DNA from: Phoronis australis
Lineage: Eukaryota; Animalia; Phoronida
NCBI GenBank assembly: GCA_002633005.1
Contig: NMRA01000063.1
Span: forward strand, 739,391-803,390
DNA length: 64,000 nt
Direction: 5' to 3'
The notes below the pieces were generated by a model. It worked only from the letters and a program-made list of their open reading frames with translations, did no database searches and was not told the DNA's origin. The position numbers and the translations under genes were made by a program. Within the stretch, counting starts at the first letter, position 1, and the number at the start of each line of letters is the position of its first letter. Shown piece by piece: positions 1 through 64,000 of the stretch.

Positions 1-498
1 GTCCACCCCTCTATCAACCAAACCATTCTAAGGATGATTTTGAAAATTGGCGTATATGTTCTCAGTGTGAAGAGGACAGTTGACGATGACTTTGACTACT
101 GTGGCACCTCCTAGTGGTGGTTTTGTTTTGTTTTGTTTTGCACCCATATCTGTATCTCCTAAACCCACTGCAGGGTCTTTATTAAATTTAGTAAGTGTAT
201 TTATAAGAAGCTAGCAATAGACAATGACTTACTGACGGACACTCTGCCCCCCCCCCAGAGGCAATTTCATTTTTTTCCGTTTTCCTTTGTTTCTCTGAAG
301 TTCTGTGTTAGATTTTTATGAATTTTTTATTTAGTATATAGCTTTCTATTGAAGAAGCGATGGCATGTTCCGTTTTCAGATGAATTGGACATTTTGCACC
401 ATCTAGTGGCCATTTTTATGTTTCAAATATACAACTCTTGAAGTACACTATTTGCGGTGCATTCGTGAGCGCATTTCAAGGCTCCGCGTTGCTCTTGT
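1..498 (-). repeat. Copy of complex interspersed repeat with ~145-bp subunits (5' end AACAAGAGCAACGCGGAGC), in a SIRT7 intron
   Basis: Reverse complement aligns by eye with 57466-57962 over its whole length; it runs off the window start. Confidence 0.85.
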
Positions 499-691
499 TT
501 AAATGGGTTTTAGATAACTTTTAATGTATTCTTAAGTGTTGACTGACTAATTACTGTTCTTTTGTTAATTTGTCATATGTTGTCGAAGCACATGTTGTGT
601 CATTATTATGTTTGATATCATCCTCATAACATAACATTCATTGTTGGTAAGAGTTCTTTTATTTTATTGTCCTCTGCCTAATCTTGAACAG

Positions 692-812
692 GTGCTAAAG
701 AAGTATCCGTGCTTGTGGAACATGGATAAACCGGTGAAAAAACGACCCAAGTTATTTATCATCAACCTTCAGTGGACACCTAAAGATGATGTGGCATTGC
801 TCAAAATAAATG
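692..812 (+). CDS. SIRT7: NAD-dependent deacylase sirtuin-7, internal coding exon (gene begins upstream of window)
   Basis: cag|GTG acceptor and G|gtacac donor; encodes VLKKYPCLWNMDKPVKKRPKLFIINLQWTPKDDVALLKING, which matches the SIRT7-specific VLKKYPxLW...PKLYIVNLQWTPKDD segment. Confidence 0.93.
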
Positions 813-813
813 G

Positions 814-1470
814 TACACCATTTATAATTTTCAACTTTGTTGCGTTGCTAGTCTCTTTGATTTATCAGGTTATGATTATGTTGAAGTTGGATAATGTTTT
901 AATTGTTACACCATTTATAATTTTCAACTTTGTTGTGTTGCTAGTCTCTTTGATTTATCAGGTTATGATTATGTTGAAGTTGGATAATGTTTTAATTGTT
1001 ACACCATTTATAATTTTCAACTTTGTTGCGTTGCTAGTCTCTTTGATTTATCAGGTTATGATTATGTTGAAGTTGGATAATGTTTTAATTGTTACACCAT
1101 TTATAATTTTCAACTTTGTTGTGTTGCTAGTCTCTTTGATTTATCAGGTTATGATTATGTTGAAGTTGGATAATGTTTTAATTGTTACACCATTTATAAT
1201 TTTCAACTTTGTTGCGTTGCTAGTCTCTTTGATTTATCAGGTTATGATTATGTTGAAGTTGGATAATGTTTTAATTGTTACACCATTTATAATTTTCAAC
1301 TTTGTTGTGTTGCTAGTCTCTTTGATTTATCAGGTTATGATTATGTTGAAGTTGGATAATGTTTTAATTGTTACACCATTTATAATTTTCAACTTTGTTG
1401 CGTTGCTAGTCTCTTTGATTTATCAGGTTATGATTATGTTGAAGTTGGATAATGTTTTAATTGTTACACC
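814..1470. repeat. 93-bp tandem repeat, 7 copies with strictly alternating variants (186-bp dimer)
   Basis: Unit tacaccatttataattttcaactttgttg(c/t)gttgctag...aattgt; the gcg/gtg variants alternate; starts at the SIRT7 splice donor. Confidence 0.95.
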
Positions 1471-1487
1471 TGAGAATTGACTGTTCT

Positions 1488-1875
1488 CAACTTGTCCCTA
1501 CAAGTTATGGTTAGAGCAAAGTGCACTAAAAGGAGAAAGTACTTTTTGGTGTCTCATCTCAACAAACTTGTCCCTACAAGTTATGGTTAGAGCAAAGTGC
1601 ACTAAAAGGAGAAAGTACTTTTTGGTGTCTCATTTCAACAAACTTGTCCCTACAAGTTATGGTTAGAGCAAAGTGCACTAAAAGGAGAAAGTACTTTTTG
1701 GTGTCTCATTTCAACAAACTTGTCCCTACAAGTTATGGTTAGAGCAAAGTGCACTAAAAGGAGAAAGTACTTTTTGGTGTCTCATTTCAACAAACTTGTC
1801 CCTACAAGTTATGGTTAGAGCAAAGTGCACTAAAAGGAGAAAGTACTTTTTGGTGTCTCATCTCAACAAACTTGT
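1488..1875. repeat. 76-bp tandem repeat, ~5 copies
   Basis: Unit aacttgtccctacaagttatggttagagcaaagtgcac...ctcatYtcaaca. Confidence 0.95.
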
Positions 1876-2325
1876 TCGCTATTTTTGTACTGTGATACAG
1901 AAACTTATGACTCTCACAATTTCAGATTTGTAAATTTTCATTTATGTAAGAAAATATATGTATTTAAAGTAAAAAATTTTAGTCTGTATGTCCAGTCCTA
2001 ATGTAGTCCATTTGCTCCTAAAGCCTTCATGCGTGGGTCAGTTTAGAAATAGTTGCAATGCATAGCCAATAAGAAACATCACCAGGGAATTCATTTCAAG
2101 AAAGGTGCGAGTCACATATCAAAATAAACCTTGGTAGATAAATTTGTGAAAAACTTCAGACCAAAACTAAATTAGCTATCTTGGCCTCTACTGTCATTTA
2201 GTTGAATGCTGATGTTATGTTGGGATAGAAAGGCTCCCTATTGGACACTCATCAAACTAAATTTGCCATTGAAGAACCCTCAATAGCAATGAAGTGAGGT
2301 GCTTGATTAATCTTTTTGTGTTTAG

Positions 2326-2392
2326 GAAAATGTGACCAAGTGCTGTATAAAGTGATGTGCAATTTAAACTTGGAAGCTCCTCCATACAACAA
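2326..2392 (+). CDS. SIRT7: Sirtuin-7, penultimate coding exon
   Basis: tttag|GA...AA|gtaagt; encodes (G)KCDQVLYKVMCNLNLEAPPYN(K), matching SIRT7 GKCDDVM...L.IP.Y; phases 1 and 2 fit both neighbours. Confidence 0.92.
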
Positions 2393-2429
2393 GTAAGTTA
2401 AATTACGTGCTTCAGGGGGTGGGCCCCTG

Positions 2430-2895
2430 TTATTTTGTCATAACTATGCCCAAGCGTGTGCACCTTCCAATTCTTGTCATGATGATGCCCTTGTAGTGTG
2501 CACCCTTCCATTCTTGTCATAACTATGCCCCAGTCGGGTGCACCTTTCAGTTGTTGTCATAATTATGCCTTGGTACTATGCACCCTTCCATTCTTGTCAT
2601 AACTATGCCCCGGTCGGGTGCACCGTTCAATTTTTGTCATAACTAGGCCCTGGTAGTATGCAATCACCCATTCTTGTCAACAGTATGCCCGGTTGCGTTT
2701 ACCTTTCAATTCTTGTCATAACAATGCCCTGGTGGCATGCAACTTGCCATTCTTGTTGTAAGTATGCCCCGGTTGCATTTACTTTCCAAGTCTTGTCATA
2801 ACTATGCCCTGGTGGTGTGCAACCCTCCATTTTTGTTATAACTATGCCCTCGTAGCTTACAATGTCCCATTCTTGTCATAACCGTGCCCTGGTAG
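2430..2895. repeat. Degenerate 40-bp minisatellite, ~11-12 copies
   Basis: ttcttgtcataactatgccc...gtgcacc recurs with a 40-bp period. Confidence 0.9.
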
Positions 2896-3491
2896 CGGTT
2901 GTTTGAGTTCAATGCTCCACTGAGTTGTTTATCCAGCAGCTTGTTTCCTTTTGTACTTTCAATGGTACTCTGTGTAACTTAAGGGAGCTAAAAATCTACT
3001 TTCGGTCAAAAACATACTTTTGATGTGGGCTACTTAAAATACTAAAACTTGTATCAGCTCATATTTTGTCTTGAATTAGAAATTATCTCTGGAATAACTA
3101 AATGTTTGATGGTGCTTGAGGTCAGGCTGAAAAAGATGGCTTGAACCTGCTGCTTGTTTTTTTTTTCTGAGTGTGGTTTCAAGCAAACAAATTATCTGTT
3201 TTTCCAAATCCTAGAAGAAAATTTTAATTTTAGTGAGGAAAATGTTAAAACCAGTTTTATTACAATGTTTGAGTGCAACGAAAAGTAGTTTTTCACAGAA
3301 GATGGATTTGTAGAACCTTTGAAATTGTAACAAGTCTACTTTGGTTATTAATGTTTTGGCATGTTATTTTACTAAGGGATGTTTTGCTTTATGTTTCACA
3401 GTGTTAAAGTGCAACAAATATGTCATTATCATGTTTCACAACACCTGTGCAGTTTTGGAAGTTTTTAAGTGAGCATATTTTGATTTTACAG

Positions 3492-4503
3492 ACATGAGGA
3501 TCCTTTATTTGTGTTTTCCTCTGCCTTGAAACAAGAAGAAGAGGACACGACTACAAAAGTGTCACTTGTGAAACCAGTTGTAAAGAGCAGCTGTGAAGAC
3601 ACACGTCAGATATCCATTCGCAGTCTGCTGGGAGTTAATCAAGATCAGGAGAAAATGAACTCGACCTCCAACAGTGTGCATTCAGGGGGAGGCATGAAAA
3701 CAAAGCACTTTAACCTCTGTGACCTCATCAATTTCGCAATCATCAAGACATTTAAAAGTGAAGTTGACAAAGAGAAGCCAAATACTTTGGGTAATGCATC
3801 AGAGAGCAAGAAGTCGGTGTTAGAAGCAATATCTCGGTGTGAAGCTGAGGAGGCTAGGTTGGACCAGACCAAGGTGAGTGTGAATAAAGGACTGTCGAGC
3901 AGGCCAATGACACAGTATGTGCGAAACACTACTAACAGTGAGGGGTGGAGAGACTTCTCAAACAGCTATCAACTTGCAGCCATGTCTAGTAGGCCTCACG
4001 CTCCTCATGTTTCATTAAGCAGCTTCACTAGTATGCCTGGTCACATAGCCATGACAAACTCGATGATGTACTCTGAACACCTGCGTCACATGCAACGACT
4101 TGGCTCCAATGTTCCAGAGAATACACAAAGTACTGCGCCCATGCAAGACGAACCACTCAACTTGTCATTTAAACCCCAGAAAATCATACATATAGATGAA
4201 CGGGAGAATCTTGGTTCGTTTAACATGAACAGTAACGGTGCTCTTGCAATGTCCAACCAACATAGCCAACCACTGAACAGTGACAAGGCCTCAAGTGTGC
4301 GGTCAGACAATAGGAATACTATGACAAGTATGTGGTCAAGCAATAGGATTATTAGCGAGTGCGGTACCACTAGTTCACCTCACTTGAGTAAAGAAACTAC
4401 TAGTAGTGAGCCAGTGGAAGGCAAACGCCCCAACTCCATTCCTGGTTGGTATGGAAAGGGGTTTAACCCAAAGAAACACAAAAGGAAAAAGTCATTCACT
4501 TGA
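3492..4503 (+). CDS. SIRT7: Sirtuin-7, last coding exon with a long low-complexity insertion
   Basis: ttttacag| acceptor in phase 2; begins (K)HEDPLFVFSSALKQEEE and ends PGWYGKGFNPKKHKRKKSFT*, the SIRT7 C-terminal GW(F/Y)G(R/K)G plus basic tail. Confidence 0.9.
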
Positions 4504-4972
4504 TATATAGGTGCGTAGCTAGGATATGGTGTTACACCATGGTTGAGCAGATCTGATGCACTGTGCACAACTCAAGGTTAATATGTCTGCAATTGTCATT
4601 GAAATTATCCCACGTAGTTATTTTTCACAGTTGCAATTTTCCATTTTAAGGGCTGATAACATTGTACATTGTTGAAGTTGAGTTTTGTTTTATGATATCA
4701 GTTCATGAAAGTATCAATCATGCTAACAGGCATGTAAGATGTTATTTGTCGACAAACTAACACAATTCCTCCATTCAACTTGATTGTCATTAAAATGCCA
4801 CTCTTGGGTATAATGCTTTTCTTTGCTTTCTAGGTTGACTTTGCATATTGTAAAGCAAATTTTCTGCAATGAACATTTAAAAACAAGATAATAAGTGGTT
4901 TATGGACATAGAAATAATTGATAGTTTGCTAATACTTGAGATCATGGTAGACGCATAGAATGAGTGACTGTC

Positions 4973-5362
4973 ACAAGCCAACTTGTTGAGTCTGCTGTTC
5001 AGCAGTAACAAGCCAACTTGTTGAGTCTGGTGTTTAGCAGTAACAAGCCAACTTGTTGAGTCTGCTGTTTAGCAGTAACAAGCCAACTTGTTAAGTATGG
5101 TGTTTAGCAGTAACAAGCCAACTTGTTGAGTCTGCTGTTCAGCAGTAACAAGCCAACTTGTTGAGTCTGCTGTTTAGCAGTAACAAGCCAACTTGTTGAG
5201 TCTGCTGTTTAGCAGTAACAAGCCAACTTGTTGAGTCTGCTGTTTAGCAGTAACAAGCCAACTTGTTGAGTCTGGTGTTTAGCAGTAACAAGCCAACATG
5301 TTGAGCCTGCTGTTTAGCAGTAACAAGCCAACTTGTTGAGTCTGGTGTTTAGCAGTAACAAC
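4973..5362. repeat. 35-bp tandem repeat, ~11 copies, in the probable SIRT7 3' UTR
   Basis: Unit acaagccaacttgttgagtctgctgtttagcagta. Confidence 0.95.
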
Positions 5363-5644
5363 AAGTCCAGTCATTCTAAACCTACCAATGATCTAAAATT
5401 TTAATAACAAACATATATAGACCAATTTCAAGTAAGGTAAATAATTTAATTTGATAGTTAATTCTTTTGACGGAAGGTCACTTTATATCACTATAAATTT
5501 CGAACTCCAAGGTGTGCTTAATCTATCACGGCACCTTGAAACCATCAAGTTAACTGGAAATTAATATATATATACTCCTTATTTTAACAGGGATGCAAGG
5601 AACTGTGATTTGGTAAAAGAACTGGAACAAATGATATAATTAAG

Positions 5645-5906
5645 CATGCGCGCACCCAGCCTAGAAAGTGAGGGGCGCGAATTATTGGGAATGTGGACCT
5701 TTTTGCTAAAAAATGAAAAAATTAAAAAATCAGGTTCCGTTCACAACTGTGAATTGTGCATTCGCGAAATTTAGGTAGTTCCTGCCTTTTCAGTGGACTT
5801 TTGTCTCGTTTTCTACTTTTTTCAGAGTTTTTGTTTCTCCAAGGTGCACCTTTTTGCCCACTTCATCAAATAGAGGGGGTGGGGCTTGCCGCTGGGTGAG
5901 CGCATG
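5645..5906. mobile_element. Non-autonomous TIR element (hAT-like MITE) with 6-bp TSD
   Basis: TIR CATGCGCGCACCCAGC ... GCTGGGTGAGCGCATG; ATTAAG on both flanks; related inverted copy at 32930-33186. Confidence 0.8.
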
Positions 5907-6894
5907 ATTAAGTAGTCCGACATTTGGCATTGCTGTATTTTAAAGTACAATTTTCTCATTACCACTCGACTGTAACTTTTTAACACAGCATACTACATAG
6001 GATTATGTACAACATACTATAAGGATTATATCATCTTGTTTGGCTGGGCAAAAACAAAATGTTGACTTGTTAGCAGAATCACTTTGAGATTTGTAACGTT
6101 GTAACAATAATACCCTCTTGAATTATTACTGAATTAGTCAACTCAAACCACAGCTTATTTACATGCGCTATTGTGCAATTTGCAATTTTATGTTTGGCCA
6201 ACACTAATGAATTCTAAAGTGTATTCTTGAGTTGCTGATGATTATGATATTCTTGTTGATAACAGAAATAGTAAGGAATATTATGAGAATGCCATGGTTT
6301 TATGAGAGTTAAAGGCTCATTCCATGTTTGTTTTGTAGGCAGTTGAACAGGGTGAAGTACAGTGTTAAGTGTTTTGACAAAATCAAATCTTTGACTTTTC
6401 GGGAGACAATCTTACAGCCTTAAATTAATTGATTGATGTAAAAGTGCATATGAATTATTATTTATGAGAAGGATGTGATTACCATGGTTATCCAGTGTTG
6501 TGTGAATATTTCAATGTCATGGCAAGCACTACTGTTATTACTTGTTTGTATTTGATTTTGAAGTATTTTAGGCTTAAAAATTGCTTTTACTTACCATAAG
6601 TTTCTTCTGATTAGCTCTGTTAGTTGCTAGGCAACAGGATGGAATCCTGGTGCCATTCCCCATTTGAATAAACTATTTTATATAACCTGTCCAAAACCTT
6701 TCTCTTTTAGTGTGCCTAACCATGGTAATGTTTAGCAGAATCTAAAGGGCAATGCTATTTGAACATCATCTACGCTAAGCAAAGTGCAGTTGTATTCATT
6801 GACATTTTGCAAATGTGAAAAGAAAAAATTCTGCAAATAGGTGACCTTTGCGCTAATGACGCACGCACACCCACCCACCCACCCACCCACCCAC

Positions 6895-7404
6895 NNNNNN
6901 NNNNNNNNNNNNNNNNNNNNNNNNNNNNNNNNNNNNNNNNNNNNNNNNNNNNNNNNNNNNNNNNNNNNNNNNNNNNNNNNNNNNNNNNNNNNNNNNNNNN
7001 NNNNNNNNNNNNNNNNNNNNNNNNNNNNNNNNNNNNNNNNNNNNNNNNNNNNNNNNNNNNNNNNNNNNNNNNNNNNNNNNNNNNNNNNNNNNNNNNNNNN
7101 NNNNNNNNNNNNNNNNNNNNNNNNNNNNNNNNNNNNNNNNNNNNNNNNNNNNNNNNNNNNNNNNNNNNNNNNNNNNNNNNNNNNNNNNNNNNNNNNNNNN
7201 NNNNNNNNNNNNNNNNNNNNNNNNNNNNNNNNNNNNNNNNNNNNNNNNNNNNNNNNNNNNNNNNNNNNNNNNNNNNNNNNNNNNNNNNNNNNNNNNNNNN
7301 NNNNNNNNNNNNNNNNNNNNNNNNNNNNNNNNNNNNNNNNNNNNNNNNNNNNNNNNNNNNNNNNNNNNNNNNNNNNNNNNNNNNNNNNNNNNNNNNNNNN
7401 NNNN
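6895..7404. other. Assembly gap (N run) preceded by a (CCCA)n microsatellite
   Basis: 510 N. Confidence 0.99.
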
Positions 7405-7526
7405 CCGGCAACTGGACGCAGAGTACGTCTACATATTCGGAAAAACGGCACACGGTTTCTTCACGATTTCCATTACCCACCGGCGGCTATTAGAAACCCC
7501 GGCACCAAAAAAAAAAAACAAAAAAC

Positions 7527-7989
7527 TTTTGAATCAATTTAGATCGAGTATTTCCACTCGATAACAGCAAGTTCAGTTGTTTTACCTGACTATGACGTAA
7601 TCGGTTCGAACGCAGTTTGTTCAGCCGTTCACAACACGCTTACTGGTGGCAACTTATCGCTTGAATGCATCGTTTTCCACCAATAAATCATCAAATTTCG
7701 AAGTACAACCCTTACAAATACGTCGAGTTCTTGAAAAAACCTGTTGTTTTATTTCATTGTTACGGATTTATAGGTATTCGAAGGTACGGTAGCCTACAGA
7801 GTTCGGTCAAGGTGTGTATACTCCTAGGTTTGGTTAGCCAATTTATCATGGTAGATCGCTGGAGTTTGGGTCTGTTTGGTGATAAATTCGAATCATTCTT
7901 CCGTGAAATACAGACATGAAAGATTGCTGTGTGTTGTACTTTTGGACTTGCGATTTTTTCAGTTCTAAACACAAAACGCTTGTTATCCA
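7527..7989 (+). repeat. Left arm of a diverged ~460-bp inverted repeat (partner 22015-22477)
   Basis: Collinear reverse-complement blocks such as tcaatttagatcgagta..ctcgataac, cttatcgcttgaat, caataaatcatcaaa, tgttttatttcaYtgttacggattta, gtagcctaca, gataaattcgaat, gaaatacagaca and aaacgcttgttatcca. Confidence 0.85.
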
Positions 7990-8706
7990 ATTGCTCACTT
8001 CACGCTGGTACTTTGCTCCAGTTCCACGATATGGCGATAAAGATAAGGCATTTCCTGAAATATTTTCCTCTGATTTATTACCTAAATGGGTACTGTTGCT
8101 GAAGTTTGAGGTACACTCGCTATGAGTCATCGTTAACTTCAGTAGCGGAGTGTTGGCTGCGGGAGATGCGACGTACCTCACACACTTATGATTACGCATT
8201 AAATACCATTCGTCATATGCAACGAACAGGTAAAATTTGGGCAATAAAAAATCAAGTTTGTATAAAAAGAATCAAAATGGGAATCAAAAACAACCAAACA
8301 AAGTAGCAACGCGTTTACGCTCACATTGATGTCGATACGTTTTCAAGGACATTACCGTCATTCAGGAACTCAGGTCACGAAAATAGACGGGAATAGTCGA
8401 TGAATTTTTGATCTCGGCCGAGGTATAAAAGGTAGCAAAAAAGGCTTTTAGTTTGATAACAGAAAGGATGTGAACATTATGGCATGTTGCATATTACTTA
8501 ATTTGGTATGTATTTTTAAGTTTTTGAACTAGATTGCCCTTTGATAAAATGACTTCAAGTCACTTTTCATGAGACACACACACACCAGACCTCACATTAT
8601 CAGTGTGGTCATATGCCAATGAGCTAAAATGCAAACTTAATCCAAGTTCGGAACTAAGTGAACTAAGAATTACAATGTCAACAATATATTAAGATTCATG
8701 ACGTTC

Positions 8707-11700
8707 CTAATTTGGGGAAATACAAGAGAACGAGTTCTGGGACTTGATCCGCTTAGGTGATAAATTAGGGTGTTCATATTTTGATTCAAATGAAGCGGTG
8801 CTGCTTTTGGGTGTAACAATTCTCCTTTGTGGCTGAATTAGGCTTCTGCTGGTCCCAGCAGAACACACTGTGCTTGCGCTTTTACTGCGTCTCGTCATGG
8901 TTTCGCCCTTATTCTGTTTGTGGACTGTTTCCTTCAAAAACAGTTTTTGTAATGACGACATCTCTTTAGGGTCCCGTTTAGGAGCGCTTTCGACATATGC
9001 TTTACAAAATCGTTGAAAATACGATTTCGATAACTTGCTGTTCAACTCCGTATGTACACCACTTGCTGTAATGGGTTGCATCCCTACCTTATTTTTATAT
9101 CTAGGAAATTTGAAAAGTGTACACGCCTTCTTCCATCTTTCTTTTGGACATCGCGACTCTGCAGGTGCTTCACAATTCCTTTCATTAATAGTTTTCAAAC
9201 AATCGTTTGCACACTTGATGAACCTTCTGTCAATATTCACGACTCCAAACCTTTCAGCTCCTAAACGGGGCTCGCATTTTTCAAGAGCTTCTTTTAAATC
9301 ACTTTCACGGCGAGATACAATTGCTTTCGTCAACTCATCTTTGATTGACTTCACTGCATCTGAGGTATCTTTATTACTTTCGTCAATCACTTGCTCTGCT
9401 CTAGCGATGATTTCCGTGTCCATGACGATCATGTTACGAAGACAATACATTCTGTAATTCAGGAGAGCTAGCCTGGAGGTGCATTCCTCCCCAACGTCTA
9501 TAGCAATTCGTAACTTTGTTTTTAGCTCCGCAGCTTCTCGTTTAGCTCTTGAAGCTCGTTCATTGGCTTGACTCAGAGTCTCCAAAGAAGTTTCAGCAGC
9601 AATGACGTACTTCCTGTCGATAGGAATATTTCCTACGAGATTCTTTGAATATTCTTCGTAACTACTTATAGCTTGTTTAATTTCGCTTTCATTACGCGAC
9701 ATGATTGCCTTAATAAATCCGTTCTTTATGATCTCCACAGTGGTCGACACCCCGCTATTCCATTTTCTAATTTCTCGTTCTGCACGTGTTACGATAACGT
9801 GGTCTAGCAGCACATCTTGTTCTTGACACAGAGTTACATATCTTGCCAAAGCGAGATGAACCGAAAATTCATCTTTAGACTTGATTGCAGCAAGCAACTC
9901 TTGCCTTTGAAGATGTGTCTCCTTCGAAGATTTCAAGGAGCTTTTTCCAGCGTTCCTCAGCGCTTGTTTTGCAGCGTTTACAAATTTCTTATCAATAAAA
10001 AATCTGTTTTTGTCTTTCGAAAGCTTTTCATATTTTTCCAATGCGGTGGCAATAAAATCAGCATTCTGAGATAAAATGGCCTGCAGTAATTGACTTTTCA
10101 TTGATTCTTCCTCAACAGAGTAAGTTGCGCTCCACTCACTAATGTGTTTCTCTGCCACTGCAACGGTAGCTCGGTCAACAACAACGTCATGCTTGTGCCG
10201 CTCACTGTAGTCTATGTATCTGAGCAGGTTTAGTCTGACGCCAAACTCGTCCTTTGACCGAATTGCTTTCATTAGCTCTTGGTTAAGTTCGCCAGCTTCT
10301 CGCACGTGTCTGTCAGACGCTTTCTTAACCCTCTTAAGTGCACTATTTGCGCCTTTAGCGAATTTTTTATCGATAGAAAACTGAGCGTGGTGCTCCTTTT
10401 TTAGTTCTTCATACTTCCCTAGACACTTGTACAGATTTGTTTCGTTTTGGGACACGATTGAAGCAGTCATTTCGTCCTTAATACGCTTCTCTGCTTCACT
10501 ACTCTTTTTGTTGTGGAAACTTATTTCTTGTTCTGCCATCGTAATCAACGCTTTATCCATAGGAATGGTTGAATGGTTATATCCAAATGTAGTGTAGTGC
10601 AGAAGTAACACTCTCACACGGTATTCGTCATTTGCTTCGACTGCTTTCTGTAATTTAATCTTGAGTTCCTTTGCTTCATTGAGAATGTCCGTAACATTCA
10701 CCAGTTCAATCTTGCTACGTACACTACACCTCTCGTGAAATTTATCAAAGGCAATTTTTCCCTTGCATTCAACAAATATTACTACGACAATTCCTGTAAC
10801 TACAAAAATTACACTTACAGGCAAGAGAATTAACTCAATAAGACCTAAAAACGTTAGTTCATAAGTCAGTGAAAATGTTTCCATGAGGTTGTTATCCGTT
10901 CCGTAAGCTGATGCAAAAGCCATCGCTTGGACAATGCAAGTGACATTTTGTGGGCGTATTTGGTTTTCACTAAAGTAGATTATCAAAGAACTTCTGCTAT
11001 TTTCGAACTTAACACCGTCACGTGCTTTTGTAATATTATTCCTTACACAATCAGCAATCGTAGAATCTTTACACCATGTAACGTGTGTGTATTCCAAGGG
11101 GTCAGATTCCGTGAAGCAGTGCAATGCAACGCGTTCACTGTTTTTTCCGATAGTGATTTCTCCTCCCGGCTGTGTTCCGTTCCTCCATCTAAAGGGAGTC
11201 ACAACCACAAGATAACCAGCAGATGTGAACAATAGTCCTTGGTTGTCATAAAGAGCACACTGAACCAAAGTTATGTTCTCGCTTCTTTGTACTTGAGACA
11301 GAATTAGCTTTTTATCAATCAATTTCGCAGTCTTTAGCGTTGACGCTTCCATATTATTCACAGACCACCTCCGAGTCATGCAGTGGGCTGACTTACTACT
11401 AGCCGAGCATTCAAATGTTACGTTGCTTCCCTCAGTAACAACCGTGTCCTTAGGACGTGCGTTGTCGTCGAGTACAAGGGGATGAAGTACACTTACGGAC
11501 ATGACAGCTCTACCAACGACCCTGCCTGAGACGGGGTCGACTCCCGTGCAAGTATAGCTGCCCTCGTGGCGTCTTTCAGTCATAAACACTTCAAACGTAG
11601 AGCCGCGACTTTTACCTAATTTCCCGTTGGTCGCCGGAAACGTGAACGGGACAGTCCAGTTGACTACAGGCAATGGTCTACCAACAAATATGCAGATTAG

Positions 11701-12486
11701 CTTGAAGTTTGAGCCGACTGGGACCTGTTCGAGATTGTTTGAAGAGTACACTAGACGCTGTGACTCGGACATTGGACTCCAAACTTTACGTTTTGTAATA
11801 GAATAGCTGTCTAAAAGCTCCGTGCGCTGCGCACGCAAGTTCTCCACTTCACAGGCGAGTGCAATATTTCCGTTAAACTCGTCAATATCTTCATCAACAA
11901 TGTATACGTATATTAGAGTACCGTTATCAGGTCGAACACGACGACGAACATCTTCGTCAAATGGCTTTAATTTAGTTCGAGAGTCTTTGGTAACCCACCA
12001 CCATCTGTATGCAGGCGGTGGGAAAGACTCTAAAATCGGTGTACACGGAATTTCGAGTGACTGGTTCACCGCACCCACAACAGACCCTCTGTATTGAGCT
12101 GAATCACTTCTTATCTCCTCCATGAAATAAACATCTACTTTAGCAAACGAAGATGCGTCTTTACCAAACACATTGGAGGCAGAACATTGGTAGAAAACAC
12201 TGTGCTCATTTGTTATATTCATGAGCTCAAGGATATTACTTGAGTGTTCCATCCTGATTGTTTTGCTATTTGTAGGATAAGACTTACTGAATTTCTTGGT
12301 CCATTCATACGTAATGTTACCAGATCCTTCCGCGCAACATTCGAGTTGCACGTCTGCGCCATAGACTACACCTTTTGACTTGGGGTGCCTCGTTATTTTG
12401 GGTGGGTAATTGAATTTTGCTTTCGCGAAAATGGGCAAGGTCAGTAACGTCGTGACAAATACCACAGTCACGTGAAAGATAAACAT
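8707..12486 (-). CDS. Single-ORF type I membrane protein (1259 aa): signal peptide, 5 neuroglian/L1-like Ig domains, TM helix, cytoplasmic 8 x ~62-aa helical repeats, basic Ser-rich tail
   Basis: Uninterrupted ORF; ATG at 12486 followed by a hydrophobic leader (MFIFHVTVVFVTTLLTLPIFAKA); Ig C..W..C motifs (LECCAEG..YEW..YQCSASN; IPC..YRW..LACEV; LICIFVGRPLPVVNW..YTC; FECSAS..W..VQC; LHCF..DP..VTW..VTC); TM at about 10851-10771. Confidence 0.88.
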   Translation of the reverse strand: MFIFHVTVVFVTTLLTLPIFAKAKFNYPPKITRHPKSKGVVYGADVQLECCAEGSGNITYEWTKKFSKSYPTNSKTIRMEHSSNILELMNITNEHSVFYQCSASNVFGKDASSFAKVDVYFMEEIRSDSAQYRGSVVGAVNQSLEIPCTPILESFPPPAYRWWWVTKDSRTKLKPFDEDVRRRVRPDNGTLIYVYIVDEDIDEFNGNIALACEVENLRAQRTELLDSYSITKRKVWSPMSESQRLVYSSNNLEQVPVGSNFKLICIFVGRPLPVVNWTVPFTFPATNGKLGKSRGSTFEVFMTERRHEGSYTCTGVDPVSGRVVGRAVMSVSVLHPLVLDDNARPKDTVVTEGSNVTFECSASSKSAHCMTRRWSVNNMEASTLKTAKLIDKKLILSQVQRSENITLVQCALYDNQGLLFTSAGYLVVVTPFRWRNGTQPGGEITIGKNSERVALHCFTESDPLEYTHVTWCKDSTIADCVRNNITKARDGVKFENSRSSLIIYFSENQIRPQNVTCIVQAMAFASAYGTDNNLMETFSLTYELTFLGLIELILLPVSVIFVVTGIVVVIFVECKGKIAFDKFHERCSVRSKIELVNVTDILNEAKELKIKLQKAVEANDEYRVRVLLLHYTTFGYNHSTIPMDKALITMAEQEISFHNKKSSEAEKRIKDEMTASIVSQNETNLYKCLGKYEELKKEHHAQFSIDKKFAKGANSALKRVKKASDRHVREAGELNQELMKAIRSKDEFGVRLNLLRYIDYSERHKHDVVVDRATVAVAEKHISEWSATYSVEEESMKSQLLQAILSQNADFIATALEKYEKLSKDKNRFFIDKKFVNAAKQALRNAGKSSLKSSKETHLQRQELLAAIKSKDEFSVHLALARYVTLCQEQDVLLDHVIVTRAEREIRKWNSGVSTTVEIIKNGFIKAIMSRNESEIKQAISSYEEYSKNLVGNIPIDRKYVIAAETSLETLSQANERASRAKREAAELKTKLRIAIDVGEECTSRLALLNYRMYCLRNMIVMDTEIIARAEQVIDESNKDTSDAVKSIKDELTKAIVSRRESDLKEALEKCEPRLGAERFGVVNIDRRFIKCANDCLKTINERNCEAPAESRCPKERWKKACTLFKFPRYKNKVGMQPITASGVHTELNSKLSKSYFQRFCKAYVESAPKRDPKEMSSLQKLFLKETVHKQNKGETMTRRSKSASTVCSAGTSRSLIQPQRRIVTPKSSTASFESKYEHPNLSPKRIKSQNSFSCISPN

Positions 12487-12830
12487 GCCCAACTCTACGC
12501 CACGCACGTGGAGCAAAGAACGTAACTTGTTGTCTTGAGACACGAGACGACAGCCAAAAGACAACACTACTTACGCGAATAAATCTTTATTTCACCATAG
12601 GCCTACATTATAGACAACAGATTCACAACTCCGACATTTTCTTGAGTCCTATCCTAAAAGAGTAGCCACTCTCCAAAATTACCAATTTCAGTTTCTGATA
12701 AATGTATTGTGACGGGAAATTCTAGCATCTATTTTATTGTACAGTGCAACGAAAAAAAAAAATAATTTCGGCATTGAAACGCTGTTCAAAGTCTTCCAAT
12801 ACTAGAACTGTTGATATCGTGAGTACTTAT

Positions 12831-12972
12831 CAGGGGCGGATCCAGGGGCCAGGGCAAAGTATTAGCCAGGATTTTGCCCGTCAGACATTCACATTCCCGA
12901 ACTGCCAAATGGAATCTGGGAGAATTTCAGGTACGGCCATGGGCCCCTTGGCCCCCTCTAAATCCTAAACTG
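12831..12972. mobile_element. Short hAT-like MITE with 5-bp TSD, upstream of the Ig gene
   Basis: CAGGGGCGGATCCAG ... degenerate CTAAATCCTAAACTG; CTTAT on both flanks. Confidence 0.65.
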
Positions 12973-12999
12973 CTTATGGCACTAAACCACACAACATCC

Positions 13000-13266
13000 T
13001 GTTGAAATATATCACTTTTGGTTGCACAAATGAAACCACAACAGATCGTGAGAATGACCTCTATTGTCAAAAAGAGACTAATTACAACGAAACAACTAAT
13101 CGCAATAATGCGGTCGATGTAACGTAAAATAATAATAAATGATTTTCAGCACTCTTCCTCAGTTCTTAGTGTTTAAGTTCAAACATAACCAATAAAAGAG
13201 TTTCCCAAAGTCCTCAAAGCAGGTATGATAAAGTATCCACAAGACGTTTACTTATAAGTACCAACA
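13000..13266 (-). repeat. 3' LTR of the Copia element
   Basis: On the minus strand, PPT GAGGAGGAG (13275-13267) is followed by TGTTG and the LTR ends in CAACA at 13000. Confidence 0.7.
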
Positions 13267-16019
13267 CTCCTCCTCACTTATGTTAACCGTTGAACAACTA
13301 ACAAACTAATGTTTAACTAACTCCTGCCATGGCCCTGAGTTTTTCGAATGTTTCTCTTGGCAATGGCTTGGTCAACATGCCTGCTGTCATTAGTGCACTA
13401 CAACAATACTTTAAGTCAATAGAACCAGTGCTGACCAAATCACGGATAAAGTGATGTTTGATTTCAATATGTTTGGCACGACCATGAAATTTTGGATTGT
13501 GACATATGGATATGGCTGCCTGGTTATCCTCAAAAAAAGTCATCGGTTTTTGAATTCCATTCAACTCGAGCACAAATTTGGAAAGCCACAATGGCTTCCT
13601 GCGCAGCCATCCCCAAGCCAACATGCTCCGCTTCAGCTGATGACAGAGCAACACATGATGACGTTTACTTCTCAAGCTGACAATTGATCCAGCCACATAA
13701 AATGTATATCCAGATGTCGATCTACGTACGACATCTTCTCCCCAGTCGGAGTCGGAATATCCAACAGAGTCCGAGAACTCGCTACTTTATCGCAATCCGA
13801 AATTAACCGTTCCATTCAAGTATCGCATTATCCGCTTAACAACAGACCAGTGCTGTTCGGTCGGTTTCTAGCAGAACTGAGAAACACTTCTCACTGCAAA
13901 TGCTATACCTGGCCTTGTCCACTGACTCAGATATAGCAAACTTCCAACAGCAGATCGACTGATATAATTCCTGATCAAAAGTAGCAACATCATTTGGTTC
14001 AGGTTTTAAACCCATTTCCATAGGGGTACTGACTGGCTTACACTCGCTCACACCAAATTCCAGGACTTTGGTCGTGTAACCTGGTTGTGACTAACTAAGC
14101 AATCACAACCCCCAAGAAGTATTTCAATTCACCCATGTCAGTTACTTTGAATTTTGCCTTTATTGCTCGCTTAATCTCTGACAGTTCTTCATCATCAGTT
14201 GCAGCAATAATTATGTCATCGACATAAACTGCTATCATAGCAGTACCACCATCCAACACAAAAATGCATGGATCGTTATCTGAACGTTTAAAACCAATGT
14301 TGTGCAAATGCTCATCCAAAACAATGTTCCAACAACGAGGTGACTGTTTCAACCCATAAATACTCTCGTTGAGCTTACAGACAAGGTTTATCTTGCCTTT
14401 CTCAACAAATCCCTCGGGTTGTCTCATATACACCTCCTCATGTAACACACCATTTAGAAATGCAGTGTTCACATCCATCTGATGAAGCATCATATTTTGT
14501 TTTAATGCAAGAGCAATCAGTGCTCGCACAGACTTCGGTCTCTACCGAATCATCAGGAGTTTCATTCTCTTCCGACTGCTTGTCATCCGCTTGTTCCACA
14601 TCGATGCATTTCTCACTACCAATCTCGGACCGGACAGTACCTTTGGCCTTTTATACTCCTTCTCAAGTCCGAATATGTACTCGTCAAACACAACATCACG
14701 AGTAAGAATGACTCGATCACGACTTATATCATACACACGATATGCCTTACTATCAGGTGCATAACCCAGAAAGATGGTCTTTCTAGATTTTGAATCAAAC
14801 TTAAGAACGTTCGTCCTTAGGGACATGTGCATATGCTCTGCAGCCAAAACACGTAGAGTATCAACACTCGGTTTCTCGCCCATCAAGGCCTCAAATGGAG
14901 TTTGACCATTTAGCGCCCTCGTAGGACTTCGGTTTCGCAAATTGGTAGCAGTGGAGATTACCTCTGCCCAAAATTTCTGGGGCAAAAGCGATTCAGCAAG
15001 CATTGAGCGTGCAGTTTCGACAAGGGTGCGATTCATTCTTTCGGCAACTCCGTTTTGGTCTGGTGTCTTCGGAACAGTTACTTGGTGTCTGATTCCTTCT
15101 CGTCTGAGGTACTGTTCAAACTGCTTTGAAATGTACTCTCCTCCATTGTCAGCTCTGAGACTTTTGAGTTTCTGACCAGTAAGATTCTCAGCCATATAGC
15201 CTTCCATTCTAAAAAGGTATTGAATACCTGATCCTTACGCTTGATGATGTACACCCAAGCATACCGGGAATAATCATCGACAAATGTCAGAAAGTATTCA
15301 CAGCCACTGAGGGAAGCTGTGCTCATTTTACCGCAAACATCAGTGTTCACAAGTCGCAGAGGGAAATTGCTACGATGGGCCTTACCTTCTGGAAAGCTGG
15401 CTCTGTGCAGCTTACCTTGAACACAAGGCTCACAAACTCCCAGTTCACAATCCGACTTACAGTCAAGCCCAATTGTAATCTTACTGCGTATCAATTGTTT
15501 AAACTTTGGCCACCTAAATGTCCAAAACGAAGATGCCACAACTCAAACTGTGAGTTAGTCTCTGCTACTGACACAGACTCAGTCATGGGCCTTACATTTA
15601 AGTAATACAGGCCATTGACTTTACGGCCTTTTGCAACTTCTTTACCAACATCATTCACAATGTTACACTCAGTATCAGTAAATTCTATGGTGCCTAGCTT
15701 GTGAAAAGCTTAACAAACTGAATGACAGGCCTGGTACAAACAGAACATTTTCTTACACACATTTTGTGCTATTCCCGTTCAGGGAATCAAGTTCAAGTTC
15801 AACCGCTCCTTGGCCGGTTCCTTTTAAAACACGTCCATCCCCAAGCGTACGTCTCTACTGTCCTGCAGCTCCGTAAACTCGGTATATTTTGCTTTGTCAT
15901 TGCACATGTATGTTGATGTTCCCGAGTCCATGATCCATTCACGAGTAGACCTAGCACCAGTAAGCATTGCATTTATCAGCAAGCCAATAGACACCTCACT
16001 CTCACTGTCCTTAGTCGCT

Positions 16020-16545
16020 TCAAAACTCGAGAAATTCAATGTAAGAAGGGACAAAGCACTTGCTACCATAGTTCTCTCAGTGGACACTAGTTTGTTGTAC
16101 ATACCAGGAGACCCCGTGGATCCCTGTGACGTGTGGCAGAAATTTCAGAACCAGTTTCAAAAGAAAACTTGGGCAAATAAGCTGCATTTACGTAAGAAAC
16201 TATATTCAATGAAGTTAAATGCATGTGATGACGTCAGTGCTCATATCAAATCCATGACTGACCTTTTTAACGAACTTGCAGTAATTGGTGATCCAGTAAA
16301 CGATGAAGATCGTGTTGTGCATCTTCTTGCAAGTCTTCCCAATATGTATGATGTGTTGGTTACAGCAATGGAGGCTTGCGAGGAGGTGCCTGGGATGGAA
16401 CTAGTGACTGAGCGTTTATTACACGAGGAGCGGAAACTTAGCGAACAGTCAGCCGGGGAAGCGCTTGTCGCTCGCGAAAAGACTAGGTCAAACAAGGGTC
16501 CTAAGTGTTATGGATGTAAATGGTGTGGTCACATAAAACGTTTTG
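16020..16545 (+). pseudogene. Copia gag fragment in opposite orientation to its pol
   Basis: RRDKALATIVLSVD..FQKKTWANKLHLRKKLYSMKL..LLASLP..ERLLHEE..CYGCKWCGHIK (zinc knuckle truncated). Confidence 0.9.
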
Positions 16546-19260
16546 ATTAGCTCAATAACTTTCATCAGAGTCGGGTCAGCTCATGTGGTCAGTTCGATGT
16601 CCTCAATCGAAATAGCTTTGGGTTTTGTGTGTTGCAAAATACAGTTGACATATTCTTCCGTAATCTTGCTTTCGCGCGAAGCCTGTTTGTTACCAGCAAT
16701 TGGGTGTCGTGACATAAAATCGGGCCGGGTTGGAGACACCCGGTTTATATTTAATTGTGAACTTTTATGGTTGTAGCCGTAATCCCCAACGTTCGATTCT
16801 GAGCGGTGGTCATTCCTTTTTCCAACTCGTTTCCAGAGGTTTATGATCCGTAATAACCTCAAAGTGATGAGCGCCTCGCAAATACATATCAAAATGTTCG
16901 CATGCCCATACAATCGCTAGTGCCTCCCGTTCCGTTTGACTATAACGGGTTTCTGTTTCGGTGAGCGATCTGCTCGCATAAGTGACAACTTTGTTGTTTT
17001 GGCATAATATAGCGGAAATTCCCACTGGACTTCCATCAACAATTACTTCAATATTCTCATTCGGCTTAGAATATGCCATGACTGGGCGGTCAATCAGTTT
17101 CTGTTTCAGTGTCTTAAACGCGGTTTCATGTTCATTCGCCCATTGCTAAACAGCATCCTTCTTGGTTAGCCTACGCAGTGGTTCACTGATCGTAGCATAG
17201 TTATCATGAAATCTCGCGCAATATGTTGTCATGCCGAGAAAACTGCGCACACTACTTACATTTGATGGTGCTTTGGTGTCAACAATGGCTTTGACCTTTT
17301 TTGGATCTGGTGAGATTCCACCTCTACTGAAGACAAGTACGAAAAAATCGATAGACGACTTGTTATACTCACATTTCTTGGCATTCAGTGTCAGCCCATT
17401 GTCTTGCAATGCTTGGAACACATCGTAGTCTTCCTGCGTCTTCCCAAACACAATTATGTCATCGGCTATATTTTTCACACCGGGAATTCCTTTAATCACA
17501 TTTTTGATCGTTTCTTGAAATATTTCAGATACGGAACAAACACGAAATTTAGACGCCGATAACGGAAAAGACAAGCATGCGTACTAAACGTTGTGATATA
17601 GCGAGAACTTTCATCCAACTCGAGTTGGTGATAACCGGAACGTAGGTCCAATTTACTAAAAATTGAGGACCCATTCAAATCCGAAATTAACTCATCAACA
17701 GTGGGCATGTGGTGGCGTTCGCGTTCAATTGCCGTATTCGGCCCACGCATATCGACGCATAATCTGATGTCATCCGAGTCCTTCTTAGGAGGGGTCACAA
17801 TAGGTGAAATCCAAGGCGTCGGAGTGCCAACCTCTACCTTTTCAATGATGCCTTCTTTCAACAACTTGTTGAGCTCTTTTTCGACATTCTCCCTCAAGTG
17901 AAACGGTGTACACCGATGTCGAATCGCGATCGGCTTGACGTAAGGGTTAATGTGGAGTTTCACGTTTGAGTTTTTCAACTTTCCTACCACACTGAATAGT
18001 TCTGGAAATCGGTCCTCAACACTTTTTATATTTCTCGCGACTTGGACAAGATTCAGCTTAACGCAGGTCGGGTAACCCAGCAACGAACCGTGATTGCGCT
18101 TGACTACCAGAAACTCGCAACAGGCATAAATCTGTTTTGTTTCTATGGTGACCTGACACCGTCCGATGACCGGCAATGGGTTGTTATTGCCATATGGTAA
18201 CAGTTTCTCCAGACGACGTTTGCTTAATTTGGGTGAGCCAATTTTAGCATACGTCACCTCGTCAAGGATGTTTATTGACGCACCAGTGTCAATTGTTCTG
18301 TCGCATGGTCTATCATTTAACTTCACGGAAACATGTGGAATCCGAGTCGATTTCTGCTGACTCACACCATAACAATATTCTTCATCGCTCGACTCAGGTT
18401 GTTGACAGTTATCTGAGTGTGATTTAACGCCCTTTTTGTCGTTTTTAATCTCCCTTACTTTATGAGTTGTTACCGGTCTCGTTTGCCTCACACGGCAGAA
18501 TTTTGCAAAATGTCCAACATTTTGACACTTATGGCAAATTTTATCTTTGGCAGGACATGGTCCTGAGTGTGGATAACTTCTTCCACAGCTGAAACATGAC
18601 TTGTTTGCCAAGTTTGGTTTAACATACCCTCGCTGTCTCGGCGTTTGTACGTGGACGACTACTTTTATCTCTCATCCTTTCACACAATGAGTGTCTCTCT
18701 CAATAGCTGCCGCTTGACTATCCGCAATTTCAACAGCGACCAAGTGCCAATATCTCTGCTAGAGGTTTGTCTGCCTCTCTCAGCGCTCTGCGGTGTAATT
18801 GATTGGATGAACAGTTCTGGATCACCTGAGACAGGATCTCTTGATTCGCGTTTACAAAATTATAGTTGGCAGCCAACTGTCTCAATTCAGTGACAAACTC
18901 ATCTAACGACTGTCCGGGTTGTTGTCTATACGTCCGAAACTGATAGATGTCCATCTGAACATTTTTCTTAGGCTCAAAATAAGACAAAATACCTGTTCAG
19001 TGCCCTCATAGTCCTGCGTTGAGTCCCCCTTGTTGGCCTCATATATGTCGTACGTTTTGTCGCCAACGTAATGCAACAGCAGAGCCCGCTTCCTGGCCCC
19101 GTTGTCCTCCGTGTCGGCGAGTACCATGCCGACGAACAAGTTTTCTAACTTTCCGATCCACTGTCGGAACTTCGGGCCAGCGCTAGTGCTGTCCTCACAG
19201 TCAAATTGTGGAAAAACCGGCAAACCTCCTGCCTGCATTGTCCACGCTCAATGAGTTCAA

Positions 19261-19273
19261 ATCCTCGTCGCCA
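19261..19273 (-). promoter_or_regulatory. Primer binding site TGGCGACGAGGAT, complementary to the tRNA-Ser(GCT) 3' end
   Basis: Lies one base after the LTR end; complement ATCCTCGTCG-CCA matches the recalled metazoan tRNA-Ser(GCT) terminus. Confidence 0.75.
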
Positions 19274-19274
19274 G

Positions 19275-19519
19275 TGTAATATTCTGATATTACGAAGTCA
19301 GAATATAAGACTTGCTGTGTCAAATACTTTATTGGAACTAACTAAATTTCCTACAAGGTGGCTTATGTAGAACAGTGACTAAGTAGCATGCAATTCTAAC
19401 AATCGAAGTGGTAATGTCATATATAGAACTTCCTTTACTCAGAATTAATTAAACTATAGTCTTGCACTAACTGGTATGCGTGAGTAATATATCTGTTATA
19501 TGTTTATCAAAACATTACA
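19275..19519 (-). repeat. 5' LTR of the Gypsy element (245 bp)
   Basis: TGTAAT...ATTACA inverted ends, internal AATAAA, PBS adjacent. Confidence 0.8.
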
Positions 19520-20214
19520 TATCCCTCCACAAGTTTTAATACTGTGGAATTTTACCAGAATCTGTCAGTCGTTTTTACAAATAATTGACAGACAAGGAAA
19601 ATACTGTGGATGCATAAAATGCTGCAGTAGTGTCCAAAATATCTCGACTATAATCACATAAGTGATTTGCATATACGCGTACATCAGACAAAATAACCGG
19701 TGCTAGTCAATTACCTGTAAACAAGAGCAATACAATGCACCCACTACAGCAACTTGAGCAACATGTTGGTAGGGGTGTTCATTACTATCATACAATATAA
19801 TTAGATTAATGACGGACGACAGCCAACATGCTGACTGTATGGGACCACAAAAATAATTTAAATAAGTAATAATGAATAAATAAATAACAATGAATAAATA
19901 ACAATAAATCAGTAACAAAGTACGGATAAAAATAAATATATTATAATAATAACAAAAAACAGTAAGTATAATTATCTTTTAGATCTGAATGTATGAAGAC
20001 TTAAGTGAATTGCAGGAAGAAATGAAAGAAAGTAGTTAGAAGCATCAATGCGCTTAGAATGAACTAATCAGTAGTTCCCAAAATCATGCAAACCATTAAC
20101 GATTTTCTATATAAGCGATCGAATGCAGTAACAGTAAAGACATTACGTTCGAATCACCCTATCCATGTCTCTGGTTAGTTGGCTGGCAACAGTTTCACGC
20201 AAAAAAAAACTTTT

Positions 20215-20341
20215 CATGTATATCATCTATCTTTATTAGTGGAGATGTGAAAAAAGCACCAGTCACGAATTTCTGCTGTTGCTTGCAGCCGTAAGCAGCG
20301 GAATAATGCACTGTTCCTTTTTTACCGACAGGCGCCGTCAT
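20215..20341 (-). pseudogene. Possible THAP-domain remnant
   Basis: MTAPVGKKGTVHYSAAYGC..FF..P resembles the THAP start CxAxGC..FFxFP; frameshifted. Confidence 0.35.
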
Positions 20342-20717
20342 ATCTTGCCTTGTCTTGTAAATCCCTGTGGTTGTTTGATAACGAACATCGACATTTCTAA
20401 TTAATTCACATGGCGTCCTCATTAAATACTTCAGGCAATCACTTGAAAACGTACATATTGATATTTTGCAGAAATTAACTTGATTTGCATAAACGAACAG
20501 GTAAATAGGTACTGAGCTGAAACTGAAATCGAGCAACAGGTTCGTACCGACACGAGAAGCCGTAACGGTTTGAAGTTGAATTGGAGCATGGAAGCCACAC
20601 ATTTACCACAGGTGGATGTTATATGCTAGGATTCGCGCCTTGCGTATGAGACATTTTTTTGTTTTTGTTGCCAAATACTGCAATTTCCATGCATCCTGGC
20701 GAGTTTAAGCCACTTAA

Positions 20718-21380
20718 AGGAGAATACCACCCGATTTAATTAGTCTTTTTTACCGTCTTAATCGGTCTATATCCACATCGCCTCTTATACGGTCGACCTC
20801 ACCTTGCCGAGAGGTGTCGCATTAACCTGTGAGGAAGGTGAGAAACAACGCAGCCACGTCAGTGGTTCGTCTGCAGAGTGACTGCCGTGCTGTATTGCGG
20901 TGAATCGTTCCCGCTTGCCCAAAATATGAAGCTGCGAAGAAAGATGGCATGTCATTTTTTCGACTTCCTCGAGAGCCCGAAATGCTTAGGAAGTGGCTTG
21001 CGGTAGTGAAGAATGAAAGGTACGCTGTTAATAGCAAGTTATGAGACCGTGAAACATCTCCGTGTCTGTGGCCGGTATTTCGTCGACAGCGATTTCTCTG
21101 ACAAATTCCGGCTAACTAAAGAACTATCCATACGCTCTGTTGCCTGTGCATGTTCACGGCGCCTCTCTAGTATTTCTTGATCAGTGTATTCTGGTTCGAA
21201 CTGATAGCCTGTGAAACCTAACGATCTGACCCATGAAATCTTCGTCGGATGAGCTCTTGACTAAGTCGGGATTGGCGCCGGGCGAGGTGCCATGTAGACG
21301 TTCTTTATTCTGCGTTCTGTTTCAAAATGAATTATTTTCATCATTTCATCATAACCAATGCTTATATAAAAATGAAACAA
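20718..21380 (+). mobile_element. Kolobok(P)-like DNA transposon remnant: THAP N-terminus on +, YQFEP-type N-terminus on -
   Basis: TTAA|AGGAGAATACCACCCG left end; PCCIAVN..GMSFFRLPREPEMLRKWL..LRVCGRYFVDSDF (+); GYQFEPEYTDQEILERR (-). Right terminus not identified. Confidence 0.6.
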
Positions 21381-21840
21381 TTAAAGTCTACGTGTCATTA
21401 GATGTAATGCCTTTGGAGCATTTGTGAGTGCAAATGTTGAGAAGCCAGCAGTGAATAAACTACTGCGTTGCCGGCTTTTGATGCCGGCAATAAAGGAAAA
21501 TTGACCGGGCACTGAGGCCGTGTGAGCGCATGATAATTCAGTGTTTACTGACAGAAAGCTGTTGTGAAACAATAACTCGATTTTATATGCTATGGTCACA
21601 TGTTAGGGAAACCTTTATTAGAAATACAAATACATTATTCAAATCATTGCTACTGTGCAGTCTTTGCCTTGACGGTCTGTGGATGGGGAACCCGACTTCG
21701 CGGCCCCCGACAAGTAAGTAGTAAGCAGTTTCGTGGCTAATTCACATAAATAATTACGAGTACATCATTTCTTTGTCTCACTATTATAGTCTTTTCGTGA
21801 CTGGAGGTTTAGTTTCTAACTCAAGCTGGTTTATGTTCCT

Positions 21841-21982
21841 NNNNNNNNNNNNNNNNNNNNNNNNNNNNNNNNNNNNNNNNNNNNNNNNNNNNNNNNNNNN
21901 NNNNNNNNNNNNNNNNNNNNNNNNNNNNNNNNNNNNNNNNNNNNNNNNNNNNNNNNNNNNNNNNNNNNNNNNNNNNNNNNNN
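21841..21982. other. Assembly gap (N run)
   Basis: 142 N. Confidence 0.99.
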
Positions 21983-22014
21983 GACGGGCCTGATCGGGTT
22001 CCGAGCCACTGGCC

Positions 22015-22477
22015 TGGATAACAAGCGTTTCAATAGAACTCATCAAAAAATCACAAGTCTAAACAACACAGATCTAGGTTTTCTTGTCTGTATTTCATGG
22101 AAGAATAATTCGAATTTATCTCCGAACAGACCTCAACCTCCTGCTACGGACCTTGGTAAATTGGGCTGCCGAACTTTGTAGGCTACGGTGTGTCCAAATA
22201 CCAATAAATCCGTAACAGTGAAATAAAACAACACCGTTTTTATAAGAACTCGGTGTATTTTTAAGGGTTTTACGTTGAAGTTTGATGATTTATTGGTGTT
22301 AAACGATGAATTCAAGCGATAAGCTGACACCAGTATCCCGTGTTGTGAACTGCTGAACAGACTGCGTGTGAAACCAATGACATCAATGGATAATTTCAAC
22401 ACCTCCGTCTGCCGTCAGGTAACGCAACCGCACGTGCCGTTATCGAGTAGAACTACTCGATCTAAATTGATACAAAA
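22015..22477 (-). repeat. Right arm of diverged inverted repeat (partner 7527-7989)
   Basis: See left arm; includes the perfect hairpin ATCGAGTAG-AA-CTACTCGAT at 22442-22461. Confidence 0.85.
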
Positions 22478-22943
22478 TAGGTTGTTTTTGGGTGGCATTC
22501 TCTTCTAACGTGTCTCTGGAGATTTTCATGATGATTTAAAAGTCTTCTCGACTTCGTCACATGAACTAGTCTCAATTTTGTGCACATCTAGGTATGAGTC
22601 GCGCCACCAGCAAAATTTAAGTTGGAACATCTGTCTACACACACAGATTTTTAGCATACGAAAAGTCGTATACGAAAAAGTGTAGTGAGCATACAGGGTT
22701 TTAGACAACTGCCAAATATTTTTAAAAGAGCATAAGGAGCATCGACGGCCGCGTAAAAACCCAACGCTTGAATATCAGCTCATAGTATGTAACCAAAAAC
22801 GACAAAAAGCACTTAATTATCAATTTATTAAGCTGAATCACGTTGACTGATGGGCTAATGTATGTCGCAACAATTGAAAAACGGGCAAATGCATCAGGAA
22901 ACAAATCACATGAAAACATTTTCACGGAACCAAACACACTCTA

Positions 22944-23250
22944 CACCGTGGTGAAAAGATATCATAAAACCAGTTCGCTGAGGGACCAGATATACGCTGA
23001 GAGTCATTATCTACACAAATAATCTGGCCTGGTCCACCATGTGACCAAAAGTACACATGTGCTTATTATCCCTATAAAAATAGTCTATCTGTAGCGTGAC
23101 CAAACAGTTCCGGTTGAGGTAAAGTACACTGTGGTAAAAAGAAGACTAGATCGTCGAGGGACCAGAAATACACTGAGAGTCAATATCTACACAAATAATC
23201 TGTTCTGGTCCGTCGAGAGACTAGAAGTTCGCTATGCTAAATATCTCTAA
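22944..23250. repeat. Degenerate local repeat array interrupted by the pogo element; resumes at 24595-24745
   Basis: Three copies of acactgtggtaaaaa...gagagtcaatatctacacaaataatctg..ctggtcc. Confidence 0.7.
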
Positions 23251-23258
23251 AAATACTA

Positions 23259-24588
23259 CCGGGGTTTTCCGTAGATAAACCCACCCGATGAAACGCCCAT
23301 GTGCGCTTATTTGGAAAATTATTATTTGGTGTTGCAATTTGTCATGTCAAGTGTCCAAATTTAGTTTTGTGGAGCATTTATCATTTATAAAAACGAACAG
23401 AGTTGCCTAACTGCATTGATTAACATAAAAATATTTAAAACAGTTTTAAGTAGAAAATCAGTCATTAAACCTCTTAATCAACGTGTATTCAGTCCATGTC
23501 AATGTTTTCATCCACCTTCTCTGAATTTCTTTCCACCTCCGAGTCGCTGAAGGGATCCCGCGACTTGCCGGATATCCGCATTGTACCACATGTGTTCGCG
23601 AATCCGGGCGTTGAGGAATTCGGTAGAGACCATTTGCCCATCAGCAGCTATGCCGCAACATCCAAACGCTCTGATAATAATGACGTCCTGCGATATTTGC
23701 CGCACGGCTGAAGATACAAATTCTAGGAGTTTTTCGTAGGATGGGCGGCGGCGATACCCTTTCGGGGGTATATTCTTTCTGGCCGTTTTCAAGCCAATAC
23801 CGATACGGCTCTCGCAACCTAGCTTTGAACGGAGGGTTAACAGAAACATCAAATGGCCGATGGAAATAAGTAATTCTGGACGGAATTATCTTCACGCCAA
23901 TATTCAATTGTCGAAACTCTGCGGATACAGTTTATACACAGTGGCTCCGGTGTGCGTTCATTAGCTAAGTGGATTTGTCAGTGTTGAAATAAGGACCTAG
24001 CCTCATCATACTGTCTGTATGTATTGCATAAAGCGACTCGGCGTTCATCGATCCCCTACCTGGACTTCAATGTTGTTGGGTACACACTTGATCGGTACAG
24101 CATAAAAGTAGTCAAAGACGGACTTACGGTTGGGCACCTACCCGAATTTGTTATTTTTTCTGTTCACAATACGAGGTGGGAGTATTCAAGCCGTAGTTCA
24201 TAGATTTTCTGCTGACAGAGCTTGGGTGCGATCATCTTTGCCACAAGGAGGTCTGGAAGTGTCATGCACATTAATTTTCAATTTGCAAAACTTAATAAGC
24301 TGCTACACAATTAACGTTGTTAACAGGTATCAACGTATTCACAGCATTTCGTTAAAGGACTACCAATCCACCCAGACTGGGCTGTTTTAGTTACAAAAAT
24401 CATATCGCACTTCATGCTGGTATTTACGTAGCCCCCCTTTTCCGAATAAACGCCCGGGCGTTTATTGGGTATTTACGTAGCCCCCCTTTTCCGAATAAAC
24501 GCCCGGGCGTTTATTGGTGTAACTAAAATGCCGGAAAATTTTCGTTTTCCGAATACGCGCCCAGGGGCCTATCTACGGAATACCCCGA
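23259..24588 (-). mobile_element. Internally deleted pogo/Tigger-type (Tc1-mariner) DNA transposon
   Basis: TIR CCGGGGTTTTCCGTAGATA / TATCTACGGAATACCCCGA with TA on both sides; DDE_1 C-terminal remnant IIP..T..PFDVSVNPPFKARLR..W..RRPSYE..F.CCGI at about 23910-23560 (-). Confidence 0.88.
24088..24280 (+). pseudogene. HIRAN-like domain remnant inside the pogo element
   Basis: DRYSIKVVKDGLTVGHLP (frameshift) RGGSIQAVV..SLPQGGLEVSCTLIF. Confidence 0.6.
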
Positions 24589-26687
24589 TAAAACTGCCGC
24601 GAGACCAATAAGTACTAACTGCTCAATAGACAGTTTTACAAGGCACACTGTGGTAAAAATATTACAAGATCAGTTGGCCGAGAGAGTCAATAGCTACACA
24701 AATAAACTGGCCTAGTCCGTCGCGAGACCTAAAGTACACTATGCAAAGAGCCTGAATTGAAAACTGCTCCCTATACATTTTTTAATCCCCAGTGGTTGCT
24801 CATACATGTATTTTATACATCTTGCTGTTACTCATTGACAAAACTTTGCGCACTTTCACTCAAACAAGAAAGACTTGCTGAACACACGCCTTGAGTTGCT
24901 CTGGAGAAAGCGCTTTAGTTGATGACCAGTGACGTGTCTAGCCTTTCGTTGTTTCGTAATGCATGGCTATCAGTGATAACCCAGCAACCCTTTCCTCAGA
25001 CATAGTAGAAACGTTGCACGTCGATTCGCCTGAATATCAGGGTTGCGGTACCTGATTGTTTTCTCTAATCAAATCAAAACATATCTTAGAGTAAAGACGC
25101 TATTTACCTAAAAAATCAGCTATATATCTGCTTTTTCCGCGGTGGGTCCATCTAAGTGCTTAGCTGCTTCGAAAGTATCGACGGAAGCGCGCACAATTGA
25201 ACTCCGCGCGATTTACCGATGAGCCACGACAACTCGAAATGCGTTGCTTTTCGTGAGTACAGCAAATCGCAATGCAAAGAAATTACATTTTCAGGTTGAA
25301 CCCCCTCAAATTTTTCGAGATGGTTTACTTGGAGTTTAAACAAGCTGGCGTGCCGTTTTCGTTTTGTTGGTGACGTTTATTTTTTAATTTTTAATTTTTG
25401 GTCCTGTCTCAAGGGGGGGGGGTAAACCCCCTGAACCCCCCTGTAGATCCGCCACTGCAGAGTCGATTTCTTCCTGAACGACGCTCCACAACATACACAC
25501 AGTCCTTTGCCACATGCACCAGTTGCACTACTCTTTTTTGCAGGCGTAGACGTTATAATATATAACACCCTAAATAGTGGCAGCAGTTCAACTGCAAAAA
25601 GAATTGTGAGTGTCTTAGTGCAGGGCAAATAAGCTTGCACACAAAAATAAACGGCGGGAGACATTCACTGTTTTTTTAACCATTCTTTAAGTAGCAGTCT
25701 ATACCGGTTTTCTTAAAATAGAGAACGGCAAAATTTGAAACTTAAATTTAAGCAAAAGACATGTATATACTTGACAAAAAGCGCGGGGTTCCCTGATTAG
25801 CGATATGCCAACACATAATCCTGAAATAGACCAAACCAACAGGTAACCTGGACATGTCATCTATATTTAGGAGCCGTCTTAACTGCTTACCTTCTGAAAA
25901 GTGAAGATTTACACTTCATTTGCTTTGAGATAATCATTGGGCCTAGGTAATTTGAGCAGGAGCCCCGCGTTTCGACTTATACTTACGCGCCCGCAATTGC
26001 TAATGCGGCGACACTGCGCATAAGTGCTGTAAATAGCCGAGACATTGAAGTAATAGACTTGTTACTTTCAGGTTAACCTTGAGCTCAAAGCATCCAGATG
26101 ACGAGCGCATGATCGCGGCAGACCTTACGTTTTTTTCCAAGCCTCTCACCGCGGCGTTGAGACTACCCCAGGACGGCAACAGCCAGCTAGTGGACACTGT
26201 ACGACTGGAGAAGTCGAAGTCAGCGGACAGTGCAGGAAATTAGGTAGATCACTGGACATGGAGAAAATTGGGAAATGATAGCCGTCGATATGGTCATATA
26301 TGATAGCCCCGCCGTTAAATAAGGCCTTACAAAAATAAGAGACCATGAATTTCGTGAAAAACACAATAAAGGCGCATCATTTACAACGTTTCATCAGTAC
26401 GCACGGGGTGACAATCTCGCTGGTTCCTTACGTGCGGCACGCAAGGAATCAGCGAGGGTGACAATATTACCACGTGAATGAATAGAAATTTGTTTTTATA
26501 TTTTATATTCCTGTACAACTAATCATACAGAGCATTTTAACTCTTCCTAAGTTCGCAGCCCCTTCGGGCGGCCCTCATGCAGATTTTCTCGCCCCTCCAG
26601 CATAATGTAGTATAATGACATCATCAACGAAACTTAAACAAGGCCTCGACAGCTGAGAAGCCGGTGGGCACCGGCTCAGGAATTACT

Positions 26688-26830
26688 TATGGACGGCGCA
26701 CCATAGGGGGCTGAGAGGGCTATAGCCCCACTTTTTTCAGTGCTACGCCGCACATGGTCTATAGATGGTGCACCACAGGGGGGAAAGGGGGCTTTAGCCC
26801 CCCACTTTTTTCAGTGCTGCACCGCCCATG
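26688..26830. mobile_element. Short hAT-like MITE (internal dimer) with 5-bp TSD
   Basis: tATGGACGGCGCAC ... GCACCGCCCATG; TTACT on both flanks; two ~70-bp internal copies. Confidence 0.6.
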
Positions 26831-27013
26831 TTACTAGAGTGTGCGTTTCGCGATATCTCGTAAAAATATTGCTAGTTCACCTGTCCTGTATTTGAAAACA
26901 TCAAAATACTAACCGACAGCAAAACCTACAGGCTTTAAATGCTGAAACGCTGGGTGCTGAAAGGTTGCGGTAACGGGGTGTATTTTCACGTCCCTGTGGT
27001 CTCGCGTCGCACG

Positions 27014-28342
27014 CCCATATGAAAATATTCAATAGGATCCTATAGGAATTCCCATAGGATCCTGTAGGAATTCGTATAGGATCCTATAGGAATTCTTATA
27101 AGAATATCGATATCGTATAGGAAATTTTTCACAAATCTGTAACAAATAGCCTAAGAATACATAGAAAAATATGGGTTTGTGTTTATCAGCTCTTCTGAGT
27201 CACTAATTTTTGTAAATTTTAATATTCAGGCGAGTCTTAATACATGTACGTTAATTGCTTCGTAAAATCCTATTGAACTTCCAATAGAATCCTATTGAAC
27301 TGCCTACTGGATATACGAAAGTCTTATACGAATTCCTATAGGGTTTCTTATAGGATATCCTAAAGGATTTCTATAGGATTTCCAATTGGATGCTTTAGGA
27401 AATGTTTTAGGATCCTATTGGATTTCCTAAAGGATCCAATAGGAAATTCTATAGGATCCAATAGGAAATCCCATGGGATTCCTATATGAAATCCTATAGG
27501 ATTTCCTACAAGAAATCCTAAAGGATTTCCTATAGGATACTATTGAACTTCCTATAGGATCTTGTTGAACTTATAGAATCCTACTGAATTTCTTGTAGAT
27601 GAAATTCTCTTAAAACATAACATAAAGAGTAAACTATACAGCTGTCATTATAGATGTTTCATTTCTGGTGTTGTAAATTATAATTTTGTATATTAACTTC
27701 TAAGGAAACGTTTTCATTATGTGTAAGGCTTAGTGGCTAAAATGGATAGTTTCTCAAGTGGACAACAGGTGTCACTGAAAGGCGATTCAATAAACAGTTA
27801 TCTTTACTGCAATTAAAACACTCGACATAAGCTTACAGCTTTGACTATCAGAGAATAACATATAAAAGCCTATAGCATTCAGCATTTAAATATAAGTTAC
27901 TTTAACATGTTTTGAAAAAAGAACACGCAAGTCATTTGTAGCCCCAGTTTAGTGCACCATTTGTAACATATATTGATATCCTACTGTAGACCTCGTTTAA
28001 GAACAGTTTAGACTACTGTACAAGAACTTTGAGGTTACCTGTCTTCCAGATGAATTTCTTTTGTTGAAAACATTGTTGTTTTATTGTATTATGTATGCAT
28101 TGAAAAAGTCATGATGGGAAATCGAAATCCTAATGGATTTCTCAAAAGCTTTATAAAATTCCTATAGGGTTTCCTATAGGATATCCTAAAGGATTCCTAT
28201 AGGATCTAATAGAAAATCCTATAGGAAATCATATAGGATCCAATAGGAATTCAATTGGATTTTGGCCCAATATCCTATAGGAATCCTATAGGATTTCCTA
28301 TAGGAATCGAACAGGAAATCCTATTGGAATTTTTCGTAAGGG
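27014..28342. mobile_element. Non-autonomous TIR element with CCC...GGG ends and dense ATCCTATAGGA(A/T) subterminal arrays (EnSpm/CACTA-like)
   Basis: CCCATATGAAAATATTCAATAGGAT vs ATCCTATTGGAATTTTTCGTAAGGG; arrays at 27030-27120, 27265-27590 and 28125-28330. Confidence 0.75.
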
Positions 28343-31105
28343 CATTCACGTCTGTGATAAAAGTGCTTGAATGTGGTTGTAGATAAGTTCCGTGGTAGGG
28401 TTTTTGCGGGGTCAAAGTTTCACTTCCCAAAGTCATAAACATTCTTCTTAGTAACCGTAACTAAGAGTACTGAGCATCGTCTACTCGGTAGCTGACACTC
28501 TTGATGCAGCAGTCTGTAGCCACTCTGACAGTATCGCTCTAGTACACGTGACCTGGTTTCAGTAAAATGTGACACTGCAACGTAAAGTTTTGGTATTGTT
28601 GTCAGTAAGTATTGGAAAATTTCAGTTTTAAAAAGCCTAGCTCTTCAACAGCCTCAAATGGGAAACGCCTACGACCGGCCATTTGTTTATTTAACTTAAA
28701 ACTATTCTCTCGCGCGCTGTGTGACATATCAGAAACTTGGCTAATAAACTCTACTCAGAGGACTCTACCATAATCATAGCAAATGGTATCAATCATCATG
28801 GTGATAAAACAAATGGCCCACATATATTGCAGCACAACCCTGTCAAAACTAGTGGCACATAGACACTTTAAACTGGCAATGGCCTATCATTGTTTACAAA
28901 GGTTTGAGACATATTAGGCCTATGCGTGATTGAGCTAATGTACAAATTGAGTTTACATGGTGAGTAAAGAAGAAATGTAACTTTAATTAAAAGTTTCAAA
29001 ACAGAAGACAATAAGTGCATTTTCCTAGTTACAGTAACTAGTATAAAACACAATAATAAAAGTCATTTAGTATGAGCTGTTGCTGAACTTTAAGCGAATT
29101 ACCTGAACACAATAGGTAATGTTTTTATTATCATTAAACACAAAAATTAATGCACGTAAACCTCATTTAGAAAAATGCCTGCAAGAATTATTGCAATAAA
29201 ATTTATCATAACTGAACGCCTTCTAATAGTCATATATTGTTTAACTGGAAGCAGAGAGGGACTATTGCGGATTGTGAACAAGGAAATAATATAGTTGACA
29301 AAGAACGTAACCAATTCATGGGAAATAAAAAGCCCGTTCTGCCGCGGAAGGGCACGTAACTGTAAACAACCGAACGTTTTATAACGAAACTATGAAGTGC
29401 GTACAGCCCAGTGGAGTCAGCTAATGTACGAGTGGAATCGCCAGCAAATCAACATGGGAGGTAACATCCAGAAACCGCAAAACGGGCCAAAACATGCTGA
29501 AGAGACAAACTCCATGAAACGGAAATACTTAGAAAATAATCAAGTGTGGCCGTGTCTGTTGCGAAATCAAAAAATCGAAGAAGTCAGACGACACATCGCA
29601 AAAGGAGAAGCAGACGGGGCATTGAGAACAATCCAAATTCTCAAAGAGGTGAGCCTCCAAACAAATTATTGGCGCAATTAAGAACGTGAAAACAGCAAGA
29701 GCGAAACAATGAATATCAAAATTTACAAATCATTCAATTTATTTTTGGGGTAGTCAGTCATTGCTATGGTCACACCTTGTCCAAACGTTGCATAACCCTA
29801 TCGAAAAATATGCAAATCTGGTTAACTTGGCAACATCATACATCCTGAGATAACGCTTGATTGGATTCACGTGAAACTGTAATATAATCCATTTTATGCA
29901 TTGTACGCCAAAACGCGGTAAGAACAAATTGTTTTTGAAATGTATTATTTATGCATGTTATCAAAAGTAGGACTTTCAAAATTTTCAAGAAAAAAAAATA
30001 AGAAGTTGCATAAAGCGAAATGATATCTTAGAAAACTGCAACAGCGTTTTTGAGATGTCACGTTGAACAGATGGAATTGCACTAAGACATGGACACGTGA
30101 ACCAATCAACAACAGATTGTAAACAAGTTATCAATCAAATTCTACAGGAATATGTACAGGAATATGTAACGCCTATATGTACTTTTACTGAGTTCACACC
30201 TATAGTTTTCTAGATATATGGCTAAGTACGAAGACCAGTCAAAAACACAATATTAAGGTTTTAACTACCCTTAAATAAAAAACATCTATGGCAAAAACTG
30301 GTCAGTACATTCATCTTCCTACAACAAACTTGAGGAATAAAGACACTATACAAGATGGTGATTTTATCGAATCCTCGAAGACCATTGCTTTACATAATTT
30401 TTCAATTTTCCAGTAATTTTCACGGAGATCAATAGTTGCCACTGACACACATCCTTCTTCATTTAAATATTTCGGATAAAAACGACTCTTAATTGCGTGT
30501 CACTCGAAAGTCGAAGAGGATTCGTTTACAGTATGAACAACGAGATAAAATACGAGATTCAACGAAACAATAACACAGATCATCTCAATGGTCAACCCAC
30601 ACATAGTTCACAACCAAATTGTCACAAACAACGTGATTTGAAACAAGCCCATTCAGTGCTCGTACATAGATGGTTCATACATTCTTGAGATTATATTCTG
30701 TAAAGACTGCTAGGGTGTCCAGGGAGATGAAACAGAATTTAGAATGTTAATACTAGACACAATATGACTGCTCCAAGACATTCGACTTCTTGACATCACG
30801 TGACTTCGTTTATCCAGGGCTCGAAATCCAATCACCACTGGTGTAAATTGCAGACGCTAATATGCGATGCACAGCAAAGTTGCGCGCACCCTAACTCGTG
30901 GGTCAAACTGGCATTTAAATGGTTCGCTTCTAGAAGAGATCTACGAACACTAGTAATGGCACTACGATAAATAAATGGTTCGCTTCTAGAAGAGATCACT
31001 AGACACTACGGTAAATAAATGTAGCCAATTCCTGGATTAACGTTGAATTTCAGCTGTACCAGGAAAAAAAAGAAGAGGAAGAAAGCGGCTTCAATTTTTT
31101 GATAG

Positions 31106-33878
31106 ATGATAGCAGCGACAAACTTATCCAGCAATTAATACGGATAATAAAGGAGAAAGAAATTCGTTGGAGGCCTAGAGGGGATTTTGTGTGTCACCAA
31201 CTTTCTATGAATGTGGTCCCACCAAGCACCCGGAAAAGATCTGAAACGGAAAGTCTACCACCTCTCAAAGATGGGATGACGGAGTTGAACCTACAGGGCT
31301 ACATTGTGCACGGCACGCTACCGGCAATTATAAGTCTGTGTCACCAATGTGCCGGTAAACTTCGTTGGTCAGTAAAGATTTTATGATTTTCACAACTTTT
31401 ACGATTCAGAGAACTTAAAAAGGGTCATAACTGTGAGTACAACTTGTTCGATTCTATAGCCCAACAACAAGTTGGAAAGTTTACCCCTGTAGCCAATATC
31501 TTACACGACTGATTAACTCCATTCTGGCATTTATGGTTGGAGGGCAAGCTCTCTTTTGTTCGATAATTGCTCAAATCTCCCATAAGTTCGTATCTACCCT
31601 GACTGGGCTGGGCTGTTAAAAATAAAAGTAAAGTTTTAACATATTTGAACATAAACCAATAGCATTTATGAAATCTTCGTCAAATCATGATCATGTTTAG
31701 TTTTTGAATCGCCAAAATCGCCCATTGAACTGCAACCTAAGTTACGACTATCTATTCATTCACTCAGAGCTTGACTGGTCTGTAATAAGCCTGGTAGATA
31801 ATTGGCCTGTTGTTTGTCATGAAAGACAAAAGAATGTGTTAGGCAGTTAACAAAGAAGCTAGATGTTGTCACACGCTCAGAACCCCCTATGTCTGGTAAA
31901 GCCACTGAACGGGAAAACGCTGTCATGTAAATTGGCCCGGCCTTCGCTTCACAAAGGAATAGCACAACTTGTTCACTACCTAACAAAACTACATAATGTG
32001 CGTCTTGTGAAAGGAACAAAACGCTCTTGTTAACGACAGTCTTTTGTTCGTTTTCATCACTTTAAAGAACTAAAAAGACGTTTTATCGATGAAAGTTTTG
32101 CATCCATGAATATCCATATTTTTCTCAAAACAGCTATAAATTCATCCAAGAACTCAACTTTTGATTTACGATCACTTACTTAACCGGAGTGCTCTCAAGT
32201 AGGGCCTAGAACACTGAGTACATGGACAATGATGAATTAATTACTATGTAAACATACAATCAAAAACTCATCTCACGTAAACCTTGCATTTAGCTCCAAA
32301 ATAACTCTATTCTTAGAACACAGGGCTTGGAATGACAAAAACAGGAAAAATTTCCAGGCGATGTATCGTTCTACATATAAATAGGTTTGTGCGATAGAAA
32401 TATATTTTTGCGTTGAAATAGTTTTTGCACGAATAAAGTCAAAATAATGATAAAAACAGAAGAAAAAAAGGGAACTGGAAATCGAATAAGACAATCAAGA
32501 GGAAATCGAAATCAAAAAAGACGAAATCCTCTAAAAGGAAGAAAACTTCAAGCCCTGAGAACAACTGCAGATAACCCAATGTCTTGACGCAAGTAACCAG
32601 TCCAAAGAATGCCGTCCGTGTGCACACAATCGCAGCTAATTTCCCACTAAGTTCAAACAATACGCTTTGCTAATAAGATTTCTAATTTCCAGTTTACAGT
32701 AAATGAAGTGTAATCTTAAGGAATACATGGAATATTATCTCAAACCATGTCGCTTACGCAAACCTCAGTGTTTTCTAGCTGTCCAAACTGAGCCCCAGTT
32801 CAGGCAACAAATATCAAAACATCAGACTTGTGTTTATTTAAGTCAGCATTTGAGGTCAAACATAGTCAGTTTGTGTCAATCTGGTTTGGACTTAGACTAA
32901 GTAAAACTCGTTGTTAATAATACGAATGTCATGCGCGCACCCGCGGGGTGGGTCCGTTGGGGGGTTCGAACGAGCCCCCCATTTGGCGAAGTGGGTAAAA
33001 AGGTCCGCCTCAGAGAAACCAAAAGACTGAGAAAATGAGACAAAAGTCCACTAAAAAGGCGCAGACGCACAGTTTACAGTTCTGAAGGTGGTACCCCGTC
33101 TTTTAGTCCTTCTGCTTTTTTTGTTAGCAAAAGGTCCACTTTATCAGAAATCGAGCCCCCCATATTAAAGGCTGGGACCGCGCATGAATGCTAACCCAAA
33201 CCGTCACAATCCAGCTGTTGCGACAATTTAAGTGAGATGTGATTAGCGTTTATAGACCTTACTACACCAAGGCGAGGCTAGGCGCTTTACCTCGCGCGCC
33301 TTTTCCTAATTCTGGTGGCAGCAAGGTTCACCCAAGCCAAGCAGCAAGTCGAGCCTATTCACAACACACCGAGTTCACTGAGCGAGTAAATTTGTGTTCC
33401 TACATCAGTCTCCTTTCATCTCTGGTAACGAGCTTGAGACGCACGTATCATTTGTCTGTTATCCGGGACATATGTCGATCATAAATTATGTCAGTACGGT
33501 AATGCGCTGTCTGCAGGTGACAGCGATGAGTGGGCTCAGTGTACTTTTTAAACGCAACTAATAAGTCACTGTACCACCATCCGAATTTTGAAAGTTAAAC
33601 TAATAGTAGATAATATAAAATACTTACACCAAACCAAGATTAGTGACTAAATTGGCTCATGTTGAAAATTCATTAGTTTATATCTAAAACGATGGGGGTA
33701 ATTTCGATTTTCCACCTTTTTATTTTCAAGCTTGAGAGTGCTGGACATTGGCTTCACGGGAATAAATAACTCCGAGGCAGAAATTCTGTTGCCTCATTTG
33801 GCCACACTTAGTCTGTTGACATTCTTAGGACTTAGAGGAAATCGTCTGGAGAAGAGCATCATCAACACTCTGACTACG
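31106..33878 (+). pseudogene. Decayed leucine-rich-repeat gene (RI-like, LRRC14/PRAME-like)
   Basis: Exon-like 31106-31354 (GMTELNLQGY..); disrupted LRRs at 33410-33595 (ISGNEL, YGNALS, HCTTIRILK); intact exon-like 33731-33878 LRVLDIGFTGI..LLPHLATLSLLTFLGLRGNRL between ag and gt. Confidence 0.5.
32930..33186. mobile_element. Second copy of the CATGCGCGCACCC MITE, opposite orientation
   Basis: CATGCGCGCACCC ... GGGACCGCGCATG; internal aaaaaggtcc blocks are the reverse complement of those in 5645-5906. Confidence 0.75.
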
Positions 33879-34157
33879 GTAGGTCCCACTCACATGGTAC
33901 CGTCGAATTATCTTCACCTGGTAGGAAGTCTTGATCCTATAGGAATTCCTATTCGATCCTATGGATCATTTTCGTTAGAGTACTCTTCATGCAAAAAGCA
34001 TGGCATTATCTCGTAGGCCAACAAAAGCACAAGGCCAAGCGACCATCTCTGACTTTTATAATTGGGCCTTATTTCTTCTGCTCCCTGATTTTCTCTTAAA
34101 TTGTTTTTGCCTAGAAATTTTAGAGCTGTATCGTGAAATATCGACTTCTACAACAGC

Positions 34158-35366
34158 TGCTTGACAACTCTAGGCGAGCCGACTCTTGCACGAGACGGTC
34201 TGCCACTTGCTGACTGTTTTACAGCGGCCAGCGCCACCTGTCTGGACAGGGGTAAGTGGTACCTGGTCAATCCTACAGCAATGAGTGTCACTAGAGGAGT
34301 CCTACCCTTGGACATGAAGTGACGACTGCCATCAATACCTGCCTTGCGTCGAGAAAAATAAATTCACAATCAGTGCTCTCTTTGAAAATATATCCAGATA
34401 TCTAACCTTTTTAGCAAGGTACTAGACTAAGTGCTACTCTTGGACTGTGAAGAGCGTCACCTGGTAAGTCCCACTGTCGGACAGTGCCGCCAGGTCAAAT
34501 TCACCGTTAGTAAGTCCTAGTGTTGGACTAGCTGAGTACCACCTGGTGTTATTGCTACAAGTGTAATTACAACAGTAACCAATCACTAGCAGAAAACAAT
34601 TCTGAAGTATCTGCATACGCACTACCAAAGAGCAGGTTGAAACTCATTTTTCAACTGCGCGATTTGTGAATGTGTGCTGAACAGAGGGAAACAGATGGTC
34701 ACAGATTAATTATAGTTACTTTTTATTACAGTTACTTGAGGACAACAACAAGTTCCAGTCTCTNTGCTTGACAACTCTAGGTGAGCCGACTCTTGCACGA
34801 GACGGTCTGCCACTTGCTGTTTTACAGCGGCCAGCGCCACCTGTCTGGACAGGGGTAAGTGGTACCTGGTCAATCCTACAGCAATGAGTGTCACTAGAGG
34901 AGTCCTACCCTTGGACATGAAGTGACGACTGCCATCAATACCTGCCTTGCGGCGAGAAAAATAAATTCACAATCAGTGCTCTCTTTGAAAATATATCCAG
35001 ATATCTAACCTTTTTAGCAAGGTACTAGACTAAGTGCTACTCTTGGACTGTGAAGAGCGTCACCTGGTAAGTCCCACTGTCGGACAGTGCCGCCAGGTCA
35101 AATTCACCGTTAGTAAGTCCTAGTGTTGGACTAGCTGAGTACCACCTGGTGTTATTGCTACAAGTGTAATTACAACAGTAACCAATCACTAGCAGAAAAC
35201 AATTCTGAAGTATCTGCATACGCACTACCAAAGAGCAGGTTGAAACTCATTTTTCAACTGCGCGATTTGTGAATGTGTGCTGAACAGAGGGAAACAGATG
35301 GTCACAGATTAATTATAGTTACTTTTTATTACAGTTACTTGAGGACAACAACAAGTTCCAGTCTCT
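34158..35366. other. ~605-bp tandem duplication joined by a single N (probable uncollapsed haplotype overlap)
   Basis: 34158-34763 and 34765-35366 differ only by a few SNPs and a small indel; N at 34764. Confidence 0.85.
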
Positions 35367-35979
35367 TCAGCGAATAGACCTACGCAACAACGTTGATATA
35401 TCCACTGTGCCCAAATCATTTCTTCAACTATTGTTACTGAGATGGCCACTGGATGTTTCTCAGCCTCCACTTGCCGAATTGGCACAGGGAATAATGTGTG
35501 TGGAGGAGTATGAGATATAAAACTGACTGGTGAAGATGTCACTGACTTTTGAGCTAACAACCAATTCAATGTGTATTTGGTTACTCCATTAACGTCCATA
35601 TTAATACCAAGGCACAGCTTGTTATTTATAATGTGTTCAGTCAACTGATTTTTTACTCAAGACAGTGCATCCCAACCAAGAGATTTTAAGTTCAAAATTG
35701 CAGCTTTAATATTGCGATCATCAAATGTAATCATAAGTCCTATACTCATCTCTAATTAGTTCCAAATACAAACTGAAAGAAACTCATCTTCAGTTCAATA
35801 CTACAACAGAATAGAAAATGTAAAAAAATAAGTTGGATTTCGATTTCAAAGATGGATTTTGAGTGTTGATGAGTTATCATTACTTCCAGTTAGAGAAGTC
35901 TCTTGTTACAAATGACAAATGACTACCAGCTAAACTGTAAGTTCTAGTCTAGCTAAAAGCCTGTAGACAAGAGAAGGAT

Positions 35980-36140
35980 CTAACCATATGTCTAGCCTAA
36001 CCATATGTCTAGCCCAATCATCTGTCTAGCCTAACCATATGTCTAGCCCAATCATCTGTCTAGCCTAACCATATACTATAACAAAGTCTAGCCTAACCAT
36101 ATACTATAACAAAGTCTAGCCTAACCATATACTATAACAA
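35980..36140. repeat. Short compound minisatellite (gtctagcctaaccatat core)
   Basis: 17-31-bp units sharing gtctagcc. Confidence 0.85.
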
Positions 36141-36791
36141 TGTATTTACTGTCACACTCATCTCACTGTTAAAACGCATCCTTTTTTTCAAAAAAACCAA
36201 CCTTTACTAATAGGCCTCTTATCATAATGAAATTGGTCTTGTCTCATTCTTTGTTCAGTTTAGAAGAGATCTCAGGACTGTTCAGAAAGAACAGACAATT
36301 CGCAATTCCTTCACACCAAGCTCATAATATTTTCAAGTCACACAGTTTCCTGAAATTTTAAAAGCTTAGTCTGAAAACATAAACTTTAAGTTCTTCATGA
36401 ACCCAGAAATTACTTACTTTTTTGACAAAAGAACAATTTGAGTCTAATTTCCCACTGATAAGAAGTTTAAGTCAACACAAAGCAAGCGTATAACACAGCT
36501 TTAAGGAAACTACTCCATGAGTACCTTAAAATGTAATCAAGGTAGATTTCACATTTAATGCTTTTATCAACTTACAAAGTTTACAACACTAGTGGATGGC
36601 TGTGTACAAAATAACAAAAGTATGCTGTAAAAAGAAAACAAATGTGCTCGACAGGTGTGAACCATTTTTTTCACAAAACAGCACACTAAACGTTTCATAA
36701 AAACATTTATAAAACACAATCAGTACTTGGCGTGAACAAGTGATCAATCAGTCTCTGTCTCCACAACAGTACTTGGCGTGAACGTGGTCAA

Positions 36792-36881
36792 TCAGTCTCT
36801 GTCTCCAAAATGGATATGCTTCCTTTGTAAAGAACCTGTCCCAGCTCCACCAACAGCTAACTTCTCAGCTTTTGCCAAAAT
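36792..36881 (-). CDS. LARP7: La-related protein 7, last coding exon
   Basis: cag|ATT; ILAKAEKLAVGGAGTGSLQRKHIHFGDRD*, matching LARP7 LITKAEK..KHIRF. Confidence 0.9.
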   Translation of the reverse strand: MLAKAEKLAVGGAGTGSLQRKHIHFGDRD

Positions 36882-37809
36882 CTGCAGCACAAGACATTTT
36901 TATACTAGACCAAAAACTCAGTTTTGTCATCACAAAGATCAATAGTCAATCCAATAACTACTACATAGCAGATGTATTTGGACATTAGTTTTTTGCAAGA
37001 GCAAAAACTTTTAGCTTTGTCATAAACCTAACTGGTAAAGTCAAACTACTTCCTCATACTAGCATCAAATAAGAAAGCGTATGAATTATATATTCTGTTT
37101 AAAAAGTGTCTCAGACATTCAGAAATATATTTAGTGTTAAAAAACTGTAACTGGAGATTAGTAACAGTTCCAAACCAATGTTATTGCTTACAACTAGAGC
37201 AACGCACAACGCAGACTATTGATAGGCACCCACCATGTGCATCACACAGCCCACATACAAGAGACAATCATTATTTTAGACACCTACTACCTTCATTGTG
37301 ATTCTTCATTCAGTTTGGATGAGAGGAAGATGGGCAACATACCGTGTGCCAATCTCAACAAGGCACAAATACTTCAAGGACATTTTAACAATCATGCAAT
37401 TAGTAAAGACATGAAAATGTGCCCCACTTTCTAAAGCAAGAGTTTTGTTTTAGGCGACAAAAATACATTTGTGCTCAGTCATTATCACATTCATAGGTAA
37501 ACATTTATCGAACTTCACAACGATCCTGCAAGGGGTTACGGAGACTATGGAAGGTATAGCCACCAAAATAATTACATCCATCTGAACATTAACGTCAGAT
37601 TTTGCTTTCTTCATAGCAACACTCTGAAGATACATGTATAACAGTAAACATCAACAAAATAATAGTGCCTCTGGGGGGGGGGNATAGTGCCTCTGGGGGG
37701 CATAGTGGTAGTTGAATACAACTGAGACTTGTCATTGTCGTCAACTTAATAGAAAAACACTTGTATAATTTCAAAAAAAAAAACTGTAAGAGGTTAAAGA
37801 GATACAACC

Positions 37810-40800
37810 ACGGACAAACAAAATAAAAACAAAATAGCCACTTGGAGGCACCACAGTAAGTCAGCTCCTCTGAAAATCCATGTCAGTCGTAGTCTTGTCA
37901 ACAAGGACACATTTGACGATTTCCATGATTGTTTGACAGAAAGAGAGGCAAATGCCAAAAATAGACTCGAAAATAATATGAACATCCACTTGGTAGAGCA
38001 GAATACGTCAAATTTGTACAAAAATGAGAAGTGACGTCATCTTTTTCTTTGAAACCTGTTTGTCAAATTTCAAGGAAAGATAGAGGCAAATGTAAAAAAA
38101 TAAAATTGCTGCTAGGGGGCACAGCAGAAGTTGAATCCGGTCAAAACCTGTTGCCCTCTGTCGTTGGTTTCATATGAACAAACCTGCCAAATTTCACAAA
38201 ATTAATGTCCTCCAAAGGATTAAGTACAAGCAACCGTGGACGCAAAAAAATAAAATTACTCCTAGGGGACATCAGAGTAATCAAAGCCGTCTGAAAATCA
38301 GGATCAGTCGTGGTCTTCTCATCAAGAATGCATCTGCCAATTCTCGAAATATCTCTTGATCAGCTGGGTATATTAAGCGGCGGATGCAAAAAACATTCAA
38401 ACATTTTTTCAATGACCACCAGGTGGCGCAGAATAGGCCAAATCTGTTCGAAAACTGGAAGAAACCTATGAACTAAATTTCATGAAAATCTATAGTGGAG
38501 TTCCAAAAAGACACAGAGGCAAGCATAACAAAATAAAATTGCCACAAAGGGACACGGAAGTAATCAGATGGGTCCTAAAGTTATTGTCCTCTGTCCTGAG
38601 CTTCCTAGGAACACATGGTCTGCCATATCTCATTATGAACCTAAAAGATATACATCGGCGGATGCCAGACAATGGATGTCAGACGCTCAAACAGAGATGA
38701 CAGCAATATGCAACCATATATAAAAAATGCATGCACATAAAAATTACTTTTAGTCTACGTACCCAGGCAATACCCCTTACGTAAAATATTGCAAGATTAG
38801 TTCAAATATTTAGAAAAGCTATAACTCAACTCCCAAATCATAAAAAAATATTTTTGTAGAGGGACGAGCCAAGAATTCAAATAAAATATGTAACTCCATG
38901 GTACGGACACTTATTGAGGCAAATAACAGTATTGTTACATTGCTTCTAAAAAGATAGGAGTCACCGCCATTTTTCGTGTGCAGGACTGTCTCATTTCTCA
39001 ACGTCTATCAATGCAAAGACATGCAGGAAGCCATTTCAAGCCAAAATCGTTATAAACAACGGCATATGATTAGATGTACTAACAACACATTGTCAACCAA
39101 GGCACCTAAAATTCTTTACCCTTTGTCAACAGAAATATATTGATACAAAATGTTGGTTTATGACTTTGACATGTATTTCAGAGGAACACAAGCCCAAAAT
39201 TGCTGAGGACTTATGTTGGAGAATCTGCAGCTGGCTACACTGCAAAATGAACGTGTGCTCAGTGTGACAAAATATAATGCTTGTTGCTGACTATTAGGAA
39301 TGCATAGAACAAAGATGTAGTTTGCATGTTAAAGACTTCCACCGCACTAACTGGGTAACGTGGAAATTGCTAAATTTAAATTGAAATTAGGTACTAAGTA
39401 ACCAGTATAGAATTGTCCTGTCTAAGCAATTAATGAGTTAACTTCACTCAACAATTTTATCATGAGTTTAATTACGAATGCTAATTCCCTACATCAAAAC
39501 AAAAACAACGCTGAGCATTGAAATGCACCCAAGATAGCAACGTAAACAGCATAATTTGCTTCTATGGGTGTTTTTAGTATTATAAACATGGTCATTAGAT
39601 GGCGTATAATGCATCAAACCTGTATGTCAGAATGTTACATGGATGTCAACCAACTAGTTGCAAAGCACACGCCACCTTGCGCAATACAGAAATGGTCCAG
39701 GCGTTATCAAATCCTTAACAAAACCTATTTGCCGTATTACACGAAAATACAAAGTGAACTCTGAAGATACAGATGTTAACACAAAAATACTTTCTACTAA
39801 AGGGGCACATTGATATTTGGTTCAGTTCGACATTTGTTACCATTTGTTGTCGGTCCATAGAAACATTTCTTTAATAACAATAGCAACGGGTAGCATTGAA
39901 ATGCACCCAAGAATGCATTGTAAATGCTGTGCTTCTAGGGATGTCTATTTGTATCATAAAAAGAGCCACAAGATGGCACAAAATAGGTCGGATCCATCTG
40001 AAAACGCGAACATGCCATCATTTCCTTACTAGAAAGCTATTTGCCAAATTTCATAAAAATCTGTGAAGGAACTTCAGAGCAACAAAGGAAAATGGCAAAA
40101 AAATGAAATTGCCACCAGGAAGCACAGCGTTCTTTGGATCCGCCTGAAAGTCGTCGCCTGTTGTTAACTTCATATAAATACACCAATTAAATATAATAAA
40201 GATCCTGCTGTGGGTTTAGATGATACAGCTTTGTGCGCAAAAAACTGCCACTAGGAGGCGCCACAGTAGTTGAAGGTCTCACGTCAATTGTTCTCTTCAC
40301 ACTGCGAACATATACGCCAATTTTCAAAATCATCCTCAGAATGGCTTGGTTGATAGAGGGGCACACGCCAAAAAACACTCGAATAACCCCAAAAATTCCA
40401 CTAGGTGGGGCAAAATACCTCAAATTAATCCGAAAACGGGAGGATAGCATCATCTCACCAATAGATGCCCATATTCCAATTTTTATGAAAAGCCATTGAG
40501 GACCTTTCAAGATACAAAGGCAAATGTAACAAACTAAAACTAGCACTAGGGGGCACACGGGAAGTCAGATCCGTCCTAAAGTCATCGTCGTTCGTGGTCA
40601 ACATCATACCAATACACACACAAAATTTAGTAAAGATCCTGCAGAGGATTTAAGAGATACAGCCATGGGCGCAAGAAAAAAACTGCCACAAGGATGCACC
40701 ACAGTAGTCGAAGTCGCCGGAAAATGACAATCAGCCATCCTCTTCATAGTAAGAACATACATGCCAATTTTCACAGTCTTCCTCAGAGCGGTTCAGTTGA

Positions 40801-43800
40801 TAGTGGGGCGAATGCAGACTCCAAAAACAGTAACAAGAGCAACGCAAAGCATTGAATTGCGCCCACGGTGTGCTTTTAGGGCTGTTTATTAGTATCATAA
40901 AAATGGCCATTAGATGGCACAAAATACATTGAATCCATCAGAAAACTGGTATATGCCATCAAACCTATTTAAAAATTTTCATGCAAATTGGTCAAGGAAG
41001 TTCTGAGAGACCGAGGAAAACAGAAAAAACGAAGTTGTCACTTGTAGGCTATGGGCGCAAAAAAAAAACAACTGCTACTGGGAGGCGCCGCAGTAGTTGC
41101 AGTCATCGGAAAATCATCGCCAACCGTCCTCTTCACTAACAACACAGATGCTAATTTTCACAACTATCCTTAGAGTGTGAGTGGTTTGGTTCATGGAGGG
41201 GCGGTTGCCAAAAACAGACTAAAAAAACAGAAAAAATGGCCACTAGTTGGCGCAAGATATGTCGAATCCATCCAAAAACAGGAACACGTAATCGTTTCAA
41301 TCGAAAGCTATTTACCAAATTTCATAAATATCTGATCAACAGCTTCAGAAAAACAGAGAAAAATGGAAAAAAATAAAATTACCACTAGGGGGCACAGTGT
41401 TATTCAGATCTATCTGAAAGTCGTCGTCATTTGTTGTCAACTTCATATCAATACACTTTCTAAATTTAATAACGATCCTGAAGAGGGTTCAGGAGATACA
41501 GCCATGCCGTCAAAAAATACATGCCACTAAGAGACGCCACAGTAGCCGAGGTCATCGGAAAATCATTGTCAGCCATCCACATAAGAAAATACATGCCAAT
41601 TTCCAAAATCATCCTTAGAGTGGTTTGGTTGACAGAGGAGCACATGCCAAAAACAGACTCGAAAATAGTAAAAATGACCACTAGGTGGCACAAAATACTT
41701 TGAATCAATCCAAAAACCGGATGATAGCATCAGCTCACTAATAGATGCCTATATGCCAAATTTTATGAAAATGCGTTGAGGACATTTGAAGAGCATACAG
41801 AGGTAAACGTAAAAAACTAAACTTGCCACAAGGGGGCACACTGGTAGTCCGATACATCCGAAAGTCGTCGTCGTCAATTGTTGTCAACTTCATATAGATA
41901 CACTTGGAAAACTTAATAAAGATCCTGTATAGCATTCAGGAGATATATTCATGAGTGCAAAAACAAACAAAACCGCCACTAGCATGTGCCACAGTGGTTG
42001 AAGTCGTCGGAAAATCATCGCCAACTGCCCTCTTCAAAGTAAGAACATATACGCCAATTTTCACAATCGTCACCTTCATAGGAACACATCATAGACTACC
42101 AAATCTCATCAATATCCTGAGTGCGGATGCTGGACGCCTGGATGCCCAAACAGAGATGACGGCAATATGCACCCACATAAAAATATGTGGGCGGATAAAA
42201 ATGGCCACTAGGTAGCTTAAAATACCTCAAATCCATCCGAAAAAAGGATAGCGTCATCTCCCTAATAGATGCTTATATGCCAAATTTTATGAAAATCCAT
42301 TGAGGACACTTGAAGATACAGAGGTGAACATAAAAAAATAAAATTCCCACTACGGAGCACACCAGTAGCAGGGCTCAACACTAACGGTTGCCTGATTGCC
42401 TGTGTACATGTAGATTTTGCGTCAAGCAAGAGGAATTTGAAAAGTACCTGCCCGATGGGCAAGTTAAAAAGCTGGCCGCATAGGCAAGTAGATCCCAAGA
42501 TTGTCTGCTGGACATTTGCTCCAAAGTTACGAACGCCAACACAAACATAAGTACCGTATAAAAACCCCCGGTGACCATCAAAGGAACTCCCGTCTTCGAA
42601 TGAGCACCGTAAGGAAAATTGAATGAGTGCGATGCTGCGTGCACAGATGACGCCCGCAGTCACATCCTTTCTATTCTCTGAATGAGCCTTGCAGCTTCTG
42701 AATAAGTTGTCACAGTGATACTACTGATCGTCTGCACTCTGGCAAAATGTCCAAACAAGGAAGTCTGGACGGCTTTCTTGGTTTAGTTGCTAAAAACGAC
42801 CCCAGGAAGAATCAAAGCAACAATATGAAAAGGAAAGAGTGCGGGGGTGGGTTCCGTCATGGGAAATTAGGTTTCCTGGCCTGCGAGACAGTGAACAAGG
42901 GATGACACGTGATTTTTGCCGGTGTTTCCAATGTACAGCTGGAAGCACCGCGTTCGTCGGCGGAAGTAAGTCATACAGATAAGCGCAAAAGCTAAAAAGT
43001 GAATGATTGACCACATAATTTCTACACTACACAACAGTTTTAAAGGCCTGCTATTTATTCGAGGGGATTTCCAAAGAAAACTCTTATGAATTCCCGCCTC
43101 CTTGTGCCGACTCCCAAAAGAAGAGGAATACGGTCTTCAGGATTGTCGCTCTGAAGAGTGACTTATTCGCGTTCTATTTATTTTTCAAAAATGTAATTAT
43201 TTATTGAAAATAAAAGTATATGTGGCATTATAATATGTTAATATTTGATTTTAAACTAATGTAAGGTACTGATGACCAAAACTGAGCAAGACTTTTACGG
43301 GTAGCAAATTCAAATTCAGGTTAGACAACAAAACAAATAATCCAGACTATTCTAATGAATACAAACAAGTGTCTAGAGTTGGTGTCCTAGCTCATTTCGG
43401 TGCCTGTGAACGTGAGACAATGGTTCAGGTAACATAATATGTCTCTAGTTTTCTGACACACCTTATAAATAAATGTTTCTAGAAGAATCATTAAAAAATA
43501 GCAACTCAAATATACAGCATGCACGGCACTAGAGGAGGCTCACCACAGACAGCCCTACCATAACACATTACCTATGTGTGCACACGCACGATGCTACTTG
43601 AGATTGTATTTGGGGCAAGTGAGCTTGTTGTCCGGGCAAGTAAAAATTTGAACTACTTAAAAAGTTGCGCCCTGAGTAGTCGGATCCCTCCCATCCATGA
43701 AAGGAATGAGGAGGTGTATGCAACATTTCATGAACATATGTCAAAGGGTTTTGGAAATAGAGCAGCAGACGTCGAACGGATGCCGGACACATGGACGGGG

Positions 43801-45175
43801 ATGACAGCATATTGCGTCTACATATATATGTAGGCGCATAAAAATCACTAAGCTCTTTCAAAGGTTAAGGAGATGCGGCCTCAGATGCAAAAAAAAACAA
43901 AATCACCACTATGGGGCGACACAGTAGTTACTAGTCAGACCTGGCCGAAAGTCAACTTCAGTTGAGACCTTTTCATCAGGAACACATCTGTAAATTCTCA
44001 AAAAGATCCTTTAAGTGGCATGGCAGATAGGGAGATTGACACCAGAAAACAGATGCAAAAATGATAAAAATGGCCATTAGGTGGAGCAGAACACATCAAA
44101 TCTGTAAGAAAATTGGAAGGCATTGTAGTCTCCTTAATAGAAATCTATTTGCCGAATTTCATGAAAATATAACTGAAATCCAAAGATACAGAGGTAAACG
44201 TAAAAAACAATTTGGGGGGAGGGGGGCACAGTGATATTTGGATCAGTTCGACACTCGGTACTGTTTGTTGACAGCTCTATAGGAATACATCTTTCAAATT
44301 TCACAAAGCTCCTTCAACGGGTTAAGGAGATTTGGCCACAGACGCAAACAAAGAAAATCTCCATAAGGAGGCAACACAGTAGACGGACCTGTCCAAAAGA
44401 CAACATAATTTATGGCCTTATCCTAAACAACACGTCTGTAAATTGTCGTACTGTTCCTTTAAATAGCATGGCAGATAGGCAAGTGAATGCAAGAAAATGG
44501 GTGCAAAAATGGCCAAAAGGTGGAGAAAGAAAACATCTAACCTGTGCATAAATGGGAAGGCGTTGGCGTCTCCATAATAACTGAAGCCTATTTGCCGAAT
44601 TTCATGAAAATAAATTACTGAAGTTCAAAGACCGAGAGGCAAACGTAAAAAAACATTTGCCACTATGGGACACAGTTGTGGTATCTGGATCAGATCCAAC
44701 ACTCGCTACTGCTTGTCGACGACTCCACAGAAATATATCTTTCAAATTTCACAAGCTGCTTCAAACGGTTAAGGAGATTCAACCGCAGCCGCAAAAAAAA
44801 TCACCACTAGGAGGCGACACAGTAGTTAGACCCGTCTCATCAGCAAAAGAACTGTAAACTTTCATAACGATCCTTTGAGCAGTATGGCAGATAGGGAGGC
44901 ATACGCCAGAAAACGGACACAAAAATAACAAAAAATGTTCCCTAGGTGGCATAAAATTTGTTGAATGGGTCCAATTTTATGAAAATCTGTCAAGGAACCT
45001 TGAAGATACAGAGGTAAATGTAAAGAACTAAAATTGCCACTAGGGAGGCACGGCGGTATTTGAGTTGGTCCGAAGCTCGTCGTCATCTGTCATCAGGAAC
45101 ATACCTGCCAAATTTCAATAAAATCTTGCAAGGGGTTAGGAGATAAGCCACCGATGCTGGACCCCCGGACGTCCA
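37810..45175 (+). repeat. Cluster of complex ~145-bp-subunit repeats carrying CCACTAGRKGGCRC motifs, in the last LARP7 intron
   Basis: Recurring modules ccactagRKggc..., ccaaatttcatgaaaat, gagatacag; at least three nested or adjacent copies, with unique DNA at about 38750-39500. Confidence 0.85.
42369..43674 (+). mobile_element. Internally deleted hAT-type transposon with 5-bp TSD (hAT5-like)
   Basis: CAGGGCTCAAC ... GTTGCGCCCTG; AGTAG duplicated, with the empty-site sequence ccagtagtcggatc seen in the sister repeat near 58155; N-terminal zinc-finger remnant RGWVPSWEIRFPGL..GM..FCR.F..AFVGG at 42747-42980. Confidence 0.8.
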
Positions 45176-45178
45176 AAC

Positions 45179-45309
45179 AGATGATGGCAATGTAAACATG
45201 TGGCTGCATAAGATGATGGCAATGTAAACATGTGGCTGCACAAGATGATGGCAATGTAAACATGTGGCTGCATAAGATGATGGCAATGTAAACATGTGGC
45301 TGCATAAGA
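45179..45309. repeat. 32-bp tandem repeat, 4 copies
   Basis: agatgatggcaatgtaaacatgtggctgcata. Confidence 0.95.
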
Positions 45310-45546
45310 CCATAAAAAGGTTTTACTCTCAAATCATGAAACAAAACAACAGTATTTTAAAGATGTTGCACGAGGCCTTAAATATAAATATCCTTCACCC
45401 ATCCCAGGCACTTGGTGCACCCCCAAAGCAACACTGGTAAGCAGGCACACCTTCATGAAATCCATTCAATGGCTTCCTGCAATGCACAACACAAGGACAA
45501 AAATCAATATTTTCAACATATTCTACTTCTAAAATGAAAAGTTAAC

Positions 45547-45641
45547 CTTTTCTGATCCCCTTTTCTTTATTCTATTCTTTGAGGCTAACTTAGCTTGCCT
45601 GTCTGCATGTAGTCGATCCCAGTAAGACTTCTCATCATCTC
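45547..45641 (-). CDS. LARP7: LARP7 coding exon (xRRM helix 3)
   Basis: (G)DDEKSYWDRLHADRQAKLASKNRIKKRGSEK, matching E..YW.KI..DRQAKL..KKRG.EK; tag| and |gttaac. Confidence 0.93.
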
Positions 45642-47830
45642 CTACAACATAAGATAGGATGTGACTTGACACAGCTTAAAGTGGAAATTGCAAGATAATT
45701 CCTTATCTCTCTGATTGCCTGACCAAATTAGTTAGAAACACAGCATATAGCGACGATGTTAATATGAAGTAGGTTGAAAATTGCCAAGAACGAGTTTGGA
45801 GGTGAAAATGATCCGCCTCAAATCACTAACTGTGTCCTGTAGGTATTGTTTTGTGGTGCTGGGGAATAACAGCATGTTGCGAGCTACGTGAGCCCATGAT
45901 GTCATTAGTGGAAAGGTCACCCATTTGCAGATTTTTTTATTTCCACATTTACAAGTTGTCAATGAAAACAACTGCATTTTGCTTAGCGAACATTAAGTTG
46001 AAATAACATTGTTGTTTAGTTCCTGCTGTACATTAGCATAGTTGGGAGCATGCAAATACTGATCTTTAAGAAGTACAGCACACATCACTAATTTTTGTCC
46101 GACCCATTGGAAATCAGTCGACGACCGGTCGTCTAGCCAACCAGCAACAGTCTGCTAAGAGTTGCTCAGCTGATTCACCTCTGCAGTCGGCAATTGGGTC
46201 AGCAAACTGGTCGCCTAGCCGACCGATTTGGATTATGCATATCCGCAGTCGGCAATTAACGTTTTATAACTTACTGAATGAACTTAGGACAAACTGGTGG
46301 CTTAGCCGACATATAATCGAATTATGCATATCCTCATGCGGCAATTAGCTTTTATGACTTAGCGGATGAACTTTGGACAAACAAGGCATCAAACCCTGGC
46401 TATGAAGTGTTTAATATGTACAACAATGGAGAAAAGTTGAAATGTTACACTGAAATTGTATAAACATTCAAAAACAACGCTGGACGTGCTACGACTGAAG
46501 GCCTTTTAAAGCCAGTAAATGTTCAAAGAGTAGCTCTCAATTGTACCCTATTATATCTATCGCTTCTGATTATCACTTCATCATGTATTCACATCCTCCA
46601 TTGAAAATTGTTTTATTTTATATAAGTTTTCAATATGTTGTTGATAGAAAAATGTTTATTTTGGAACAATATCAACAACCGTTGATCACTAGTGCAGATT
46701 TTAACGTCACCTATGCATGAAACCAGCAAGCACAAAGCTAGGATTGGTTATAGCGTCAACAGTGATCATTCCATGTTTGATGTCACAGTCGAAGTTCATG
46801 AAAATTGTAACCTTATGATTTTGAAGTTGCAGCCTTCCAACATTTTCAGAAACCCTCTCCACTGAATAACGGAAAAATTTGGTTTTCAAAGTCTATAAGT
46901 AGGCATGTTCTAAGAGAATACTCGGATGTAACAAGACACAAGTTACAGCCCACTACTCTGAACGCCAACTTTTCGAAAAAGACACAATATTCCAAAGGCC
47001 CACTCATACTACAAAAAACACTACCCCGGCCAGAACCCCACCACTCCGAAAAAAAACTACACCGAAGAAACCGCATGCCTCCTCCAAATATGAATGCATT
47101 TGTTTTATTTGATAAAATTAATATGATAAATTTTCTTTTGGTCAAATGAACTTCAAAGAAGATGCGATTTAACAGCTGTAAACTACAAAGACAGTAGAAA
47201 CGGCAGAAACAAGACACTGGACTTCATTGTCCATATTTTAATTTTTGCATACTTTAATTCAAAGTAACAAATTGATTACCCATTCGTGAAACTGAGAGAA
47301 AAATTATATAGGTCCAGTAAAAAATTTTAAAATTCAAAATATTACACATTTCATAGTAATGTTTTTTGGAGTAGTGAACTTTTGGAATATTGAGGTGTTA
47401 CTCTGTCCACGATGCCCGTTATTCAGTTTAAGTGTCACGTAGATAGTCAGACGTATACATTGAGGGGGAATAGAAGTCATCTATAATTACATATCATTAC
47501 AAACACCTGTTGAGTGATTATTTTTGACGACAGCGTTTTTCAAATGCAGAATCTAATCTGTTGTTACTGAGTGCCGTAACATTTTGGTTACCATTCTTTC
47601 CAAACTCCACATGAAAATAAATGATTGAAATACTAACATTGTAACACTGTATGCCCTGAAATTGTTGTTCTAATTGTAGGGTAAACAACTATCATCAGAT
47701 ATATACATGTACACAAAGTTAACGTCTTCTTGTACTGAACACATACTTTGTAGTTCGCTACGTTCGACGGCAACACGACTCTGGAAACTATTGAAAACAA
47801 AATCTTTAATTTCTTAAAGCAGATAAGCTT

Positions 47831-50067
47831 TGTATCCACACACACATGCACAATATAGGCACTAAATGTCTAACTAAAATTGTATCCACACACACATGCA
47901 CAATATAGGCACTAAATGTCTAACTAAAATTGTATCCACACACACATGCACAATATAGGCACTAAATGTCTAACTAAAATTGTATCCACACACACATGCA
48001 CAATATAGGCACTAAATGTCTAACTAAAATTGTATCCACACACACATGCACAATATAGGCACTAAATGTCTAACTAAAATTGTATCCACACACACATGCA
48101 CAATATAGGCACTAAATGTCTAACTAAAATTGTATCCACACACACATGCACAATATAGGCACTAAATGTCTAACTAAAATTGTATCCACACACACATGCA
48201 CAATATAGGCACTAAATGTCTAACTAAAATTGTATCCACACACACATGCACAATATAGGCACTAAATGTCTAACTAAAATTGTATCCACACACACATGCA
48301 CAATATAGGCACTAAATGTCTAACTAAAATTGTATCCACACACACATGCACAATATAGGCACTAAATGTCTAACTAAAATTGTATCCACACACACATGCA
48401 CAATATAGGCACTAAATGTCTAACTAAAATTGTATCCACACACACATGCACAATATAGGCACTAAATGTCTAACTAAAATTGTATCCACACACACATGCA
48501 CAATATAGGCACTAAATGTCTAACTAAAATTGTATCCACACACACATGCACAATATAGGCACTAAATGTCTAACTAAAATTGTATCCACACACACATGCA
48601 CAATATAGGCACTAAATGTCTAACTAAAATTGTATCCACACACACATGCACAATATAGGCACTAAATGTCTAACTAAAATTGTATCCACACACACATGCA
48701 CAATATAGGCACTAAATGTCTAACTAAAATTGTATCCACACACACATGCACAATATAGGCACTAAATGTCTAACTAAAATTGTATCCACACACACATGCA
48801 CAATATAGGCACTAAATGTCTAACTAAAATTGTATCCACACACACATGCACAATATAGGCACTAAATGTCTAACTAAAATTGTATCCACACACACATGCA
48901 CAATATAGGCACTAAATGTCTAACTAAAATTGTATCCACACACACATGCACAATATAGGCACTAAATGTCTAACTAAAATTGTATCCACACACACATGCA
49001 CAATATAGGCACTAAATGTCTAACTAAAATTGTATCCACACACACATGCACAATATAGGCACTAAATGTCTAACTAAAATTGTATCCACACACACATGCA
49101 CAATATAGGCACTAAATGTCTAACTAAAATTGTATCCACACACACATGCACAATATAGGCACTAAATGTCTAACTAAAATTGTATCCACACACACATGCA
49201 CAATATAGGCACTAAATGTCTAACTAAAATTGTATCCACACACACATGCACAATATAGGCACTAAATGTCTAACTAAAATTGTATCCACACACACATGCA
49301 CAATATAGGCACTAAATGTCTAACTAAAATTGTATCCACACACACATGCACAATATAGGCACTAAATGTCTAACTAAAATTGTATCCACACACACATGCA
49401 CAATATAGGCACTAAATGTCTAACTAAAATTGTATCCACACACACATGCACAATATAGGCACTAAATGTCTAACTAAAATTGTATCCACACACACATGCA
49501 CAATATAGGCACTAAATGTCTAACTAAAATTGTATCCACACACACATGCACAATATAGGCACTAAATGTCTAACTAAAATTGTATCCACACACACATGCA
49601 CAATATAGGCACTAAATGTCTAACTAAAATTGTATCCACACACACATGCACAATATAGGCACTAAATGTCTAACTAAAATTGTATCCACACACACATGCA
49701 CAATATAGGCACTAAATGTCTAACTAAAATTGTATCCACACACACATGCACAATATAGGCACTAAATGTCTAACTAAAATTGTATCCACACACACATGCA
49801 CAATATAGGCACTAAATGTCTAACTAAAATTGTATCCACACACACATGCACAATATAGGCACTAAATGTCTAACTAAAATTGTATCCACACACACATGCA
49901 CAATATAGGCACTAAATGTCTAACTAAAATTGTATCCACACACACATGCACAATATAGGCACTAAATGTCTAACTAAAATTGTATCCACACACACATGCA
50001 CAATATAGGCACTAAATGTCTAACTAAAATTGTATCCACACACACATGCACAATATAGGCACTAAAT
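47831..50067. repeat. 50-bp satellite, ~45 apparently identical copies, ending at an N
   Basis: Unit tgtatccacacacacatgcacaatataggcactaaatgtctaactaaaat. Confidence 0.99.
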
Positions 50068-50068
50068 N

Positions 50069-50206
50069 TCTGATTTTCCTTCTTTCATACCCCATCATCT
50101 TGAACAAGTGGCCATGTCTGATTTTCCTTCTTTCATACCCCATCATCTTGAACAAGTGGCCATGTCTGATTTGTCTTCTTTCATACCCCATCATCATGAA
50201 CAAGTG
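50069..50206. repeat. 48-bp tandem repeat, ~3 copies
   Basis: tctgattttccttctttcataccccatcatcttgaacaagtggccatg. Confidence 0.9.
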
Positions 50207-50970
50207 ACATGAAGAACTTTAAAGACGCTAACAAGTTGCTGTTCTGCATAGCACAAACAAAATAGAAGTGTGGACGGAAACTTTGCCAAACTGAACAGCT
50301 GCATTTTTAAAATAATTGTATTGACCGGAAAGCAGCCAATCTAAGGGAATTCGGTATCGTCACGAGCCAAAAGATCAAATGTGAAGAGTACTTCCACATC
50401 TTGTTATTCAAAACTGGTTGCATTGTCCATAATCCAATGTTCAATATTACCGCTCCCCTTCAACCTTTGAATTAGTAGTGTTCAACCAAAGTGAACTCAG
50501 TGACACACTAAAACTGGGTTAATTCATTTCACTCTGTGCCGAGACGAATACGGCATCGACACGCAACGTGATATTAACCTGACAACCTAATACAACCGTG
50601 TCGGCTGATAGCCGGTTGGCAATCAAGGTCGGCAGTAGAGTCAGCTGGGGCGGTCGCCTTACAAGTTGTCATTGAGGCCGGCTGTCAGTCAGCTAAAAAT
50701 TAACCAACCGGTCAGCAAAATAGCCGAATATTCTGCCAACCGGTCAACGACCGGTCATCGACTTCTACCCAACCGTTCGGACAAAAATTTGTGATGTGGC
50801 TATAAAAAAGCATTGCCATTTTACAATAACATTGCAGCTGACTTGATAAAATGGAGCCAAATGCTTAATCTGTATAAAGCAATTCACACAATCCAGTTTA
50901 CACAAACTAATTCACTGCAAATGCAAATCAACAAAGTCTACAATCTTAAAGAAATTCACACAATACAAAC

Positions 50971-51115
50971 CTTGTACAAGCTTAAATTGATAACCTTTGA
51001 GAGGAGTCTCAATGGCCTGACTGGCACCATTAGAGGATTTGAAGCGAATGTAGCCATTCAATAAGCCATCTTTAACATCGATGTAAGCTATATCAGCTGT
51101 TGCTGGGAGTACTAC
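50971..51115 (-). CDS. LARP7: LARP7 coding exon (xRRM core)
   Basis: VVLPATADIAYIDVKDGLLNGYIRFKSSNGASQAIETPLKGYQFKLVQ(G); AY(I/V)D..G..RF signature; phases 0 and 1 fit. Confidence 0.92.
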
Positions 51116-51223
51116 CTGCAAAAAGAGATTGTTCTACTTCTCAGAATCTAAGCAATGTTAAACTATGATACAAAAATACACCCCTCCTCGTTAAAGGGAC
51201 TTAAAATATATTTGACTGTTTAA

Positions 51224-51465
51224 AAAAATAATAATTGCAGGCTGTCTGATACACGTTACACCAGACGTGCACAGGCCGCGCATGTGGGCCCATTGCACTG
51301 ATCACCTGGAACCATTTTTATGCTTTATTAATATTTAGTTAAAGCCGAGCTGAGGAGCTAGAAACCTGACTCAAGGATTTAGCAGTGTGACCCAGTGGGA
51401 CTCCAACCCACGACCTCGAATAAAGAAAGCAGACACCTATCACACTAGAACACACTGCCTCCTCA
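51224..51465 (-). mobile_element. tRNA-derived SINE with ~32-bp TSD
   Basis: Minus-strand head with degenerate A box (TGTTCTAGTGTG) and B box (GGTTGGAGTCC), (ATT)n/T tail; flanks 51192-51223 and 51466-51497 are direct repeats. Confidence 0.75.
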
Positions 51466-52270
51466 TAAAGGGACTTAAAATATGTTTGAATGTTTAAGTT
51501 AGGTAGAAGTCTAGAAAGATGTCCAAATTTGCCTAGCTATGAAATATTATATCTCAGAAATGGCTGATCAAATTCATACGAAATTTTCAGATCTTCAGAT
51601 TTATAGACAGTTCTCCAAAACTCAGCTTGGAATGGTTGTTACAGGTTCTACTTTAATTGAACAAGTAGGTATCAAAAAAGAAGACATCCTATTTATCAAA
51701 AAATTCTAAGTCTGCATAAAACTAAAACCAGATAGTTTAGAAAGCCGTAACAACATTTTTGTCACACAATAGTGGGTCATGTTTTTGATACTGTAGTTTC
51801 GCTATTAAATCAATGTGCCATTATTTCTTCTTGAAGTCCACAAGGTCATGACCCAATTACTGGCAGATTAGTATAAAGCAAAAAATCAAAATTCTACAGG
51901 CTTTTATTTTCAGATAATACACAATACTTTCACAGAGTAAAAAATACACAAAGATAAGTAAGGTCCAGATTATGAAAGAAAGCAGAGCTTACTGTAGAAA
52001 CCAAAGAACTGGTCATATCATAGCAGTTACTGTGTATATCCATATGCAATAATTACATTGCATCAGTAAAACTGTTGCCTTACTGGTTACAAGGTCTAAT
52101 GGATTTTTGACAAGTGAGGTTGCTGTCCAAGACAACTCCTAATAGTTTATCCTTCTTGGAAAAATTAGTTTCACTCCATTTAGAACAAGAAGGCCAACAT
52201 TAAATTTCCTTTTATGGCTAAACAGCACAGTTTACTGAATGCTTTGAAAGGCTCACTCAGTAGCAATGTC

Positions 52271-52712
52271 ATAGCACATTGAGCCCAGCACCTCATCCAT
52301 AACAGTACATTGAGCCCAGCACCTCATCCATTATAGCACACCGAGTCCAGCACCTCATCCATTATAGCACACCGAGTCCCAACACTTCATCCAGTATAGC
52401 ACACCGAGTCCAGCACCTCATCCATTACAGCACACTGAGTCCAGCACCTCAACCTCATCCATTATAGCACATTGAGCCCAGGACATCATCCATTATAGTA
52501 CATTGAGTCCAGCACCTTAGCCATTATAGTGCACTGAGTCCAGCATCTCATCCATTATAGAACAATGAGCCCAGCACCTCATCTATTACAGCGCATTGAG
52601 TCCAGCACCTCATCCATTATAGCACATTGAGCCCAAGACCTCATCCATTATAGTACATTGAGTCCAACACCTCATCCATAATAGCGCATTGAAACCAGGA
52701 CCTCACCCATTA
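52271..52712. repeat. Degenerate ~31-bp minisatellite, ~14 copies
   Basis: atagcacattgagYccagcacctcatccatt. Confidence 0.92.
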
Positions 52713-52966
52713 CCGCTGGTGATTAGTTGGCTAAGTCATCAGCATCTGCCTTCTTGTAAAATTTCTCTCTTTCATTTTAAAAGAAGAGAGTTCAAGGTTC
52801 AAAAGAGGGAGAGGCAGAATACCTCTTTGGTGAATCAACTCATCAAGTGTCGTATAACCAACAGTGGTTCATCGAAAAATGAAATCTGGTACAAGATAAC
52901 ATTCAATTTTGACTCCAATAAAATTTCCCACCTTTAAACAAGATTTGGAAGCAACATTAAACCCAC

Positions 52967-53070
52967 CTTAAGCTGGTTTCTGGTCATAGGCTCATCTGAG
53001 GTCACGTGTACTATTACACCTGGCACAAAGTCTAGTAGCGACTGTTTTTTAGTTTCCCCTTCAGATATTT
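52967..53070 (-). CDS. LARP7: LARP7 coding exon (start of xRRM)
   Basis: (K)ISEGETKKQSLLDFVPGVIVHVTSDEPMTRNQLK; F.SGVIV-type motif; phases 1 and 0 fit. Confidence 0.9.
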
Positions 53071-53348
53071 CTGAAATGAGATGAGTCTTAAAACTGCATT
53101 ACCCATACCACATGTACACATGAGGGCAAACACCAAGCTAGCATTTGTGAATGCTCAAAAGGACTGTCACTGACTAAGAAACACGTACAGACTCTATGGT
53201 TTAATCTACAGGACTCCTTGGTGTGTACAATTCATAACCAGATGGCAAGCAGCAAATTATAGGAAACAATTTGCTTGCAGTGAACCCAACTGACTGAATG
53301 ATTAACAAAACTTTACAGCCTCTTTGTGAAAATCGACAACAAACTCAC

Positions 53349-53449
53349 TGTCTTTCTGCTTCTTCAGTTCCGACAACGATCTTTTCAAAGCAGCCATGTT
53401 GGATTTTTGTAGAGCAAGATATTCTTTTTTCAACTCAAGCCACTGGCTC
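53349..53449 (-). CDS. LARP7: LARP7 coding exon
   Basis: (K)SQWLELKKEYLALQKSNMAALKRSLSELKKQKD, matching W..LKKEYLALQK..MA.LK. Confidence 0.93.
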
Positions 53450-53599
53450 CTGAAATACAACAAAAATATAAATTGTATGCATCTATTCATGACGTGAAAC
53501 AGCTTAAAATGACAACTTTTTAACAAACATTTTGTAACATATTTTTCTAAATGGCATCAGTTGACTACATTAGCAGTGAAAGGTGGGTTACCAGTGGAC

Positions 53600-53769
53600 A
53601 CAGGTATGCCTTCCAAACTCACAGGTATGCCTTCCAAGCGCACAGGTATGCCTTCCAAACTCACAGGTATGCCTTCCAAGCGCACAGGTATGCCTTCCAA
53701 ACTCACAGGTATGCCTTCCAAACTCACAGGTATGCCTTCCAAGCTCACAGGTATGCCTTCCAAGCTCAT
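53600..53769. repeat. 21-bp tandem repeat, 8 copies
   Basis: cacaggtatgccttccaaRcK. Confidence 0.95.
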
Positions 53770-55740
53770 AACCAACTTAGTGTCTTACCTGTCTTATCAA
53801 TAAGAGTACAATCAATTGAGAATTCAACGAAACTTTAACATTTAAGAGCGCCATTGTTTATGGTTGCATTCACTGTACTTGTCCAGGTTAACACCCATGT
53901 TTGGATTACTGCACACCCCAGAATTTCCAAACGTTCAACTTTTAATTGCCCACACACTCGCCTTACTGCCGATTCTCAATTTATACAATTGTAATCTTGA
54001 GAATGCTCATCTCATAAGAATTTTATTTCCCAAAACAGACACAGTTTGCTCGATTTTAGTAGAACCTTGCCTTAATTGAGCAGGAAACTACCCATGCTCT
54101 CCTGCTCTCTAATGAAAGAGACAAGGAAAGGTTCTTTTGGTTTGTGCTTATTGCACTCAATAAAAATCTACCTCAATTGGTTGCACTCATGTGCAAGAGA
54201 CGGTGCATGGCCAGTTCATCACATGTGCGACATGTTTCCATCAGAAAACTTAAATAAAAGCTGTGTAAAAAGTTTGGTTACGCTGCTGAACTAAGCACAG
54301 TCACACTTCTGGATGATGAGGTTCCTACAGTATTATCTGTAATACACCAATATATTACTTAACTCTTGCACCCCATGTTTGATATCTGTCTAGTAGGTAT
54401 CTCTATGTTAACCTGATCAACTGCTCATGAAAGCGTTCATCGCCATTATATTAACGTTTGGTTTATAAATACCCATGCTCTGCTGCACCCCCTCAAGTGG
54501 GTTTGGTTTATAAATACCCATGCTCTGTCGCACCCCCTCAAGTGGGAATTCCCAGTTTAATCCCCATGAGCAGTCACATGGACAAGTGCAGTGTAACATC
54601 ACACACCTGACCAAGAGCAACACAGAGCATGGATTTGTGACCACCACATGCATTGCAAATTGCAAAGCTATAAGGAGTGTTCATTTTTAATAAGCGTGAG
54701 CCTATGGGGTGAATTACTGGCCATTCAAAAATTGGCAAATGCAATCCTGGCTGATATTATTAAGATTGCTGAAAGCATTATCAAAATTACAATTAAAGGT
54801 ACTGCAGCAGTCGGCGCCTTTCAATAATGAACGCAAGCCATGCTCACCATAAGAGAGATTCATTTGCCAATGACTCTTCAAGCACAGGCAAATAGAGAGG
54901 CGGACACCAAAAGCAATTAGAATTAATAAAAATGTCACTAGGGGTCACTGCACAAATTCTAACTGTACAAAAATGGCAAGTGCAGTTCTCTCCTGGACAA
55001 AATCTTATCTGCCAAATGTCATGAAGAGCAAAACTTGGTTGTTGCTGAAGGAATGGTCAACTGAAAAAATTAAAACTGGCACTGAGGAACGCAGAAGAGT
55101 CAAAACTGCCCTAAAATCAATGCCTGCCTGTTCTCCATCCTTAGAAACACATTCGCCAAATTTCATAACAATTCTTCCATAAATAGTAAATACAACTGAA
55201 GTGGTATTTAAACCTGTTGTTTTGGAAAAACAAATTTTAAATAGACCACTTGAGACTATGGAATTGGCCTCAAATTGTTCCTTAGTCAAAGTTGGTGATT
55301 TCTAACTAACAGTTATTTCTCCAGAATGAGCTCATAAAATTATAAACTTGGTGTGCAGCAGTAATGACTGAGCCCAGAAACCACTTCTAAACTGTGTAAG
55401 GAACAAGACAAGACCAATATCTGAATGAAAACTTGTTTTTGACAGAAAGCACAGGTTTGATGGCACACCAAACTCCCATGAAAATCTAATTTAGTCATGC
55501 TAGCATTGGAAACTTCAAACTGAAACAAAACAATCTCTGACGATGAATCACCCCATTAAAGCAATCAGTGAACTATATTCAAAGTTTTAAAGGTAATTAA
55601 TAATTGTCCACATCAAAAAAATCAAACCAAAAGGTTCCAGCCCATCACATGACAAGCAAATGCTGTCAAAGATGGCACTTCCATTCAAAATAAGAGCACA
55701 TGGGAACTGCATAGGGAAAATGACTTTTAACATGTCTTAC

Positions 55741-56374
55741 TTAGGTATAATCCTGAACTCATGCAAGACGTTCTTAACTTTCATGTCTTTCTGCTTCCGT
55801 TTCTTCTTCTGCTTTCTCTTCTTTTTCTTGGCCATTTGGACACCATCAATTTCAGAATCAGTAGCTTCTTTCTCCTCAAACTTCACCTTTTTTACAGCAG
55901 CAGCAACAGATGTACTTTCACTAGAATCAACACTTAATTTCCTTTTCCTCTTCAACAAACCTGGGTTTTCTTTACGAATTGTTTCACCGTCATTAGTTTG
56001 AATGTTCTTTCCACCATCACCAACATCAGACACGTCAGTAGAAACAGATACAGACTCATTGGAATCAGCATGTGTTTTACTTTTCTTTTTCAACAAACTA
56101 TGAGGTGCTTCATAACTGGTGTCACTGTCGTTTGTAGATGCAGCAGTTTTAAATTTCTTTCCACCTTCACAGGTATCAACAGTGGCTTCTATTTGTTTAC
56201 GTTTCTTACCCTTTTTGGACGATTTGGCTGCAGTTGCACTAGACTTTTGGTTTAGTTCTAAAGCTGAATTTTCACCTTTGTCCAGAGTTTGGCCTTCTGG
56301 GGGTTTTGATATCTTGGCAGATTGTTCTGAACTTATGTCTTTGTCAGTGGAAGCCAGCATCGTCAGATCTTTTT
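55741..56374 (-). CDS. LARP7: LARP7 coding exon (long Lys/Ser/acidic linker with NLS-like clusters)
   Basis: ttttag|AA...AA|gtaaga; 634 bp, phases 1 and 2 fit; ends KKKKRKQKKKRK..FRIIP(K), preceding the conserved W..LKKEY exon. Confidence 0.85.
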
Positions 56375-56535
56375 CTAAAAGGTAAAAATATTCAAAATTA
56401 TTTAACAGAAACACTGATCTTCACTGTATGATACAAAATACTACAAATGAACCTGTGTTCCAATGACAAACTTATGCCCGAGAACATCAACTTAGAAGCG
56501 CCTGTCAAAAATCACACCAATCAATTGTAACAACT

Positions 56536-57488
56536 GCCTAAAAATTTGAGCAAGTTAAAATTATTGTTGATATACAAGTACTTGAATATATAATAATATT
56601 TCGTGATCACAAAAAGCGTGAATAATCACACAACAACTTTATGCATTACGCTCAAATTTGTGCTGCTAAATGAACTTGTGATGAAAATTCTTTCCTTTTT
56701 TCAAAATCCAGTTTACGCTTATACAAGGCAATTGTATCACATAAGGTTGCAATATGATGGCCTCGTGACATCTTAATGAAACATGGTCAATAGTATTTAC
56801 AAGCAATTGAATCCAGTGCTAAAAATTCTTTCATTTTGAAGACACCAAACTACTTAATTTTACAAGAAAGCAACTGTTCACCACTGAGCCTGAAAATGGT
56901 AAGGCGTTGTAGTCTTCTTAATGCAAACCTATTTGTCGAATTTCATGAACATACATTAATGAGCTCCAAAGATACAGAGGCAAACGTAAACAAGAGCAAG
57001 GCGGAGCATTGNGCCTAAAAATTTGAGCAAGTTAAAATTATTGTTGATATACAAGTACTTGAATATATAATAATATTTCGTGATCACAAAAAGCGTGAAT
57101 AATCACACAACAACTTTATGCATTACGCTCGAATTTGTGCTGCTAAATGAACTTGTGATGAAAATTCTTTCCTTTTTTCAAAATCCAGTTTACGCTTATA
57201 CAATGCAATTGTGTCACATAAGGTTGCAATATGATGGCCTCGTGACATCTTAATGAAACATGGTCAATAGTATTTACAAGCAATTGAATCCAGTGCTAAA
57301 AATTCTTTCATTTTGAAGACACCAAACTACTTAATTTTACAAGAAAGCAACTGTTCACCACTGAGCCTGAAAATGGTAAGGCGTTGTAGTCTTCTTAATG
57401 CAAACCTATTTGTCGAATTTCATGAACATACATTAATGAGCTCCAAAGATACAGAGGCAAACGTAAACAAGAGCAAGGCGGAGCATTG
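56536..57488. other. ~476-bp tandem duplication joined by a single N (probable assembly overlap)
   Basis: 56536-57011 vs 57013-57488, few SNPs, N at 57012. Confidence 0.85.
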
Positions 57489-58550
57489 AATTGTGCCCAC
57501 AAATGCACCGCAAACAGTGTGTTCTAGGGTTGCTTATTTGTACCATAAAAATGGCCACTAGATGGCGAAAAATATGTCACATCCATCCGAAAATGGAAGC
57601 ATGCAATTGTTTCTTTAATAGAAAGCTATTTACCAAATTCCATAAATATTAGTCAAAGAACTTTAGAGAAACAAAGGAAAATGAAAAAATGAAATTGCCA
57701 CTAGGGGGATCAATCTTAGTCAAATCCGTCTGAAAGTCATTGTCTGTTGTTAGCTTCATATAAATACACTTACTAAAAGTTAACAAAGATCCGGCAGTGG
57801 GCTTAGGAGATACAGCTATGGGCACAAAACGAAACAAAACTGCCACTAGGAGGCACCACAGTAGTCGAAGTCATCATCGTGAACCGTCCTCTTCCCACTG
57901 AGAACATATACGCCTATTTTCAAAATCATCCTTAGAATGGTTTGGTTGATAGAGGGTGGACACCCAAAAACATACTCGAAAACATCAAAAACCGCCACTA
58001 AGTGGCACAAAATACCTCGAATTCATCCGAAAACAGGAGGATAGCGTCAACTCACCAATAGATGCTTATATTCCAAATTACATGAAAATTCGATGAGGAC
58101 CTTGAAGATACAGAGGCAAACGTCCAAAACCAAAAATTGCCACTAGGGACATGCCAGTAGTCGGATCTCTCCGAAAGTTCGCTCATGCTGTCCCATCCAT
58201 GAAAGGAACATGTGTTTCATGAACATACGTCAAAGGGTTTTGGAGATATAGCAGAGGACGGCAGACGGCGGATGGACGGAGGACAGACGCCAGACGGGAA
58301 TGATGGCATAATGCGTCCACATATAAGTATGTGAACGCATAAAAAACATTTGCCTACTAAGGGCCAGAGTGGTGCTCGGATCTGTTCAACACTCGTGGTA
58401 TCCAGATCAATCCAAAACTCATCGTCAACTGTCATCAACTTCATACAAACAAATCTTATAAATTTGAATAAGATCTTGCAAGGCGGTTTAGGAGATACAG
58501 CAGCAGACCCAAGACGCCCAGATAGACATGATGACAACATAAAAATGGTC
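57466..58550 (+). repeat. Near-complete copy of the ~145-bp-subunit complex repeat
   Basis: Starts AACAAGAGCAAGGCGGAGCATTG; motifs at 57555, 57698, 57843, 57995 and 58140; gacgg-rich segment then ..gcataaaaa. Confidence 0.85.
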
Positions 58551-58904
58551 ACAATGCAACAGTGGCTAAAATAATGTCAGATAGTGACCAGTTGTATGAC
58601 AAGGTAAACTACACCAACCAGTCCAAACTAATAGATAATGTGTACCATAAGTATGAAAACACAAAACTAAATGGATGACCTTTGCATTGCAGGCACACTT
58701 GGACCACATCTTACAGCATTATTCCCCACCATCGCAGTACTTATTAGACCTGAGCCTGTCATTTGCAGTGATCACTGAATGTCATTCAGCAACTTAAACA
58801 CCACATTATTTTATCTTTACATGATCGCATCTTGCCAGGCCAAATCATCACAGATAAACTACTGACAGACTTGAACACGGACTGGTAGCTTTAATGTAGA
58901 AGCC

Positions 58905-60098
58905 ATCATGAGTAAACTAGTATTAGGTATTCATTTACATCAATCATGAGTAAACTAGTATTAGGCATTCATTTACATCAATCATGAGTAAACTAGTATT
59001 AGGTATCATTTACATCAATCATGAGTAAACTAGTATTAGGTATTCATTTACATCAATCATGTGAGTAATCTAGTATTAGGTATTCATTTACTTCAATCAT
59101 GAGTAATCTAGCATTAGGTATTCATTTACATCAATCATGAGTAAACTAGTATTAGGTATTCATTTACATCAATCATGAGTAAACTAGTATTAGGTATTCA
59201 TTTACATCAATCATGAATAAACTAGTATTAGGTATTCATTTACATCAATCATGTGTAAACTAGTATTAGGTATTCATTTACATCAATCATGAGTAAACTA
59301 GTATTAGGTATTCATTTACATCAATCATGAGTAAACTAGTATTAGGTATTCATTTACATCAATCATGTGAGTAATCTAGTATTAGGTATTCATTTACTTC
59401 AATCATGAGTAATCTAGCATTAGGTATTCATTTACATCAATCATGAGTAAACTAGTATTAGGTATTCATTTACATCAATCATGAGTAAACTAGTATTAGG
59501 TATTCATTTACATCAATCATGAGAGAACTAGTATTAGGTATTCATTTACATCAATCATGTGAGTAATCTAGTATTAGGTATTCATTTACTTCAATCATGA
59601 GTAATCTAGCATTAGGTATTCATTTACATCAATCATGAGTAAACTAGTATTAGGTATTCATTTACATCAATCATGAATAATCTAGTATTAGGTATTCATT
59701 TACATCAATCATGAATAATCTAGTATTAGGTATTCATTTACATCAATCATGAATAATCTAGTATTAGGTATTCATTTACATCAATCATGAATAATCTAGT
59801 ATTAGGTATTCATTTACATCAATCATGAATAATCTAGTATTAGGTATTCATTTACATCAATCATGAATAATCTAGTATTAGGTATTCATTTACATCAATC
59901 ATGAATAATCTAGTATTAGGTATTCATTTACATCAATCATGAATAATCTAGTATTAGGTATTCATTTACATCAATCATGAATAATCTAGTATTAGGTATT
60001 CATTTACATCAATCATGAATAATCTAGTATTAGGTATTCATTTACATCAATCATATGAGTAATCTAGTATTAGGCATTCATTTACATCAATCATGAGT
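58905..60098. repeat. 38-bp minisatellite, ~31 copies
   Basis: aatcatgagtaaactagtattaggtattcatttacatc with blocks of variants. Confidence 0.97.
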
Positions 60099-60119
60099 AC
60101 TTGAGCACAACATAAATAC

Positions 60120-60216
60120 CTTGTTTCTGCAGTTGCCTTTGCATTGCTTTCATTTTCTTACTAGCTTTTGGAAATTTCCCAGGCTTTGTTGATTCAGATG
60201 AAGGTGGACTTAATTG
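60120..60216 (-). CDS. LARP7: LARP7 coding exon
   Basis: QLSPPSSESTKPGKFPKASKKMKAMQRQLQKQ, matching L..PP....KPG.FPK after RRM1; phases 0 and 1 fit. Confidence 0.9.
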
Positions 60217-61334
60217 CTAGAAAAGGGACAGCAGAACAATGGATGAATAAAATCAACTAATTTCATAACAAAGCAACACAACAACAACAACAACAATAAT
60301 AATACTACTAGTAATAATAATCACAATCTGATAATAGTATACGTTTCAGCAAGACAAACTAAAACACAGGCCCCTCGTTGCATGAATTGCAATGTGCTAC
60401 TGACAATTAACATTAACAATGCAGAGTTACCCATTGTGTGCATGGCAGACACATGCCATACTATTTTTTCAAAAACTTCCACACACGAGAGTGAGCAACA
60501 TCTAGTGACTTTAAAATCAAGTTAGATAGAAGATATGAAGACAACTAAAACGAAAATAATACTAGGGGGCACTGCAACAGTTGAAACAATCCAATAACTA
60601 TTGCAATTTATGCTAACTTTCATAGAAATTCATGACCATTCTTCAAGTTTTGGCAGATACAAAGAGAATTTTAGATGAACAAATTTGCGACTAGATGGCA
60701 GTTAAATGGCACAAGAGTAATCGGACTCCTCAGAAACTTCACGTGACTAGTCATCTTTTTGATAATTATTAGATTTCATAAAAATCCTTCAATAGGTGAC
60801 TTTCAAAATAGCTGCGCCATATTGAAATTCACTGATCCACCCTTCGGCAAACAGGCGTTTGGTGGACATGCAATCAGTGCCACCTACAGGTTCCATGTAA
60901 TGCATATGGGAACTTTCAACCTACTGGTATAAACAGCTTTTTAACATCTTTCCTGCAATTATAATGCCGGCAAATTTCCACTGCTGTGCAGTGGGATGCA
61001 CCAATGACATATGAAAAAGGACAAAGCCAGTGTTATAGGCTGATAAACCACAAAACTTTATTTGTGTCAAGAATCTATAATAAATTAGTGAAACTTAACT
61101 AATCAAACAATAGGGGGAGCTGACAGTAGAATGTACTCGTCTGCTTTTGTATTTATGAGCCACTATATAGTAATTTAACTTTTGTCCACCAAATCTGAGT
61201 CGGGATCAAGAGGTAGTCACTTTTGTGCTCTCATTACTCTAGAGAATGCCAAATGAAAAATTCCCTATTGTGAAGCAGACAGAGAAGTGGACAAGAAAAC
61301 ATTTGCAAAAAAATAAAAGCAACGTAAGGTACGT

Positions 61335-61590
61335 CAAATTGGCAGGTGACATCTCCTCTCCAGTATCGCAAATTAGCTGGTGGCAGCACCTCCCTGATGC
61401 ACCAAATTGGCAGACGGCACCACCTGTTGGCAGGTGGCATCACCTCGCTGGTATTCCAAATTGGTAGATGGCTGCACCTCCCTGGTACGCCAAATTGGCA
61501 GGTGGCAGCACCTCTCCGGTATGGCAAATTGGCAAGTGCCAGCAACTCCCCGATATGCTAAATTGGGAGGTGGCATCACCTCCCTCATTT
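61335..61590. repeat. Degenerate ~35-bp repeat (caaattggcaggtggcagcacctccc); stray copy near 62285-62325
   Basis: About 7 units. Confidence 0.85.
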
Positions 61591-61753
61591 CGCACTGGCT
61601 CTGAACTCACTTCACAAGGGTAGGTCAATAAGGATATTAGTGACCAGTGACACAGCTGGCAACTCGACCCAGGGTGATGACACCAACTGTATGCCAGCCC
61701 AAAGTGTTGTTTTTCAATACAACAATCTATGGATATGTAGGCATACCTTTGGC

Positions 61754-62035
61754 AAACATGAGTTTATTTTGACCTAAAACATGAGTTTATTTTGACCTAA
61801 AACATGAGTTTATTTTGACCTAAAACATGAATTTATTTTGACCTCAAACATGAGTTTATTTTGACCTCAAACATGAGTTTATTTTGACCTAAAACATGAG
61901 TTTATTTTGACCTAAAACATGAATTTATTTTGACCTCAAACATGAGTTTATTTTGACCTCAAACATGAGTTTATTTCGACCTCAAACATGAGTTTATTTC
62001 GACCTCAAACATGAGTTTATTTTGACCTAAAACAT
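61754..62035. repeat. 23-bp tandem repeat, ~12 copies
   Basis: aaacatgagtttattttgacctM. Confidence 0.97.
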
Positions 62036-62424
62036 ACCAGTTGTGGTTGACATAAGGTAATTTATATTTAACTTTCAATATTTAACGAGAAAATGCAACT
62101 GTTGAAATAACCGAATGCTCAAGCACTTTCCACACACAGGCAGCTGATGGCTTATTACTGTTGTAAATCAAACGTCAAGCTGAAACGTAAACACAATCAT
62201 TTCATACTTGTAATGTGGCCGTCCCCAGTAACCTACCCCAACTTGCCGGCGCAGGACTTCAGACACTGAGCGTAATGCTTGTATGCCACATTGGCAGGTG
62301 GCATCACCTCCCTAATATCCCAAATTCCACATTTTATACCTATACGTGGGCGTATAAAAACATCCTGATAATTAAAATCACTCTCCGAAAATTAATTTAA
62401 CAAGAACACACAACTGGCGATTAC

Positions 62425-62589
62425 CTCACAAGCTCTTTTCGCAGCATCCACTGTGTGGAATTCAATGAAAGCAAATCCTTTGATGTCTCCTGTACTCTTG
62501 TACCGCGGAAGGCTCACATAAGCCACTTTACCACATGGTTCAAATACTTTCCTGAGATACTCATGGTCTACTGTTGGCGGCAGGCATTC
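62425..62589 (-). CDS. LARP7: LARP7 coding exon (RRM1)
   Basis: ECLPPTVDHEYLRKVFEPCGKVAYVSLPRYKSTGDIKGFAFIEFHTVDAAKRACE; RNP1 KGFAFIEF plus LARP7-type YKSTGD. Confidence 0.95.
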
Positions 62590-62835
62590 CTGTGGCAATG
62601 TAATAGTCAGTTCAACGACCTTTGGAAAAACATTGACTTGGGTTACATTGCAAGCTATGGGAAAGAATTATGAGAGTCAAGCCAAGCCAAGGTAATAAAG
62701 ATATATATTCATGCAACCAGTATTACTTGTATTTTGTCTTAAAATGCTTGTGTAACTTCACGGTGAACAAAAGAGGCATAAGCCCTATCTAATGAAAAAA
62801 TAAACATTTCAAATGAATTTTCAACTTGTACTGAC

Positions 62836-62916
62836 CACGTATACTGTTCTCTCGTCCACATTTTCTGGAGGTACTAATGGCGTGGTTCTCCTGACGTACT
62901 TTCCATCTTCACTTAT
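62836..62916 (-). CDS. LARP7: LARP7 coding exon (end of La motif, start of RRM1); upstream exons outside window
   Basis: ISEDGKYVRRTTPLVPPENVDERTVYV; aag| and |gtcagt. Confidence 0.93.
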
Positions 62917-63653
62917 CTTCAAAGAAGACATTTAGTGTATTAAGTGCAAAACTGACAGACATAATGAAACATCAACACCTCATCATAGTTGCATACAGGA
63001 AAGCTACAGACAAAAAAATGAAATGTACTGAAACAACTAAATCCAATTAGTTAACATCAGAATAATCCTAAGATAAAATTGTTAAAGCATTCAAAACATT
63101 TTCAGGAATTGTTATAAAATCTCAATGTGATGTGCAGTCGAGTAATGGGAACAATGTGTTTGAAAGACAAATATTAAGATGGAGATTAACTTGGTGTTTG
63201 CAATTTCCAAAGATATGACTGAGTCATGTACAGCCATATTCAAGAACTTTTTCTCAATACACTGTCAAGGATTGTGACACAAGTTGTTCATACTTGTGTC
63301 ACATTTCAAAACAGTTTCCATTCATTCCAACTAATTTTCCATCTCCATAAGTTATCCATGATTTGACCAGAGTTTACTGGTCATTTTTCACGACACACAA
63401 ACACAACTACTTCGCAACTTGCACCCAAAATGTTATTTGGAAACTTAATTTCCCTGTCCTGTTGACACATCCTGAATTATGACATTATAACATGGTAATG
63501 TATACATGGTTGAAAAGCATTCGTTTATACCTAAGGTTATTTCAGAACCTCATGTCCAGGATTAATGTTCCCACGACATACGTGAACTGAGCAAGAAAGA
63601 GAGAACATCTGCATAACTTTTAGACTGTAGCTTTTCATTTCAGTTTATACTTA

Positions 63654-64000
63654 CAGGGCTCGACGCTAATAAAATCGCCAGGTCGCATTTTGCGACCTAG
63701 CCAAAATCCCAGGTCGCATTTTCAAAATCCAGCTCGCATTCGTAAATGCCAGGTCGCAAAATTTTCCCGCCATTTTTACGCGCCAAAACAGATTTTTTAG
63801 ATCATCGGGAAAATGTTTAGATTATGCTCTTACCTGCAGCGTTAAATACTCACAAATTTCGGATTTCAAAATTGACTTCATTCATGCAGGTACGGCCTTA
63901 CTGTTCTTCACGACCGCCATTGAAAGTCTCTAGAGCGCAAGGCAAGTTGCCGACGTGAAAGTTGAATCAGTGCTCTCTAACTGACTCGTGCATTCGAGTA
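63654..64000. mobile_element. Left end of a probable hAT-like element running off the window
   Basis: CAGGGCTCGACGCTAA start like the 42369 element; repeated caggtcgca subterminal motifs. Confidence 0.55.

What the first reader, a model, noticed from the sequence alone, without database searches (positions are those of the whole stretch)
8707..12486. Candidate new receptor class: neuroglian-derived Ig ectodomain fused to a large unrelated cytoplasmic solenoid
Seen: signal peptide, five Ig domains, one TM helix and ~680 cytoplasmic residues. Established: Ig1-4 carry L1/neuroglian-like signatures (Ig2 IPC..P.P...W..NGTL; Ig3 CIF.G.P.P.V.W; Ig4 P.D..V.EG.NVTFEC..VQC..GLL...YL.V) and the fifth resembles Ig6 (C...DP.....W.KD). 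True L1-family proteins have six Ig and FN3 domains plus a short FIGQY tail, and these are absent here; insect hemolin is a precedent for an immune protein derived from Ig1-4. Inference: a chimeric, fast-evolving adhesion, immune or allorecognition-type receptor with a new signalling module. Function is not visible in the sequence.
Basis: partly seen in the sequence, partly recalled or inferred. Interest (0 to 1): 0.82.

Follow-up and report, generated by a model that had tools for sequence, protein, structure and literature searches.

The report
Adhesion receptor with eight-bead inner rod
An expressed animal gene with an unbroken coding frame encodes a predicted cell-surface protein with five antibody-like domains outside the cell and, inside, eight copies of a predicted three-helix unit that matched nothing in the databases searched, so it likely works as an adhesion receptor carrying its own built-in tether to the cell's skeleton.

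Summary
The gene is real: one 1,259-codon frame (minus strand, 8707-12486), covered end to end by strand-specific RNA reads with no splice joints in 2 of 3 raw-read runs and nearly silent in the third. Predicted layout: signal peptide, five Ig domains (Ig2 and Ig5 divergent), one membrane helix, 686 cytoplasmic residues. New here: the cytoplasmic part is four A+B pairs, i.e. eight old ~63-residue three-helix units, then a basic Ser-rich tail. The model reads better as a chain of three-helix beads than as a solenoid, but its overall geometry is unreliable (pTM 0.35). No relative of the repeats was found among 1.84 billion representative proteins, in Pfam, the PDB or by fold. The ectodomain belongs to the L1/contactin/Robo/DCC class; 'neuroglian-derived' is plausible but not resolved, and it fails L1, Robo and contactin membership. 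Only two variant sites were seen, which argues against allorecognition. Best reading (0.45): a tissue- or stage-restricted adhesion receptor whose rod replaces the ankyrin-spectrin link. The scan had not noted this protein elsewhere; it noted other membrane proteins with helical rods in this genome (untested link). New variant of a known kind; interest 0.5.

The parts
8707..12486 (-). Single uninterrupted coding frame, 1,259 aa (P0001)
   Evidence: RNA reads cover it with no joints
12421..12486 (-). Predicted signal peptide, residues 1-22
   Evidence: hydropathy
12127..12411 (-). Ig1 (I-set), residues 26-120, Cys50/Cys101
   Evidence: best Pfam Ig_3 stretch 28-105
11782..12126 (-). Ig2, divergent, residues 121-235, Cys148/Cys212
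   Evidence: no hit alone; aligns in register with neurofascin and Robo2 Ig2 in context
11488..11769 (-). Ig3, residues 240-333, Cys265/Cys313
   Evidence: Pfam ig best stretch 254-321
11194..11475 (-). Ig4, residues 338-431, Cys360/Cys410 (extra Cys369), with W-x-x-N and Q-C as in neurofascin Ig4
   Evidence: Pfam Ig_3 E 1.7e-5 alone; alignment
10852..11193 (-). Ig5, divergent, residues 432-545, Cys457/Cys517 (extra Cys472, Cys480)
   Evidence: Pfam Ig_3 E 0.015 alone; DCC E 0.001 for Ig4+5
10768..10833 (-). Predicted transmembrane helix, residues about 552-573, followed by Cys and Lys residues
   Evidence: hydropathy peak 3.06
10291..10668 (-). Cytoplasmic di-repeat 1 (A+B three-helix units), residues 607-732
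9913..10290 (-). Cytoplasmic di-repeat 2, residues 733-858
9535..9912 (-). Cytoplasmic di-repeat 3, residues 859-984
9175..9534 (-). Cytoplasmic di-repeat 4, residues 985-1104
8710..9174 (-). Basic, Ser/Lys-rich C-terminal tail, residues 1105-1259 (31 K+R against 11 D+E); no family match; one S-P-K-R site
8926..8926 (+). Variant site T/G in RNA, synonymous (Thr1187)
   Evidence: 8 of 30 reads in X5, 20 of 37 in X6
12419..12419 (+). Variant site G/A in RNA, Ala23Val, beside the predicted signal cleavage site
   Evidence: 8 of 19 reads in X5, 3 of 16 in X6

Best explanation
The gene is transcribed and encodes a predicted single-pass surface protein that likely acts as a cell-adhesion receptor, with five Ig domains that would bind a partner on a neighbouring cell or matrix and a cytoplasmic chain of eight predicted three-helix units that would serve as a built-in spacer and scaffold tying the contact to the cytoskeleton. 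Shown: the frame, its transcription in 2 of 3 raw-read runs, the Ig-class ectodomain, the 4x(A+B) repeat and its age. Predicted: topology and the three-helix fold of each unit. Inferred: (1) the ectodomain is a shortened copy of an L1/contactin-class cell-adhesion molecule that lost its FN3 stalk; (2) the rod (roughly 20 nm if eight bundles lie end to end; my estimate) takes the place of the ankyrin-spectrin link that L1 proteins recruit through a short tail motif, which is absent here; (3) the basic Ser-rich tail grips an acidic surface (microtubule, actin or membrane lipid) under phosphorylation control; (4) the lack of coding introns in a genome with spliced neighbours points to an old retroposition.
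For: Ectodomain hits are adhesion and guidance IgCAMs (after titin): neurofascin, Robo, contactins, DCC. Contactin-2 aligns collinearly over query 46-430, and neurofascin Ig1-2 and Ig3-4 align in register. The cytoplasm has no enzyme, TIR or death-domain match in Pfam at E up to 10, no ITAM/ITIM pattern and no FIGQY, PPxY, NPxY or TRAF pattern, so a structural or scaffold role is what remains. Repeat: first half against second half scores 252 versus shuffle mean 40, maximum 97 of 1,000; same-type units are 25-41% identical, A against B 14-26%. Codon positions 1/2/3 are 51/57/30% identical against 29/29/26% expected, and 24 of 75 fourfold sites agree: silent sites are near saturation while the frame and core residues are kept. 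The AlphaFold2 model (mean pLDDT 71.5) gives three helices per unit, with some connecting helices fused; the low-rmsd fold matches cover single bundles of about 60-80 residues. Low allelic variation fits a constrained role.
Against: No binding, localisation or partner is shown. No orthologue was found, so conservation across species is untested. The rod geometry is not determined (pTM 0.35, single-sequence model). The ectodomain model failed (pLDDT 34.8), so the horseshoe is untested. The tail shows no recognisable cytoskeleton-binding domain. The codon-position test uses a protein-level alignment, which itself favours positions 1 and 2. On/off expression between samples fits an induced immune gene just as well.
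Confidence: 0.45

Rival explanations
1. A hemolin-like immune or pattern-recognition receptor: Ig1-4 binds microbial surfaces and the eight helical units are docking sites for signalling adaptors.
For: Expression differs sharply between samples: 10-50x in X5 and X6 against 0-1.2x in X7. Hemolin (pathogen-binding IgSF member) and oyster CgIgIT2 (five Ig, TM, ITAM) are precedents (PMC11999971, passages). Each of 7 of the 8 units keeps a Tyr at the same position.
Against: No ITAM, ITIM, TRAF or RHIM pattern. No close paralogue: 0 of 706 and 0 of 562 laid reads were under 90% alike at an 85% floor. The conserved Tyr sits in an amphipathic helix and may be structural. What the samples are is not known.
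Confidence: 0.22
2. A Robo- or DCC-derived guidance or co-receptor: the five Ig domains are Robo's five, the FN3 block was deleted, and the tail was replaced.
For: Robo has five Ig domains followed by three FNIII (PMC10084454, passage). Robo2 gives the best single collinear stretch shown for Ig1-4, 33.9 bits. Against fish Robo3, Ig2 scores best on Robo Ig2 (z 5.2) and Ig3 has its top z on Robo Ig3 (10.2, near-tied with Ig5 at 9.9).
Against: Ig1 and Ig4 show no preference for their Robo counterparts and Ig5 matches none (z at most 1.9). Ig4 carries W-x-x-N and Q-C as neurofascin does. No Robo cytoplasmic motif of the two recalled patterns tested.
Confidence: 0.12
3. A specialised cell-type protein (gamete, cilium, gland or larval attachment) in which the rod sets a fixed spacing between the membrane and an internal structure and the Ig part is a species-specific recognition surface.
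For: No relative among 1.84 billion representatives; single exon of coding sequence; on/off between samples.
Against: No tissue information; low allelic variation is not typical of fast-evolving gamete recognition proteins (recalled), though few samples were seen.
Confidence: 0.13
4. An allorecognition determinant of the Hydractinia Alr type.
For: Ig-type ectodomain with a single membrane helix; Alr proteins bind homophilically in trans (PMC8282982, passages).
Against: Alr2 has 183 distinct protein sequences in one population, whereas here two RNA samples show the same two variant sites, none inside an Ig domain, and three contigs of a second DNA sample (3,886 bases in all) show no difference. 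Caveat: the samples may be related or inbred, contigs drop variants, and I had no genome-wide diversity control.
Confidence: 0.05

Closest known systems
L1 family (L1CAM, neurofascin, neuroglian, SAX-7; non-canonical LAD-2)
   Same: Type I layout; Ig1-2 and Ig3-4 align in register with neurofascin, including N-G-x-L in Ig2 and W-x-x-N plus Q-C in Ig4. LAD-2 shows that an L1 ectodomain can carry a wholly divergent tail (PMC2213605, passages).
   Different: Five Ig, no FN3, no ankyrin-binding motif, 686-residue folded repeat tail against 40 residues in LAD-2; in-register scores are weak (12.2 and 9.8 bits) and lower than an out-of-register match to neurofascin Ig5-6 (about 21 bits).
Contactins
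   Same: Collinear match over four Ig domains (contactin-2, query 46-430, E 3.8e-9).
   Different: Contactins have six Ig, FN3 domains and a GPI anchor (recalled); this protein has a membrane helix and a long cytoplasmic part.
Robo
   Same: Five Ig domains; collinear Ig1 to start of Ig4 at about 24% identity.
   Different: No three-FNIII block; folded repeat tail instead of CC motifs; Ig5 does not match.
Kirrel/Neph
   Same: Five extracellular Ig domains and one membrane helix (PMC10084454, passage); one Kirrel-like Atlas cluster at 0.87, lead only.
   Different: Kirrel tails have no folded domain and end in a PDZ-binding motif; this tail is predicted folded and ends in Pro-Asn.
KY/hillarin-type three-helix repeats of invertebrates, and TM-rod-MTBD proteins noted in this genome (AI notes e1-8842478, e1-10581402)
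   Same: Three-helix units of similar size (about 58 aa in the notes, about 63 here), arranged in higher-order patterns, in membrane or cytoskeletal linker proteins.
   Different: Homology not tested (no sequences in hand); no hit to such proteins; this protein has no dynein-like microtubule-binding domain match at its end.
MIT domain and spectrin-type three-helix bundles
   Same: Single units superpose on MIT domains of calpain-7, katanin p60, USP8, LIP5, ULK3 at Z 7.2-7.9, rmsd 2.2-3.3 A over 64-68 residues.
   Different: These Z values are below the level (about 13) that the tool gives as meaningful for helical bundles, and designed bundles score the same; no sequence match.

Membership tests
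L1/neuroglian | Six Ig domains followed by FN3 repeats (count recalled; FNIII repeats seen in passages of PMC2213605) | tested here: not met
   Five Cys pairs then the membrane helix at 552; no FN3 hit
L1/neuroglian | Ankyrin-binding FIGQY-type motif in a short tail | tested here: not met
   No match to F[ILV]GxY in residues 574-1259
L1/neuroglian | Ig1-4 closest to L1-family Ig1-4 in register | tested here: inconclusive
   In-register alignments exist but Robo, contactin and DCC score as well or better; no invertebrate neuroglian sequence was in hand
L1/contactin/DCC horseshoe receptors | Ig1-4 horseshoe fold | tested here: inconclusive
   Model failed, pLDDT 34.8. W-x-x-N and Q-C in Ig4 are present; that they mark horseshoes is recalled, the paper was not held
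Contactin | GPI anchor, no cytoplasmic domain (recalled) | tested here: not met
   Internal membrane helix followed by 686 residues, all transcribed without a joint
Robo | Five Ig domains | tested here: met
Robo | Three FNIII domains after the Ig block | tested here: not met
   definition from PMC10084454 passage
Robo | Domain-by-domain correspondence with Robo Ig1-5 | tested here: inconclusive
   Diagonal best for Ig2 and marginally Ig3 only, one Robo tested
Kirrel/Neph | Unfolded tail ending in a PDZ-binding motif | tested here: not met
   Eight predicted folded units; C-terminus is Pro-Asn
ITAM/ITIM immune receptors (e.g. CgIgIT2) | ITAM or ITIM in the tail | tested here: not met
   No pattern match
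Allorecognition receptors (Alr1/Alr2) | Extreme allelic polymorphism of the ectodomain | tested here: inconclusive
   Two variant sites, none in an Ig domain, but only two RNA samples and one further DNA sample, relatedness unknown
TPR/HEAT/ARM alpha-solenoids | Stacked helical hairpins forming a continuous superhelix | tested here: inconclusive
   Period is 63/126 aa with three helices; TPR_Slam 31.3 bits is under its 35.2 cut-off; TPR chains align either as one bundle or with rmsd above 13 A; model geometry unreliable
KY/hillarin three-helix repeat | Profile-level homology of the repeat unit | not testable with these tools
   No such sequence was returned by any search
Dynein-type MTBD membrane tethers noted in this genome | C-terminal MTBD-like domain | tested here: inconclusive
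   No Pfam family at E up to 10 and no dynein chain in the PDB search for the tail; the tail was not folded

The most novel reading that the evidence does not exclude
This lineage has built adhesion receptors that carry their own cytoskeletal linker: an L1-type ectodomain fused to a chain of three-helix beads taken from the KY/hillarin linker toolkit, doing in one polypeptide what L1, ankyrin and spectrin do as three. The protein would be one member of an undescribed group of Ig-receptor/rod chimeras in this genome, and its A+B unit an undescribed repeat family.
Probability: 0.25. Interest if true: 0.75.

Novelty: new variant of a known kind. Interest (0 to 1): 0.5.

Why it matters
L1, contactin, Robo and Kirrel-type IgCAMs signal or anchor through short motifs in unfolded tails (partly PMC10084454 passages, partly recalled). 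An IgCAM whose tail is a 500-residue folded repeat with no relative found is an unusual architecture and a candidate new repeat family. If the rod is a direct cytoskeletal tether it shows a way of replacing the ankyrin-spectrin adaptor layer by domain fusion, testable in cultured cells. Its weight is limited by being one gene in one unnamed species with no function shown.

Tried and rejected
No whole genome is held, so paralogues could be sought only in the window (none) and through reads (none above 85% identity). Endodomain searches, all blank: word-indexed search of residues 590-1115 (7,996 candidates scored, 0 at E 0.001); full phmmer of 1.84 billion representatives (0); profile of the four di-repeats against longer proteins (7,991 scored, 0 at E 1, weak test); ESM Atlas (no usable hit); PDB by profile (best E 0.18 and 0.38); Foldseek PDB and viral (0 at E 0.001); metagenome contigs (55 pattern matches, 0 confirmed; the 8-unit alignment was too variable to scan). 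These blanks do not prove absence. Ectodomain search gave only 4 generic Ig proteins of 7,435 candidates, 23-26% identity. The exact protein is not in the 15-billion collection. Single-sequence ectodomain model unusable; it was not searched. MIT-domain and TPR readings rejected as below threshold. No RNA holder was listed by the run index; expression rests on laid raw reads. Run X8 laid 0 contigs, no evidence either way. No LTR, terminal inverted repeat or target-site duplication frames the gene at the settings used, and no genomic poly(A) follows it. No complex prediction was run, as the ectodomain does not fold without an alignment. Literature searches for this architecture found no paper (with 0 results; with 3 unrelated or general papers); the library lacks most subscription journals.
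Full report
Observation. The minus strand holds one frame from 12486 to 8707 encoding 1,259 residues, by far the longest in the window. Hydropathy shows two hydrophobic stretches, residues 1-22 and about 552-573, which gives a predicted type I membrane protein with 686 cytoplasmic residues. Of 12 N-x-S/T sites, 8 lie before the membrane helix. Five cysteine pairs have Ig spacing. Pfam recognises Ig1, Ig3 and Ig4 clearly, Ig5 weakly (E 0.015 alone) and Ig2 not at all on its own. No FN3 domain is found.

It is a real, expressed gene. Raw RNA reads of two runs labelled as the same species cover the frame continuously, at mean depths per bin of about 7-51 (X5) and 9-50 (X6) from under a fifth of each run, almost all in one orientation, with no splice joint, insertion or deletion (706 and 562 reads laid). 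In usual stranded libraries that orientation means the minus strand is the RNA; the library chemistry is listed as unspecified. A third run, X7, has 0-1.2x over the frame while it covers the flanking repeats, so expression appears restricted by tissue, stage or treatment; what the samples are is not known. Coverage fades near 8670 and near the start codon, so the 5' end is not defined. The gene is a roughly 4-kb low-copy island between high-copy repeats (contig depth in X4 about 4-8 inside, about 80 to 9,600 in the flanking bins), with broken copia- and gypsy-type retroelements starting about 0.8 kb upstream. Neighbouring host genes appear as short exon-sized frames: a sirtuin-7 exon at about 635-817 (E 1.7e-14) and an RRM exon at 62.4-62.7 kb. 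An intron-free 3.8-kb frame in such a genome suggests an old retroposition (inference; no parent, poly(A) remnant or target duplication was found).

Ectodomain. After titin, the best solved relatives are neurofascin, Robo, contactins and DCC. Contactin-2 aligns collinearly over residues 46-430; Robo2 gives a single 33.9-bit stretch over Ig1 to the start of Ig4; neurofascin Ig1-2 and Ig3-4 align in register, sharing N-G-x-L in Ig2 and W-x-x-N and Q-C in Ig4, but at only 12.2 and 9.8 bits, below an out-of-register match to its Ig5-6. Against one fish Robo3 the domain-by-domain matrix is only partly diagonal and Ig5 matches nothing. The search of 5.8 billion clusters returned 4 generic Ig proteins of 7,435 candidates, at 23-26% identity, and the Atlas gave only sub-0.9 Ig leads. 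So the ectodomain is of the L1/contactin/Robo/DCC class; the motifs lean to L1/contactin, but the parent is not resolved. It is not a member of any of these families by architecture (definitions from passages of PMC10084454, and PMC2213605, plus recall). The horseshoe could not be tested because the model failed.

Endodomain. Residues 607-1104 are eight tandem units of 56-65 residues in strict A-B alternation, with autocorrelation peaks at 126 and 251. The two halves align at score 252 against a shuffle mean of 40 and a maximum of 97 in 1,000 shuffles; A units are 26-41% identical to one another, B units 25-40%, and A to B 14-26%. All eight keep an Asp and an Ala, and 7 of 8 a Tyr. At DNA level there is no significant similarity between units, and third codon positions are near background while first and second are about twice background, so the duplications are old and the protein sequence has been kept; the test is biased by aligning on protein. 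AlphaFold2 without an alignment gives mean pLDDT 71.5 and three helices per unit, three of the seven inter-unit junctions being fused into one long helix, but pTM is 0.35. In the wide fold search the low-rmsd matches cover one bundle of about 60-80 residues (MIT domains, designed bundles, ribosomal proteins; Z up to 8.3), under the level that is meaningful for helical bundles, and longer alignments have rmsd of about 7-38 A. I read this as a chain of three-helix beads rather than a TPR-like solenoid, with moderate confidence. No relative was found by sequence, profile or fold. The last 155 residues are basic and Ser-rich and match nothing. Common signalling motifs are absent.

Variation. Two sites vary in the RNA, the same two in both samples: one silent, one Ala23Val beside the signal cleavage site; none lies in an Ig domain. 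Three contigs of a second DNA sample differ at no base over 3,886. No read below 90% identity was laid at an 85% floor, so no close expressed paralogue is seen. This is the opposite of the Alr2 pattern of 183 protein variants in one population (PMC8282982, passages), but the samples are few, may be related, and I had no background control.

Mechanism. With an adhesion-class ectodomain, no catalytic or adaptor domain and a long regular helical array, the most likely role is an adhesion receptor whose rod spaces and anchors the contact to the cytoskeleton, the basic tail being the likely grip (0.45). This step is inference. It gains context, not proof, from unreviewed notes of this scan: the same genome is said to hold Ig/TSP1 receptors ending in a dynein-like microtubule-binding domain and a membrane protein with a helical-repeat rod ending in the same domain, and octopus KY/hillarin proteins are said to carry long arrays of about 58-residue three-helix modules in higher-order patterns. 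I could not compare sequences, and this protein shows no such terminal domain. Rivals are an immune receptor of hemolin type (0.22; precedents in passages of PMC11999971), a specialised spacer or recognition protein (0.13), a Robo-derived receptor (0.12) and an allorecognition gene (0.05).

Novelty. The scan holds no note on similar sequence. Paper searches for this architecture gave nothing relevant; for papers I saw only search listings and the passages cited, no supplements, and most subscription journals are outside the library. Verdict: a real, expressed, orphan chimera of a known ectodomain class and an undescribed cytoplasmic repeat; new variant of a known kind; interest 0.5, up to 0.75 if the built-in tether or a wider family is shown.

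Noticed in passing
window 635-817 (+) and 3484-4503 (+): A sirtuin-7 exon (E 1.7e-14 to human SIRT7) runs into a 93-bp tandem repeat; the 339-codon frame at 3484-4503 has no Pfam match and may be a long lineage-specific last exon of the same gene.
   Followed up: partly
window 13313-16550: Broken copia-type element whose gag frame (15828-16550) lies on the + strand while its integrase and RT pieces lie on the - strand, suggesting an internal inversion.
   Followed up: no
window 16581-19247 (-): Frameshifted gypsy-type element (zinc knuckle, protease, RT, RNase H) next to the copia remnant.
   Followed up: no
window 55737-56420 and 62392-62667 (-): RRM exon (E 1.8e-12) and a Lys-rich exon that look like parts of a LARP7-type gene (name recalled, not tested).
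   Followed up: no
window 29385-34016 (+): Several exon-like frames with weak leucine-rich-repeat hits (E 0.07-0.11); possibly a spliced LRR gene.
   Followed up: no
window 47830-50071 and 58905-60099: Very homogeneous minisatellites: 44.8 copies of 50 bp at 99% and 31.3 copies of 38 bp at 95%.
   Followed up: no
window 12600-12930 and 7500-8660: High-copy interspersed repeats flank the gene on both sides and are abundant in RNA on both strands; the upstream one may supply or border the promoter.
   Followed up: no
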